From Mustelus asterias (Eukaryota), in assembly GCF_964213995.1 (NCBI RefSeq), contig NC_135808.1, positions 3,658,001 through 3,722,000 on the forward strand: a DNA stretch of 64,000 nt, written 5' to 3'. The notes under the pieces are model-generated. The model did not search any database. It was not told the origin of the DNA and saw only the letters and a list, made by a program, of their open reading frames with translations. This document shows, piece by piece, positions 1 to 64,000 of this stretch. The position numbers and the translations under genes were made by a program. Positions within the stretch are counted from its first letter, which is position 1, and each line of letters opens with the position of its first letter.

Positions 1-1063
1 TCCCATTTATGGCTAATCTCTTTATCAGTCCTTATTGCCCTAGGTCTGTCCTTATCTCAAAAGTGCCTCAAGCCCTGACTGGTTTCCTGTAGTATCTGAT
101 TCCTGCATGTTTAACTTTAAATAACTGTCTGTCCTGCATGTTTTAATTTCAAGTAGCTGTCTGCGCTAAAAGTCAGTGCCTGCTTAATGTCTCTTTCCCA
201 GGTAACTTTTTATGTGCCAGGCAGCCATTTTATGTGTTAGGTATCCATCTTTATGTTTTTCCCCACTTTACTGGCTACCTTCTTGCTCTTTACATATGTA
301 CAAAAAGCCTTGGGATTTTCCTTAATCCTGCTGGCCAACACTTTTTCATGACCCCTTTTAGCCCTCCTTACTTCTTGCTTAGGTTTCTTTCTACTTTCCT
401 TGTATTCCACTAGAATAAAAGGAAAGTAGAAAGGGACAAGTTTCTGGGCAGCATGCCACTTACCTGGAATGAGTCATTTGAACTAGGATTTTGGAAATGC
501 TCACTTCCATGGTGAACACCGACCTGGCTGTCAGTGACCATTCTCTCCTCGCCCTCCCCTGCTAGCTCCATAGCGCTCCTCAAAGGTAGTGAGCAGATGC
601 AGCTCGGGGACCCCACCTCCAGTCTTGGCATGCTCCCGGTGGTTATGGACCACTTTATCCTATGGGGATAAAGGAGGAATTGAAAACCTGATGGTTGTAA
701 GGACACAGGGTGTAGGGGGTGGGGCCGATTGGGTGGGGTTTATCAGGGCTATGACTTGGCAGTCTGTGGTTGTGACTGGGGGTGCCAGAGGGGTTGGAGG
801 AATGTCCTTGGAGGCTGGGTGCTGGGCGGCCGCAGAGTGTCAGGCGGGTGGCTCGGCATTGCAGGTGCGACAGACGGGACTGATGTCAGGATGGGATGGA
901 CACTTGCCCTTCCTGCCTGAAGAAGATCATTTATCTTCCGGCACTTGTCACCGGTCCTCTGTGCCAGTACGCGGACACTGACGACTGCTTACACAGCCTC
1001 CCAGACCATATTACTGGCCCAAGCCCTCGACCATTCCCCATTCGGGGTGAATTCGGGGGTGGC

Positions 1064-3058
1064 TCAGTAGGGGTGGTGATCGGGAGGAGGGGGTGGTGAT
1101 CGGGGAGAGAGGGGGTGGTGATCGGGGAGAGAGGGGGTGGTGATCGGGGAGAGAGGGGGTGGTGATCGGGGAGAGATGGGGTGGTGATCGGGGGGAGAGA
1201 GAGAGGGGGTGGTGATCGGGGGGAGAGGGGGGTGGTGATCGGGGGGAGAGGGGGTGGTGATCGGGGGGGGAAGGAGGGGGTGGTGATCGGGGGGGAAGGA
1301 GGGGGTGGTGATCGGGGGGAGAGGCGGTGGTGATCGGGGAGAGAGGGGGTGGTGATCGGGGAGAGAAGGGGTGGTGACCAGGGAGAGAGGGGGTGGTGAC
1401 CGGGGAGAGAGGGGGTAGTGACCGGGGAGAGAGGGGGTGGTGACCGGGGAGAGAGGGGGTGGTGACCGGGGAGAGAGGAGGTGGTGACCGGGGAGAGAGG
1501 GGGTGGTGACCGGTGGGAGAGGGGGTGGTGACCGGGGAGAGAGGGGGTGGTGACCGGGGAGAGAGGGGTTGGTGACCGGGGAGAGAGGGGTTGGTGACGG
1601 GGGGAGAGGGGATGGTGATCGGGGGGAGAGGGGGTGGTGATCGGGGGGAGAGGGGGTGGTGATCGGGTAGGGAGGGGGTGGTGATCGGGGGGAGAGGGGT
1701 TGGTGATCGGGGGGAGAGGGGATGGTGATCGGGGGGAGAGGGGGTGGTGATCGGGGGGAGAGGGGGTGGTGATCGGGTAGGGAGGGGATGGTGATCGGGG
1801 GGAGAGGGGGTGGTGATCGGGTAGGGAGGGGACGGTGATCGGGGGGAGAGGGGAAGGTGATCGGGGGGAGAGGGGGTGGTGATCGGGGGGGAAGGAGGGG
1901 ATGGTGATCGGGGGAGAAGGAGGGGGTGGTGATCGGGGGGAGAGGGGATGGTGATCGGGGGGAGAGGGGATGGTGATCGGGGGGAGAGGGGGTGGTGATC
2001 GGGGGGAGAGGGGGTGGTGATCGGGTAGGGAGGGGATGGTGATCGGGGGGAGAGGGGGTGGTGATCGGGTAGGGAGGGGATGGTGATCGGGGGGAGAGGG
2101 GAAGGTGATCGGGGGGAGAGGGGGTGGTGATCGGGGGGGAAGGAGGGGGTGGTGATCGGGGGAGAAGGAGGGGGTGGTGATCGGGGGGAGAGGCGGTGGT
2201 GACCAGGGAGAAAGGGGGTGGTGATCGGGGAGAGAGGGGTTGGTGACCAGGGAGAGATGGGGTGGTGACCGGGGAGAGAGGGGGTAGTGACCGGGGAGAG
2301 AGGGGGTGGTGACCGGGGAGAGAGGGGGTGGTGACCGGGGAGAGAGGAGGTGGTGATCGGTGGGAGAGGGGGTGGTGACCGGGGGGAGAGGGGTTGGTGA
2401 CCGGGGGGAGAGGGGTTGGTGACCGGGGGGAGAGGGGGTGGTGACCGGGGGAGAGGAGGTGGTGACCGGGGGGAGAGGGGGTGGTGACCGGGGGGAGAGG
2501 GGGTGGTGACCGCGGTGAGAGGGGGGGTGGTGATTGGGGAGAGGGGGGGTGGTGATCGGGGGGAGAGGGGATGGTGATCGGGGGGAGAGGGGGTGGTGAT
2601 CGGGGGGAGAGGGGGTGGTGATCGGGGGGAGAGGGGATGGTGATCGGGGGGAGAGGGAGTGGTGATCGGGGGGAGAGGGGGTGGTGATCGGGTAGGGAGG
2701 GGATGGTGATCGGGGGGAGAGTGGGTGGTGATCGGGGGGAGAGGGGATGGTGATCGGGGGGAGAGGGGATGGTGATCGGGGGAGAGGGGATGGTGATCGG
2801 GGGGAGAGGGGGTGGTGATCGGGTAGGGAGGGGGTGGTGATCGGGGGGAGAGGGGATGGTGATCGGGGGGAGAGGGGATGGTGATCGGGGGGGAGAGGGG
2901 GTGGTGATCGGGTAGGGAGGGTACGGTGATCGGGGGGAGAGGGGATGGTGATCGGGGGGAGAGGGGATGGTGATCGGGGGGAGAGTGGGTGGTGATCGGG
3001 GGGAGAGGGGATGGTGATCGGGGGGAGAGGGGGTGGTGATCGGGTCGGGGGGATGGTG
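1064..3058 (+). repeat. G-rich minisatellite, ~19-23 bp unit (GGGGGTGGTGATCGGGGGGAGA and GACC variants), in the intron upstream of the MHC alpha1 exon
   Basis: About 2 kb of directly visible tandem units; ends ~70 bp before the alpha1 splice acceptor. Confidence 0.97.
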
Positions 3059-3130
3059 AAGTCCAGCGAGATTGTTCTGTTGATCAGACCGGTGTTTATT
3101 GACCAATCCCTTTAACTGTTTCTTTTCCAG

Positions 3131-3391
3131 ACACTAACACACTCATGGTGATATGCACTGTTGCCTCTGGGATCGAAGATTTTCCTGAGATCACAAGCAC
3201 TGCAGAGGTTAATGGTGTCCTCATAGGATATAGTGACAGTAATATCCGTCGCTGCATTCGCAGGCAGAGGTTCATGGCTGAATATATTGACTCTGAATTC
3301 TGGGACCATATCACAGAACTGGTGAACTCGCACACAAACATGGTAAAGGAGAATCTGAATACAGTGCTGAAAATCACAAACCAGACATCCG
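3131..3391 (+). CDS. MHC class I-like heavy chain, alpha1 exon
   Basis: tcttttccag acceptor and G|gtaag donor, 261 nt, phase 1-1. Translates DTNTLMVICTVASGIEDFPE...GYSDS...EFWDHIT...NQTSG, with the N86 glycosylation sequon typical of class I alpha1. Confidence 0.93.
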
Positions 3392-3438
3392 GTAAGATCA
3401 GGCAGAGAGAAACAGCGTGTTGATGTACAACCTTACAA

Positions 3439-4307
3439 TGAACTCAATCCATCTCCCAGCACTGACCCCTGGGACACTGAACTCAATCCATCTCCCAGCA
3501 CTGACCCCTGGGACACTGAACTCAATCCATCTCCCAGCACTGACCCCTGGGACACTAAACTCAATCCATCTCCCAGCACTGACCCCTGGGACACTGAACT
3601 CAATCCATCTCCCAACACTGACCCCTGGGACACTGAACTCAGTCCCCCAGCACTGACCCCTGGGACACTGAATTCAGTCCCCCAGCACTGACCCCTGGGA
3701 CACTGAACTTAGTCCCCCAGCACTGACCCCTGGGACACTGAACTCAATCCATCTCCCAGCACTGACCCCTGGGACACTGAACTCAGTCCCCCAGCACTGA
3801 CCCCTGGGACACTGAACTCAGTCCCCCAGCACTGACCCCTGGGACACTGAACTCAGTTCCCCAGCACTGACCCCTGGGACACTGAACTCAGTCCATCTCA
3901 GTCCAGGGGCAGCACGGTGGCACAGTGGTTAGAACTGCTGCCTCACAGCGCCAGGGACCTGGGTTGGATTCCCAGCTTGGCTCCACTGTCTGTGTGGAAT
4001 TTGCACGTTCTCCCCATGTCTGCGTGGGTTTCCTCGGGTGCTCCGGTTTCCTCCCACAGTCTGAAAGACATGCTGGTTCGGTGTATTGGCCATGCTAAAT
4101 TCTCCTTCAGTGTACCCGAACAGGCGCCGAAGTGTGGCGACTAGGGGAATTTCACAGTAACTTCATTGCAGTGTTAATGTAAGCCTTACTTGTGACTCAT
4201 CAATTAATGTCAGTATCTCCCAGCACTAACCCCTGGGACACTGAACTCAGTCCCTCAGCACTCACCCCTGGGACACTGAACTTAGTCCATCTCCCAGCAC
4301 TGACCCC
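3439..4307 (+). repeat. 39/35-bp minisatellite (TGAACTCAATCCATCTCCCAGCACTGACCCCTGGGACAC) in the alpha1-alpha2 intron, interrupted by a SINE
   Basis: About 12 tandem units at 3439-3900 and ~3 degenerate units at 4210-4307. Confidence 0.95.
3906..4205 (+). mobile_element. tRNA-derived V-SINE (HE1-like head, alternative 3' tail)
   Basis: GGCAGCACGGTGGCACAGTGGTTAG A-box head; V-domain TCTGCGTGGGTTTCCTC...GGTGCTCCGGTTTCCTCCCACAGTC; tail ...CTTACTTGTGACT. Confidence 0.85.
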
Positions 4308-4448
4308 ATCTAATTTAGTAACCTCACCGCTCAGCTTCCTGCTACTGATGGCACAGGAAGATTCCGTCCATTTCTATCCGAGACTAGATCCCCTTTCACC
4401 ACTGAAAAGATTGTCTATTGATTATTGATCCCTGTTTGGTTCTGACAG

Positions 4449-4724
4449 GAATTCACATTTTTCAATGGATTTGGTCTGTTGAGGTCACTGAAGACGGCTC
4501 CATTAAGAGATCGATGCGGTTTGGATTTGATGGAAAGGACTATATTAGTTTAGAGCCAAACAGAATGAGATGGGTCGCGTCCAATCACTTCGCAGTGAAG
4601 ACTAAAGAGAAATGGGACTCTGATCAACGCTGGAATAATTACTGGGAAAAATATCTGCAGGAAGTATTTGTTCAACATTTAAATAAATATTTGGAAGCTG
4701 GAAAAGAATATTTTGGACGGAAAG
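4449..4724 (+). CDS. MHC class I-like heavy chain, alpha2 exon
   Basis: ttctgacag acceptor, G|gtattg donor, 276 nt (canonical length). Motifs GIHIFQW, FGFDGKDYISL, TKEKWD, YLQEVFVQHLNKYLEAGKE; no cysteines. Confidence 0.95.
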
Positions 4725-4841
4725 GTATTGAATTCAGTTTTGAGCCCATGTTCTGATCTAACTTCACTGATCTATCAAACCATTCTCCCATTCCATTCAG
4801 TGTGGGTTTATTGTTTTTGTTTTCACCCTTTCCCATTACAG

Positions 4842-5120
4842 TTCAGCCTGAAGTCTTCATCTCCAGAAGTGAGCCCAATGGTCAGTACAATCCGCTCACT
4901 CTCTCCTGCCTGGTTACTGGCTTTTATCCTGCAGACATCGAGGTGACCTGGCTAAGGAGTGGAGAAGTAATGTCTGAGATACTATCCTCAGGGGTTCGAC
5001 CGAACCACAATGGGACCCATCAGATCCAGAAAGAGATTGAAATAAATGCTGGGGATGAGGATCAATACTGCTGTCAAATTGAACACAGCAGCCTGGCAGA
5101 GCCCAAGCTCCATAAGTGGG
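4842..5120 (+). CDS. MHC class I-like heavy chain, alpha3 (C1-set Ig) exon
   Basis: cccattacag acceptor, G|gtgag donor, 279 nt. LSCLVTGFYPADIEVTW...RPNHNGTHQ...YCCQIEHSSL is a C1-set/MHC signature. Confidence 0.97.
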
Positions 5121-5493
5121 GTGAGGAACTGTATTGGATATGTGCATGTATTTGCATGCACATCCGGGAGCGCATTCCCATTCTCTCCATTCCCTGTCTC
5201 CCCCCATGCCAACCAATTTTCACCCAATGGCAAAGATTCCCTTCAATTCCAGACACTCTGATTATTGTCAAGAATCTCTTGTGTGGAACATTATCAATGA
5301 CCTTCTGGAAGTCCATCTCGAGCAGGTCCATAGACACTCCCTTATCCACCATGGGGCCAGTGTCAAAGCAAAGCTTCAACCAATCCCATTTGGACTGGGG
5401 CCGCTTCAATTCACATTATCCCCAATGAACATAGAACTGGGACTGGATCCGGAAACAGAGAAACAATCCTCATATTATTCAAATGTGTTTCAG

Positions 5494-5604
5494 AAATCCT
5501 GGGAAACAGTGGGGGACGCTCCCATCTTGGTATTATAATCGGATCAGTGATCCCAGCACTGGTTGTTATATTCGGAATAATCATCTGGAAAAGACAACGG
5601 ACAG
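5494..5604 (+). CDS. MHC class I-like heavy chain, connecting peptide/transmembrane exon
   Basis: tgtttcag acceptor, G|gtaag donor, 111 nt. EILGNSGGRSHLGIIIGSVIPALVVIFGIIIWKRQRT: hydrophobic span followed by a basic stop-transfer sequence. Confidence 0.92.
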
Positions 5605-5999
5605 GTAAGAATCAGAGAGAGGGGAAAATAGAACTGAGGGGACAGAGTGAGTGTAGGGAATCTCCAGTACTGGGACACTGTGTTGAATGAACTGATTTAA
5701 TTCCCACACACAGATACACACGTATAAACACATCTTGTTCCCTGTCTGATCTTCCTTTGTGTGATCAGCCCAGATCAGGTGTAACATTGATCATTAAAGC
5801 CACCGCACACACTCTCATCCTCACCTGAATACGGATGGAATGGAAGAGATCTGCAGGATCTCCATAAAGTGTAAGGATGGAGGGGAGTGTGAGAATGAGT
5901 ATTTCTCACACAATCTCCATTCCCTCACACTTATTGTGTTCTCACTCTCTGAGAATGGATTATTCCCCATTCTAACTGACATTTATTTTACTTCTGCAG

Positions 6000-6032
6000 A
6001 TTCACCAAGTGGGGCGTACACAACAGATCCCA
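6000..6032 (+). CDS. MHC class I-like heavy chain, cytoplasmic exon
   Basis: Branch-like ctgac, pyrimidine tract, ctgcag acceptor and A|gtaagt donor; 33 nt, DSPSGAYTTDP. The final coding exon is uncertain (an acceptor at 6111 would add KF-stop). Confidence 0.8.
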
Positions 6033-6849
6033 GTAAGTGACTGAGGCACGGATTGTTGGGAATGAAATACATTCACGTTTTGTGCACTTTTCTCACTTTC
6101 TGATTGCTCAGAGTTTTAAATATCTTTAAATGTTTGCGGATTTTGATCAAGACTTTTTGGACTCAGTATAAAAGACTCTGTGATACATCCAGTAATGGAG
6201 AAGACAATCAGGATGTTGAAAACATTTTTCTGGTGCTGGGCAGTTTTGCACTTCACTTTATAAGTTGTGTGAGATGAAGGAAAGTGAAAGTTGATCTGAT
6301 GAATTCCCACACAGTCACGGAGTGTTCACCCGGCTCCTTTGTACAGGACTCTGTGCTGTACAGGCTGTTCCCAGGAACACACATTGAGATAAACACCGTA
6401 TCTTGCTGGAGGACCATCAACTCAGTGGAAATCAGCCTGAAACTCACAGCTGTTCCAGGGCAAAGGGTTTTTTTAGACTGTCGCATTGCAAGGTCCAGGA
6501 ATACTGGTGAGGGACACAACACAGCTTGGGGCAGCCACTGGAGACACTCCATGGGGAAAGACCTCTGACTAAGACCCTCCCATCATAGCTACAGGGAGTG
6601 GCTGAAAAATATGTCAAATCTCTGTGTGAATATTGCTGAGATAATATTGCCAATCTAAATTGTAACTCTGAGTGTAGTGAGACTCTACAGAATGTCAGAA
6701 TTTATATTGATAGAAACTGGCCCATTTTGATCCTTCTGTAATGTCATATTTGATGTGTTCTACAATGTATTTTTGTTTATTTTAATGTTATAACACATTT
6801 ATGGAGGAAAGTCTACAATCAGTGAAGCATCAATAACTGGTTTGTAATC

Positions 6850-6855
6850 AATAAA
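6850..6855 (+). terminator. Probable polyadenylation signal of the class I gene
   Basis: AATAAA at the end of an AT-rich unique stretch, followed by a GT/T-rich tract (gtgtttgacttgtc). Confidence 0.55.
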
Positions 6856-8170
6856 TAATTGTCAGTGTTTGACTTGTCTGAATTCTTCTTCACTGATTTC
6901 ACAGGAAAGGTTTAATTCATTCACTCAGCAGCTTGTGACGATTGGAATGGGCAGTTGTTGAGGTTCAATTCAATGTGAACTGGCTGAGTTCATACCAAAT
7001 GTCAACATCATTCACTGTTTTCCATCAGCATTGATTCACTTGTTAATAGAAAAGGAGATGTCAGTGCGAGAGACAGAGGAGAGGAAGACCTGTCCTAACT
7101 TAAGTGAATCAAACTTCAGCACATTTCCCAGTGAGCTGGAGGTGAAGGCTCACCAGCTCCTCAGTAATGAGAAGTGTAGGGAACCTCAAAGTGAGTGTGT
7201 TGGTGCCAAGCTGTTCCAGTACAGCTACAACACAGGCATCTCCCGACAATGTATAAAATTGCCCAGGTATATGCTGTACACTAGAAACAGGACAAATTTA
7301 ACCCTGCCTATTACAACCCAATCGGTCTACTGTCAATCATCAGCAAAGTGATGAAGGGGTTATCAACAGTGCCGTCAAGCGGCACTTACTCAGCAATAAT
7401 TTGCTCAGTGACACCCAGTTTGTGTTCCGCCAGGGTCACTCAGCTCCTGACCTCATTACAGCTTTGGTTCAAACATGGACAAAAGAGCTTAATTCCAGAG
7501 GTGAGATGAGAGTGATAGTCCTTGATATCAAGACCGCATTTGACCGAGTGTGGCATCAAGGAGCCCTCGTAAAACCGGAATCAATGGGTATCAGGGGGAA
7601 AACTCTCCACTGGTTGGAATCATAACTAGCACAAAAAATGGTGGTTGTGTGATTGGAGGTCAATCATCTCAGTCTCTGGGCATCAATGCAGGAATTCCTC
7701 AGGGTCGTGTCCCAGTCCCAACCATCTTCAGCTGCTTCATCAGTGACCTGCCTTCTAGGATAATGTCAGAAGTGGCGATGTTCGCTGATGATTGTGCAAT
7801 GTTCAGCTGCATTATTACGACTCAGATATTGAAGCAGTCCATGTCCAAATGCAGCAAGACCTGGACAATGTCCAGGCTTGGACTAACAAGTGGCAAGTAA
7901 TATTTGTGTCACACAAGTGTAAGGCAACAATCACCTCCAACAAGAGAGAATCTAACCATCGCCCCTTGACATTCAATGGCATTGCCATGACTGAATCCCC
8001 CATTAGCAACATCCTGGGGCCTACCATTGACCAGAAACAAAACTGGATTAGCCATATAAATACTGTAGTTACAAGAGCAGGTCAGAGGTTAGGAATCCTG
8101 CAGTGAGTAACCACCTCCTGACTCCCCAAAACCTGTCCACCATCTACATGGCACAAGTCACGAGTGTGAG

Positions 8171-8574
8171 GATTGTATTCATTGGAGTTTAGAAGAGTGA
8201 GAGGGGATCTCATTGAGACTTATAAAAGTCTAACAGGATTAGACAGGGTAGATTCAGAAAGGATGTTCCAAATGGTGAAGGAGTCCAGAACTAGGGGTCA
8301 CAGTTTGAGGATAAGAACTGAGATGAGGAGAAATTTCTTCACTCAGAGTGGTGAATGTGTGGAATTCACTACCACAGAAAGTAGGTGAGGCCAAAACATT
8401 GTGTGACTTCAAGAATAAATTAGATATAGCTCTTGGGCCTTTTGGGATCAAGGGTTATGGGGGAAAGGGGATCATGATATTGAATTTGATGATCAGCCAT
8501 GATCATAATGAATGGTGAAAAGTCTCGAAGGGTCGAATGGCCTCTTCCTGCTTCTGTTTTCTACGTTTCTATGT
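8171..8574 (+). mobile_element. CR1 (HER1-like) LINE 3' fragment
   Basis: YSLEFRRVRGDLIETYK...ESRTRGHSL C-terminal ORF2 motif plus a CR1-type 3' tail. Confidence 0.85.
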
Positions 8575-8685
8575 AATGGAATTCTCTCCACTTGTCTAGA
8601 TGAGTGCAGCTCTAAAAACACTCAAGAAACTCAACAGACACTATTCAGGATAAAGCAGCCCGCTTCATTGCTACCCATTCCACAA

Positions 8686-9008
8686 GGGGCGGCATGGTGG
8701 CACAGTGTTAGCACTGCTGCCTCACAGCACCAGGGACCCGGGTTTGATTCTTGTCTTGGGTCACTCTGTGTGAAGTTTGCACATTCTCCCCGTGTCTGCG
8801 TGTGTTTCCTCCGGGTGCTCCAATTTCCTCCCATGGTCCAATGATGTGTGGGTGAGCTGGACTGGCCAAGCTAAATAACCCCTTTGTGTCATGGAGATTA
8901 GCGCAGCTAAATACATGAGTTAATGGGGATGGGGCCTGTGTGGGATTGTGGTCGGTGCAGACTCAATGGGCTGAATGGCCTCCTTCTGCACTGGAGGATT
9001 CTATGATT
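8686..9008 (+). mobile_element. HE1-like V-SINE with CR1-type tail
   Basis: tRNA head, V-domain, tail GGGCTGAATGGCCTCCTTCTGCACTG...TTCTATGATT. Confidence 0.85.
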
Positions 9009-10286
9009 CAAGCCCTTCACCACTGATGCACAGTGGCAGCTGTGTGAACCATCTACAAGATTCACTGGAGGAACTCACCAAGGCTCCTTAGACAGCACCT
9101 TTTAAACCCGCTAGTAGCACCTTACAAAGAACAAAGAACATTACAGCACAGGAACAGGCCCTTCGGCCCTCCAAGCCTGCGCCGCTCCCTGGTCCAAACT
9201 AGACCATTCTTTTGTATCCCTCCATTCCCACTCCGTTCATGTGGCTATCTAGATAAATCTTAAACGTTCCCAGTGTATCCGCCTCCACCACCTTGCCTGG
9301 CAGCGCATTCCAGGCCCCCACCACCCTCTGTGTAAAATATGTCCTTCTGATATCCGTGTTAAACCTCCCCCCCCGCCCCCCCCCCCACCTCACCTTGAAC
9401 CTATGACCCCTTGTGAATGTCACCACCGACCTGGGAAAAAGCTTCCCACCGTTCACCCTATCTATGCCTTTCATAATTTTATACACCTCTATTAGGTCTC
9501 CCCTCATCCTGTCTTTCCAGTCAGAACAACCCCAGTTTACCCAATCTCTCCTCATAACTAAGCCCCTCTATACCAGGCAACATCCAAGTAAACCTCCTCT
9601 GTACTCTCTCTAAAGCCTCCACGTCCTTCTGGTAGTGTGGTGACCAGAACTGGACGCAATATTCCAAATGCGGCCGAACCAACGTTCTATACAACTGCAA
9701 CATCAGACCCCAACTTTTATACTCTATGCCCCGTCCTATAAAGGCAAGCATGCCATATGCCTTATTCACTACCTTCTCCACCTGTGACGTCACCTTCAAG
9801 GATCTGTGGACTTGCACACCCAGGTCCCTCTACGTATCTACACCCTTTATGGTTCTGCCATTTATCGTATAGCTCCCCCCTACGTTAGTTCTACAAAATG
9901 CATCACTTCGCATTTATCTGGATTGAACTCCATCTGCCATTTCTTTGCCCAAATTTCCAGCCTATCTATATCCTTCTGTAGCCTCTGACAATGTTCCTCA
10001 CTACCTGCAAGTCCAGCCATTTTCGTGTCGTCTGCAAACTTACTGATCACCCCAGTTACACCTTCTTCCAGATCGTTTATATAAATCACAAACAGCAGAG
10101 GTCCCAATACAGAGCCCTGCGGAACACCACTAGTCATAGGCCACCAGCCGGAAAAAGACCCTTCCACTACCAACCTCTGTCTTCTGTGACCAAGATGTGG
10201 AGATGCCAGCGTTGGGCTGGGGTGAACACAGTAAGAAGTCTCACAACACCAGGTTAAAGTCCAACAGGTTTATTTGGTAGCAAATA

Positions 10287-10323
10287 CCATAAGCTTTCGG
10301 AGCACTGCACCTTCGTCAGATGG
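10287..10323 (-). ncRNA. Minimal hammerhead ribozyme motif (one stem II mismatch)
   Basis: Minus strand reads CCAT-CTGACGA-A-GGTGC(AGT)GCTCC-GAA-AGCT-T-ATGG. Confidence 0.65.
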
Positions 10324-10453
10324 AGTGGAAATGTGCTCTCAAACAGTGCACAGAGACACAAAATCAAGTTACAGAATACTGTATTCTATAAGTTACAGTA
10401 TTCTGTAACTTGATTTTGTGTCTCTGTGCACTGTTTGAGAGCACATTTCCACT

Positions 10454-10490
10454 CCATCTGATGAAGGAGCAGCGCTCCGAAAGCTTATGG
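10454..10490 (+). ncRNA. Minimal type I hammerhead ribozyme motif
   Basis: CCAT-CTGATGA-A-GGAGC(AGC)GCTCC-GAA-AGCT-T-ATGG: intact core boxes, stems I and II, palindromic stem III. Confidence 0.75.
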
Positions 10491-11649
10491 TATTTGCTAC
10501 CAAATAAATCTGTTGGACTTTCACCTGGTGTTGTGAGACTTCTTATTCTGTGACTAAGCCAGTTCTCCACCTATCTAGCCACCTCCCCCTTTATCCCATG
10601 AGATCCAACCTTTTGCACCAACCTACCATGAGGGACTTTGTCAAACGCTTTACTAAAATCCATATAGACGACATCCACGGCCCTTCCCTCGTCAACCATT
10701 CTAGTCACTTCTTCAAAAAACTCCACCAGGTTATGAGGCATGACCTCCCTCTCACAAAACCATGCTGACTATCGTTAATGAGTTTATTCCTTTCTAAATG
10801 TGCATACATCCTATCTCTAAGAATCCTCTCCAACAACTTGCCTACCACGGACGTCAAGCTCACCGGCCTATAATTTCCCGGGTTATCCTTCCTACCCTTC
10901 TTAAATAACGGGACCACATTAGCTATCCTCCAAACCTCTGGGATCTCACCTGTGTCCAGTGGCGAGACAAAGATTTGCGTCAGAGGCCCAGCGATTTCAT
11001 CTCTCGTCTCCCTGAGCAGCCTTGGATAGATTCCATCAGGCCCTGGGGATTTGTCAGTCTTTATATTCCCTAAAAAACCAAACACTTCCTCCCTTGTAAT
11101 GGAGATTTTCTCTAACGGGTCAACACTCCCCTCCGAGACACTCCCAGTCAACACATCCCTCTCCTTTGTGAATACCAACGCAAAGTATTCATTTAGGATC
11201 TCCCCTACTTCTTTGGGCTCTAAGCATAATTCCCCACTTTTGTCCCTGAGAGGTCCGATTTTTTCCCTGACTTTTGTTCCTAACGTATGAATAAAATGCC
11301 TTGGGATTCTCCTTAATAACCTTGAAGGACAAGGACAGCAGACACTTGGGAACACAAACCACCTGGAGGTTCCGTTCCAAGCCACACACCACCCTAACTT
11401 GGAAATATATCAGCTGTTCCTTCACCGTCACTTGGTCAAAACACTGGAACTCCCACTCTAACAGTACTGTGAAGGGCAACTAGGGATGGGCAATAAATGC
11501 CTAGTCAGTAATTTTCACACCCCGTTGAGACTAAAAAAGAAGCAACGTGGAAAGAAATTGAATAATTTAACAGTCTTACAGTGTTTGTAGAATTCTTGCA
11601 AGTTTTTCATTGAAATTTTAATTGATAATTGAATGGGTTATGGAGTGAG

Positions 11650-11950
11650 GATGCACATACACCTTCGCGTAAGCATGCACATATATACCAGCGCGCACGT
11701 ACAGACACACACACACAAACAGACAACTGTAAACACACACATGAACACACATGCATACACAAACAGACACATGCAAACACACAGACACAAAGATACATAC
11801 GCACACACAGGGACCAACACATACATACATACGTGTACACACAGACACGTGCACACACTGGTGTGCAAATAAGCACACACATGCTCATATACACACACTA
11901 CGCTCATATTCACACATACAGCGGCAAAGAGAGGTGTATCCACACAGATA
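11650..11950. repeat. Degenerate (CA)n-rich microsatellite
   Basis: Visible CA/TA-rich low-complexity tract. Confidence 0.9.
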
Positions 11951-12052
11951 CGATTTACAGATTTCTCATACGACAAGCTTTCCATCCCAAAGATCATTCT
12001 TGTGAGCCTCCTCTGGATCCTTTCCAAGACCATCACATCCTTCCTTAGATAT

Positions 12053-13512
12053 GATTTGTTTGATTTATTATTGTCACATGTATTATCAGACAGTGAAAAG
12101 TATTGTTTCTTGCGCGCTATACAGACAAAACATACTGGTTCATAGAGAAGGAAATGAGAGTGCAGAATGTAGTGTTACAGTCATAGCTAGGGTGTAGAGA
12201 AAGATCAACTTAATGCAGGGTAGGTCCATTCAGGAGTCTGACGGCAGCGGCGAAAAGGCTGTTCTTGAGTCGGTTGGTGTGTGACCTCAGACTTTTGTAT
12301 CTTTTTCCCGGGGGAAGAGGGTGGAAGACAGAATGTCCAGGGTGCGTGGGGTCCTTGATTGTGCTGGCAGCTTCGCCGAGGCAGCGGGAAGTGTAGACGG
12401 AGTTAGTGGATGGGAGGCTGGTTTGCATGATGAATTGGGCTACATTCCTGACTTTTTGTAGATCCTTGCGGTCTTGGGCAGCGCAGGAGCCGTACCAAGC
12501 TGTGATACAACCAGAAAGAATGCTTTCTATGGTGCATCTGTAAAAGTTGGTGAGAGTTGTAGCTGACACACCAAATTTCCTGAGTCTTCTGAGAAAGTAG
12601 AGGCGTTGGTGAACTTTCTTAACTATAGTGTTGGCATGGGGGGGACCAGGTCAGGTTGTTAGTGATCTGGACACCTAAAAACCTGAAGCTCTCAACCCTT
12701 TCTACTTCATCCCCATTGATGTAGATAGGGGCATGTTCTCCTCTACACTTCCTGAAGTCAATGACAATCTCCTTCATTTTGTTGACATTGAGGGAGAGAT
12801 TATTGTTGCCACATCAGTTCACCAGATTCTCTGTCTCATTCGTGTACTCTGTCTTATCATTGTTTGAGATCCGACCCACTACGGTGATGTCGTCAGCAAA
12901 CTTGAAATTCGAATTGGAGGGGAATTTGGCCGCACAGTCATAGGTGTATAAGGGGTAGTCGGTGGCTGAGAACACAGCCTTGTGGGGCACCGGTTTTGAG
13001 GATGATCGTGGAGGAGGTGTCGTTGCCTATCCTTACTGATTGTGGTCTGTGAGTTAGGAAGTTCACATCCAGTCGCAGAGGGAGGTGCCAAGGTTCAGGC
13101 CACTGAGTTTGGAGATGAGTTTCGTGGGAATAATAGTGTTGAAGGCTGAGCCGTAGTCAACAAATAGGAGTCTGACATAGGTGTCCTTGCTACCTAGGTG
13201 TTCCAGGGTTGAGCGCAGGGCCAGGGAAATGGCGTCTGCTGTGGACTTGTTGCGGCGGTTGGCAAACTGTAGTGGATCCAGGTAGTCCGGGAAGCTGGAA
13301 TTGATCCGTGCCATGACTAACCTTTCGAAGCACTTCATAATGATGGATGTCAGAGCCACCGGCCGATAGTCATTAAGGCATGCTGCTTGGTTTTTCTTAG
13401 GTACCAACATGATGGTTGTCTTCTTGAAGCAGATAGGGACCTCAGATTGTTGTAAAGAGAGGTTGAAGATGTCTGTGAATACCTCAGCCAGCTGATCCGT
13501 GCAGGATCTGAG
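12053..13512 (-). mobile_element. Rex1/Babar-type LINE, 5'-truncated, inserted in a minus-strand CR1 fragment
   Basis: [57 protein letters not shown] motifs; 3' end ATGTGACAATAATAAATCAAAC. The host CR1 continues on both sides (11960-12052, 13515-13612). Confidence 0.85.
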
Positions 13513-13611
13513 TTCTGGGGCCCAAAACTGCTCACAGTACTCCAAATGGGGTCTGACCAGAGCCTTACAAAGCCTCAGAAGTACATCCCTGCTCTTGTAT
13601 TCTAGCCCTCT

Positions 13612-14405
13612 CGACAAGTGTGAGATATTGCACTTTGGAAGGACAAACCAAAGTAGAACGTACAGGGTAAATGGTAGGACTCTGAAGAGTGCAGTTGAAC
13701 AGAGGGATCTGGGAATCCAGGTACAGAATTCCCTAAAAGTGACGTCACAGGTGGATAGGGTCGTAAAGAGTGCCTTTGGTACATTGGCCTTTATAAATCG
13801 GAGTATCGAGTATAAACGTTGGAGTGTTATGGTAAGGTTATATAAGACATTGGTGAGGCCGTATTTAGAGTATTGTGTACAGTTTTGGTCACCTAGTTAC
13901 AGGAAGGATGTAAATAAGGTTGAAAGAGTGCAGAGAAGGTTCACAAGGATGTTGCCGGGACTTGAGATGCTGAGTTACAGAGAGAGATTGAATAGGTTGG
14001 GACTTTATTCCCTGGAGCGTAGAAGAATGAGGGGAGATTTGATAGAGATGTATAAGATTTTGATGGGTATAGATAGAGTGAATGCAAGCAGGCTTTTTCC
14101 ACTGAGGCGAGGGGAGAAAAAAACCAGAGGGCTTGGGTTAAGAGTCAAAGGAGAAAAGTTTAAAGGGAATATTAGGGGGGGCTTCTTCATGCAGAGAGTG
14201 GTGGGAGTGTGGAATGAGCTGCCAGATAAAGTGGTAAATGCAGGGTCACTTTTAACATTTAAGAAAAACTTGGATGGGTTCATGGATGAGAGGGGTGTGG
14301 AGGGATATGGTCCAAGTGCAGGTCAGTGGGACTAGGCAAAAAATGGTTCGGCACAGACAAGAAGGGCCAAAAGGCCTGTTTCTGAGCTGTAATTTTTCTA
14401 TGATT
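13612..14405 (+). mobile_element. CR1 (HER1-like) LINE 3' fragment with open ORF2 C-terminus
   Basis: DKCEILHFG...[14 protein letters not shown]...RGDLIEMYK...WNELP, followed by a CR1 tail. Confidence 0.92.
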
Positions 14406-14932
14406 CTTTGATTCTAGATACAGGTCACAGTTAAGGATTTTCTGTGGGGGAACATTTACAATTGGCATGGAAACCATTTCCCTCACAATTAAGAGCAGTG
14501 GGCAGGCTCCCCAATAGCCAATCCGGATTCCTCCAGCTTTCGGCAAACACCCAGCTGCAGTACAAGGTGTGTAACTGAGAAGCTGCTTCAACAGGAAGTT
14601 CCACGTTAGTCACTTCAGAAAAACATCAAAATAAACCCGGAAAGAAGCCAGGCCACCATTATGGGGGTGAGGGAGAGTGTGGTGAGGGGACGGGAATGTC
14701 CATCTACAGGGCAAACTGTGGCTGCTCTTACAGCCAGGCAAACTGAAAGGGACTGTAGGAGCACTGTCCACACTGGCCAACTGCTGGGTGCTCACACCAG
14801 ACCATTCATCTGCTCAATTTCGAATTGGGAAACCTAAAGCTGACTGGAAAAATTGCAGTTTAACAAGGTTTTTAATAAGCCTAACAGTCTGTACCCTTAT
14901 GGGGGCAGGTGGCCTGACTGGGCCCAAAGCCT

Positions 14933-15030
14933 GTAAGAAGTTTAACAACACCAGGTTAAAGTCCAACAGGTTTATTTGGTAGCAAAAGCCACACAAGCTT
15001 TCGAGGCTCTGAGCCCCTTCTTCAGGTGAG
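14933..15030 (-). mobile_element. Penelope-like terminal fragment with hammerhead motif (14992-15028)
   Basis: Same CAACACCAGGTTAAAGTCCAACAGGTTTATTTGGTAGC block as at 10243. Minus strand reads CAC-CTGAAGA-A-GGGGCT(CAG)AGCCTC-GAA-AGCT-T-GTG. Confidence 0.75.
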
Positions 15031-15439
15031 AGCAGCAGCTAAAATGATGGTTGTCTGCAGTGTGGCTTCTTCATAATTTTCAAGCCCCTTTCATGTCCAT
15101 TCCTGATGGGGGAGGAAGCTGGAAATGGACAATTTCCTGATAACTGGTGACAGGATAGGTGAATTCTCCCTCAGTGTACCTGAGCAGGTGCCGGAGTGTG
15201 GCGACTAGGGGATTTTTTCAGTAACGTCATTGCAGTATTAATGTAAGCCGACTTGTGAAAAATAAATAAACTTTAGAAATTCTTTCCCTTTCATTTGCTC
15301 TTTTTCTGACACTAATCAATCATTCACCCTATGGTCGTGTGGCTTAACTTCAGGGAACTGATCACATTTCAATGAAGACAGGAAACTGGAGTCCTTATCA
15401 ACATTTTTTTGTGTTTTTTCAATCACAATAAACAATATT

Positions 15440-15480
15440 AGTTTCCTCCTTTGAGTGTTTAATTCCCAGTCACTGATTGG
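15440..15480 (+). promoter_or_regulatory. MHC-like proximal promoter: ISRE-like site and Y box
   Basis: AGTTTCCTCCT at 15440 and exact Y-box CTGATTGG at 15473-15480, 23 nt before a signal-peptide ATG. Confidence 0.5.
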
Positions 15481-15503
15481 AATTGAGACAGTGGATTCCC
15501 AGA

Positions 15504-15554
15504 ATGTTGCTGATCCTTTTCTCCATCTCCCTTGTTTTCCCTGGGTCTCTCCCG
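15504..15554 (+). pseudogene. Orphan signal-peptide (leader) exon, probably of a second class I paralog
   Basis: ATG-initiated MLLILFSISLVFPGSLP followed by a consensus G|gtaagt donor; no matching alpha exons found downstream in the window. Confidence 0.55.
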
Positions 15555-16729
15555 GTAAGTACAGAATTCACTCCTCCATTCTCACTCTCTCTGGGGTGAA
15601 TTTGAATCTTTCAGTGAGAGTTTGAAATGGGTGATGTTTGCTCAGATGTTGTTATACAGCCAGCCTGACATTTGACACCATTGAAGTAAACACGGTGCAG
15701 AAGACTCTGATGGGATTGGCGTTCAGCTCTCCTGACAGCAGGATGTACAAACACCCAGAGCAGAGAAGCTTGGAGCAAATGGAAAATGCTTCAAATGGAC
15801 AATTTTAATTTTCACTTTGATTGGGAGAAGCAAAACAGCTTCATCACTCCTGGTCTAAAGTCTTTGAAACGCTTTGGAGAGGAGAAGGATAATTCATGTT
15901 TTACCCACCCCAGGCTCTGTTGTGATGCCCTCATGGTTGAAAATGTCAGGTTATCTCAGACCACCAACATCCTAGTGAGTATGTATAAAGGGGTGATTAA
16001 AAAGCTCTGTGACGGACAGTGGAGATCCTGCTCTAGATGGTCCATCCCCCTGTTTGACAGTCAGACTGTTCATACAGTGACTGCTCCCCACCCCCCAAAC
16101 CTTCATCCTCCCAAATATTACTGTTTCTCTCCATTTCAATCCACAATTCACATCACATCTTTCCTTGTTATGACGATAAACAACAGAACAGTCCCGAGTG
16201 ACTGATTCCGTGTTTACTCCCTGCTCTGAGACTCTGCAGCATCAATTCTGACCCAGTTTAATCCGATTCTGTTTCAGACAGGATTCTGACATTGGAATAA
16301 AGCGGGGGATTATTGGAGTTTGTCACTGTGTGGATGGCTCTCACTGTGATCAGGGGGTAGTGTGTGGAAATGTTTATTATCCTGTCACTGTAATTGTTTA
16401 ATATAGACACAGAAAATGAATGATGAACGGATCAGCATCAGCAGCATCAGATGGGGGGAGAAACAGTTCACAGAGATGATTGTCTCTCCATGCCCACAGC
16501 TGGGATCTTACAGTGGTGCAGATTTCCTCCAATGGAGCCGGCATTTGCCAGTGGAAAATCCCCGTCAACTTTAGAGAGATACAGACTGGGAAAGTTAATT
16601 CTTTTCTCTCTGCACAGATATTGCCAGAACCGCTGTTTTTCCAGTATCCACACTGTTCCATGGTGGATTTACAATGAAACACACTGTGCCCCGACACAGG
16701 GCTCCCAGAGTGATCAGCGACTCTCTCAC

Positions 16730-17160
16730 AGCCAATCAGAGAGAGAACCACTTTGAAATCCCTTCCAGAACTTACCTGTCAATCAGTCTGCTGGGCCAAT
16801 CACAGAGGAGAGGGCAGCTCTTTGCTGACACAATCATTGGTCAGAATGAGATTACCCACAACTCTGACCAACGGTCATCCAGACTCAAAACGTTGGCTCT
16901 ATTCCCTCCCCACAGATGCTGTCAAACCTGCTGAGATTTTCCAGCATTTTCTGTTGTTGGTATGTTACCCATGTGTCCCCAGGCCTGCGCAGTGAGGAGT
17001 GGCAGTATGGAATCAGGGGGAGAGCCAGCCCGCGGTGCCTGGTGGGAGTTGTAGTTCTGCCGTGAGCAGCGGCAGTTGGCGCCCCGCGTCTGGGAGTTGC
17101 AATGTGAGGAAGCACGAGCCCAAGCGGCTGTCATGGGTGTGGGGCTGGAATTGGAGGTGC
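16730..17160. promoter_or_regulatory. GC/CpG-rich promoter-like region with CCAAT boxes and ZNF143/THAP11-type motifs
   Basis: AGCCAATCAG (~16730) and GGCCAATCAC (~16795); TGGGAGTTGTAGT at 17043-17055 (= ACTACAACTCCCA) and a second CTGGGAGTTGCAAT at 17090-17103. Confidence 0.55.
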
Positions 17161-17249
17161 ACACCTGTAAATCCCAGCCCCGGGCAGCCAGTTAAGCATC
17201 CTCACTCCCATCCACCCTCCCTCAGCAGCACCCCCATCCCCCGTCAAGA

Positions 17250-19030
17250 TACAAGGTATTAGTGAGGCCACAGTTAGAATATTGCGTACAGTTTTGGTCC
17301 CCATATTTAAGGAAATATATTGTCACTGGAGCAGTACAGAGGAAGTTTACTAGGATGATCCTGGGTACGGAGGGACTGCCATATGAGGAAAGATTAAACA
17401 GTTTGGGTCTGTGCTCCTTGGAGTTCAGAAGAATGAGGGCTGAAATGAATGAAACACATAAGAGTCTTAGGGGGTTAGACAGGGTAAATGTTGGGAGGAT
17501 GTTTCCACTCATGGGAGAGTGTCGGATCAGAGGGCAGAGCTGCAGAATAAGGGGGTGATCATGTAACATGAATTTGAGGAAGAATTTCTTCTCCCAAAGA
17601 AAAGTAAAAAGTTTATTTATTGTCACAAGTCGGCTTACATTAACAATGCAATGAAGTTGTGAAAATCCCCGAGTCGTCACACTCCGGTGCCTGTTTGGGT
17701 ACACTGAGGGAGAATTTAGCATGGCCAATGCACCCAACCAGCATGTCTTTCGGACTGTGGGAGAAAACCAGAGCACCCGGAGGAAACCCACGCAGACACG
17801 GGGAGAACGTGCAGACTTCGCACAGTCAGTCATCCAAGCTGGAATCAAACCCAGGTCCCTAGCGCTGTGAGGCAGCAGTGCTAACCATTGTGTCAAATAT
17901 TCAAAGCTTCCATTGCCTTTGGAGGAGGAGAGTCTCAGAGCCTCGTGACTCTCTGAGAGAAAACATTTCTCCTCATCTCTGTCTTGAACAGGAGACCCCT
18001 TATTTTAAACGCTGACCCCGAGTTCCAGATTTGTAATTTTCTTTGTTCTTTTACACAGAGGGTGGTGGGTGCCTGGAACTTGCTGCCGGGGGAGGTAGTG
18101 GAAGCGGATACAGTAGTGGCTTTTAAGGGTGTCTTGACAAATACATGAATAGCATGGGAATAGAGAAGGTAGGGGGTTTTAGTTAAGTCAGGCAGCATGG
18201 TCGGTGCAGGCTTGGACGGCCAAACGGTCTGTTCCTGTGCTGTAATTTTCTTTGTTCTTTATTCTCCCACAAGAGGAGAATCCTCTCCACATCCATCCTG
18301 TCAATACCCCTCAGGCTCTTACAACCCAGTCCATGAACTCTCACACGGGCTCTGTGTTCCTCAGGTACCCCTGTGCTCACTGACCTGTAAGTTCCCAGTC
18401 AAGCAACCCATAAAACCAGAAGATGTAGGATCAGGTGTAGGTCATTCAGCCCATTGGGTCACCTCCACCATTCAATGAGATCATGACTGATCCTGATGTG
18501 ATAATCCTCAGCTCCACTTTCCCACCTTATCCCCATAATCCTTCATTTCCTAACTCATTAAAAATTTATCTCAGTCTTAACATACTGAATGACCCGGCTT
18601 CTACAGCCTTCTGCGGTAAAGAATTCCATAGATTCACTCCCCTCTGAAAGAAGAAATTCCTCCTCATCTCTGTCTCAAATGGGTGACTCCTAACTCTGAG
18701 ATTTTGCCCTCTGGTCCTGGATTCTCCCACAAGGGGAAACAACCTCTCAGCATCGACCCTGTCAAATCCCCTGAGAATCCGATATGCCTCAATAGGTCAC
18801 ATCTCATTCTTCTAAACTCCAATGAGTACAGGCCCAACCTTCATTCCCGGGATTAACCCAGTGAACCTTCTCTGGACTGCCTCCAATGCAGTATATCTTT
18901 CCTTAGATAAGGGGACTAAAATTGTTCACAGTTTGCCAGGTATGGTCTAACTCGTGCCTTGTATAGTTTTAGCAAGCTTTCCCAAATTTTTATACTCCAT
19001 TCTCTTTGAAATAAAGCCAGCATTCCCTCT
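17250..19030. mobile_element. Cluster of CR1 3' fragments on both strands with a minus-strand V-SINE (17605-17894)
   Basis: [19 protein letters not shown], several CR1 tails, and the reverse complement of the V-SINE head and body. Confidence 0.8.
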
Positions 19031-19487
19031 GCCCTGGATTTTAAAATTGAAATCTCTCCATGTCCTCGCCCCTTCCTATTTCTGTAATCTCTTCCAACTT
19101 CACAAACTCTGTGAGATGTCTGTGTTCCTCTCATTTGGACATCTCCAGTATCAGGGATTAGAATCTCCCCACACTGGGGACTGTGCCTTTAGTAACCTTG
19201 GCCCTTCACTCTAGGGAGGCCAGACGTCCGGCTTTAGGCCAGACAGTCCAGCTTTTGAGCACTCGGTCCTCCGTCCGGCGCCACCTTGAGCCGGATGTTA
19301 ATTTGTTCCCCTTTTTTGGGGGTCTCACTAGCTGGCTGGACAACTGACAAGAGTCCCCTGTCACCTCTTTTTGGAGAAGCATCTTGTTCCACCCAGGCAC
19401 GTCACAGACCAGCAGTCAGCCTTCGCCAAGATCAGAGACCTCGGGGGGCGGATGTCTCACCCACCATGAGCTGCTGGCCAATGAGAG

Positions 19488-19740
19488 TCATGACGTGGAG
19501 ATGCCGACGTTGGACTGGGGTAAACACAGTAAGAAGTCTCACAACACCAGGTTAAAGTCCAATAGGTTTATTTGGTAGCAAACGCCACTAGCTTTCGGAG
19601 CACTGCTCCTTCGTCAGGTGGGTGGGAGTTCTGGAATTCCCACCCACCTGACAAAGGAGCAGCAAGCGCTTCGAAAGCTAGTGGCGTTTGCTACAAATAA
19701 ACCTGTTGGGCTTTAACCTGGTGTGGTGAGACTTCTGACT
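19488..19740. mobile_element. Second Penelope-like fold-back element with hammerhead motifs
   Basis: Inverted arms centred near 19632; GGCCAATGAGAG direct repeats at 19476 and 19742. Intact motif on the minus strand at 19585-19621 (CCAC-CTGACGA-A-GGAGC(AGT)GCTCC-GAA-AGCT-A-GTGG); mutated copy on the plus strand at 19644-19684. Confidence 0.8.
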
Positions 19741-20859
19741 GGGCCAATGAGAGGCCAGCACTTCTTCCCTGCTGGGAAGCCGGTGGCCGCTGGGAGGCCA
19801 GTGGCTGCTGCTGGTAATGCATCATCCGCCTGAGTGCCAGCATCAATGAGAGACCCAGGCTGCAGGTAGGTGATGAGGAGGAGAGGGAGATCATGGGGTG
19901 GGGGAGGTAAGGGATTTCAGAGGTAAGGGCATGATGGGTTTCTCAACAGAAGCCCCTTCCTGATGCAGGATCCCTTTATCAGCAACTGAGTGCTTTTAAA
20001 TGAGGGACTGTCTCGGGAAGCCCACACACAACATTGACAAGGTTTGCTCTTACATGACAGGTTTCCTACTCAGCGCTGGGTGGGATGAAACCCTTAGGTG
20101 GGTATTAATTACCCACTTGATGGCCTCAACTGATGGCAGGGCACAAAGTTCCTCCATGAGCCTTCCTGCCCAAGACTAATTGGGAAATGCAGGAAGATGA
20201 CAAGGGCCCCAACTGGCACCTTCCCACGCAATTAAATGCCCCACCACCAAACTCACCATGGGAGGGGGCATTAAATTCCACCCTCCATGTCTACCATGCA
20301 CTTCCCTGTTTGCTTCGTTCTTCTAAATTCCAGAGAATACAGACCCAAGTTATCCAGTATCTCACATCATAGGACAACCCCCTCATATCCTGCCATCAAT
20401 CTAGTGAACCTTCTCTGTACCACCAAAAATGCAAGTATCTCTGTCCTTAAATATAGGTACCAAAACTGCTCAGTAATCCAGGTGCAGTCTCAAAAGCTCT
20501 GTACAAGGGTTCCTTGTTCAAACACCCTCAATATCTGATCATGGGACCCAGCTTCTCTATCCTCCAATCTTCTTGCAAAAAAGGTCTACAAGCTGTTTGC
20601 TTTCCTAATTGCTTGCTGTACCTTCATGATAACTTTCTGTGGTTCAGGACACTGAAATCTGTCCCAACACCAACATCTGGAAGTTTGGTTTTTGCTGGAT
20701 TTTGAATTTTGCTGGATTTATATAGGCGAAAAAAAGTATCAGGTTAGAATTTTTATTTAATAAAATAACTAAAGTGATCATCTGCTTGCATTTGTTGTTT
20801 TTGCAATACGGTTTAAATTTAAAAAAAAAAATTTTTTTTGAAATGCCCTGTATATATAT

Positions 20860-20911
20860 GGTAACCTATGAACACGTCCTCCTTTTCGGAAATTTGGAAA
20901 TGGCCACCCTA
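20860..20911. mobile_element. hAT (Blackjack-like) transposon terminus
   Basis: Ends in ...AAATGGCCACCCTA (reverse complement TAGGGTGGCCAT), a TIR type known from hAT-Blackjack elements; abuts the SPRY fragment. Confidence 0.5.
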
Positions 20912-20912
20912 A

Positions 20913-21230
20913 TTCTGGACCATTGAACGGATTGAACATCGGTTTAACATCAACTCCTCTCCTGAATCCTGTCTTCCTCTCCCTGCTGGTCAGATCCTCA
21001 ATAAAGTGGGAGTGTATCTCAGTTATGAGTCAGGGACAATTTCATTTTACAGTGTGGACACCAAGTCCCATATCTACACATTCACTGGAAATAAATTCAC
21101 AGAGAAACTTCATCCTTATTTTCAGACTTGGGATAAAAACCAGTGGATGAGAATCTGCTCCGGTTCTGCTCCAGATCTGGAAAAGGGGTGGGGCCTCAGG
21201 GTGGTCACGTCATCCCTAACCTCACAATGA
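20913..21230 (+). pseudogene. C-terminal half of a B30.2/PRY-SPRY exon (TRIM-like), 5'-truncated
   Basis: In frame FWTIERIEHRFNINSSPES...NKVGVYLSYESGTISFYSVDTKSHIYTFTGNKFTEKLHPYF; two AATAAA at ~21347-21362. Confidence 0.88.
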
Positions 21231-22078
21231 TGACTCCCTGATTAAGATCAGAGGTCAGGGGTTAGAAACCACCACTGACAACAGATAACCAGTAAATCTG
21301 TCCTTTAATTTTCAACTTGTACATTGTAAAATTCCAATGAAGCTGTAAATAAAACCAATAAATGTCAGAGGATTAAACTAAAAAAGAAATTAAATATCTT
21401 GTGTTTCTTCCTTCATTTACTCCCTGCTTCAGTCAGCCAAACCACCCAGTCCCATCCTCCATCTCTTCCCATGTTTTCCAGCCTGTAGCTGGGATTTCTT
21501 CTGTATTTCAATTTCTCTCTCTGCTCCCACAGCATGGAAGCCTGAGAGGGAAATCCAAATATTGAAGAGTGACAATACTGCATTTCCCTGGCATTTGGGA
21601 ATTTGCATTTTTCCCTCTTCAACCTCCTCACTTAAAGGTGACCCCTGCCCCAGAGTTGATGCTGTGAGTCTCTTTTCCCACACTCACTCTCAGTTTAACA
21701 CTGACACACTCCTTCCTCACACCTAAAAGGACCAATCCCAGGATCTGCCCCTTCCCCTCTCTGCTCCAGTGCCCATTTACTCTTCATTTCCACTCAGTGC
21801 TATCTCGGGAACATCGATCATCTCCACCTCACTCCAGTGTCTTTCTCCTGTTGTTGTCTCCTCCCCAGACTTGATATTGCAACACCTTCCTCACTGTTCA
21901 ACTTTTCAAAATGATATGATCACACTGGGAGGCAAAGCTGAGATGCTCAGTCACCTAGTCAGCTGCAGCAATACTGAAATTTCATAGGATAATCACAGTG
22001 TTTGATATTTTGTTGACATTCTTCTGGAAATATGTGCAGCTGACAGAAAATCTAGTCAATCACTAGAAAAGCTGGTAT

Positions 22079-22342
22079 AGGTGGCACGGTGGCACAGTGG
22101 TTAGCATTGCTGTCTCACAGCGCCAGGGATCCGGGTTCGATTCCTGGCTCGGGTCACTGTCTGTGTGGAATCTGCACGTTCTCCCTGTGTCTGTGTGGGT
22201 TTCCTCACACAGTCTGAAAGACATGCTGGTTAGGTGCATTGACCGGAACAGGAGCTGAAGTGTGGCGACTAGGGGAATTTCACAGTAACTTCATTGCAGT
22301 GTTAATATAAGCCTTACTTGTGACTAATAAATAAACTTTAAC
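22079..22342 (+). mobile_element. V-SINE with alternative tail
   Basis: Same head and tail as 3906-4205; ends CTTGTGACTAATAAATAAAC. Confidence 0.85.
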
Positions 22343-22674
22343 TTTAGTTCAGCCCTTTCTCATTATTCCCACTTTCATTTTTTTTAAACAGCAGGTGGTG
22401 TTGTATTCTGACAATGAGAATGTTCCTCAGGTATTCAGCATATCGCATCATTAGTGACAGGAATTACACAAACTAACTTCTGGTGATGGAGAGCTTGCAA
22501 ATCTTGGTATTAAAGGAAAGAATTTTATTTACCAGAGTTAGAAGTGAAAATTATACCCCCATCCAGAAGTTTTCCTTGCAGTTCATTGCAATGCCGATTT
22601 CAGCCAGAAGGTGATGATGTTGAGCTGTACAAAGATCAGTAAAGTATTACAGTGCTCTATCACTGGGATACAGA

Positions 22675-23165
22675 GAAAGAACATCGGAACAGGAGAAGGC
22701 CATTTGGCCCATTGAGCCTGCTTTGCTATTCTATTCAATCATGGCTGATGATCTACCTCAATGCCACTTTCCCATCCTATCGCCATATTCCTTGATGTCA
22801 TTAGCCTCTAGAAATCTATCGATCTTAGTCTTGATCGTACTCAATGATTGAGTTCCCACAGCCCTCTGGGGTAGAGAATTCTAAAGATTCATCACCCTCG
22901 AAGTGAAGAACTTCCTCCTCATCTCAGTCTTAAATGGTCTACCTCTTATTCTGAGATTATCTCCCCTGCTTCTGGACTCACCCCAGTCCAACGCCGGCAT
23001 CTCCACATCTGGACTCACCAGTCAGGGGAACATCCTATCGATATCTAACCTGTCAAGCCTTGTAAGAACTTTGTAAGTTTCAATGAAATCACCTCTCACG
23101 CTTTTAAACTCTCGAGAATACAGGCCCAATTTCCTCAAACTCTCCTCATAAAATAATCCCTCCAG
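22675..23165 (-). mobile_element. Degenerate CR1 3' fragment
   Basis: Reverse complement of the CR1 C-terminal coding region and tail; contains a micro-insertion at 22983-23007. Confidence 0.7.
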
Positions 23166-23382
23166 CGAACCATAAAGTTACGGGGCAGAATGAGGCCATG
23201 CAGCCCAACCTGCCTGCACTGACATCTCAGTAATTAGCCTGGGATTGCATTCCCTTTAGACTGTCACTTATTTACTTTCTCAGGATTTACATTTTCAACT
23301 ATCTTTGGCTTGTATGCCCTTTTCAAACAAAAATCTGTCTTAAAAATTCAATATGTCAAAATAATTCAGGGCTATGGTACAT

Positions 23383-26300
23383 TGTCATGACAACAGGTGG
23401 GGACAGGAGAATTTATAGTGGAGAACAGCTTGGCAGAGAAACTATGAAATAACTTCTGAAAGGCTGGTGTCCCTTCACCAAAACTGATTTATTTACAATG
23501 GTTTGCAATACTCAGGCAGGTACTCCCCACGATAGAGTATATACCCCGGTGACCCAGACACTGGAGCTCCCTGATTGGGCAGCCTTAACAGGCCTCAATT
23601 AGGGGGCTCATGTTCCTGCAGGTCCAACTCATCGACTTTGTTGAAGTCATTACATCCCTCTCCCCCTCTAGGTCTGAGGAACCATAGCGGGTCAACCGCC
23701 TTGTGAGCCTATTTCAGTGATTCAATGCTGAGTCTGGATCCTCCTGCTCAGCCTCAGAAGTGGGTGGGCTGTAGCAGACCAGAGCTCACCTCTTCCGCTG
23801 CGAGCACGAGTCCACTTTCTTCATCAAGCAGTAAGGGGTCGATGTGGATAAGTCCGCCATGTCCATTTCGGACTCCGAGGTTACCTTTGGTGGAGATAGA
23901 TAGCAGTAGCCAGACGGTCATGGAGTTTCTCCTAAAGTTTCTGATGGTGTTTCACGGCTTGTAGATGACTGAGGTGATTCCGTAGGACTCCCACCGGTCC
24001 TGTTCTCAACTCAACTGTGCGAGGCCATTGCCACGATTTTTAATAACCCTTGCACTTAGGTATCTCTCCTGGCAGGTATTTTGGCCTCTTCACTTGGTCC
24101 ATTTTGAGTGGGCCTCTCCATTATGAGGAACATTGACTCCATGAACGGACCAGCATAGTCGATGGGTAGCCACGTCCATGGCCTTCTCAGCCATTCCCAA
24201 CGGTGCAGAGGAGCTGCTGGTGATAGCTTCTGCCCTTGTTGGCATTGCTGACACCAACCAATTGCGGATTACAGGGTCAAAGGTCGGGTTCTGAGGAATG
24301 TGGAGGAACAGAGAGATCTTGGGATTCATATCCACAGATCTCTAAAGGTTGCCACTCAAGTGGATAGAGCTGTGAAGAAGGCCTATAGTGTGTTAGCTTT
24401 TATTAACAGGGGGTTGGAGTTTAAGAGCCGTGGGGTTATGCTGCAACTGTACAGGACCTTGGTGAGACCACATTTGTGTGCAGTTCTGGTCACCTCACTA
24501 TAAGAAGGATGTGGAAGCACTGGAAAGAGTGCAAAGGAGATTTACCAGGATGCTGCCTGGTTTGGAGGGGATGTCTTATGAGGAAAGGTTGAGGGAGCTA
24601 GGGCATTTCTCTTTCGAGCGGAGGAGGATGAGAGCTGACTTAATAGAGGTTTATAAGATGATGAGGGGGATAGATAGAGTGGACGTTCAGAGACAATTTC
24701 CTCGGGTGGATGTAACTGTTACTAGGGGGCATAACTATAAGGTTCGTGGTGGAAGATATAGGAGGGATGTACGAGGTAGGTTCTTTACTCAGAGAGTGGT
24801 TGGGGTGTGGAATGGACTGCCTGCTGTGATAGTGGAGTTGGACACTTTAGGAACTTTCAAGCGGTTATTGGATAGGCACATGGAGCACACTAGAATGATA
24901 GGGAGTGGGATAGCTTGATCTTGGTTTCGGAAAAGGTTCGGCACAACATCGTGGGCCGAAGGGCCTGTTCTGTGCTGTACTGTTCTATGTTCTAACCCAC
25001 GTGCACAGCCAGGTCTGTATCCAGCCCTGGCCACTGGACATAGCTCTTTGCAAGCATTTTAATTTTTGGCACTCCTGGGTGGCCATGGTGAAGTTCAGCC
25101 ATGGTGAAGTTCGGCCAGGAGAGGCCAGAGGCCCTGGCTCAGGATGATAATATAGGAGCCTCATAGGAGTATGTCGTCTTCCATGGTCAGCTGCTCTCGC
25201 TGGCTCCAGTATGGATGAAATTCTGGCTGGAATGGTCTTTTTGTTTCTCCCGTCAGTACTAACTGTTTCAATTTCACAAGTACTGGATCTTTTTGCGTTC
25301 ATAGCCAAATGTTGCTGCTAATGGTAGCCGGCTCAAAGCATCTGCATTGGCGACTCGGCCTCCTGGGCGTTGTTCCAAGTGATAATTGTAAGCGGCCAGT
25401 AATTAAACCCATCACTGGATTTGGGCCGATGCACCATCTTGTCTTCCTTTAGCAGCCTTGGTAATGGCTTATGGTCCCTGATAATGACAAATTTTCACCC
25501 ATTTAGGTGCTGGTCGAGTTTCTTAACCCCGAATATCACTGCCAACCTGCCTTTTTCAATGTGGGTGTATTTGCGTTCTGTGATAGCCAAGGTCCTAGAA
25601 ACGTTGGCAATTGGGCATTCATCACCATTTGGCCACCTGTGTGCCAATATCACCCGATTCCGTATGGAGATGCTTCGTAGTTCTTTCCTGGGATTCTAAT
25701 GTGCCAGAACATTCGACGAGGAAAGCTGTTGCTTTACTTCGTTGAAGGCCAAGGATTGCCTGAAAGTCCACTCCCAAGGTTGGTCCTTTTTTATTCATTG
25801 GTGTAATGGGGTTAGGATGGAGGCAAGGTTCAGTATAAATTTTCTGTGATAGGTTATCAACCCCAGAAATGATCTTAGCTCCTGGACAGACGTGAGAGCC
25901 AGGGCGCCTTTGATCACCCGCACCTTGTCTTCCAATGTGTGTAGACCAAACTTGTCTAATCTGTAGCCCAGCTAGGTCACTTGGGGGACCTGAAATACAC
26001 ATTTTCCCCTTCTTAGATGTATGCCTGCCTTGGAAAATCCACTCAGGACTTCCTCTAGGTTCTCTGAATGTTCCTTATTCGTTTTTCCTGTTATGAGGAC
26101 ATCATCCAAATAGCCACCTGACGTAGGCCTTCTAAGATGTTTTCCATAATTCGCTGGAAAATTGTGCATGCTGACAGTACCCCAAATGGTCTTTATGTAT
26201 AATATTGTTGAGTATCTCTGGGAGTTCTCGTTTAGCTGTAATTATAAGTATGCGTGGCTCATATCAAGTTTTGAAAACGAGAGTCCTCCAGCCAACTTTG

Positions 26301-26659
26301 CATGTAAGTCCTCGATCTGAGGAACCGGGTATTTATCCAGCTGTGAGAAACAGTTTATCATCTGTTTAAAATCTCCACAAAGGCGAACTGATCCATCCAG
26401 CTTCAGAATTGATACGACCGGTGCTGCCTATTTTGCAAATTGGACTAGTTTTATAATCCCTTCACCACTCTAGTCTCCGGGTTTCAGTTTTAACTTCTGA
26501 GAAGCTGGTGTCACTTCACCAAAACTTATTTATTTACCATGATTTTCAATACTTAGGCAGGTACTTCCCAGTACAGAGTATTCCTGGTGACCCGGACACT
26601 CCACATTATATGTCTCTGTAGAGCTCCCTGATTGGGCAGCCTTAACAAGACTCATTACA
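23383..26659 (-). mobile_element. Decayed Gypsy LTR retrotransposon (gag/protease apparently deleted), interrupted by a CR1
   Basis: LTR 23383-23654 bounded by TGTCATGAC...GTCATTACA with an adjacent polypurine tract on the minus strand; related partial LTR ~26495-26659; RT motifs DGSVRLCGDFK and YLDDVLITGKTNKEH. Confidence 0.8.
24275..24992 (+). mobile_element. CR1 (HER1-like) 3' fragment, same subfamily as 33238-35632
   Basis: EEQRDLGIHIHRSLKVATQVDRAVKKA...LLDRHMEHTRMIGSGIA*; (TTCTATG)n tail. Confidence 0.93.
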
Positions 26660-26664
26660 AACCA

Positions 26665-27612
26665 AACAATTACTTTGTATCTGTCTTCACAGAAGAAGAT
26701 ATGAAAATATCCCAGAGATAATGGGCACCAAAGGCAGATTCTGGAAATGTTGCTGCAGCCTGCAAAGTACCAAATGCTACCCCACTATTTAAGAAGGCAG
26801 TGAGTGGGAGAATGGAGAACTATAGACCTAGTTTGGTATAAGTAGTAATAAAGATGTGATAACTGGACACTTAAAAAATAATGGAAAAATCAGGCAGATT
26901 AACGAAAAGGAAACCATGTTTGACATGCCTGATTTTTAGGATGTCACTTGTAGCATAGATAAAAGAAAACCAGTTGATGTCGTGCATTTGGATTGTCAGA
27001 AGGCTTTTGATAAAGTCCCACACAAGAGGTTAGTGAACAGAATTAGAGCACATGAGATTAGAGGGAAACACGCTTTGGATTGAGGATTGGCTAACAGACA
27101 AAGCAGAGTAGGAATAAATGGATCATTCTTAGGATGTCAGGCTGTTATGCATGGGGTCCTGCAAGGATCAATGCTATGGCCACAGTTCTTCATAATCTAT
27201 GTAAATTATTTGGATGGGGACTTGTAATATTTCCAAATTTGCTGATACAAAACTAGTTGGCAATGTGAGTTGTGAGGAAGGTGCAAGGAAACTTCAAGTG
27301 TACTTGAACAGACAATGTGAGTGGAAAATAACATGGCAGATGGAATATGTATGAATGTAAAGTTATCCACTTTTGGTAGAAATAAACAAAGACAGAATAT
27401 TGCTTTAATTGTAAAGATTGGATGTGTTGGTGTCCTTGTTCATGATAAGCTAGTATGCAGGTGCAGCAATCAGTGAGGAAGACAAATGGCATGTTGGCCT
27501 TCATCACAAATACGGAAGTAAAGATGTTTGGCAGCTCCAGGGGTCTGTACAATTGCAGCATCTGGAGTATTGTGTACAGTTTTGAGCTCCTTATCTAAGG
27601 AAGGATATACTT
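26665..27612 (+). mobile_element. Old degenerate CR1 RT fragment
   Basis: Remnants of NYRP, QKAFDKVPHKRL, SKFAD and LEYCVQF. Confidence 0.75.
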
Positions 27613-28856
27613 GTGTTAGGGTGCCAGACTACATCTCAGGGTTTATTATACAGCCAAATTAGACCCCAACAAATTTTCTATTTTGGCATAAATGTGAGAA
27701 AAGGGAGTAATTCCACTGACAATTTCGGGATCTTTTTTATCAAAACACCTTTATCCATAACACAGGTTAAATGTAAATCTAGCAAAATGAGACAGTTTAA
27801 TACTTAATCATTGAACAATTTTTAGACATGAAAAGAAATAATTCTAATTTCTAACTTATCATTAGTCCATTCCAATTAAGCAATATTTCCTTTATAGACT
27901 TAGGTTTAAGTTTTGACTTTAAAAACAGTTAGCAAATCCAGGCATACTTGCTTCAACCTTTGTTAACAGTTTTTCACAGATGTTTTCGGAGAGGAAAAGA
28001 GAGCTGCTTGTAGGCTGCTATCTTTAAACAGCCCATTCCAGCAACTGAACTCAGCAAATCAAAATGAAACTGTTTTTTCTGCTATAAGCCTAGACCCTCC
28101 CATTAAGCTAATATCACATGACTATATGCCCTGTATACCTAACTCACCTTCCATTACTTCAATCAAGAAAAAACCCAAATGTCCTTTTCTTTGGTAAACA
28201 AAAGCTCGTTAAGCCTTCTGCTAAACAAATACCATGGCTAAAATGAGTAATCATTCTGCTTTCCAGCATCTGCTGTGTTCCCTCCAAACAAACCAACTGC
28301 TTAGGATGGAACATTCAGCCGATGACATCAATGCAGCACAGTCCAGTGCTAGAGGAAATACCCCAATCAACAGGATGCATACACTGCCATTCTGTATATT
28401 TCACAGAGCCTCATTCAGTTTCAAGCATATAGTCAACTTTCTTATGTCCTCTCATGAAATCAAAGGAGTTATTACCATAAATTCACATGAATGAAGTGTC
28501 CAGTGAGTCAAAGTCCAATATCAGTGGCTTTGTCTGGCAGGATTCTATTTGTCCTAGAACAGACTTTCTGGGGCCAGTCTTGAGAATGATGATGACGAAC
28601 TACCAGCATGTGACCAGCTGCAGCCATTATATCAGACCAGCAATGGTCTATTTTGAAAAACAAAATTTAAATAGGAGAATATGGAAGAGGGACAGATTTT
28701 TAAGATTTTCTTCCTTCATCCTTTGTTGGCATGGCAATTTAGAAAGCTTTACTTCTACACTTTTTTCTCACAAAATCATCAATTACGTTATTGTAGGTAA
28801 GATCTTGTGAAGACACACTTACAATCGTCAATATTGTTGAACTTGTCAAATGTTCA

Positions 28857-29199
28857 GGGGCGGCACGGTAGCACAGTGGTTAGCACTGCTGCTTCACAGC
28901 TCCAGGGTCCCGGGTTCGATTCCCGGCTCGGGTCGCTGTCTGTGTGGAGTTTGCACATTCTCCTCGTGTCTGCGTGGGTTTCCTCCAGGTGCTCCGGTTT
29001 CCTCCCACAGTCTAAAGATGTGCGGGTTAGGTTGATTGGCCAGGTTAAAAATTGCCCCTTAGAGTCCTGAGATGCGTAGGTTAGAGGGATTAGCAGGTAA
29101 ATATGTGGGGGTAGGGCCTGGGTGGGATTGTGGTCGGTGCAGACTCGATGGGCCGAATGGCCTCCTTCTGCACTGTAGGGTTTCTATGATTCTATGATT
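28857..29199 (+). mobile_element. Full-length HE1-like V-SINE
   Basis: A box, B box GGTTCGATTCC, V-domain, CR1-type tail ending (TTCTATGA)n. Confidence 0.9.
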
Positions 29200-32100
29200 C
29201 CCCAGTCGTCGTACTTTGCAAATAATTTTAAACTCTTTTCAATACAGAAGAAAAGCATTAACTGGAAGCATATTGCTAAAAATTATCAGAATGGTTTCCA
29301 TATTTGAAAAGGTTACCTGCAAACCATCACGTAAAGTCTGTACAAACCAGCTGATGATCTTGAAGCACAGAGCTCATCATTAAGGATGAAATGAATGAAT
29401 TGTTTCACTTCATCTTTCAAAACATTTGCGCCTATGTCCTGGTAGAATTCACCTAATTTCTTACTGCAGTGGCTTTTAGCATTCTCATCCAAACTTCTGT
29501 CTAAAAACACATACAATAAATCAACAGTTTTCTTTAGAGATTCACTTCTACTGATTGCAATCATTGTGTCACAAATTACATCTACAGTTTCAACGATGAT
29601 CTTCTCTTTTCCATTTAAAGTAATTTCATTGTCTATAGTTTCATCAAAAAAATAATTTCCTGCTTCTTGTACACTTCTCGTCAGCAGAGGGACCTGTGTT
29701 TTCATTAATGTCAGTGTACCTGTTTCAAACGAGCTATAGTCATTTCAAACTTCCATTACAAAACCTTTAACCGAGGCTAACAATTGTGCAGCATTCAATG
29801 AAGTTATATCAACATTTTGCAGTGATTTGCTGACAACATTAATTTTCTGAAGTAAATGGCTCCAAACAACAGTAAAAAAACAACAGTATCATACTTTTCA
29901 AACTTCTCTGCTAAGGATTTTACTTCAGCTTTCACGCATGTTGGGTGATATTCTGCCAAAAAGGTTCTAAGTGTTGAATTCACGGGAAAACTGGAGTAAC
30001 TCACGCTGGTTTTTTCAGTGGGAGTTCACACTAGAATCTCCCACATTCTGTGCAATGCAGAGGCCACCAGTATGATTTTCATTAAATTTCAGGGATCGGA
30101 GCCTATTCATGCTGGAGAGGCTGAAACCAGCAGGCTTCTATGCATGTGTAGTGGCCCCAAACTGTCAGCCTCCTCATTTGCTGGCCAGCTCAATCGCTGG
30201 CCAGCCCAGGAGCCTCTGCAGTGCTGCCCCCAGCCCCCTCACGGCCCGATCGCAGCCCCCCCCAAACTTTCCCAGACCAGCCTCGACCTCCTCATCCTAT
30301 ATGGCCCCCATCTCCAGCACCCCCCCCAGCAGTGATGAACCCCCCCATACCCCAGCCCGCCCCGATCGCTGGCCTCCCCCCTGCCCTCATCCATCCCTCT
30401 GCAGAATAAAAAGACTCAACACTCATACAGCATGGCAGCGGGACCCCCACGGAATTCCCCTAAGCCCCATACCCGCTAAGCCCTGCCCCTATAGGCCCCC
30501 ACCCCCTTGGCACTGCCCGATGCCCGGTAGGCAGTACCAAGGTGCCCCCTGGGCATGTGCACTTTGCCCCTTGGGCAGTGCCGGGGTGCCCATGCCCAGC
30601 GGGTACCAACCCCTCCACCTCCTGAACTGCCGGTGGACCCCGATTGCCCCCCCCTTCACTCCAGTGGGGTCAAGCCACTAGTTCCCCAAAAGCGGGGAGC
30701 TAGTCTGAATCACGCTGGAGTGAAATACTCCTGGTGGGGTGGAAGATGGTAGCGGGCCTGGGGAATTCAGTCCCGGGCCCCCTAAGCACATTAAAATAAC
30801 ATTAAAATAAGATGTGAAGTACTGACCTGGTGTTCCTGCTGGTTTTCAGTACGAATCAGACAGTGCCGGAAATCCGGCACTGGGAGACACGCACGCGCGG
30901 GAACACATGCATGAAATCTGCACATGCCCGAACACGAGATTCTCCCATCACGCTGCACTGGAAAATTAGCACAGCGGGGTGGGAGAATCACCCCAGTTTT
31001 TTCTCAATTTGATGCAGGTATGTTTCACAAGGTTTCCTTTATATCAACACGATTCCATTTCAAAGCCAAAACACTATCTGCATGAGTGAGCCACCAGTTA
31101 TCACAATTTCTTTTGACTGTGAAATACTTTCCTGAAAAAAAAGCATAAAAATTTTGAACAAAGTCAAGAAAGTACAGCTTCCTCACAGGATTCAGCTGCA
31201 GTGTTGCAGATTAAATTTTGAGTGACTGGAACATGGGATAAATAATGCACAGGGACTTGCATTGTTCAGTGTTGCTTGTAGACCTGACTATTTTCCTGCC
31301 ATATTTGTGGCATTATCAAAGCTCTGCCCATGACAATTTTTGATGCCCAAACTAAAATTTGCAATGATTTTCAAAAGAATTGTTTTCAGACATTCAGAAG
31401 TTTGGGATTGTTGCTGGACAAAACTAATAAATCACTATACAACCTCACCAGCACTGGTCACATATCTGAAAATTAGTGTTAATTGGTCCACATGACTCAC
31501 ACCTGGTGTTGAAGCAACTATTATGGAATACTATTTGGCATCTTTTACTTAATTCGTGAATTGGTTTCTGAGCCGCTCTGCCATGAGAGTGATGAAGTCA
31601 TTGCAGGTTTTGTGCAGTAAAAGTTTGGTCTTCCCTGAGCCACAATACTGATGAGTTTTCAAATACTCTTTGAGAAGCTCTGATATTTCACTGACACATT
31701 CAAGGCAGGCTAAAACATATCTCACTAAGTTGGCAATGATGACTCATCATGTCCTCATGGAGGTAGTCCCAAAGAAGAGAGCAGTTTGACTATGGCAACA
31801 ACATGTCTCAGCACTTTCGTCCAATAAGAACATTCTTTTCCAAACTGAGCCAATATCGCAGTATCAATAATTTACATATTTGAACGAACGCACACGTAGC
31901 TTTAATATGAACTTTGGAAGTTTCATGATCAACTCTACATCTTCCAACATTTCTCCAATTAGTGAACCCATCGATGAATGTTTGTTTCCCTTTACTAAGG
32001 TCAGGGAATAATTTGCAAACATAACAATAGACTGCCTTAGAGATTTCTGAAAAAAATCCAACCAATTTCTAATTTCTGTTATCCCATTTCTCTTCACCCT

Positions 32101-32210
32101 CAGTAAATGGAACGAATGAAGATTTCTAGCCCACTTTTAGCCTCCAACCTCAAACTCTTTTCTGGTTTATTGTGCACAAAATATTCTATCATACCCAGTA
32201 GGACAGATTT
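29200..32210 (-). mobile_element. Decayed hAT transposase (Tip100/ZMYM1-like), interrupted by a MITE-like element
   Basis: Minus-strand remnants: TTF-type finger VYCYVCKLF...GFTNW...HETSKVH; YSIIVASTPGVSHVDQLTLIFRYV; CHGQSFDNATNMAG; FIPCSSH. Confidence 0.75.
29943..30993. mobile_element. Non-autonomous TIR element (MITE-like, possibly Harbinger-type) with C-rich interior
   Basis: Ends GGGTGATATTCT... and ...GGAGAATCACCC are imperfect inverted repeats; similar termini at 51156-51357 and 61149-61285. Confidence 0.5.
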
Positions 32211-32214
32211 TGGC

Positions 32215-35200
32215 CATAAAGTAACATATTTTGCTTTTCTCTTCACAAAGGAAGACATGAATAACGTATTGGAAATTCTGAGAAACAAACGTTTTAGTGA
32301 AGAGCCGAAGGAAATCAGTATTAGTAGAAAAATGGTTTTGCGAAAATTAATGGGATTGAAGGTGGATACCTCTCCAGGGCCTGATAATCTTCATCCCAGA
32401 GTACTTGAGGAAGTGGCTCGAGAAATAGTTGATCCATTGGTAGATATTTTCCAAAATTCTTTGGACTCTGGAATGATTCCTACAGATTGGAGGGTAACTA
32501 ATGTAAAACCACTATTTAAAAAGGGAGGTAGAGAGAAAACAGGGAACTATAGACCAGTGAGTCTATCATCAGTAGTAATGAAGTTGCTGGAGTCCATTAT
32601 CAAGGATTTCATAGCTCAGCGTTTGGAAAGCAGTGGTATAATCAAAGACAGATCAGCATAGATTTACAATAGGAAAAACATGCTTTGACGATTCTACTAG
32701 AATTCTTTGAATATGTAACTAGTAGAGTTGATGAGGAGAACCAGTGGATATGGTTTATTTAAACTTTCAGAAGGCTTTCAACAAGATCCCACATAACAGA
32801 TAACTATGTTAAGTTATAAATGCATGAGATTGCGGTTAGTGAGTGTCTTGAGATTGATAGAAAGCTGATTACCAGAAAGGAAGCAAAGAATTGAAATAAA
32901 TGGATCTTTTTCCGATTGGCAGAGAGTGACTAGTGGGGTACTGCAGGGATCTATGTTAGGACCCCAACTATTCACATTATATATTAATGATTTGGACGAG
33001 GTAACTAAATGTTTTATCTCCAAATTTGCAGGTGATACAATGTTGGGTGGAAAGTGAGCAGTGAGGAGAATGCAGAGATGTTTCAGCATGATTTGGACAA
33101 GCTGAGTGAATGGGCCTATGTAAGGTAGATGCAGTATAATGTGGATAAATGTGAGGTTATCCACTTCAGTAGCAAAATAGGAAGGCAATTATTATTTGAA
33201 TGGGTGTAAATTAAGAAAGGTGGGTACTCAACGAGACATAGAACATAGAACATAGAACAGTACAGCACAGAACAGGCCCTTCGGCCCACGATGTTGTGCT
33301 GAGCTTTATCTGAAACCAAGATCAAGCTATTCCACTCCCTATCATCCTGGTGTGCTCCATGTGCCTATCCAATAACCGCTTAAATGTTCCTAAAGTGTCT
33401 GACTCCACCATCACTGCAGGCAGTCCATTCCACACCCCAACCACTCTCTGCATAAAGAACCTACCTCTGATATCCTTCCTATATCTCCCACCACGAACCC
33501 TATAGTTATGCCCCCTTGTAATAGCTCCATCCACCCGAGGAAAGAGTCTTTGAACGTTCACTCTATCTATCCCCTTCATCATTTTATAAACCTCTATTAA
33601 GTCTCCCCTCAGCCTCCTCCGCTCCAGAGAGAACAGCCCTAGCTCCCTCAACCTTTCCTCATAAGACCTACCCTCCAAACCAGGCAGCATCCTGGTAAAT
33701 CTCCTCTGCACTCTTTCCAGCGCTTCCACATCCTTCTTATAGTGAGGTGACCAGAACTGCACACAATATTCCAAATGTGGTCTCACCAAGGTCCTGTACA
33801 GTTGCAGCATAACCCCACGGCTCTTAAACTCCAACCCCCTGTTAATAATAGCTAACACACTATAGGCCTTCTTCACAGCTCTATCCACTTGAGTGGCAAC
33901 CTTTAGAGATCTGTGGATATGTACCCCAAGATCTCTCTGTTCCTCCACAGTCTTCAGAACCCTACCTTTGACCCTGTAATCCACATTTAAATTAGTCCTA
34001 CCAAAATGAATCACCTCACATTTATCAGGGTTAAACTCCATTTGCCATTTTTCAGCCCAGCTTTGCATCCTATCTATGTCTCTTTGCAGCCTACAACAGC
34101 CCTCCACCTCATCCACTACTCCACCAATCTTGGTGTCATCAGCAAATTTACTGATCCACCCTTCAGCCCCCTCCTCTAAGTCATTAATAAAAATCACAAA
34201 GAGCAGAGGACCAAGCACTGATCCCTGTGGCACTCCGCTAGCAACCTGCCTCCAATCCGAAAATTTTCCATCCACCACCACCCTCTGTCTTCGATCAGAC
34301 AGCCAGTTACCTATCCAATCGGCCAACTTTCCCTCTATCCCACACCTCCTCACTTTCATCATAAGCCGACCATAGGGGACCTTATCAAATGCCTTACTAA
34401 AATCCATGTATATGACATCAACTGCCCTACCTTCATCAACACACTTAGTTACCTCCTCAAAAAATTCAATCAAATTTGTGAGGCATGACTTGCCCTTCAC
34501 GAATCCGTGCTGACTATCCCGGATTAATCCGCATCTTTCTAAATGGTCGTAAATCCCATCCCTAAGGACCTTTTCCATCAATTTACCAACCACCGAAGTA
34601 AGACTAACCGGTCTATAATTATCAGGGTCATTTCTATTCCCTTTCTTAAACAAAGAAACAACATTCGCCATTCTCCAGTCCTCTGGCATCATCCCCGTGG
34701 ACAGCGAGGACCCAAAGATCAAAGCCAAAGGCTCTGCAATCTCATTCCTTGCCTCCCAAAGAATCCTAGGATATATTTCATCAGGCCCAGGGGACTTATC
34801 GACCTTCAGTTTATTCAAAACTGCCAGTACATCCTCCCTCCGAACACCTATTTCCTCCAGCCTATTAGCCTGTAACACCTTCTCTTCCTCAAAAACATGG
34901 TCCCTCTCCTTGGTGAACACTGAAGAAAAGTATTCATTCATCACCTCGCCTATCTCTACTGACTCCATACACAAGTTCCCACTACTGTCCTTGACCGGCC
35001 CTAACCTCACCCTGGTCATTCTTTTATTCCTCACATAAGAGTAAAAAGCCTTGGGGTTTTCCTTGATCCGACCTGCCAAGGACTTCTCATGTCCCCTCCT
35101 AGTTCTCCTAAGCCCCTTTTTCAGCTCGTTCCTTGCTAACTTGTAACCCTCAATCGAACCATCTGAACCTTGTTTCCTCATCCCTACATAAGCTTCCCTC

Positions 35201-35930
35201 TTCCTTTTCACAAGACATTCCACCTCTTTCGTGAACCATGGTTCCCTCACTCGGCCGTTTCCTCCCTGCCTGACAGGGACATACCTATCAAGGACACCCA
35301 GTATTTGTTCCTTGAAAAAGTTCCACTATTCATTAGTGCCTTTCCCTGACAGTTTCTGCTCCCAACTTATACCCCCTAATTCTTGCCTAATCGCATCATA
35401 ATTACCTCTCCCCCAATTGTAAACCTTGCCCTGCCGTATGGCCCTATCCCTCTCCATTGCAATAACAAAAGACACCGAATTGTGGTCACTATCTCCAAAG
35501 TGCTCTCCCACAACCAAATCTAACACTTGGCCCGGTTCATTTCCCAGTACCAAATCCAATGTGGCCTCACCTCTTGTTGGCCTATCCACATATTGTGTCA
35601 GGAAACCCTCCTGCACACACTGCACAAAAACTGAGACCATGGCATCCTCGTGCATCAGTTGCTGAAAATAAGTGCCAAGGTACAGCAGGCAGTAAAGAAG
35701 GCAAGTAGCATGTTGGTCTTCATAGTGAGAGGAGTTGAGTATAGGGATAGGGATGTTTTGCTGCAATTGTATTGGGTGTTGGTGAAGCTACACCTGGAGT
35801 ATTGTGTGCAGCTTTGGTGTCCTTATCTGAGGAAGGATGTTCCTGCTACAGCGGAATGCAGTGAAGATTTACCAAGCTAATTCCTGGGGTGACAGGACTG
35901 TCAAATGAGGAGAGACTAAGTCGGTTAAGA
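32215..35930 (+). mobile_element. Older CR1 fragment (32215-33237, resuming 35633-35930) split by a younger CR1
   Basis: SPGPDNLHPRVL, GNYRPVSLSS and decayed RT; continues after the insertion with KLHLEYCVQLWCPYLRKD; GAGAC at both junctions. Confidence 0.8.
33238..35632 (-). mobile_element. Young 5'-truncated CR1 (HER1-like) LINE with open 642-aa RT region
   Basis: ORF 33322-35250 has complete RT motifs (QHGF, DFSKAFD, GVPQGSVLGP, FADD); endonuclease C-terminal part (SDHN) at 35326-35630 in another frame; (TTCTATG)n tail. Confidence 0.96.
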
Positions 35931-36040
35931 TCATAATTATTGAAGTAGCTCCATTGACATTTCAGATTCCACTTCTTGTTCTATTTTTTAAGGCAATGTG
36001 GTTTCTCCGCAAATTGACAAGTCTCAGTTTTTTTTACTCA

Positions 36041-36808
36041 GTTAATGGTAGGGCATTGGGGAGAGTTACAGAACAAAGAGATCTAGGGGTACATGTTCAT
36101 AGCTCCTTGAAAGTGGAGTTACAGGTGGACAGAGTGGTGAAGAAGGCATTCGGCATGCTTGGTTTCATCGGTCAGAACATTGAATACAGGAGTTGGGACA
36201 TCTTGTTGAAGTTGTACAAGACATTAGTCAGGCCACACTTGGAATACTGTGTGCAATTCTGGTCACCCTATTATAGAAATGATATTATTAAACTAGAAAG
36301 AGTGCAGAAAAGATTTACTAGGATGCTACTGGGACTTGATGGATTGAGTTATAAGGAGAGGCTGAATAGACTGGAACTTTTTTCTCTGGAGTGTAGGAGG
36401 CTGAGGGGTGACCTTATAGAGGTCTATAAAATAATGAGGGGCATAGATCAGCTAGATAGTCAATATCTTTTCCCAAAGATAGGGGAGTCTAAAACTAGAG
36501 GGCATGGGTTTAAGGTGAGAGGGGAGAGATACAAAAGTGTCTCGAGGGGCAATTTTTCACACAGAGGGTGGTGAGTGTCTGGAACAAGCTGCCAGAGGTA
36601 GTAGTAGAGGCGGGTACAATTTTATCTTTTAAAAAGCATTTAGATCGTTACAAGGGTACGGTGGGTCTGGAGGGATATGGGCCAAATGCGGGCAATTGGG
36701 ATTAGCTTAGGGGTTTAAAAAAAAAATAAGGGCGGCATGGACAAATTGGGCCAAAGGGCCTGTTTCCATGCTGTAAACCTCTATGACTCTATGACTTTAT
36801 GACTCTAA
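36041..36808 (+). mobile_element. CR1 3' fragment
   Basis: EQRDLGVHVHSSLK...[14 protein letters not shown]...; (CTCTATGA)n tail. Confidence 0.92.
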
Positions 36809-37260
36809 GTCATCGGATAGTGTTGTTTCATATTGACTTGATTTTAATTAATATGAATTTTCTGAACGAGCAGGCATTTTTTACCCTCCTCAGCCCTGGG
36901 GGCCAAGTTGCCCCTCCCCTCTGTGGTGAACCATCGTTGGTTACCACTGTGGGGTTATTCCAATGTTACTGTTGGGTTAGGGTGTTGCCACTGTGGGGGT
37001 TGTTATAATGTTGTTGGGTTAGGGTGTTTACCTGTGGTAGATGTTGTTATGGCACATCTCGGTCGGGCCCCGCCTCCTGGAGAGAGGTATAAGACCCTCT
37101 GCTCAGGCGGGACCCCTCCAGTCTGAACTGGTGTACTCGTGTTAGTTAGTTCCATTGTTTGCTAATAAAAGCCTTCAATAGCTGAAGCCTTGTACCTCGT
37201 GCTTGATTGTCGCGCATCAATTTTATTAGCAAACATAAAACTCTCGACAGTAAAGGGAGT

Positions 37261-38457
37261 ATGGAACAAATGCTAAAACCAGAGCGTCTGACGTTGGACC
37301 CACGTGCGGTCGGTGCCACTAACACCTTCGACCACTGGTTGAAGTGTTTCGAGGACTACCTGGCAGCCTCTGCAGCTGTTACTACGGACGACGACAAACT
37401 CCAGGTCCTCCACGCGAGGGTAAGCGACACGGTCTACCTTGCGATTCGTGCGGCCACCACTTACCCGAGGGCCATCGAGCTCTTGAAGAAACGATACACG
37501 AGACCACCCAACGAGATCCACGCTTGTTACCTCCTCGCTACACGACGTCGGCAGTCGGGCGAAACCATGGAGGACTACGCCAATGAGCTCTTGCAGCTTG
37601 CCAGGGGCTGTGACTGCAAAGATGTGTCGGCTGAGCAATATATGTACGACCTCGCCCGAGATGCGTTCGTAGCAGGGGTAGGGTCCTCGTACATCCGGCT
37701 TAAGCTATTAGAGAAAGGGAACCTCAACTTGACCCAAGCGATGGAGATGGCTGAGATGCTGGAGGCAGCGTCGAAAAGCTTGGCTCTGTACCCCGAAGAC
37801 CACGCGGAGACAATGTGGCAGGAGCAAGCACAAATCCCTCCTCGCCCCACGGGCTCGCGCTCCCATATCGATCCGACGACGGCGGCAGCTCCAGGCGGCC
37901 AGCGATGCTATTTTTGCGGCGGAGCCAAACATCCACGGCAACAGTGTCCAGCAAAAACGGCGATCTGCAGTCAGTGCGGTAAAAAGGGGCACTATGCTAA
38001 AGTTTGCAGGTCGAAGCCCAAGAACGGCAGTGCAGCCTATGACCCTCCAGAGCGGAGACAATCTCCTTCGACGGCGCAGTACCCACGAGGTCCGACCACG
38101 TGCGAATCCAGGACGGCGCCATCGTGGCTGACGGAGGAGGAGGAAGACCACCAGGAGTCGCTACGCTTGGCGCCCTCACCCACGTGCGATTCATGGGGGC
38201 GGCCATCATGGTCGACGACGACCAGGAGCGACCAGCAGGGGTCCTCAGTATCAACCTCGGCTGCATGCAGTGACGCCCAGGGGCCAACGGTGGCGTCGAT
38301 CTCTCTGGACCAGACGAAGCATCACAGACTTGACTGTTCCATGATGAACATCAAGGTAAATGGTCGTACTGTGTATTGTCTGTTTGACAGTGGGAGCACC
38401 GAGAGTTTTATTCACCCTGATCACGGATCAACGATCCGTGGCGTTTATGTTCAGTAA
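37261..38457 (+). CDS. Gag (two CCHC knuckles) fused to a truncated aspartic protease
   Basis: CYFCGGAKHPRQQCPAKTAICSQCGKKGHYAKVC; protease motif LFDSGSTESFI; the frame is lost after the deletion junction near 38420. Confidence 0.88.
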   Translation: MEQMLKPERLTLDPRAVGATNTFDHWLKCFEDYLAASAAVTTDDDKLQVLHARVSDTVYLAIRAATTYPRAIELLKKRYTRPPNEIHACYLLATRRRQSGETMEDYANELLQLARGCDCKDVSAEQYMYDLARDAFVAGVGSSYIRLKLLEKGNLNLTQAMEMAEMLEAASKSLALYPEDHAETMWQEQAQIPPRPTGSRSHIDPTTAAAPGGQRCYFCGGAKHPRQQCPAKTAICSQCGKKGHYAKVCRSKPKNGSAAYDPPERRQSPSTAQYPRGPTTCESRTAPSWLTEEEEDHQESLRLAPSPTCDSWGRPSWSTTTRSDQQGSSVSTSAACSDAQGPTVASISLDQTKHHRLDCSMMNIKVNGRTVYCLFDSGSTESFIHPDHGSTIRGVYVQ

Positions 38458-39809
38458 TACGCAGAGGGGCAAGACCAAGAATGATAAGATCTTGCGGTGG
38501 AGAATTGAGCTCTCCACCTATAATTACGATATTATGTATCGTCCAGGGAAGCTCAATGAGCCCTCGGATGCCCTCTCGCGCGGAACATGCGCCATCATGC
38601 AGGAGGACCGCTTGAAGGCCCTCCACAATGACCTGTGCCATCCTGGAGTCACCCGACTCTACCACTTCGTAAAAGCCCGCAACCTGCCCTACTCGGTGGA
38701 GGATGTCAGGTCAGTAACAAGAAGCTGTCGGATTTGCGCGGAATGCAAACCGCACTTTTATCGACCGGACCGGGCACAATTGGTCAAGGCCACTCGCCCC
38801 TTCGAGAGGCTGAGTGTGGATTTTAAGGGCCCCCTTCCCTCAACGGACCGGAATGTCTATTTTCTCAATATAATAGATGAATACTCCCGGTTCCCGTTTG
38901 TTGTCCCCTGTGCGGACACGTCGACTGCCACAGTGATTAAGGCATTCAGTGATCTTTTTACCCTGTTCGGGTACCCCTGCTACATACATAGCGACAGGGG
39001 CTCGTCGTTCATAAGTAACGACTTGAGGCAATTCCTGCTCTCATACGGGATTGCCTCTAGTAGAACCACGAGCTACAACCCTAGGGGTAACGGACAGGTG
39101 GAGAGGGAGAATGCTACAGTCTGGAAGGCTGTCCTACTGGTGCTGAAATCCAGGGGCCTTCCAGTCTCCCGTTGGCAGGAGGTCCTTCCAAATGCGCTTC
39201 ATTCCATTCGCTCCCTCGTGGGGAGTAGCAACCAATGCTACTCCCCACGAGAGGATGTTCTCATTCCCTCGGAAGTCGTCCTCGGGGATCTCCTTACCAG
39301 CCTGGTTGATGTACCCAGGACCTGTCCTTCGGCGGCGACATGTGAGGGCCCGCAGGTCCGACCCCTTGGTCGAACCGGTCCAACTCCTCCACGCCAACCC
39401 TCAGTATGCCTATGTGGCATATCCTGATGGGCGAGAGGACACAGTCTCCATTCGAGACCTGGCGCCCGCAGGGGACGTAGCAACTCCTGTCACTCCTATA
39501 CCCCCCGTCACGAACCCCCTTTCACTTCTTTCTTCCCCAGACGTGGCGCGGTCAGCACCGGGACCAGTGCATAACAGTTATACTCCCATGTACAGCTTGC
39601 CTGAGACTCGGAGATCGGCGCCACCACAGAAGGTTCCAGGATCCCCTGCACCATCGCCTCACCAGGGTCAACCGGCCCGGGAGTCCTCGAGGGGACAGCC
39701 GGACGCTGTTTTGGAGAGAATGCCACCGCAAGCACCTGCTCCGGTGTCGCAACCGGTGTTGAGGAGATCACAGCGACGGTGCGGTCCTCCAGACCGTCTG
39801 GACTTGTGA
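38411..39809 (+). pseudogene. RNase H C-terminus plus integrase, with a frameshift near 39220
   Basis: FTLITDQRS...LRWRIELSTYNYDIMYRPGKLNEPSDALSR; HHCC (HNDLCHPG...CRIC); DDE core SVDFKGP/HSDRG/VEREN. Confidence 0.9.
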
Positions 39810-41399
39810 ATTTTGTATATATGTGACCTGTTTCCGCACCCCGCCGGCCTTTGTTTTTAAAGGAGGGGTGAATGTGGTGAACCATCGTTGGTTACCACCG
39901 TGGGGTTATTCCAATGTTACTGTTGGGTTAGGGTGTTGCCACTGTGGGGGTTGTTATAATGTTGTTGGGTTAGGGTGTTTACCTGTGGTAGATGTTGTTA
40001 TGGCACATCCCGGTCGGGCCCTGCCTCCTGGGGAGAGGTATAAGACCCTCTGCTCAGGCGGGACCCCTCCAGTCTGAATTGGTGTACTCGTGTTAGTTAG
40101 TTCCATTGTTTGCTAATAAAAGCCTTCAATAGCTGAAGCCTTGTACCTCGTGCTTGATTGTCGCGCATCACCCTCATCGATAACTGGTGCCTCGCACCTC
40201 ACCTTGACAACCTTGCCTCACTGCTGGCTCAGGCTGCCTGGCTATGGCCTCGCCTGCCCAGGCCTCCTCAGCCCTGCCAGGGGGTTGAGTCAGTGCTGCA
40301 GCTGCTCATAGGAGTGTCAGTTCCTCTGGCACCCCCCGGAGATAGACTGCGAACTGATAGCACTCTGTGTACTGCTGTTAGAGTTTGTAAATGAAGGGAT
40401 TTTGGTGAAAAGATTTCTGCTTCTAACGACTTATTACAGTATGAGAGAGATTGTATGTGTTGTGTTTGGTGATAGAGGTTGTGTGTGAGAGAGAAACTGC
40501 AGAGGATTTTATGGAACCCACAAGAGCAGGGAATGTGACATGGGAGGTGACGGAAATAGGCTGGATGTAAGATTTTAATTTCCTGATGGCTGATGTAGAG
40601 TCAGCGATGGGTTTTCAGCATGCCAAGCCTTATGCCAACTGTGGCAGGTTCATACGTGCAATTGATTTGCAGAACATGGGTAATCATTAGCGTGGAACAT
40701 GTTATAATAAAGTCCTACCCTCAAGATAAAGTTAGCGATGCAAGAGAATCTTATGGCACCTAATTCACAGTTGTTAAAAGTGATGTACACTTTATGCAGT
40801 TGTGACTAAGATAAGCAAGTTTCCACGTTGAACTCTGTGACTGAAGGTGGATGTTGGAAGTGTTCGGGTGCAGGGAAGTGAGGTGGAGGGAAGGAAAAAT
40901 GTATAGAGTTTGGTGATCAGATGGTGGAGGTGAGGTGGAGGGAAGAGAGGGTGGAAAGGGGGTGGTGTTTGGGTGCAAGGAGTTGGAAAGAAGGGCCTAG
41001 TTTCCTGGGTGTGGTGATCATCCTGTAAGAGGGTGTCAGGTGATGGTAGCAGGCAGGGGTGGTAAGATGGATGGAGTTAGATATAGCCCTTGGTATGAAA
41101 GGGATCAAAGGATACGGAGGGTGGAAAAGCAGGAACAGGTTACTGAGTTGGTTGATCAGTCATGATCAGAATGAATGGTGGAATAGGCTCAAAGGGCCGA
41201 ATAGCCTACTACTACTCCTATTTTCTGTGTTAATCTTGATTAAAATGGGAGGAAGATAATTTTGGTTGGGTGGAATTCAGGCTGCAGAAAATTGGTCGAT
41301 TAAGTGGACTAACAAACAAGTGAAATGAATGAGAACCATGAATGCACATGATGTCTCATGTACATCAGCACTTTTCACACAGTGTAATTACAGCAAGAA

Positions 41400-42560
41400 C
41401 AATGGGTCTCATTCCCTTGATTTTCCTGTAACCCTAGGAGGAGGAGGAAAGAATGTGATGAAGCAGAGCTCTTGCTGTCCAACAACAGAGGCCACTTGGC
41501 CAGTAGCAGACAGCACCAGAGGGGCCCAGACATGGGCATCCAGAGACTGGCACTGATCACATATGGCATCCCCAGAGGATGATGACTGAATGCTCAGCAG
41601 TTCATCTCCAGGGAGTTCAAGGACTTTGTGCACAGATGGGACTTTGAACACATCACAAGTAACCCTCTCTCCTCATAATCCAACTCTCTGGCAGAACGGG
41701 TTCAGTAAAGCATCTCCTTGAGAAATGTGCTTGAGATAACATGGACTTCTATTCTGAACTACTCGGCTTGTGAAATATGCTGAGACAAGACCAGCCCTTG
41801 TCAGCACAGAAAATGTTCTCCAAATGTACCAGCACCCAAGCCAACCTGCAACCTAAAGTGGAAACAAATGTGCGCAGAGCCCTCATGACACAGCGATAAA
41901 GAGTGAAAACGTATTATGACTGCAACACCCAAAGACTCTGCACTCTAGAACCAGGCCAGATGGCCAGGATCCAGACCACACACGGCCAGGACAAACTGGT
42001 AATGGGACACAGCCATGCTCCCCAACCAAACATCTATGTGGTTGCCTCAGATGGTGCTTTCTATGTCAGGAGCAAGCGTCACTTATTACAAGTGCCCGAA
42101 TCAACACAACAACTGCCAGTGTCAATAGACCGTGTCTCCAATCTGCGCCTCCTGCACACTGAAAAAGGAGTTAACACAACAGGCCTTGCAGCCACTGGGC
42201 ACACCCCAGGCATGCCTGATGCCATTCACTTTGTGGACAACAACTTTGAAGACATACCAAGCACAGCCAACTGGCACAATCACACGCTTGGGGCATCTGA
42301 GCAGATCAATTTCAAAGTTCAAGGACTACATACTGACCTAGTCTACATATGGACTCTTTTTTAAGAGATTGGGGGGGAAGAGAGGCGAAGGCACCAGGCA
42401 TAGCAACCCGAGCCAGTGCTTTAAATGGTTGTTACTCCGTTGCACAAGTTTGTGCTCTGTACATTATAAATACTTAAGAACCTGTTACTGTGATTCAATA
42501 TTGTCACATGCCTGCAGTACCAGTTGTCTCAACTAAAACGGGGAAGATGGAGAACAGGTT
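41400..42560 (+). mobile_element. Highly decayed Gypsy integrase remnant
   Basis: QQFISREFKDFVHRWDFEHITSNP...SNSLAER near 41595-41700; KTYYD...LCTLEPGQMARIQ; purine tract at ~42535-42548. Confidence 0.65.
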
Positions 42561-43967
42561 GTCATCTGTGCATTGGGGTGACATGTACCTAAGAGGTGAC
42601 GGGTTGGGAGCATGGGAGTTCTTCTCCATCATGGGCTGACACACAGCATTGTAAGAGCAGCTGGTATTGTTGGATAAACCCTTCTACTTGTTCGTCCATT
42701 GTTGTTAATCTATACAACCCAGAACCTTCTACAACTCGATCATTGCTGCTGTGTTTCCTACCTTACAACAGTAACTATGCTTCAAAAGTACTTCACAAGC
42801 TGCAAAACACTTCAGGAGATCCCGAGGCTGTGAAAGGTGTTTCGCCTTGGCTTTGGGCCTTGGGGTTTGGTGTTTCTTTAGAGTAGTGCCTGTCACCCTA
42901 AGAATATACCATGGGCTTTTATTTGTAAAAACTGTTTTTGTTTACATACAGATCTATGTGCATCTGAATACTCTACACAAGGTTGAACTTCTACTTCTCA
43001 CCAGATCTCAGTTACTTAGGGCAGAATTTTCCCAAACTTTGTCTGAGTGTCAGATTCAGTCTGAAATCCGGTATGCATCGCTCCAGCCCAGTTTTCACTC
43101 TGGACGTTCTGACGCTCAGTGCAAAGAGAATTTGGGGATGTGGTTTCTACTGTCACTTTGACAGGGTCAGGCCAGATCAAGCCAGCAAGGCCAGCTCCAC
43201 AGAGATTGGGGTGCCACCTTTAAAAGTCGCAGGGACACAGAGGACCCCCAACAAGCATTGGGGCCATCCTCACCTCCACCACATGGGTATTGGGGCACTT
43301 ACCACCTCCCCCACATAGATTAGATGGCGTGGTTATCAAAACTGGTTTTCGCTTTTGAAAGCCATAGTGATTTGCACCAGTGTAACATCACACCGGCTGG
43401 GTAGGGCCACAGCTAAATCCCACCACTGTCATGTGACATTGATTCATAGTTACATCAGCATTGAGTGCTCTGTAAGTTAACCCTTTAGTTTACAAAGGCA
43501 TGATATAAATGCAAGTGATTTCTGATTTCTGGACAGTATCTGCAGTCAAAAACTGTGGAAGCCCATGCATTTTCGTCATTCCTTGATCCACCTTGCTCCA
43601 GAATTTGGGTTGTTTCTATGACAGGACATCAGTCAAAGTCTCAAGAGCTTTGATTCAAAGACACTTTGAAAATAAAACGCACTGTCTCAGGGTGCTGCCT
43701 GCCAGTGAGACACTTCACCGCTGACCAAACCAGTGGTTAAGTTATTACTTGCTGGTATATTTTATGGGGAGGGGCTGGATCAATAAGAGATTGTCACAAC
43801 TCAATGGAGGTCCAATGTTAAATGCCTCAAAATGATAATCTTTAGATTCAAGCTTCCAATTTCTTACACACTAATAACCCAATCTGGATGGAATTATCAA
43901 ATGCTATCAAGGAACATGAGAACAGGAGGAGTCCATTCAGTGCCTCAGGCCTGTTCCACCATAACTT

Positions 43968-44315
43968 GGGCGGCACGGTAGCACAGTGGTTAGCGCTGCT
44001 GCTTCACAGCTCCAGGGACCTGGGTTCGATTCCTGGCTCGGGTCACTGTCTGTGTGGAGTTTGTACATTCTCCTCGTGTCTGCGTGGGTTTCCTCCGGGT
44101 GCTCCGGTTTCCTCCCACAGCCCAAAGATGTGCGGGTTAGGTTGATTGGCCATGCTAAAATTGCCCCTTAGTGTCCTGAGATGCGTAGGTTAGAGGGATT
44201 AGTGGGTAAATATGTAGGGATATGGGGGTAGGGCCTGGGTGGGATTGTGGTCGGTGCAGACTCGATGGGCCGAATGGCCTCTTTCTGTACTGTAGGGTTT
44301 CTATGATTTCTATGA
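43968..44315 (+). mobile_element. Full-length HE1-like V-SINE
   Basis: Near-identical to 28857-29199. Confidence 0.9.
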
Positions 44316-44921
44316 TAACTTCATCTAACCTGCAATAAAATCTGGAAATCCCTTTCAAAGAGCCAGCACAGGTACAATAGCTGAATGGCCTCATTCTGTG
44401 CTGTAATATTTTAGACAGTCGGCGGAGTTTTCCATTTTGTGCTGGCTGAGGCGAGAAAGCCGATGTGTTGCTCTCCAGCTGCACAGCCGGGTTTTCTCTC
44501 CAAATAATCTGGCACTGTGCGCAGGAAAGATCTGGAGGTGTGGCCCATGCCATCACGCTGGCGGGGCAGGACGTAATAAATCCATGCTGGCTCTACAGAG
44601 ATCATGGCATTATTTTTAAAAGGTGCTCCAACCTGCGCTAAAAAAATACAAACTCCCCCCTGGATAAATGGAACCCTGCCCCCCCGACACACAGATAAGG
44701 GCACCCAGCCCCCAACAACACACACACAGGCAACCCACCACTTCCATGGATAAGGGGAACTTTCCTAAAGGAGCTCCCCAGAGAGGCTCCTCGGCATCGT
44801 CCCCCAGCACTGGCCCCTGGCATTGCCCTCTGGCTCTGCTCCATAGCACCCTAACACGGCTGGGGGAGCAGCCAGGAGGCAGTGCTGGGGTCAATGCCAA
44901 GGATGCCAGGGGACAGAACCA

Positions 44922-45268
44922 GGGAGGCGATGGCCTAGTGGTTTCACTGGATTATTAATCCAGAAACTCAACTGATGTTCTGGGGACCCAGGTTTGAATC
45001 CCGCCACGGCAGATGGTGGAATTTGAATTCAATAAAAAAAATCTGGAATTAAGAATCTGCTGCTGATGATGAAACCATTGTCGGAAAAATCCATCTGGTT
45101 CACAAATGTCCTTTGGGGAAGGAAATCTGCCGTCCTTAACTGGTCTGGCCTACATATGACTCCAGAGCTACAGCAAGTGGTTGACGCTCAACTGCCCTCT
45201 GTACAAGGGCAACTAGGGATGGGCAATAAATGCCAGCAATGCCCATGTCCCACGATTGAATTTTAAAA
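44922..45268 (+). mobile_element. tRNA-derived SINE of a different family, nested in a MITE-like element (~44415-45620)
   Basis: A/B-box-like GGCCTAGTGG and GGTTTGAATCC; tail GGGCAACTAGGGATGGGCAATAAATGCC shared with the LINE end at ~11475. Confidence 0.7.
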
Positions 45269-47699
45269 AGTCCCCCTCTGCCCCCCCCCCCACCCCTCCC
45301 AGGGGCTGTACTTATCTCTGCGTCCCTTCGCCTGCTTCACGCTTTGCAAAAGTGGATGTAAACCTTGCAACCTAGCATCATGTCAGTGAGGGGGTATATC
45401 TTAATGTGGAGGGGTGATTTGGCGGAGAAGCTTGCTAATAATATGTAAATGTATTGAAATGCCGTTTCTGACCTTCCTTGTTACATCATCAGCAGTGGGG
45501 AGGAGGGAGGGGAGATCAGAAAACGAGATCTCACCGGCAAGATTCTCATTTTCCAAGTCTCGAGGGAATTTGCGCCATATCGTGGGCACATGGCAAACAG
45601 GGGCACAAAATCTGTCCCCCAAAATCTCTCAAACAACTTTGCTGCAATCTTAAGGTGTGCTGTTGAGAACTTCCACCAATGAAGGACATAGTTTCTCCAT
45701 ATATATCATATCAAATCCTTTAAATATTTAAACATCTCACCTAATCTGTCAACACCTCCTTGCAACTTGGCCCATCAACCCAACTAACTGTGTCTAATTT
45801 AGTGACAAGAGGTTCCTGACAGGTCACCCACTCACACCCTTAACTGGGCACAGCTATAGTATGGAGGGGAAACCACCTTGCAGCCAGGATCAGCACTCCG
45901 CCTCCCAGACAGAGATAAATGTCAGTACTGTGGGAAACAATGTACACTTTGAGAAGGCTGGTTGCAAAGGGCAAGGTCAGGTTTTCTGGCATTTAGCACC
46001 ACCTCATCATTGAGTGTGATTGAAGGTGACGATAATGTGTGGCTGAATCCTGAGCTCCAGGTCTCATTGTCAAACACATGCCAGGGCTGTGAGTTCCAAG
46101 GAAGAAGAGAGAAGTAACCAAATTGTAAGTCTTTTTGACATTTCCAATTATTGATTCTGCACTTCGCTCTAATCAAACAGGGCAGAAAAATTCCTCTGGT
46201 CTCTAAACAGTATCATTGTCCCTGATGGAATTTAACAGTGGATTAACTCTATAATGCAGATCACCGACATTTTCCAGTTTAGGATGTCTGTGCGGAGTCT
46301 GCATGTTCGCCCCGTGTCTGCGTGGGTTTCCTCCGGGTGCTCCGGTTTCCTCCCGCAGTCTGAAAGACGTGCTGGTTAGGTGCATTGACCTGAACAGGCA
46401 CCGGAGTGTGGTGACGAGGGGAATTTCACAGTAGGGTTTAGTGCTCAGATTAGGAATATTTTTACATCGGGGCGGGCTAGTTAGATACTTAATTTGTGAT
46501 ATAAGAACATAAAAAATGGGAGGAAGCCATTTGGCCCCTTGAATGAGCTCTGCCATTCAGTATGATTATGAATGATCTTCTACCCCAAGCCCACTTCTCG
46601 CACTATCCCCTTGATTCCTTTGTGTCCAAATATTTGTGTGAAGTATGGGGAAAATATGGGAAATTGGGATTGAAAGATAAAACTGTGTTTTTCAAAAGTA
46701 ACAGCATAAGTTCGATGGGCTGAATGGCCTTTCATTACTATATCACTCTAGTGCTGACAAATAAAAACATTCTGGGGATTTTGGACATTGGTAGCAAGGC
46801 CAGCAATTTAAATTTCATTTTTGTTCATTTACAGGATGTGAGTGTTGCTGACTAGGCCACCATTTATTGCCCATCCCAGTCCCCCTTGAGCAAGACATGG
46901 TAAGCAGTTTTCTTAAACTGTCATACAGTTTACAGTTTTTTTACATCAATAATGGTTACTATTAATAAGACTAGCTTTCTAGATTTTCTGTCCAACTGAA
47001 TTTAGAACCCTACCCGCTACCATGGTGGGGTTTGAATTCAAGCCACCAGAGCATTAACATTGGGGTTGCCAATCCAGTGATAATGCCACTTTGCTACCAT
47101 TTCACACCATGTACATGCAACTTGAAGAAATACGTTTGAATGATAGTCACCGTTGTAACATGGCAGCCAATTTGATGCACAGCAAGCTCCCACAAACAGA
47201 AACACGATAGTGACCAGATAAGCTGTTTTTGTGATGTTGGTTGAGGGATGAATATTTACCAGGACATTGGAGAGAACTCCCCTACCTTCTACGTGGAACT
47301 GTGTAACGTCACTAACTAAGCTCAGACCTATTTCCAGAGGTTTGGTCACATGACCTTTCATCTCTATCTGTCCCACCCACAGGCTCTCACCATTAGTTGC
47401 CTGGCACATGCACTTAGTCCCAAAAGCCAATTTGAAATTGGCAAATTGAAATTAAATAGGTTATTCATTACATGATTGGATGCATTTTGACTGTCAGTCA
47501 AACAGTCTTTACTTCTCCCCGTCTCCAATATTTTTCAAATTATGTTTTCATGTCCATAGGATTTTTCTCCAGGGTTGTTGATTGTGGTGTTCTGTATAAA
47601 TTTTGGAAACTTTGGATCAATCCTGGAGAGTTGGCAAGTCCACAAGTGATGACATTGCAACTCCACACATGTCCACTGTCCCAAAATGTCACAATCTAT

Positions 47700-48070
47700 T
47701 AATTTTAATACATTTATCCTCATTTTCAAATTCTTCCATGTCTCTTCCATGTCTCTGTAGCCACTTCCAACCCACCAATGCTCCTTAGGCAGCTCTTCCA
47801 AACCAACGACCACTACCATCTACATATCTAGGAACACCACCATCTGGAAGTTCACCTCCAAGTCAGTTACCATCCTAACTTGGAAATATATCACTGTTCC
47901 TTCACTGTTGCTGGGTCAAAATCCTGGAACTCCCTCCCAAATAGCACTTTACGTGTACCTACACCACATAGACTGCAGTGGATCAAGAAGGCAGCTCACT
48001 ACCACCTTCTCAAGGGTAACTAGGGATGGGTAATAAATATCGACGTCCACATCCTGGAAATGAATAAAAA
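47700..48070 (+). mobile_element. 3' end of the same old LINE family as 11316-11535
   Basis: ACTTGGAAATATATC...CCTGGAACTCCCTCC...GGGTAACTAGGGATGGGTAATAAAT. Confidence 0.7.
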
Positions 48071-49142
48071 TGTTGAGTTTAGTATTTTGGGAGCAGAAAC
48101 ATGGAAGATACAGTATTTGGATAAGTAAAACCATTTGTATTACTTTCATAATATTTAATCAGTGCTTTGTGCTGCAGGTAAATATTTACATCTACAGTGT
48201 TTTCTGATTCATTATCTTGTGATTAGGGATTCTAATGTCATTCTATAATGCAGAAAATTCCAAAATACAGAACTGACTTGACCCCAAACATTCTGGAGTA
48301 GGAGGTTATGCTGGATCTTATTATGTGATTGACAAAAAGCACCACATTGCATTAAGGTTGTTGCCTTGTCGCATAAGAACCAAAGTATGCCCAAGCCAAA
48401 ATGGATATTTTAGTCTGAGTGAGCGGTTTTCACTCCCACTGAATGACTGCCAGTCGTTTGACCTGTTGAGAGATAAGGAAGGATTGGTGATAAACAGATG
48501 CAGTCTCACATTGAGGATTAGCAGAACCTACTTCAGTTCAGTTCCCATAGTCAGTTTTACCTGAGGGAGCTCTGCTGACCCCTGAACTCTGCAGTCAGTC
48601 CGAGCACGTGTGAAAATCCTCACCTTACCTCTCAGTTCATTGAAAACTTTGCTTTGCATTTTTGGTCGAACAGAGAGGCTGTTGGATTTTTGGACTTGCG
48701 AGTGGGAGTATTGTTTATTCAAGCTGGAGCACCTCCAGGCTATGTAATATTTCTCTCTGACTTGTGTTCTCTCTCTCACTCACTCACTCACTCGCGCACA
48801 CACACACACACACACATGTACACACAGTGTAAAGGATGGTTAGAACTATAAATACCGCAGCAATACAATCACCATTAATTCACATAACAAGATAGTATTT
48901 AAAACCTAAATTCCCCCAGAATCACCATTAAGAGAAATCATTGTAACTTTTGAGTTATAGCTTGCAATAGCTGCTTCACTTATTCAAATGCTGTAATAGT
49001 TAAGCAGAGACAATAATCCATAAAGCAATTTATAGCAATTAAACTCATTTAGAATTGGATTAAAGTCCAAAATATAGGAAAGCCTGTGGTTTGATCTCAC
49101 CAACAATAAATTTTAACACAATTCTCAAGACAATGTACTAAA

Positions 49143-49412
49143 TTGTCAGCTGAGGTTTAGTAGGAGCACTCTTGCCTGTGAGTCAGAAGGTTGTGGTTTA
49201 GGCTCCAATCCAGGAACTGAAACATATATTCAGTGAAGCAGTGAAGGAGTGCTGCGCTGTCAGAGATGCTGTCTCTCTGTCAGGGCTCAATCTGCCCTCT
49301 CAAAGATTCAAAGTATCCGGTGCCAGTCTGTTGAAGAAGATCTTCTCCCTGGTGTTGAGCTAATAATTATCCTTCAACAAGATCACTAAAAAAACAAATG
49401 AACTGGTCATTA
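49143..49412 (+). mobile_element. Deu-domain SINE (SacSINE1/AmnSINE1-like); further decayed minus-strand copies at ~47120-47290, 52290-52460 and 54590-54860
   Basis: tRNA-like head GCACTCTTGCCTGTGAGTCAGAAGGTTGTGG, then GAGTGCTGCGCTGTCAGAG...TCTGCCCTCTCA...TTATCCTTCAACAAGATCACTAAAA...CTGGTCATT. Confidence 0.7.
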
Positions 49413-50774
49413 AACGAAATGTCGCCACAGTCTGCTCTTCCCTTTGAGAGTGAGCTGACTGGTGGTGATTTAACCTGAAAGTCACTGAACCTGAGGCAAG
49501 GTTAAGAGGGCAGGGTCTTCATAAATAACCTCAGCTAGTGCAGAAATTGAACTCACGCTTTTGGCATCACTCTGCATCATAAACCAGCCGTTCAGCCAAA
49601 TCAGCTAACCAGCTGCAAAGAATGGTCTTGGAGCAGGAGTCACGCCTTTCATTGTCCAAACTCCTGAGTTCCTGATAGGGACACAGGAAAAGGAGCAGGC
49701 TATTCGTTCAGCCCTTCGACCCTGTCTACCACCATTCAATGAAATCATGGCCGAATTGCAACTTGTCTCCATATGAAGAATGTTTTCCCATAATTTCCAC
49801 CTGGGATAGTGAGAGAGTCATAAGGGAGAGTGCGAGAGGGTTACCTGCACAGCTTTGACTCATCTCCCAGCACACAGATCAATGGGAGAGGGGTGGATGA
49901 GTGCTTGGCCTAGCTGGGAATGGTGCAGTGTGCCTGAGAATTTAAAATTGGACAACTTTCCCAAAATATGTTGAGAGGAGGTATTGTCACGAGAACCCTG
50001 AAACAGTCAAAGTTAATCAGTTGAGACTAGGCACACTGGGAATTGTTGAAGTGAAAAAGCATGGATACTTTTGCTGGGGAGGTGGGTAAGTACATCAGGG
50101 AGAAAGAAAAAGATGGACATGTTGAGTAAGGAGGAGTCTCATGTACAAAATAAGCACCATTTTGCAGTTGTCATCGATGACATTTAGAAAAAGATATGAA
50201 TTTTCCCGTGACTGACAGAAAGAATCGCAGGACAAGATTTCAAGCTTTGGGAAATTTATGGTGACAAAGGAACAAAATCAACAGATTAAACATTGTTTAA
50301 GGTACTTCCCCATTAACCAATTAACTCAACAAAAACACTTTACAATCCACTTGTACGTTACGCCACCTACTTGTAGATATATGGCCTTGTAGATTAAACC
50401 CCAGTTTCCTTTTGGCTTTTGAACAGGCTCCCCTTCTCCCTGCTACTTCAGGGCATGTCTTTCAGTGCACATTGTTAGACTCTCCACCTAGTCTTCTTTC
50501 TGAACAGAAAACCCACTCGCACAAACACCTTGCTCTCACAACTTCTCTGCCTTTTTTGTCTCTCTCTCTCTCTCTCTCTCCAGATTTCTCTGAGTCTGAG
50601 AGTCCATGTCCTAAAGAACCAGCTGCCCCTCCTTTGTGTCGTGGTCTGAAAACCGGTGCCTGATTTTCTTTGGTTTTGGCTTGAGTCTCTTTCCCCAATG
50701 ACAACCAAATCACATGGGCCTGTCTGCAGGCATGATTTAGTATGATCACACCATCTCCCATTCACAACATTCTC

Positions 50775-51080
50775 TCAAAGGCTTTTTCCCAGGGTGGAAA
50801 TGGCTGCTACGAGAGGACACAGGTTTAACGTGCTGGGGGGTAGGTACAGGGGAAACGTTAGGGGGAAGTTTTTCACACAGAGGGTGATGGGCGAGTGGAA
50901 TCGGCTGCCGAGAGTGGTGGTGGAGGCAAACTCAATAGGGTCTTTTAAGAGACTCCTGGATGAGTACATGGGACTTAATAGGATGGAGGGTTATAGGTAG
51001 GCCTAAAAGGTAGGGATATGTTCGGCACAACTTGTGGGGCCGAAGAGCCTATTTTGTGCTGTAGTTTTTCTATGTTTCTA
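50775..51080 (+). mobile_element. CR1 3' fragment
   Basis: TRGHRFNVLGGRYRGNVRGKFFTQRV plus tail. Confidence 0.85.
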
Positions 51081-52838
51081 TAACCATCCAATAAAGTCTC
51101 ACATTCATACCAGCATTGATTTATTGAATCAAATGACCTCATTCTATACACACACAGGGCAGAAATTTCTGGCCCTTCCCGCCAGTGGGATCTTCCAGTC
51201 CTGCTGAAGGTGACTCACGGCAGCAAGTTGCCTGGCGACGGGATAGGTGAGCCACGTAAACCGCCATCAGCAGGACCAGACGATCCTGAAAGCGGTGAAT
51301 GGTGATCCACCTCCGCTGCCAGAAAACACACTGCGGGAGGCTGGGCAATTCCACCCACTATGTCAGTCTCTGTACAATAAAAATATATTGTAACGACCAA
51401 AGGAGCAGGTTAGTGAGTAGAGGTATTGAACTGTCTTATAAATGAATGTACACTGGTTATATAACAACGGATTATTTAACTTGGTTCTGTACAGTACTCT
51501 TCCTATTGCAAAAGGACATGGAGTGCTGTGGACTTGAAGGCTGCCCTCTGAAGTGATATAATGATTCCATAGTTTTCCCAGGTAACAAGGGCAGCAGTCA
51601 GGTGCTGTCAGAAATTGATGGCCTTTTAATAGGTTCAAACAACATTTCAGCACTAAGGCGACAACTAAAGTGTTTTTTAATTTTTTTTGTGTGGTCTGAG
51701 AAGCTCCTGTTCTTGTGGGCCCGTGTTGAATAAGGACCGTGTGCTGTGGTGGGCTGCAGGCCAGGGCTGTAATGAGAGCCACTTGTCAAACATTGGCCTG
51801 GAGTCAACGGGATTTCCAAATGCTTCAGCAGCAGATTAGAGGTTTAGCAAAACAACCAGCATGTGTGTGATCTTTGAATTAGTGGCAACACACGAGGACT
51901 ATTGGGAACAAGAGGCTTGTGACTGTCAATCTATCTAGCTTGTTTCTCTCTTTGAGCTCTCTCTGTACTTGTTACGAATGAGTTCTACAGAGTGGTCTAC
52001 GTGAAATCAGAATTGTTGAAAGGACTAAGGTCCCTGGAGAGACAGGGGTGAAGAACTATCAGAGTGACTTAGAGAGCAACTTATTTGGTCACAGTGTCAT
52101 CGGGGTGAAGTGGGGTAATTAAAATAATTTGATATTAAGGTTGATGTTCAGATGAGTATTAACAGGTTCAAGTAGGTAAGTAGGTTGTGCCCTTCTGGGC
52201 ATGATGGGAAATACATCCAGTACTCTGGAGTACTGGGAGATCCCCGTAGCTTGTCTGAATTGTGCAGTCGGACCTTTACCCGTGAGGACAGGTACAGCTG
52301 TGCTCTTACCTCAGAGAAGGTGCCACCAACAGCACAGACCCGCCTCAGGACCCCAAAGGAGCATCAGCCTGGAGTCTGTGTTCAAGTCTCTGAGGTGAGG
52401 CTTGAACCCACAACCTTCTGTGTGGGACAGGAGTGGGACTGACTGAGCCATGGCTCACACACAAAGGATGCCTCTGGCTGTATTGGCCAGGCTGCCGTGC
52501 TGCATCTATTCACAGGTGCTATCCCACTATTGACCAGCACCGGAGCTTTTTGACCTCCTTTTCTGACCTAGGCAGGTTCACCCTTTAGCAGACCTGGTGT
52601 CCCCTGGGTCCCCGAGGAACACCATGTGGACATTGATCTGAGGGTGGACACCTGATCGACACAGAGGACAATAGTCCAGAACTCCCATCCTCAAGAAATC
52701 TGGAAGGCTCAGCCTCTCAGCAACGGGATTACAAGTGCGTTGCCAGAGCACCCGGCAAACAGTCTGCACTTTGTTGACAGAGGGATTTTCACCGAACATA
52801 ACATCAGCTCGGACTGCACAGGCTTAGATAATTGCATT

Positions 52839-52911
52839 TGAACAGTACAGGGACAAACCCACAACCTCGACGTTGTTAGCACCATGCTCTAACCATCTGA
52901 GTTAACCGGCC
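52839..52911 (-). pseudogene. tRNA-Ile-like pseudogene or SINE head
   Basis: GGCCGGTTAACTCAGATGGTTAGAGCATGGTGCTAACAACGTCGAGGTTGTGGGTTTGTCCCTGTACTG resembles vertebrate tRNA-Ile(AAT); T-loop/B box broken. Confidence 0.6.
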
Positions 52912-53044
52912 ACCTAGCCAGTACTCTTGGAGGCTAAAAGTCACAGGCCTTTGCACCTTTGGCAAACATGATGTTTGGGAAAAGGACAAGGGAGTTATTA
53001 AGCTCCAGGCACCTGCTGAGACCAAATGCTGAAACTATTGAAGT

Positions 53045-53738
53045 AACACAGAATCACAGAATACTACAGTGCAGAAGAGGCCCTTCAGCCCATCGAGTCT
53101 GCAGCGACACCTGAAATGCCCTGACCTGCCCTCCTAATCCTACTTGCCAGCACTTGGCCCACATCCTTGAATGTTATGGCGTGCCAAGTACTCGTCCAGG
53201 TACTTTTAAAAGGATGTGAGGCATCCCGCCTCCACCACCCTCCCAGGCAGCGCATTCCAGACCATCACCACCCTCTGGGTAAAATGATTTTTCCTCAAAT
53301 CCCCCCCTAAACCTCCCACCCCTCACTTTTAACTTGTGTACCCTCGTAACTGACCCTTCAACTAAGGGGAACAGCTGCTCCTTATCCACCTTATCCATGC
53401 CCCTCATAATCTTGAACACCTCAATCAGGTCGCCCCTCACTCTTCTCTGCTCCAGAAAAAAACAACCCAAGCCTCTCCAACCTCTCTTTATAACTTAAAT
53501 GTTCCATCCCAGGCAGCATCTGGGTGAATCTCCTCTGCACCCCCTCCAGTGCAATCGTGTCCTTCCTAGACTGTGGCAGCCAGAACTGCACACAGTGCTC
53601 CAGCTGTGGCCTCACCAGAATTCTATACAACTCCATCATCACCTCTCTGCTTTTGTATCGATATCCCGATTGATAAAGGCGAGTGTGCCATCTGCCTTTT
53701 TCACCATCTATTAACCTGCCTTTCCGCCTTCAGAGATC
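53045..53738 (-). mobile_element. CR1 3' fragment
   Basis: VRPQLEHCVQFW, RGDLIEVFKIMRG and tail. Confidence 0.88.
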
Positions 53739-55489
53739 TATATAAAATATAGATATTTATGAGTATATTCAAAGCAGATAACAACCAAGTGAATTAAGGG
53801 ATAAATGTGTAAGTCAAGAAAGTGAAGTTGAGGTCGAAGAGTCAGCCATGGATAGTCACATGAGCAGCCTGGGAATGGAGGGATACAAACGATTGGTCTA
53901 GTTGGACCAAGGAGCGGCACAGGCTTGGAGGGCCGAAGGGCCTGTTTCCTGTGCTGTACTGTTCTTTGTTCTTTGTATTAAATGGCAGGGATGACTCAAG
54001 AGAGCCCAAATCCTGGTCCAATTTCAGATGTTTTAACGCGACTCAATAACTCCTTTTGCTCAAAGTGACCATGTGAGGAGTGCAACAAACTCAGTGAGGA
54101 CATGCTCTTGGGGTCAAATAGTCACACACTCACCGACTTGCACAAGACTAATGGGGCATTGAGCAAGGTATTGGTGTGTAGCCTGTGGAGCAGTATTCAA
54201 GAGACAGTGCCTTCAAGGGAATAGTGGGAAAAGAAAAGACTTTCCGTTATATAGAGCTTTTCTCCATCTTGTCACCCGAAGAACACAGCCTATATAGTAT
54301 TTTGTGAAGTCTAGTCACTGGGAAAAGCAGTAGTCAATTTGTGCATAGCAAGATCCCACAAATAACAATGTGATATTGCTTTGTAGTGCATGTAGTTTAA
54401 CACGTTGATTAATATTTGCTGAATATGTAAATGGTTTGGTATATATACACAGAAAGAGATAGTTATCATGTGATATCATAAGTGAATCAGCATTGATCAG
54501 TATGCAGAGTTCTCTTGGAATCATGTTATTGTTCAACAAAGGACCTTTTGTTTACATTACCAATCATTACCATGATTTTTGCGTTGTGCCAATAACACAA
54601 TGGTAATCACCAGAAAAACTCTTGTTGTGATATTAGTTGAGGGATAGATATTGGCCGAAGTCACTGTGGACATCTGCCTTGCTCCTCTTCCACGTTTTAC
54701 CATGGGATCTTTTACATCCTCCTGAGAGAGCAGACAGGTTGCATTCAAATGTATAATTGACACCAACGACTCCCTCAAATCTGCTCTGTGAATGTTGGCC
54801 TAGTCCTTGCGCACATATCTCAGGGGTGGGACTGGTTCCCAGAGCTTTCTGACTCAGGGTGAAGCATGTGATATGGTAGACATCAGTGGCATACAATCTA
54901 GCACAGGACACTTTTCCCCCACCCCCACCAATCTCCTCCACCAGCTGAGGGAACGTGGAATGCTGCGTCCTCAAGAGGTTACGAATAGCCAAATTCAAGT
55001 TTACGGCCTCAGGAGTGGTTGGTATACGGGACGTCTGACAAGTGTCAGGCCAAATTCAAGTGAAAAACCGTGGCCTGGGCATCATATGAAAAGTCATTAG
55101 ATTGCATGGTGCCAGCTATTCACCTCTATCGTTCAGTGTCCTTTCAGTTCCCCAGACCTTAAATTTAACAATAATTTAATTGGAAATTGTCAGTGTGATT
55201 CCTTAATGCTGCTTGCTAGTTTTTTTTCTCTCTCTTTCGCTATGAAGCTTATTTGTCAGAATGTTTTAGCCAATATGGAAAAAAATGGATACTGAAATTA
55301 ATTCCATAGCTACTATTTTCTAAATGGTGCTGGCAGGGCAGACTGATGCCTTTCATCTCTAGGATTGAATTGGTCTGACAGGAGAAAAGTATCCTCACCC
55401 TGAGGCCTGTGTGGAGGCCAAGGAATAGAAGCCGATGCATTTTTAACTCAATGAGTGTGAATCCGCAGCATAAAAATGTTTGCAAATGC

Positions 55490-55880
55490 GGATGGAAGGA
55501 GAGAAGATAGGAGGGAGAGAAGGAGAGAGGAAAACAAAGGCAGAAAAAGGGAAATAACGCCGAAGGAGGAAGGAGAGAGGGAGGAGGAAGAAAGGAGAGC
55601 CAAGAAAGAGGAGTGCAAAATTAAGAAAGGAGACAGGAAGTCGCAAGGGCAGCAGTGAAGGAAGGAGGAAGGAAAAAAGGAGGGAAGGAAGAGGAGGAAG
55701 ATGGAGGGAAGGAAGGGAAGAAGAATGGGAGGGAGAGAAGAAACAAGAGAGCAAGAAAGAAAGGAGAGAAGGAAGGAGAGAATGAAGGAAGTAAGAGGAA
55801 GAAAGGAATAAAGTAAGGAGCAATAGGGGAAGGAAGAAAAGAAGATGGGAGTAAAGTGGAGAAGGAAGAAAGGAAGGGGA
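55490..55880 (+). repeat. Polypurine (GA-rich) low-complexity tract
   Basis: ~390 bp almost entirely A/G on the + strand. Confidence 0.9.
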
Positions 55881-58800
55881 ATGAACTTGCTTTTCCATCG
55901 CACTTTCCTAAATGCTTTCCAGCCAATTCTGTATTTTGAAATGTTGTCACTATTGTTGGAAACAAAGCAGCTAATTTGTGCACAAGTGAATGGCAATGAT
56001 TCCCTTGACTAACCTGCTGACAGTTAATGTTGAGGTTCATGCATGAAGAATGGTCATTTGTACTGACTATGTTACATGGACCATGGTCAAGGATAGGCAA
56101 AAAACTTGCATGACTAACAGACAGCTCAATTCCCTTTCAAGCCAATGAAGTACTTTTGTCATGTAGTCACCGCTGTAATGTGGGAAGCACGGAAGCTCAT
56201 TAGTGCGCAGCAAGATCCCACAAAGAGCAATGAGTCAACAAAATAAATTGTTTTGTCTGGCCTCAGGTTTATGGTGTGTGGAATGTAGGAGGTCAGTCAG
56301 GAGTCGGAATGATTGTGTCTAGAGTTAACAGGGTTGAATGCAGGGTTCCTGCTGCAGCCAAGATGAGGCATGGGTGAAGTGGGCAATGTCATTGAGTGGA
56401 AATAGATCGTCTTGGAGATGGCACTGATAAGTCGATCGAAACTCATCATGAATGTGGCCCCAAGGCTGCAAAGAGTCCCTGGCTGAAGCTCAGACATTTG
56501 CCAGGGAGTGGCATGGGAGATGCTAGCTAAGGAACATTTTGTTGTAGGCACTGAACATAGCTACTTATGTAACAGAGAACTCTTGGCAGTCAATGAGGAC
56601 CAGGCGGCCGATCAGTCAGATTGAGTATGGAAAAGGCAACCTCACGGGCTGGGATTCTGACAGAATAAGATCACACAGGAGAAAGAACTGAGCACATTTC
56701 ATAGAATTGTTCAGTTTCCATGTCCCATCCTCTGTGAGTGCAATGGGACATCAGCCTCAATATCTTTGGAGATATATGTAACAGGAAGGGATCTGAGCAG
56801 GCACAACTTTCTAAAATTAGTTAAAATAATAAACAACATTTGGTTTCTAGTCCTGCGATAATGTAATTAAATTTCTTTATTCATAGGGTGGTGCCGCAAT
56901 TGTGTTATCTTTCTGAACTAGTTGTCGTTTGATCCACCAAAGGACATCTTTGATATTTCATCTGGACTGAGGTTCTGTTCAGATTAGTAGTTTTAAGGTT
57001 TGCAGTTGCCATGAATCCACATTCCAGGCAACTTTGAACTCTCAAGCAACGCCAGTCTGCATTTATATAACACCCTTAACACCCAAAGAAGAAATTAGGA
57101 CAAGTGACCAGATACTTGATCAAAGAGGTAGGCTTTGAAGGGACATCTTCAGGGAAAGAGGGGATGGGAAGTTTAAGGAGGGATTTCTAGAGTTTAGGGT
57201 CCTCAGCAGCTGAAAGCACATCCATCAATGATGGAGCGATTAAAATCAGGGATGCTCAATCGGCCAAAATTAGAGGAGTGCACATATTTTGGAGCGTTGT
57301 GGAACTGGCGAAGGTTGCAGAGGTAGGAAGGGGGGAGGCCAAGGAGGATTTGAACATTACAAAGTTTATTGCTGAAGAAAAGAGACAGGTTTTAATCTTG
57401 CACTCATCAGGGCACTTTGCAAGAATATAATTTATGCTGTCTTAGCAAGGTATCCAACCAGTCACGCTTGCAGAACTTAAAACATGGTGCCTGACATTAG
57501 ATATGATTCTGCGATTGAGCAACGTTTGCTAAGTAATCCTCAGTGTGCTAAAAATTATGCTGGCAACTAATTCAAGGTTGTCAGTTGGTCTTACAGTGTG
57601 GTGCATTTGCGCGTACCGTAAACAACATATATCAATACATTGGGCCCTGTTCAGTGCAGACAGAAAGAACACGTACACACATTGCGCCTGTTTCAGGAAA
57701 CAAAATATGTGACAGTGATTTACTGATTAATTCCCCAGGGCAATGCACATGGGTTTGGGGTTAACATAAGAGCATGGATTGAGAATTGGTTAGCAGGCAG
57801 AAAACAGTGTAGGAATAAACGGGTCTTTTTTGGAGTGGCACAAACTATTCACACTATATATTAATGATTTGGGTGAGGGAACCAAATGTAATATTTCCAA
57901 GTCTACAGATGACACAAAACTCTTTGAAAGGTGAGTGGTGAGAAGGATATTAAGAGGCTTCAAGGCAATTTAGACAATTTGAGTGAGCAGGCAAATAAAT
58001 GATAGATGCAGTACAGCGTGGATAAATGTGAAGTTATCCATTAATGTATTTAATACTTTAATGATTGATTGAAACTTTTCTAGGTGGTAGGAACACCAGT
58101 TTTTTCCCCAAAAAATGTATGAATGGGTGTTTTGTTAAGCTGTCCATGTGTAATTGTTAATACAGGATTCATTGGTTCTGTATATAATGTGAATGAGCAT
58201 AGAGAGACCATGAATTGACATGGAAAGTATGAGGTGCTATTGGAGGTTGGAGGAGGGCTTGAGTTGGCATGGAGAGTTTGAGGGGGCATGAGCTTGCATT
58301 GAGTTGTCATGGTGGCATGAATGAGAGGCAATGATATGTGAGGGCTAGAAGATCTAAAATGTAAGCAGGCATCTGGGCGAGGAAGACCTTTTAATCAGCC
58401 TGCCTCGACACAACCACCCCCTGTGGTTGCCTTTGATCTTCTTCCAGGCATGGTGAACCTGATTCTTTTTGCTGTCCCTATGCTAGTTTCTGAAACTCAC
58501 CCAATCCTCAGGCTGGCAATTATTACATTTCCAGAATTATTATTAGCAATTTTATCATCTTCTTCTTTTAATCTAATACTGTCCTTCCTGATTGAGTCAC
58601 AGATGGATCTTTTTTGCTGAGATTTTTTTAATGAAATTTATTTTTGTTGAACATTTTGAATTGTTTTGTTCAACACTTCCCCATTGTTTATTTACTACTA
58701 TTCATTTTTTGTCTATTTATGCAATCAACCTTAGCCACTCTCCCCTCATACTTATGGATTTAGATTTTCTTATGTTTAAGATTTCTCTTTAGATTCCAAA

Positions 58801-59129
58801 GTTTTCCTTCATGTTACTCCTTTCTGCCTGACATCCCCTCCACCTCCTGACAACCACCCCCCCTAATCCCTTTTCAATTCAAAGTTGTATGCACAGTTTT
58901 GAGTTATAAGATTCGTCAGGACTCCCCAAACCACGATACAGTTGTTGTATAAGTCTTCTTTACTCTTATCCTCCAATCCCTTTGCAATAGAAACTAAACA
59001 AAATAAGTGATTGGCATTCGTTGGTTCATTCCTCAAGGCAATGCCTTGACTAATCAAGACTGGTTAAAGTTTAAAACAATGCTTGGCAGTTAACTGTAGG
59101 TCACCAGAAACTGGTGAGTTCTCTATGGC

Positions 59130-59250
59130 AGTGCCTCTACCAATCAACACTCTCTTCTTGTACAGTATAAAATTGTTTCTTCCTCTGCTATTCTTGTGAC
59201 TGTCCTGATGAGTGCAAGATGAAAAGTTTTGACAAACTGTCTTTTCTCAG
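59130..59250 (+). mobile_element. Penelope-like LTR fragment, second family, with degenerate hammerhead motif (59201-59234)
   Basis: CCAAT and TATAAA upstream of TGTC-CTGATGA-GTGCAAGAT-GAA-AAGTTT-T-GACA; related minus-strand copy at ~57385-57425. Confidence 0.5.
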
Positions 59251-60422
59251 AAATACTCAAGATTAAGATTCTTGTTTTGCTCTGTACTTGGCAGCCCCTG
59301 TGGTCACCTCCAATCTGCATCCAGAATTTTCCTCAAATTCCAGGTCATGGTGGTTTGACACCATCTCACACTCACAGGAGTGAAGATCTCACAGGAGTGA
59401 AGATCTCGCCATTCAGGTGAGTTTATCCTGAGGTTGGTGTGGTGAGCCGAGAGATTCCTGGGGGACTCCTACCACCCAACTCGGGAACGAAAATCTGGGT
59501 CTCTGTTCCTACTTCTCCCACTTTCCTTGCCTTTGCCCAAATCAGGACCTTGCTCGCTCACCTCAAAATCTTTAGATTCCAAAATTTTCCTTTCCGTTTT
59601 CTTCCACCTGTCTCCCTTTTTAATTTAATGATGCGTCCACAGTCCACGTTATACGATTCGCCAGGACTCCCCAAGGCCCTAGATAATTGCTGGAGACTTC
59701 GATACTCCAATCCTTTTGCACTAAAAGCTAACATGCCTTCCTAATTGCTTGCTGCATCTGCACATTAACTTTCTGTGGTTTATGTCCAAGGATTAAGCTC
59801 TTAGTGCAAGAGCTCCAGCTACCACTTTGAAGAGATACACAAAGGCTCTAATTTCACCACAATTGTAGCCAGAAGTGCATACCAGGTAAGATTTAATTAA
59901 GGCTGACTTATTTATTTTGTTCTACCTTTTTCATTCCCGCCTGTGGTTTGACTTTCTAACTGGAGGGAAAGAACATCCTGGACTTGCAATATCCTTTGCG
60001 TGCGAGTCCTTACAAATACCATCTTGGATTCAATGAAAGCCAAATTTTAAAAAGTATTCTTCATGGTCTTCATGAAAGAGGTGCTTCTGGCCAGTCCTCC
60101 CCCTCTTGGCATTCCTGACAAAGGAAAATTAGAGTAGTTCAAGATGCGCGTTGCATTCCAGGACCTGGCTTCACTTCAGAAGTTGCCTATAACTTTAGAA
60201 GAGTAATCAGGCATCCAAATAAAGGGAAGGGCACAATGGAGGAGCTTGGATCCACAACACCATGGCTTGGAATTTGAGGAAGCTCCTTTTGTGATCCAAA
60301 ATGAGGCTTTAGTTAAGCACACATGACGCCAAAAAAAAGTACAAGATTGAAAATGCATAAACAGAGATCATCTTTCTTTCGTACAAAACAGACATGTGTT
60401 TCTACTGGCAGGATTGTGGGGT

Positions 60423-60730
60423 TGATGCGCGATTAATTCACTCGGGAGGCTGGATCGTACCCGGGAAATAAAGGCTTTTATTAGCAACAAGAATAGAGCA
60501 TACTGCTTAACAATATAATCCCAGACTAAAGGGTCATTAGGAAGTGCAGTGACCTTTATACTCCTATAGGAAGGCGGAGCCAACCGGAGTGTACCACAGA
60601 ATAATACCAACAGGTGGAACACCCCAACTCTAACCCCAACAGTAACAAGAGTAACATATGTACAAGTACCCATAGTGATAACCATCTATGGTTCAGTACC
60701 CATAGTGGTAACCATCTATGGTTCACCACA
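60423..60730 (-). mobile_element. Solo LTR related to the 36922-40170 element
   Basis: Minus strand starts TGTGGTGAACCAT and ends TCGCGCATCA like the full element; 5-bp TSD GGGGT. Confidence 0.92.
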
Positions 60731-60979
60731 GGGGTTGAGGTTACAATCAGATCAGCCATGATCTTATTGAATGATGGAATAGGCTCAAGGGGCCAAGTGG
60801 CTTATTCCTGCTCCTAATTCGTATGTTCACATGTGCTCAGCCTCAGAATGTGACACAAGCTTGCAGTCAACTCTCTGATTTTTGAAGTGTCACACCCTAC
60901 AAAAAGGCAGCAGCCAATTTGCACACAGGAAATGCATAAAACACTAGTTAGGCGACAGCTAGAGTATTATGAATATTCA

Positions 60980-62550
60980 AACTAGGAGCAGGAATAGGCC
61001 ACTTGGCCTCTCAGGCCTGCAACACCATTCAATAAAATTATGGCTGATCTAATTGTAACTTCAACTCCACATTCCTGCCGATCTCCAATAATCTTTCACC
61101 CCCTTGTTAATCAGGAATCTATCTAACTCTGCCTTAAAAATATTCAAAGGGCTGGATTCTCCAACTTCGCCTGCAACTGGGATTCTCCCTTCCCACTGCA
61201 GTGAAAGGAAATTTTCACTGAGCGCCACATTCTCCATTCTCACTGGCAGAAGCGTCGGGGCATGAACGGCCAGAGAATTCTGGTCAAAGACCACTGCCTT
61301 TCTCCTCATCTCCGTTTTAAATGAGAGACCCTTAGTTTTAACAGTGACCCCTGGTTCTAGATTCTCCAACATCTTTTCCCCATCCACCCTGTCAATACCC
61401 TTAGGACCTTAAGGGTTTATAGAATTTATAGAATCCTACAGTGCAGAAGGAGGCCATTCGGCCCATCGAGTCTGCACTGACCACAATCCCACCAGGCCCT
61501 ATCCCCATAACCACATTAAATTAGTATTTACCCCAGCTAATCCCCCGGATACTAAGGGGCAATTTAGCATGGCCAATCCACCTAACCCGTATATCTTTGG
61601 ATCAAGTCGCCTCCTAACCTTCTAAAACTGTCGTGGATACAAACCTAACCTCTCCAAACCTTCCTCATAAGATAACCTGTCCGTTCCTGACATTAGTCTA
61701 GTAAACCTTCTCTGAATTGCTTCTAACAGATTTAGACCTTTCCTTAAATAAGGAGACCAATACTGTACACAGTCCTCAATTTGTGTTCTGACCAATACCC
61801 TGTACAACTGAAGCATAACCTCCCTACTTTTGTAATCAACTGCCCTCACAATAAATTATAACATCCTATTCTTAGCTTTTCCAATTGCTTGCTTTACCTG
61901 TATGCAGTTCTGGTTATTGAATTACAGGGAAGATGTGGCCGCACTGGAGAGTGCATAGAATTGATTTACAAGGATGTTACCAAGATTTGAGAATTTTAGC
62001 AATGAACCAAGACTGGGGTTGTTTTCTTTAGAACCGAGGAGGTGTTTGAAATTAGGAGGGCCTAGACAGAGTGATGGAAAGGTCCTACTTTACTTAATTA
62101 GCTGGGAGATCAATAACCTGGAGCCATAGATTTAAAATAATTGAAGGATTAGAGGAAATTGAGGAGTAATATTTTAGTCTTTTCACCAATCACAGTGCCT
62201 GAGTGGATGGTAGAAGCAGAATCTCTTATAAAGGTTTAAAAACCACCTGGAAATGCTCTTGAGCTGAAGTAATTTACAGGACGATGGGGTGTGGGTTAGA
62301 TTGGACAGCTTTTCTTTTCAGCAGGTAACCTATTGATGCTTTGATTACAAGTGCAAGTAGACAAGGTTGTGAAGAAGGTATGTGGAATGCACTCCTTCAT
62401 TGGCAGAGGGATAGAAGATAAAAGTAAGGATATAATGTTGGATTTGTATAAAACACTGGTGAGGCCACAACTGGAGTATTGTGCAGTCCTGCTCACCACA
62501 TTACAGAAAGGATGTAATTGTTCTGAAGAGAGGGCAGAGGAAGCAGTGTA
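60980..62550. mobile_element. Cluster of decayed CR1 fragments, a MITE (61149-61285) and a SINE 3' fragment
   Basis: CR1 motifs on both strands (CVQYWSPYLRK, VRPQLEYC); reversed HE1-like tail at ~61415-61600. Confidence 0.7.
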
Positions 62551-64000
62551 GTGAACAAAATGGATGAGCTTAGAGCGTGGATCACTACTTGGAAGTGTGA
62601 TGTGGTGGCCATTACAGAGACTTGGTTATCTCAGGGACAGGACTGGATACTTCAAGTGCCGGGTTTCAGATGTTTCAGGAGGGACAGGGAAGGAGGCAAA
62701 AGAGGTGGGGGAGTGGCACTGTTGATCAGGGATAGTGTCACAGCTGTAGAAAAGATGGACGCCACAGAGGGATTGTCTATGGAATCTCTGTGGGTGGAGG
62801 TTCGCAACAGGAAGGTATCAATAACTTTACTGGGTGTTTTCTATAGGTCGCCCAATAGTCGCAGGGATGTGGAGGAGCAGATTGGGAAGCAGATCCTGGA
62901 GAGATGTGATAATAACAGAGTGGTCGTGATGGGAGATTTTAATTTCCCAAATATCGATTGGAATATCCCTAGGGTAAGGGGTTTAGATGGGGAGGAGTCT
63001 GTTAGGTGTGTTCAGGAGGGCTTCCTGACACAGTATGTGGATAAGCCTACAAGAGGAGAGGCTGTTTTTGATTTGGTATCAGGGAATGAACCTGGGCAGG
63101 TGTCAGATCTCTCAATGGGAGAGCATTTTGGGGATAGTGATCATAACTCTATCTCCTTTACGTTAGCATTGGAGAGAGATAGGATCAGTCAAGCTAGGAA
63201 AGTGTTTATTTGGAGTAAGGGCAATTATGAGGCTATTAGGCAGGAAATTCGAGGCATAAATTGGAAGGAGGTTTTCTCAGGGAAATGTACATAAGAAGTG
63301 TGGCAAATTTTCAAGGAAAATTTGTCTGGAGTTCTGCACAGCAACGTTCCAATGAGACAGGGGAGTTATGGTAGGTTACAGGAACCATGGTGCACGAAAG
63401 CTGTAACGAATTTAGTCAGGAAGAAAAGAAAAGCCTACAAAAGGTTCAGGGAGCTAGGTAATGTTAGAAATCTAGAAGAGTATACGACTAGTAAGAAGGA
63501 ACTAAAGAGGGAAATTAGAAGAGCCAGGAGGGGACAAGAGAAGGCCTTGGCAGACAGGATAAAGGAAAACCCCAAGGCATTCTATAAGTATGTTAAGAGC
63601 AAGAAGATAAGATCTGAAGGAGTGGGACCTATCAAATGTGACGGTGGGAACGTCTGTATAGAACCGGTAGAAATAGCAGAGGTACTCAATGAATACTTTA
63701 CTTCAGTATTCACAGTGGAAAAGGATCTTGGTAGTTGCAGCGCAGACTTGCAGTGGACTGAGAAGATTGAGCATGTGGACATTAGGGGAGAGGATGTGTT
63801 GGAGCTGTTGAAAAGCATCAAGTTAGATAAATCGCCGGGACTGGATGGGATGTGCCCCAGGTTACTGTGGGAGGCGAGGGAAGAGATTGCTGAGCCTCTG
63901 GCGATGATCTTTGCATCATCAATGGAGACGGGAGAGGTTCCGGAGGATTGGAGGATGGCGGATGTGGTTCCATTATTCAAGAAAGGGAGAAGAGATAGCC
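62551..64000 (+). mobile_element. CR1 LINE ORF2 5' part (AP-endonuclease), running off the window, with an in-frame stop at 63292-63294
   Basis: DVVAITETW, RGGGVALLI, MGDFNFP, SDHN motifs; the frame continues to KSPGLDGMCPRLL after the stop. Confidence 0.93.

Follow-up and report, generated by a model that had tools for sequence, protein, structure and literature searches.

The disulfide of the MHC class I alpha2 domain is kept by almost all class I-like proteins, and a locus that encodes an alpha2 domain without it raises the question of whether the loss marks a decaying gene, a single remodelled molecule, or a wider lineage. Such a locus lies in the 64-kb stretch C8:3,658,001-3,722,000, the whole of which is called the window here and supplies the position numbers. 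A first-pass annotation of the window proposed that one alpha2 exon had lost both cysteines through a paired hydrophobic replacement, that its groove was filled with aromatic residues, and that it belonged to a functional, remodelled nonclassical molecule whose ligand would be non-peptide, small, or absent.

Structure of the gene

Alignment to solved class I chains bore out the replacement of Cys101 by Val and of Cys164 by Phe in the window alpha2 domain, and the claimed integrity of the exon's frame and splice sites holds as well. In a numbering check, the protein carries V7, F59, I84, W97, W99, V101, Y123, T143, K146, W147, W156, Y159, F164, H167, and Y171, and all positions previously numbered were right. 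The features of the locus are as follows.

C8:3,649,997-3,650,048 (L031:1997-2048): leader exon, ~8 kb upstream of the window and outside it
3131..3391, + strand: alpha1 exon with AG/GT ends, in frame, encoding V7, C9, C45, F59, I84, and the N86 glycan sequon
4449..4724, + strand: alpha2 exon bounded by AG/GT, its frame open from 4451, lacking Gly100, Cys101, Cys164, and Trp167
4478..4480, + strand: codon 101, Val replacing Cys (Val, Ile, or Ala across the family)
4631..4645, + strand: Trp152 to Trp156 in the alpha2 helix, a lineage-diagnostic tryptophan pair (W152 in 85/88 rows, W156 in 87/88)
4667..4669, + strand: codon 164, Phe replacing Cys (hypervariable position in the family)
4842..5120, + strand: alpha3 exon that retains the Ig disulfide; sequence homogenised across paralogues
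5494..5604, + strand: connecting peptide and transmembrane (TM) exon
6000..6040, + strand: short cytoplasmic tail up to the stop codon, followed by the 3' UTR, which is covered by relatives' contigs
6850..6855, + strand: likely poly(A) signal, the sole AATAAA within 6041-7300
15504..15554, + strand: orphan frameshifted leader exon of the neighbouring family gene, apparently brought along in the duplicated segment

Joined at canonical splice sites, the six coding exons encode 339 residues with no stop, frameshift, or splice defect, and this open reading frame is identical to RefSeq model P0003 (source name Mustelus asterias). A missing leader exon, which had been named as the mark of a decaying pseudogene, was ruled out by the leader found 8 kb upstream of the window. 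RefSeq places three models with two different first exons at the locus; the alternative first exon of model P0088 (L031, ~7.1 kb upstream of the window) encodes a hydrophilic N-terminus unlike a signal peptide. No further alpha1, alpha2, or alpha3 exons were found in the 64-kb window, including the sequence after the orphan leader. The introns contain minisatellites with a G-rich 22-bp unit (~89 copies) and a 35-bp unit (~12 copies) at 1070-3044 and 3439-3899, which are common to sister genes of the cluster described below. Elsewhere, the window holds a retrotransposon-like element at 36922-40170, with two 298-bp terminal repeats that are 98.3% alike and long internal frames at 37207-38454 and 38360-39424, and open frames on the minus strand at 29316-29744 and 31811-32068 that we take to resemble pieces of a hAT/ZMYM1-type transposase.

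Distribution of the cysteine loss and identity of the lineage

The genome has 17 alpha2 exons at 62-100% identity, consisting of the window copy, 14 copies in a cluster at C8:32.31-32.80 Mb, and two single copies, at 33.55 and 40.15 Mb. Cys101 is present in 0/17 of these, and position 164 is Leu in six, Phe in five, Gly in three, Trp in two, and Cys in one. Both cysteines are kept in 12/12 other class I alpha2 exons checked in the same genome (12 of 54 more distant matches), which argues that the loss is not due to chance. The pair is found in 0/89 aligned alpha2 rows drawn from 87 database proteins: position 101 is Val in 79, Ile in 2, and Ala in 2 (n = 83), and position 164 holds 11 different residues in 87 rows (26 L, 23 F, 10 Y, 9 C, and seven others). 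Gly100 occurs in 0/82 rows and Trp167 in 0/87, and Gly100, Cys101, and Cys164 are kept in 8/8 of the distant shark class I matches with an alpha2 domain that were returned by a profile search. Partial, fused, and some redundant sequences were left out of a second alignment, which comprises 57 of the 87 proteins at full length from 13 shark species that presumably span six orders.

All named close matches among the 120 of 123 listed by a word-based search are sharks, a weak indication of absence elsewhere, and the further named close matches added by the profile search are sharks only. An alpha1-alpha2 tree with six other class I genes of the genome unites the 60 family rows in a single clade (100/100), set off by a long branch from the UAA-, UBA-, and UDA-like genes; within it, four cluster copies are the sister group of the window gene. 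These comparisons indicate that the cysteine loss is a trait of the whole shark gene family and not of the window gene; gene-specific decay and sequencing error are ruled out by the family-wide occurrence of the loss. The idea of a paired V/F remodelling special to this gene is not supported: the loss is an old trait of the lineage, and because Val101 is fixed while position 164 is hypervariable, the two replacements are not a paired compensation.

Positions 36 and 45 are neighbours in the alpha1 hairpin. A compensating new disulfide between them was considered and rejected, given that Cys45 occurs in 21/57 proteins and its partner Cys36 in only 1/57 and in 3/15 genes of the genome, with Ser36 in the window copy. 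The alpha1 exons of three sister genes (L036, L037, and L038) do carry Cys36 and Cys45, a possible new disulfide; the window copy instead has a private Cys9. Outside the tandem cluster, a sublineage at C8:33.55 Mb (L046/L064) is strongly conserved, with very short branches and with Arg167 and Arg171, and is found in Mustelus, Carcharodon, Scyliorhinus, Stegostoma, Chiloscyllium, and Heterodontus. Among other loci, L065 (C8:33.62 Mb) has a family alpha1 exon with no alpha2 among the genome matches, L047:2459-3107 is a family gene with an insertion within the alpha3 exon, and L006, L016, and L017 have stops in alpha2.

Almeida et al. are said to have described UEA in 2021 as a nonclassical class I lineage of sharks. 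It is reportedly found in sharks and absent from rays and chimaeras; it is also said to have lost the conserved peptide-terminus residues, to have a hydrophobic groove, and to be expressed weakly and in restricted tissues. UCA proper is, we assume, a dogfish-only lineage with UEA as its relative in other sharks. UEA is located, in several copies, beside a single UDA gene that adjoins the adaptive MHC (PMC10751288), and the two families said to have expanded in sharks are UBA and UEA (PMC12562908). The present family cluster starts 30 kb from the UDA gene L027 (32.28 Mb), with class II alpha at 34.3-34.5 Mb, and its 14 copies are multicopy, MHC-linked, and UDA-adjacent in the same manner. The window gene also agrees with the traits ascribed to UEA in its lost peptide-terminus residues (V7, F59, I84, and H167) and its groove hydropathy of 0.89, as does the shark-only distribution among the 120 of 123 matches listed, weak as that absence is.

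Among the alpha2 queries in supplement file 10 of PMC10751288, 23/26 keep both cysteines; the pair is missing from three, namely dogfish UCA, a nurse shark sequence that bears the label UCA, and a ray sequence given as UHA, and the label UEA stands on no sequence of that supplement. Counted by eye, the window alpha2 shares 61/91 identical residues with the nurse shark query and 33/91 with dogfish UCA. Because we assume UCA proper to be dogfish-only, we read the nurse shark query as UEA. Other assignments were rejected: classical class Ia (UAA), since the gene lacks Tyr7, Tyr59, Arg84, Trp167, and the Cys101-Cys164 bridge; UDA, which is a separate gene (L027) with 30% alpha2 identity and both cysteines kept; and dogfish UCA proper, for which the by-eye identity is too low. 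Dogfish UCA is likely a sister lineage that shares the cysteine loss and Trp152/Trp156, judging from the aligned residues.

We infer the name UEA for the family and regard its identity with that published lineage as very likely. The window gene is then likely a new member of a known lineage and not a new kind of molecule. The suggested novelty largely fails, as both cysteines are already absent from UCA-labelled query sequences published for cartilaginous fish. No statement on the alpha2 cysteine loss was found in the literature searched, which is not proof that it is unpublished, since papers on UEA or UDA or their supplements may state it; a paper on the teleost H lineage likewise yielded no statement on the 101-164 bridge.

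Selection, homogenisation, and the displaced copy

The window copy sits alone, 29 Mb from the family cluster, between CSNK2B (0.11-0.14 Mb) and class II, which corresponds to the class III side by white shark gene order. This position does not contradict the reported retention of shark class Ib genes in the MHC, and a location outside the MHC is ruled out by the same flanks and gene order. Similarity to cluster loci extends from ~9 kb upstream of the window to ~16,400, which points to a segmental duplication that included the leader of the next gene; the copy would then be a duplicate moved from the tandem cluster to the class III end of the MHC. A mis-scaffolded duplicate haplotype is unlikely because the introns and UTR are 2.5-8% off the closest copies. 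Elsewhere on C8, at 21.6-24.8 Mb, UBA-like class I alpha2 exons form a large cluster of several dozen, part of them in repeated blocks that are nearly identical.

Rates of replacement and silent change were estimated on 12 of the 17 copies, after exclusion of three interrupted by stops, one whose alpha3 is disrupted, and one near-duplicate. Among these paralogues, dN/dS is 0.47 (0.37-0.60) in alpha1, 0.46 (0.31-0.65) in alpha2, and 0.63 (0.36-1.24; 11 genes) in alpha3, and the family is under purifying selection. Within alpha1, dN/dS is 0.53 at groove positions and 0.44 at the others, and positive selection on the groove was not seen with pairwise counts. The mean silent difference is 0.057 in alpha3 versus 0.444 in alpha1, and the nearest neighbor belongs to the same species for 40/54 alpha3 domains versus 14/55 alpha1 domains, a contrast indicative of concerted evolution or of shuffled exons. 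Family alpha3 exons (cluster L035-L050 and window 4842-5120) are homogenised within species, and alpha1 exons retain old cross-species sublineages. Within alpha2, dS over residues 92-157 is 0.26 versus 0.57, and homogenisation may be the cause of part of the alpha2 invariance.

Contigs of related genes, from four runs, four studies, and four organisms (their status as RNA is a guess), join exons at the predicted GT..AG sites for the alpha2-alpha3 (4/4), alpha3-TM (3/4), and TM-tail (4/4) junctions. Because these contigs differ much from the window gene, they show that the family is spliced and not that the window locus is. With the leader found, the family under purifying selection, and relatives spliced, the earlier reading of an intact nonclassical shark class I gene is upheld.

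The window copy's own constraint is a separate matter, on which the evidence is neutral, with expression unproven. Against its four sisters, the copy has a dN/dS of 0.69-1.29 and a dN of ~0.07, with 17 replacement and 6 silent changes derived in the window copy (polarity uncertain). It is conceivable, if fairly unlikely, that the lineage is functional while the displaced copy has only recently become a pseudogene and still has an unbroken frame. The copy's isolation beside a broken neighbouring leader would fit such a history, as would coding divergence from the sisters similar to its intron and UTR divergence from the closest copies (0.025-0.080), the private unpaired cysteines at position 9 and in alpha3, and the broken state of several cluster copies. 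Six exons with no defect, the retention of all invariant family residues, and the three RefSeq models with two first exons speak against it; RefSeq models with alternative first exons usually rest on RNA. Too few substitutions were counted to tell 0.74 apart from 1 or from 0.5.

The groove, its possible ligand, and known class I systems

The groove of the window protein has a mean Kyte-Doolittle hydropathy over 40 positions of 0.89, versus -0.53 to 0.20 in five other class I genes, and is the most hydrophobic among 15 family genes (range, -0.28 to 0.89). The description of the groove as filled with aromatics is not distinctive, as it has 13 aromatics over the 40 positions and five other class I genes of the genome have 10-15; it differs from the grooves of other shark class I molecules in higher hydrophobicity and not in aromatic content. 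Similarly, the tryptophans noted at 97, 99, and 156 are present but not all specific to the gene: Trp97 and Trp156 are family traits, and only Trp99 is rare (5/82), being derived in the window copy from an Arg codon.

PMC8236899 relates Gly100 to the raised 101-164 bridge and to Trp167, which the bridge lifts so that it blocks the groove, and regards the alpha2 disulfide as stabilising the part of the groove domain that lacks Ig-domain support. On that account, the family has lost a whole connected N-terminus-pocket module; Tyr7 is also lost in the family, and Tyr59 and Tyr159 often are. At the other end, Met114, Trp133, Trp147, and Trp156 are each present in 57/57 full-length proteins and Trp152 in 56/57, with T143, K146, and W147 in 69/89, 79/89, and 88/89 rows. 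Mean entropy is 2.21 bits at 10 N-end alpha2 positions versus 0.35 at 11 C-end positions, all chosen after the data had been seen. The N86 sequon, Gln96, Asp119, Gly120, Asp122, and the alpha3 cysteines are invariant in the family, which fits pairing with beta2-microglobulin as established for class I. The AlphaFold model has a mean pLDDT of 72.4 and values of 85-94 over residues 21-190 (the groove domains), confidence that may reflect memory of the fold; the alpha2 helix is unbroken across position 164, and the model's fold is matched best by chicken BF2, MR1, and shark UAA (TM-score, 0.79 to 6LUP). A sequence search found no solved structure of any family member.

The best explanation, which we consider probable, is that the gene is intact and belongs to a nonclassical multigene class I lineage confined to sharks, whose ancestor lost the alpha2 disulfide, with the class I fold kept and a hydrophobic, non-canonical ligand likely. 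Loss of the disulfide in the common ancestor of the lineage (likely UEA) would have left a heavy chain that folds with beta2-microglobulin and reaches the surface, with hydrophobic packing of Val101 under the alpha2 helix in place of the bridge. With the N-terminus pocket gone, the fixed tryptophan-lined end and the paralogue-specific residues of the alpha1 and alpha2 helices would give each copy its own ligand or receptor surface, carried on a shared, homogenised alpha3. The product would most likely be bound to beta2-microglobulin at the cell surface and hold a non-canonical ligand in a hydrophobic groove that has no disulfide. For the ligand step itself, a hydrophobic, non-canonical ligand instead of an end-anchored peptide, our confidence falls slightly short of an even balance; the kept Thr143, Lys146, Trp147, and Tyr123 would fit binding of a peptide C-terminus and weigh against it.

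Those residues lead to a different reading, which we think improbable, in which the lineage still binds peptides, holding the C-terminus at the Thr143/Lys146/Trp147 end while the peptide runs out through an N-terminal end opened by loss of the Gly100-Cys101-Cys164-Trp167 block and of Tyr7/Tyr59. HLA-F is a precedent for an open N-end. Conservation of the three C-end residues and the entropy difference (at positions picked post hoc) agree with such binding, as does the lifting of Trp167 by the bridge described in PMC8236899. However, hypervariability extends to position 84, where the peptide carboxylate is bound; UBA- and UDA-like genes too keep Thr143/Trp147, possibly for structural reasons; the invariant Trp152, Trp156, and Met114 would crowd the C-end; and part of the invariance is homogenisation, as the dS contrast over alpha2 92-157 indicates.

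Alternatively, the groove may have collapsed and be empty, with the protein serving as a ligand-free, MIC-like surface signal for NK-type or innate T-cell receptors and its variable helix residues facing the receptor. The large side chains (mean, 162 cubic angstrom versus 153-158) would suit a filled groove, the known geometry of class I has many variable positions (158, 162, 166, and 170 among them) pointing upward from the helix, and replacement changes are not in excess at the alpha1 groove. Floor positions 9, 24, 99, and 116 nevertheless differ between paralogues, the volume difference is small, and domain lengths are canonical, and we hold this reading to be doubtful.

A bolder reading, to which we give little credence, is that one ancestor of UEA and UCA dismantled the N-terminus module (Gly100, Cys101-Cys164, Trp167, and Tyr7) and fixed a C-end tryptophan cage. 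The groove would then be free of the disulfide, rigid at its C-end, and open and hypervariable at its N-end, holding C-anchored, N-overhanging peptides or lipopeptides, with the paralogues sharing a homogenised alpha3. If true, this would amount to a natural, long-lived way to fold class I without the alpha2 disulfide and to a reversal toward a class II-like open groove.

The window gene itself matters little, as one of ~17 copies in a lineage described in 2021. Of wider interest is that six shark orders maintain a multigene family without the alpha2 disulfide despite the stabilising role ascribed to it in PMC8236899. The coupled loss of Gly100, Cys101, and Trp167 together with the fixed tryptophans yields a concrete, testable prediction about structure in a family for which the sequence search found none solved.

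Compared with UEA as published, the family is likewise multicopy, MHC-linked by UDA and class II, found here in sharks only, and marked by lost peptide-end residues and a hydrophobic groove; the window copy differs in its class III-end location within the MHC, 29 Mb away from the cluster, and in its private Trp99 and Cys9. Dogfish UCA (Squalus acanthias AF515705) shares Val101, the absence of Cys164, Gly100, and Trp167, and the presence of Trp152 and Trp156, but lacks Trp147 and Lys146 and reaches only the 33/91 alpha2 identity counted by eye. Shark classical UAA (PDB 6LUP), UBA, and UDA have the same exon plan, predicted fold, beta2-microglobulin contact positions, and alpha3 disulfide, whereas they keep Cys101, Cys164, Tyr7, Tyr159, and Trp167 and show ~30-40% alpha2 identity. 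MR1 and the CD1-like shark UFA and UGA are functional analogues in their use of the class I fold for non-peptide ligands, and MR1 is among the top fold matches; that match is generic and no evidence of a shared ligand, and the supplement sequences of CD1, UFA, and UGA keep the alpha2 cysteine pair. HLA-H exists in a Phe164 form. Loss of Cys164 in this pseudogene is linked to lost antigen presentation (PMC5049754). HLA-H, however, is a recently inactivated locus, whereas the loss in the shark family is fixed in six orders under purifying selection.

Follow-up and report, generated by a model that had tools for sequence, protein, structure and literature searches.

The 64-kb window analysed here, a stretch of 64,000 nucleotides from Mustelus asterias, carries five motifs resembling a minimal hammerhead ribozyme. 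The question is whether these motifs are working ribozymes that act on transcripts of the surrounding MHC-like locus, as the initial annotation proposed, or the ends of a mobile element. All five were located at the positions and on the strands given in Table 1. Four of them have an intact CUGANGA-A...GAAAGCU-H core, together with the CUGANGA and GAAA boxes, an NUH triplet, stems I and II and the palindromic remnant of stem III that characterize minimal type I hammerheads. The single scheme drawn for all five describes these four cores well, and fits less well the mismatch at 10287, the short stem I at 14992 and the missing G8 at 19644. The same features were found in 104 of 129 copies anchored by their flanks, a sample biased towards intact motifs, and H17 is a G in one of 103 copies.

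Table 1. Hammerhead motifs, insertions and target-site duplications in the window
Feature	Position	Strand	Remark
Minimal hammerhead motif	10287..10323	-	Intact core; stem II with a U-U mismatch
Minimal hammerhead motif	10454..10490	+	Core and both stems intact
Minimal hammerhead motif	14992..15028	-	Stem II of 6 bp; stem I of 3 bp only
Minimal hammerhead motif	19585..19621	-	Core and both stems intact
Broken hammerhead motif	19644..19684	+	G8 lost through a CpG change; loop with 4 extra bases
Insertion 1, back-to-back inverted pair of PLE 3' ends within a LINE fragment	10195..10545	.	Tail on minus arm, none on plus arm
Left target-site duplication, insertion 1	10182..10194	+	13 bp; 12/13 identical to 10546-10558
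Right target-site duplication, insertion 1	10546..10558	+	
Insertion 2, single tail-less stub, sister subfamily	14933..15031	-	99% identity to element 3' end in L069
Insertion 3, back-to-back inverted pair	19488..19741	.	Minus arm has tail reaching the element's ATG
Left target-site duplication, insertion 3	19476..19487	+	12 bp; identical to 19742-19753
Right target-site duplication, insertion 3	19742..19753	+	
Tail-only piece of the same Penelope-like element	22983..23007	+	No hammerhead; 12-bp direct repeats 22971-22982, 23008-23019

The pairing reported for the stems was confirmed in the window motifs, both for stem I (CCAU/AUGG and CCAC/GUGG) and for stem II (GGAGC/GCUCC and GGGGCU/AGCCUC). 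The compensatory change in stem I is real, but sequence comparison traces it to one inherited split between subfamilies. N7 and H17 both vary across subfamilies around a constant core, in line with tolerated variation; the U/C change at N7 is nevertheless likely to be decay, because this position sits at a CpG. A scan of the window with the Rfam covariance models returned no hammerhead family at E<=1, as would be expected for hammerheads without helix III. The motifs are not chance resemblances, because each is contained in a shared repeat of 96-175 bp and because a genome search with one exact 28-nt pattern gave 42,927 matches (21,430+21,497), against 0 for the reversed control.

The five motifs represent three insertion events, two fold-back pairs and one single stub, rather than five independent dispersed modules. 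Insertion 2 has neither a target duplication nor an inverted partner, and its site is empty in two paralogous MHC loci. The LINE that hosts insertion 1 is absent from the paralogous loci. No empty site was found there for insertion 3; a fold-back in a paralogue that resembles it has unrelated flanks and is a separate insertion. Inverted pairs account for nine of 19 insertion events counted in 264 kb around the window. Direct repeats of 11-14 nt bound all eight inverted pairs tested (one compound pair was excluded), compared with one of seven single insertions and four of 300 random pairs.

The motifs can be assigned by sequence to the pLTR end module of a very high-copy, Neptune-type Penelope-like retrotransposon, where the label Neptune refers to the linker motif and not to a tree with reference PLEs. 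Full-length elements of the family are present in the same genome. In two of the 15 loci scanned (L062 and L066), the arrangement is motif-ORF-motif, with the motifs on the same strand 3,016-3,017 bp apart and a tail that ends at the ATG. The element in L062 has a single ORF of 892 aa with RT and GIY-YIG domains, and in long copies the endonuclease ends ~215 nt upstream of the motif. Profile searches of the element proteins gave RVT_1 at E 6.7e-10, above the cut-off, and GIY-YIG at E 3.3e-4 on a fragment from L012, just under Pfam's cut-off; on two whole proteins, GIY-YIG had no match at E<=0.01. A C-x4-C-x2-C linker lies between the RT and the endonuclease in the L012 and L062 proteins, and a CX2-5CxxC linker is common to Neptune, Nematis and Naiad (PMC8557442). 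The closest named proteins come from sharks, with 80-92% identity over part of the protein. An RT fragment retrieved 33,793 candidates in the genome, and the 150 that were scored are 95-100% identical with open frames of up to 917 aa. The ORF with RT and C-terminal GIY-YIG is thus found in family members elsewhere in the genome and not in the window copies, which have the form of endonuclease-positive PLE copies: 5' truncation, an adjacent inverted copy and a tail at one end. Both the attribution to minimal type I hammerheads of a Penelope-like element and the relation of the flanks to full elements were borne out. No description of this shark family was found in the literature searched, Repbase, subscription journals and supplements lying outside that search.

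If the copies worked as ribozymes, their cores would be expected to outlast the flanks. Preferential conservation of the core among genome-wide copies, which the initial annotation had set as its own test, is absent. Core positions are intact at 91.59% (20,415/22,289) and matched flank positions at 91.54% (35,414/38,687; p=0.83), a comparison made on nine non-CpG core sites of the dominant subfamily that would miss selection acting at a few loci. That core and flank decay alike, and that the sites of insertions 1 and 2 are empty or absent in the paralogues, also speaks against a domesticated host hammerhead. The core does not change from one subfamily to another, whereas loop II, H17, N7 and the stems do, and the motif is therefore under selection somewhere. 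The hammerhead is maintained in master elements, not in copies.

The proposal that dispersed copies pair through AGCU and cleave RNA of this locus, host or antisense, has some features on its side. An MHC class I-like gene does lie nearby, as had been suggested, with the end of its membrane exon ~4.6 kb upstream. The minus strand holds three intact cores at intervals of 4.6-4.7 kb, their stem II fully paired or with one mismatch, and a double hammerhead with both stems I could be built from the 19585 and 14992 copies. This fold is predicted at -19.5 kcal/mol, against -22.8 for two monomers and -32.5 for a non-catalytic dimer, in a model that ignores tertiary contacts, and pairing the 10287 copy with either of the other two loses the core-adjacent stem I pair in one half. 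In both window pairs the motifs lie on opposite strands, so a single RNA would form a long hairpin and not an AGCU dimer. Hairpins of -175 to -295 kcal/mol are predicted, with the core paired at a probability of 0.89-1.0, and four of the five motifs would be locked against their own reverse complement. Among the minimal PLE hammerheads described so far, cleavage is poor even in dimeric form (PMC4209133) or depends on the protein of the element (PMC11167929). Given the lack of core conservation, the hairpin locking, the spacing of 4.6-9.2 kb between same-strand neighbours and the insertions that differ between MHC paralogues, working modules of this kind are very improbable.

The best explanation takes the five motifs for pLTR ends, contributed by three short insertions and likely inert passengers, with the hammerhead probably mattering only in full-length master RNA (probability about 0.88). 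This reading builds on direct observations: the family identity, the pLTR-ORF-pLTR elements, the target duplications, the fold-back, the one-arm tail, the equal decay of core and flank and one empty site. From these we infer that the window copies are inert, and they likely do nothing for the neighbouring immune gene. In the proposed mechanism, the element protein would nick the target and start reverse transcription inside its own RNA, at one of two sites ~35-40 nt apart, either before the tail or at the tail end beside the ATG. Two priming events at staggered nicks would produce two inverted arms, only one of them tailed, and a duplication of 11-14 bp. Many cDNAs would run past the hammerhead core and end 4-20 nt upstream of it, probably where the RNA itself begins, leaving stubs of 100-150 bp, and most templates would be copied across an uncut hammerhead. 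Of 66 copies, 22 start within 20 nt upstream of the core, against 1-3 per 20 nt in the bins on either side other than +20..+40; two of the 22 resemble duplicates, and the two arms of a pair do not count as separate events. In the masters, the two same-strand motifs 3.0 kb apart would be the natural partners for a slow, probably protein-assisted cleavage.

The fold-back units are also short, non-coding, very numerous and bounded by target duplications, as would be a separate non-autonomous family, MITE-like or retrozyme-like, copied as a unit. Non-LTR retrozymes, for which an origin in PLE pLTRs has been proposed, are likewise non-coding and pLTR-derived with a type I hammerhead (Li et al. 2026, bioRxiv 10.64898/2026.07.22.740005). 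They form head-to-tail tandem arrays with a hammerhead per unit, whereas the window copies are single or inverted, and no head-to-tail array was found at the three window insertion sites; an identification as non-LTR retrozymes was rejected on this point. Fold points differ from one insertion to the next, with arms of ~60 to 1,600 bp, the longest reaching into the ORF, and each unit matches a subfamily with long-ORF elements or long copies. A separate family is therefore improbable, and passive stubs of master elements remain preferred.

The arrangement agrees with known systems. Minimal hammerheads in metazoan PLE pLTRs were described in 2014 by Cervera and De la Pena (PMC4209133). The features they give are shared here: helix III is missing, the 15.1-16.1 segment is palindromic, an extra base precedes stem II, a G10.1-C11.1 pair is present and stem I is short; most motifs are dispersed singly, and others are paired, at 100-700 bp on opposite strands or at ~3 kb on the same strand around an RT ORF. 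Sharks are unmentioned in the main text consulted, and the 42,927 exact matches counted here exceed the 4,000-9,000 motifs reported for coelacanth and frog, although the methods differ. Insertion units of Neptune and Nematis also show 5' truncation, partial tandems, an adjacent inverted 5'-truncated copy, a one-end tail of 30-40 bp, a C-terminal GIY-YIG and the C-x4-C-x2-C linker (Craig et al. 2021, PMC8557442). Poseidon of the green anole likewise has a tail between two inferred reverse-transcription starts, a pLTR hammerhead and copying that runs through the uncut motif (Frangieh et al. 2024, PMC11167929). This element belongs to a different clade; its ORF begins inside the hammerhead and reverse transcription starts within the ORF, whereas in the shark element ~80 nt separate the cut from the ATG downstream of it, which is also where the tail ends.

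An addition to the preferred reading, not an alternative to it, is that germ-line cutting by the hammerhead does occur in a minority of element RNAs, with copies that start at the cut as the fossil record. Near the predicted cut, at +20..+40, lie seven of the 66 copy starts. Across the predicted cut 12.1% of the matches are lost, against 4.2% in the next 5 nt (48,909, 43,001 and 41,182 matches). Junction patterns number 362 at the cut versus 260, 193 and 175 at +2, -4 and -10, a ~2-3.5-fold excess after a rough capture correction, and the 30 junction loci viewed (~25 distinct) are mostly real junctions. However, among the 11 losses at the first 100 places, six are point mutations, and two of the five junctions retain sequence from before the cut. 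Of perfect palindromes, 44 have their centre at the cut, about twice the 23 at +4, against 104 at +5 (a somewhat larger subfamily set), so this palindrome-centre test does not support precise cutting. Four contig-only runs aligned to a full-length element gave no pile-up of starts or ends, a signal that contigs would not carry in any case. Stem I and the internal hairpin provide microhomology exactly at the cut, and in the anole element no read ends were found where its hammerhead would cut (PMC11167929). The excess of copy starts at the cut is weak and ambiguous, and germ-line cutting is accordingly a doubtful proposal. Equally speculative is the suggestion that tens of thousands of stubs form a fossil map of element RNA ends, with the principal 5' end shortly before the hammerhead and a lesser one at the cut site. 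If true, the stubs would amount to evidence from the genome for germ-line cleavage by a minimal Penelope hammerhead, with removal of the leader from the element RNA, a question left open in the studies consulted.

The biological weight of the finding is small: a known ribozyme in a known retrotransposon class and a known arrangement, with copies that are apparently inert. The family is nevertheless a test bed: it is young, its copies are nearly identical and exceed 40,000, and its open frames are long. Counting these copies could show whether hammerheads of Penelope elements are active cutters in vivo and at what point the element RNA begins. Before functional ribozymes or microRNA hairpins are called in shark genomes, stubs of this kind should be masked. 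The microRNA hits returned by Rfam over 10262-10516 are below the gathering scores and reflect the fold-back.

The five minimal hammerhead motifs of the window are parts of three insertions of a Penelope-like element (PLE; see table). The coordinates and strands assigned to them in the initial annotation all match the sequence. The shared core described there holds for four of the five motifs, which contain both catalytic boxes; motif 19644 lacks G8, lost at a CpG, and has gained four loop bases. Stem II of the 10287 copy is interrupted by a U-U mismatch, and stem I of the 14992 copy consists of three pairs. An Rfam search of the window returned no hammerhead family at E ≤ 1. Every motif sits within a common 96-175 bp repeat, and two motif pairs form inverted repeats. 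An exact 28-nt pattern gave 42,927 matches in the 3.68 Gb genome, compared with 0 for the reversed control.

The proposed link to Penelope is upheld by reverse transcriptase (RT) and GIY-YIG frames flanking the motif. At 30 loci picked by the motif, the 3' side is common to all and the 5' break points are variable; the longest copies reach the 3' end of a GIY-YIG endonuclease frame, which stops ~215 nt before the motif. For the RT fragment adjoining this endonuclease, 33,793 candidates were found in the genome, the 150 scored being 95-100% identical. Among 15 ten-kb loci scanned, a motif-ORF-motif order was identified in two (L062 and L066), with a motif spacing of 3,016-3,017 bp. In these elements the 35-40 bp tail runs up to the start codon (ATG) of an 892-aa protein. 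This protein matches the RVT_1 domain above the cut-off; the GIY-YIG domain is just under the cut-off on a fragment and unreported on whole proteins. The C-x4-C-x2-C linker present in the protein, a motif defined in PMC8557442, points to the Neptune type. The nearest named proteins, from Mustelus, Scyliorhinus and Heptranchias, show 80-92% identity over part of their length, which makes a shark the likely host. The shark element is a new, very abundant family of a known class, no description of it having been found in the literature searched (Repbase, subscription journals and supplements were outside this scope). At L070, L074 and other RT-matched places, inverted pairs also reach the kilobase range, each joining two long open frames in back-to-back arrangement.

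Insertions of the same anatomy (pairs, target duplications, a tail on one arm) are described for PLEs in PMC8557442, and PMC4209133 reports PLE hammerheads as opposite-strand motif pairs 100-700 bp apart. Within 264 kb around the window, 19 insertion events were counted, nine of which are inverted pairs. Direct repeats of 11-14 nt were found in 8/8 pairs tested (one compound inverted pair was left out), versus 1/7 singles and 4/300 random flank pairs.

Features of the window
Feature	Position	Strand	Description
Tandem repeat	931-3133		long; stop-free proline-rich frames of 690-726 aa in all three minus frames
Tandem repeat	3435-4307		long; common to MHC paralogues
MHC class I-like gene	4448-5620	+	alpha 2 exon 4448-4708, alpha 3 near 4838-5122, membrane segment near 5520
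Back-to-back pair	10195-10545	both	13-bp target duplication, tail on one arm only
Single stub	14933-15031	-	99% identical to end of sister-subfamily element with 880-aa frame
Back-to-back pair	19488-19741	both	12-bp target duplication, tail on one arm only
SPRY domain piece	20913-21227	+	E 4e-10
Element tail alone	22971-23019		25 bp, bounded by 12-bp direct repeats; close to the minimum size for an insertion product
LINE RT frame	33322-35325	-	open for 667 aa
LTR retrotransposon	36922-40170		terminal repeats of 298 bp (98% identity); gag/pol-like frames split into several pieces
SRP (7SL) RNA copy	52462-52756	-	full-length, diverged; 124 bits vs cut-off 70

The MHC-like context noted earlier is borne out by the alpha 2 and alpha 3 exons and the membrane segment; no alpha 1 match to this gene occurs among the matches listed. 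The contig holds 140 MHC class I matches, mostly at 21-43 Mb. The window gene lies far from this main cluster and shares ~92% identity with paralogues roughly 29 Mb distant on the same contig. The site of the single stub is cleanly empty in two paralogous loci, and the LINE hosting the 10195 pair is absent from three. No empty site for the third insertion was found among the paralogous loci. The paralogues bear separate insertions of their own.

Preferential conservation of the core boxes, expected of self-cleaving modules in the initial annotation, was not observed among the genome copies. Of 22,289 copies, 20,415 (91.59%) are unchanged at all of nine non-CpG core positions, and of 38,687 copies, 35,414 (91.54%) are unchanged at nine flank positions matched in base composition (p = 0.83; loss of ~1% per site in both), in a comparison that holds the remainder of the 35-nt pattern fixed, covers the dominant subfamily only and is blind to a few domesticated loci. 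When copies are collected via their downstream flank, which favours intact motifs, both boxes are present in 104 of 129; the others are truncated, decayed at CpG or altered at scattered positions. Stem pairing is kept in 97-103 of 103 copies at eight positions, and in 89 of 103 at the fourth stem I pair. In a flank-only tree of 58 copies, chosen for an intact core, the stem I change between C-G and U-A falls on one split (support 99/96); repeated changes occur in loop II, H17 and stem II, and none in the core at the subfamily level. The stem covariation claimed earlier is therefore real, but in stem I it represents a single event, inherited from master elements.

The 5' starts of the copies cluster just before the core: 22 of 66 lie ≤20 nt upstream, against 1 in the next bin and a background of 0.6-3 per 20 nt further upstream, in a map that includes two apparently duplicate rows and non-independent paired arms and omits 23 copies from RT-selected loci. 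The cluster is most simply read as run-off at the 5' end of an RNA primed internally, such priming being shown for an anole element in PMC11167929; pausing at the structure and microhomology are rival explanations of the cluster. Seven of the 66 starts fall at +20 to +40, the bin holding the predicted cut at +29. An excess of starts at the cut site itself would fit the 12.1% loss of matches that nested patterns show across it, versus 4.2% over the next five bases, and the 362 matches of junction patterns at the cut versus 260, 193 and 175 at nearby positions (~2-3.5-fold after rough correction). This signal is weak and ambiguous, however: of 11 losses inspected, 6 were point mutations; many of the junctions are microhomology-bearing fold-backs; and palindromes with their centre at the cut (44) show no excess over those centred nearby (104 and 23). 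Read-through of the cut site is seen in at least 88% of the copies that reach it, and the templates were thus mostly uncut or rejoined.

The motifs had also been proposed as able to dimerise and cut host RNA. In both window pairs the motifs lie on opposite strands, and pair transcripts in either direction are predicted to form hairpins of -175 to -295 kcal/mol, with the core paired at a probability of 0.89-1.0. Same-strand neighbour motifs are 4.6, 4.7 and 9.2 kb apart, the plus-strand partner being the broken motif. Under a folding model without tertiary contacts, the double hammerhead comes out at -19.5 kcal/mol, weaker than both a pair of monomers (-22.8) and a non-catalytic dimer (-32.5). 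A host-cleaving role of the window motifs is not supported. Among published minimal Penelope hammerheads, monomers showed no activity and dimers little (PMC4209133), one needed the protein of its element and was dispensable for insertion in vitro (PMC11167929), and 1/9 frog retrozyme dimers cut (bioRxiv 10.64898/2026.07.22.740005).

Among the other features of the window, the SPRY piece, with its upstream part apparently in a different frame, could represent a broken exon of TRIM or butyrophilin type. Fragments related to the LINE RT frame fill much of the window.

Follow-up and report, generated by a model that had tools for sequence, protein, structure and literature searches.

How does a gypsy-type retrotransposon start its reverse transcription when the position of its primer binding site (PBS) does not fit a tRNA? 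This question is raised by an element at positions 36922-40170 of the window analyzed here, a stretch of 64,000 nt from Mustelus asterias (NC_135808.1, positions 3,658,001 to 3,722,000, forward strand). An earlier note on this DNA had claimed that the PBS position is a perfect complement of the element's own long terminal repeat (LTR) and that one duplex could both supply the primer and hide a poly(A) signal. To our knowledge, self-priming has been proven in the fission-yeast element Tf1 only and is assumed to mark one branch of the chromoviruses. We describe here that the PBS complement is a trait of a whole Ty3/gypsy lineage, with strong covariation, and consider from where the primer might be derived.

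Results

The Element and Its PBS Position

The LTRs of the element (298 nt each) differ from one another at 5 positions; all features are collected in Table 1. Positions 37221-37235 are the exact reverse complement of positions 37156-37170 inside the 5' LTR, with one spacer A (37220) past the LTR, and the pairing extends in neither direction. Against 2000 dinucleotide-shuffled versions of the LTR, the 20 nt past the LTR had no complement longer than 12 nt, a length reached once; the claimed 15-nt complement is confirmed. The AATAAA that had been noticed inside the partner site (37164-37169) and the upstream TATA box (TATAAG at 37088) are both present. A second copy of the partner site lies in the 3' LTR (40107-40121) and, as had been stated, no complement follows downstream of it; this copy could pair with the PBS position at long range too. 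An Rfam search of positions 36800-40400 gave no match.

The copy in the window is defective, since about 1.4 kb comprising the reverse transcriptase (RT) and most of the RNase H is missing at 38411-38420. Natural full-length copies have about 4.67 kb and a single ORF of about 1320-1340 codons, which encodes Gag with two CCHC knuckles, protease, RT (YLDN), RNase H and integrase in this order. An exact 5-bp target site duplication (TSD) was found in 17 of 20 fetched copies, one mismatch in a further copy, and no call was made for two. At one place (L025-L027) the element forms a head-to-tail array with shared LTRs and a spacing of 4113 nt.

Table 1. Features of the element in the window (positions of the 64,000-nt stretch).
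Feature	Position	Strand	Remark
Left TSD, CCCTC	36917..36921	.	matches right TSD
5' LTR, TG...CA, 298 nt	36922..37219	+	
TATA box (predicted), TATAAG	37088..37093	+	spacing kept in most scored loci
Initiator-like CCAGTCT, predicted +1 = A37120	37118..37124	+	32 nt past the T of TATA
GTTCCAT, with predicted pairing to the Gag start region 37261-37267, stacked on the main duplex	37149..37155	+	from fold
Partner site, likely self-primer	37156..37170	+	contains AATAAA, 37164-37169
GCC past the partner, where the cut is predicted to fall and the template to acquire its new 5' end	37171..37173	+	putative
Short U5-end hairpin TTGAT/ATCAA plus 1-nt spacer A37220	37203..37220	+	
PBS position, 15-nt complement of the partner site, without TGG	37221..37235	+	
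Leader hairpin ACTCTC/GGGAGT	37240..37260	+	G-U in this copy, A-U in subfamily B
Gag and start of protease	37261..38420	+	CCHC knuckles 37906-37947 and 37966-38007; DSG at 38386
Junction of internal deletion, 10-nt overlap	38411..38420	.	blastn against natural copy L031
RNase H remnant and integrase, two frames, without chromodomain	38421..39809	+	
Polypurine tract, 2 nt ahead of the 3' LTR	39859..39870	+	
3' LTR	39873..40170	+	second partner copy 40107-40121, AATAAA 40115-40120
Right TSD, CCCTC	40171..40175	.	5-bp duplication

The window also contains an old remnant of another gypsy-type integrase tail (41900-42364; 150 degraded relatives listed), a G-rich 22-nt tandem array of about 89 copies (1070-3044), a 35-nt array (3435-3899), and, adjoining the element, LINE-type reverse transcriptase ORFs on both strands (32107-36574), which we take to be CR1-like by their motifs. 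Searches with SH3_Tf2-1 and with the window remnants returned only degraded elements with the integrase before the RT and retrovirus-like elements.

Two-Sided Change of the Duplex in M. asterias

Compensatory change between PBS and LTR is evident across the family. In the nearest group of subfamilies, 2355 genomic LTR-PBS junctions fit a degenerate pattern. Subfamily B differs at two adjacent bases on each side, with CT>TC on the LTR side and AG>GA on the PBS side; in four public runs (contigs of unknown kind) all four substitutions occur as the common variants. Perfect pairing over the 13 3'-most positions was found in 123 of 149 junction calls, which cover all fetched copies and about 15 sequence variants; the remaining 26 all differ from each other, barring one copy that was fetched twice, and no mismatched combination was common to two independent copies. 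In an alignment of 13 variants all 181 of 181 cells are paired, with 6 of 14 pairs altered on both sides and none on one side; the rows of this alignment were chosen as intact, and the tally of 149 calls is less selected. The controls gave 0 of 500 for shuffles and 38-51% paired cells for slid registers.

Among the 14 pairs of the 13 intact variants there is no one-sided G-U change in the main duplex, whereas the neighboring helices do use G-U. Since these helices tolerate G-U, the strict Watson-Crick change in the main duplex fits templated copying. Under the standard scheme of LTR replication, such strict two-sided change would be expected if the RT copies the primer into the PBS in every cycle.

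A prospective test was made with 30 loci chosen by the PBS alone, all of which carry a 15-nt complement in their own LTR; the free position tracks in these loci, being C:G in 17 and G:C in 13. Moreover, foreign Gag queries led to 60 own-genome loci and thereby to further families. Of these loci, 5 were without a called LTR end; a complement of at least 13 nt was present in 34 of the other 55, and many of the misses below 13 nt are single changes at CpG sites. The absence of a tRNA PBS, another point of the earlier note, is borne out by the lack of TGG at all 55 junctions (0/55) and in every metagenome locus examined (see below).

Two single copies deserve mention. In L221 (613-630; same copy as L182) the spacer is C instead of A and pairs with a G past the partner, which gives a match of 16 nt. 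In L047 (about 545-563) one internal deletion removes the partner site and the poly(A) signal in both LTRs; this two-LTR copy was probably made by the primer of another genome copy.

Relatives in Other Hosts

The closest named proteins belong to rays and a catshark (73-82% identity), followed, at about 60%, by proteins of a nematode, an anemone, a sea cucumber and a tunicate. With the tunicate homolog (P0104, 59%), the Cigr-1 clade of Ciona is a possible name for the lineage. A protein atlas search returned unnamed Gag-like clusters, and 603 pattern matches in viral contigs included no relative.

Among 80 metagenome loci a repeat pair was present in 21, of which 18 were examined, L056, L069 and L070 being excluded because the repeat is not at the LTR-PBS junction. 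A duplex of 13-17 nt was found in 14 of the 18 loci and one of 11 nt in a further locus; two degenerate copies have none of 10 nt, and the remaining locus (L072) turned out to be a pair of LTRs lying on the other strand. With protein identities of 45-60%, these relatives make up nine families with differing duplex sequences, most of which share just the TAAA end and the following [AG]CC.

In a swap control with 20 variants, own pairs reached 13-17 nt and foreign pairs a mean of 6.0; 2 of 380 foreign pairs reached 13 nt, both between two variants with the same core. The duplex begins 1 nt past the CA of the LTR in 19 of the 20 variants, and since minus-strand synthesis must begin at this place, its position counts for a role in priming. 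[AG]CC directly follows the partner in 18 of 20 variants, and the loop is 41-55 nt long in 16 of 20. The PBS complement is thus a covarying trait of the whole lineage.

Clade Placement

Quick trees were calculated from RT (66 rows) and from RT-RNase H-integrase (39 rows), with references that had been thinned by identity and that are domain-defined stand-ins, not Tf1 or sushi themselves. In both trees the lineage forms one long-stemmed branch (support 100) separate from the chromoviruses (96-100). Joining it to the fungal DUF4939 element was rejected on RT-RNase H-integrase (p = 0.024), but not on RT alone (p = 0.17), and a position as sister to all chromoviruses was rejected in neither (p = 0.31, 0.48). 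A chromodomain or SH3_Tf2-1 was found in 0 of 22 lineage proteins and was also missing from L031, while both controls matched SH3_Tf2-1. The position apart from Tf1/sushi that the earlier note implies is supported by the absence of a chromodomain and by the branch outside the chromoviruses (nesting rejected on RT-RNase H-integrase, p = 0.024).

The Mag-like identity proposed at the same time stands in part. The double CCHC and the 5-bp TSD are present, and the constrained tree that joins the lineage to the reference rows which we take to be Mag-like, by an RT motif and a K02A2.6-like source name, is 6.2 lnL better than the free tree (p = 0.62); tree support for this placement is just 63-67, and identity to the Mag stand-ins over RT-RNase H is about 30%. 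Kinship to Mag is weakly supported. Saci2 and CsRn1 were considered as the clade and rejected, their CCCH/CHCC Gag motif and 4-bp TSD standing against two CCHC and a 5-bp TSD in the element. The rows that we presume to be CsRn1-like by their motifs form a branch separate from the lineage.

Promoter Motifs, RNA Fold and Position of the Partner

The TATA box lies 83-89 nt ahead of the partner end in 48 of 57 scored own-genome loci; it lies at 106-108 nt in five loci of one family, is shifted by deletions in two (judged by eye) and was not found in two. In 29 of the 30 loci chosen by the PBS, the box lies at 82-84 nt. About 32 nt past the TATA box, and 51-55 nt ahead of the partner end, stands an initiator-like TCAGT/CCAGT, with equal spacing in the other families; the mutual spacing of TATA box and initiator is kept even where the distance to the partner differs. 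Taking CCAGTCT as the initiator by its consensus, transcription is predicted to start at about 37120, which would place the partner inside the transcript at about +37 to +51, in line with the 35-50 nt given by the earlier note. The LTR pieces in L284 (about 1398) and L315 (about 1405) begin within about 7 nt of this predicted start after a jump from other sequence, and might mark the 5' end of the RNA.

Folding from +1 predicted the 15-bp helix together with a 7-bp helix, formed with the Gag start, on which it stacks (z = -2.4). Similar helices of the upstream bases with the Gag start were obtained in other own-genome families, and in just 3 of 14 these were above shuffles. The 5' partner copy, 50 nt from the PBS, paired with a predicted probability of 0.87-0.99 in all 14 of the 14 families folded.

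The Poly(A) Signal Inside the Duplex

The cost of opening AAUAAA was calculated as 7.3 kcal/mol once the PBS is transcribed and 0.2 before, compared with 0.2-0.5 at the 3' LTR. In the own-genome families the duplex would thus conceal the hexamer from the poly(A) machinery, and would do so only at the 5' end. Across 12 recurrent own-genome variants the hexamer is AATAAA or ATTAAA only, while the upstream paired positions vary. The 3' LTR, however, requires AATAAA in any case. Moreover, 5 of 20 variants have no AATAAA or ATTAAA inside the duplex (in two of them the hexamer is in the loop), which means that masking is not lineage-wide. The claimed dual role is thus not general. Masking in this element is likely a physical effect of the modeled duplex and probably a secondary benefit, not the reason for the duplex; that priming and poly(A) masking were selected together is a possibility toward which we remain doubtful.

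Integrated Fold-Back Products

In 16 of the 2355 junctions the PBS continues as the complement of the LTR upstream of the partner. Three of them extend for 6-8 nt before returning to the leader through a short homology, and one passes over into internal sequence in inverted orientation. Five consist of LTR, PBS and inverted U3, bounded by a 5-bp TSD; three, also with a TSD, begin as minus strong-stop sequence and turn round; two run through the polypurine tract, and two are irregular. A second family group yielded 14 more products of the same kinds; many of the products from the two groups have a 5-bp TSD. The fold-back products show that the RT joins partner and PBS in real integrated DNA. 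Elements with one LTR, PBS and inverted U3 are fold-back by-products of the LTR/PBS complement; L272, L273, L279, L280, L283, L309, L312 and L316 are of this structure, with two left-type ends and a 5-bp TSD.

The boundary between the AAAA of the partner and the following GCC can be compared with the products that start as minus strong-stop DNA and then turn round (L276, L281 and L282, at about 1425-1745), of which L281 uses a palindromic U5 end for integration. L276 turns within 2 nt of AAAA|GCC, which is suggestive of the position that a cut there predicts; it is a single case with 4-nt homology. L282 turns 5-6 nt short of the boundary. The left ends of L275, L307 and L308 still carry 7-10 nt of the partner, a poor fit to a clean stop at GCC. 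Because the long fold-backs extend beyond the predicted start and enter U3, they must have been copied from DNA or from the 3' repeat, and the primer is not mapped by them. For this reason the short PBS extension in L266 was rejected as proof of a primer that reaches further 5'.

Discussion

Source of the Primer

Taken together, the element very probably primes its reverse transcription by itself, in some form and independently of tRNA. We consider it reasonably probable that this self-priming is internal and in cis, with the site in the 5' LTR of the same RNA. Transcription would start at about 37120, and in the transcript positions 37156-37170 would fold back to pair with 37221-37235. A 3' end would then be freed by a cut at AAAA|GCC, for which the RNase H of the element is the probable enzyme in analogy with Tf1, and from this end the RT would copy 50 nt (spacer and U5) and jump to the short repeat at the 3' end of the RNA. 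Later the RT would rewrite the PBS by copying the primer, and both sides would stay matched. An internal primer has 36 extra nt at its 5' side, yet the match nearly always stops at 15 nt, and a stop signal or a second cut must be assumed; short PBS extensions past 15 nt that rejoin the leader amount to only 3 of 2355 junctions.

This sharp boundary of 15 nt would need no further assumption if a second, primer-making start lay at the first base of the partner, so that the primer is the first 15 nt of the packaged RNA, much as Tf1 primes with its first 11 bases (PMC7175516, excerpt). Such a start is unlikely, since the TATA box (83-89 nt) and the initiator (51-55 nt) lie far ahead of the partner end with their mutual spacing kept, no conserved TATA box is found about 30 nt ahead of the partner, and base pairing with the Gag start is predicted for the stretch upstream of the partner.

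The primer might also come from another molecule or the other end, that is, from short R-only transcripts of 5' or solo LTRs or from the 3' copy of R, trimmed to AAUAAAA-3'. The same site is present in the 3' LTR, covariation is blind to which copy is used, and in L271, L278 and L315 the PBS is followed first by inverted U3 and the polypurine tract and then by internal sequence, which indicates that the 3' copy does at times engage the PBS. However, the 5' copy just 50 nt away, with its high predicted pairing probability in all families folded, should occupy the PBS first, and the length of the loop is constrained; we regard this origin as rather improbable.

A purely structural duplex (for poly(A) masking, packaging or a translation switch) with priming by an RNA of the host, for instance the 5' half of tRNA-Ile(AAT), is very improbable and largely refuted by the covariation: although an HIV-1 hairpin masks AAUAAA (PMC2645353, excerpt), half-tRNA-Ile priming has been predicted for Bianca elements (PMC6317226, excerpt), and the anticodon loop of the host tRNA-Ile(AAT), the tRNA compared here, has a 9-nt match in the PBS of this copy, the match is just 3-6 nt in other variants while the LTR match stays at 13-17 nt, a host RNA would pull the PBS back to one sequence and cannot track about 15 variants in one genome, and neither one-sided G-U changes nor TGG (0/55) were seen. 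The class of half-tRNA-primed copia elements (Bianca) was rejected on the same comparison, as the PBS variants do not follow the tRNA-Ile half. Tandem tRNA-Ile(AAT) arrays with a spacing of about 2.9 kb and dozens of units on one contig were observed in L197 and L198, the former also containing tRNA-Ser.

Returning to internal self-priming, we tentatively propose an old and widespread lineage of animal gypsy elements whose self-priming would have arisen independently of Tf1/sushi, in which the primer would be cut from the middle of R at the hexamer, one 15-bp helix would both silence 5' polyadenylation and prime, and the RT would keep the two sides matched.

Implications

If this is true, tRNA independence would have been reached by an independent route in a second large animal lineage, one with thousands of young copies, and the geometry would be another (an internal primer and a very short repeat for the first strand jump). 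This bears on whether hairpin priming is ancestral or re-evolving; it has been treated as possibly ancestral (PMC3601003, excerpt). The elements would presumably escape silencing by tRNA fragments. Self-priming would also explain why PBS finders give nothing or spurious tRNAs for these elements, and it would offer a one-helix answer to the old problem of how a 5' poly(A) signal is ignored. The natural subfamilies constitute ready compensatory pairs.

Comparison With Known Systems

Double CCHC Gag, a 5-bp TSD and a single ORF are hallmarks of the Mag lineage (Mag, SURL, Jule), which the element shares, and the best constrained tree joins them. Mag elements use a tRNA primer, whereas TGG is missing from all 55 junctions of the element. 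CsRn1 has a PBS for tRNA-Trp.

In the full-text literature, including the available parts of PMC6934838, PMC8220671, PMC6238403, PMC5443660, PMC3670739, PMC13524379, PMC2582038 and PMC12471100, and with the primary papers on Tf1, sushi, Jule and Cigr-1 as well as Repbase/GyDB outside this scope, we met no account of a non-chromovirus animal gypsy element that primes itself, nor of an overlap with a poly(A) signal. Self-priming has been predicted for the plant elements Tcn1 (gypsy) and TAR (copia) from a complement of at least 10 nt between PBS and 5' LTR (PMC6317226, excerpt). These predictions rest, as here, on a PBS-LTR complement and suggest that self-priming arose outside Tf1/sushi before; Tcn1 and TAR differ in belonging to plants and to other branches, and the excerpt of PMC6317226 mentions neither an internal site nor a poly(A) overlap.

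The HIV-1 polyA hairpin likewise holds AAUAAA within an RNA helix and represses 5' polyadenylation by burying it; proximity to the cap and other causes repress 5' signals besides the hairpin, and cap-proximal signals can be weak without it (PMC2645353, excerpt). The HIV-1 hairpin occurs at both ends and is not a primer, whereas the masking strand of the element exists past the 5' LTR only.

The closest parallel in priming is offered by Tf1/Tf2 of S. pombe, Tj1 and the Tf1/sushi group, in which the PBS is also complementary to the own 5' LTR and no tRNA is used. The Tf1/sushi elements are chromoviruses whose self-primer sits at the 5' end of the RNA, with a structure of three duplexes (bioRxiv 2022.12.06.519325; PMC4600332; excerpts), and Tf1 primes with these first bases after a cut by RNase H (PMC7175516, excerpt). 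A third duplex between loop and leader, as in this "pretzel", was above shuffles (p < 0.05) in 1 of 14 families by a crude energy test. Tf1/sushi and the element have in common a single gag-pol ORF of similar size and a short hairpin at the end of U5. The element differs in lacking a chromodomain or a Tf2-type SH3, in its separate RT branch and in its two CCHC knuckles, and while the Tf1 primer spans +1 to +11, the partner of the element is predicted at +37 to +51, where it overlaps the poly(A) hexamer.
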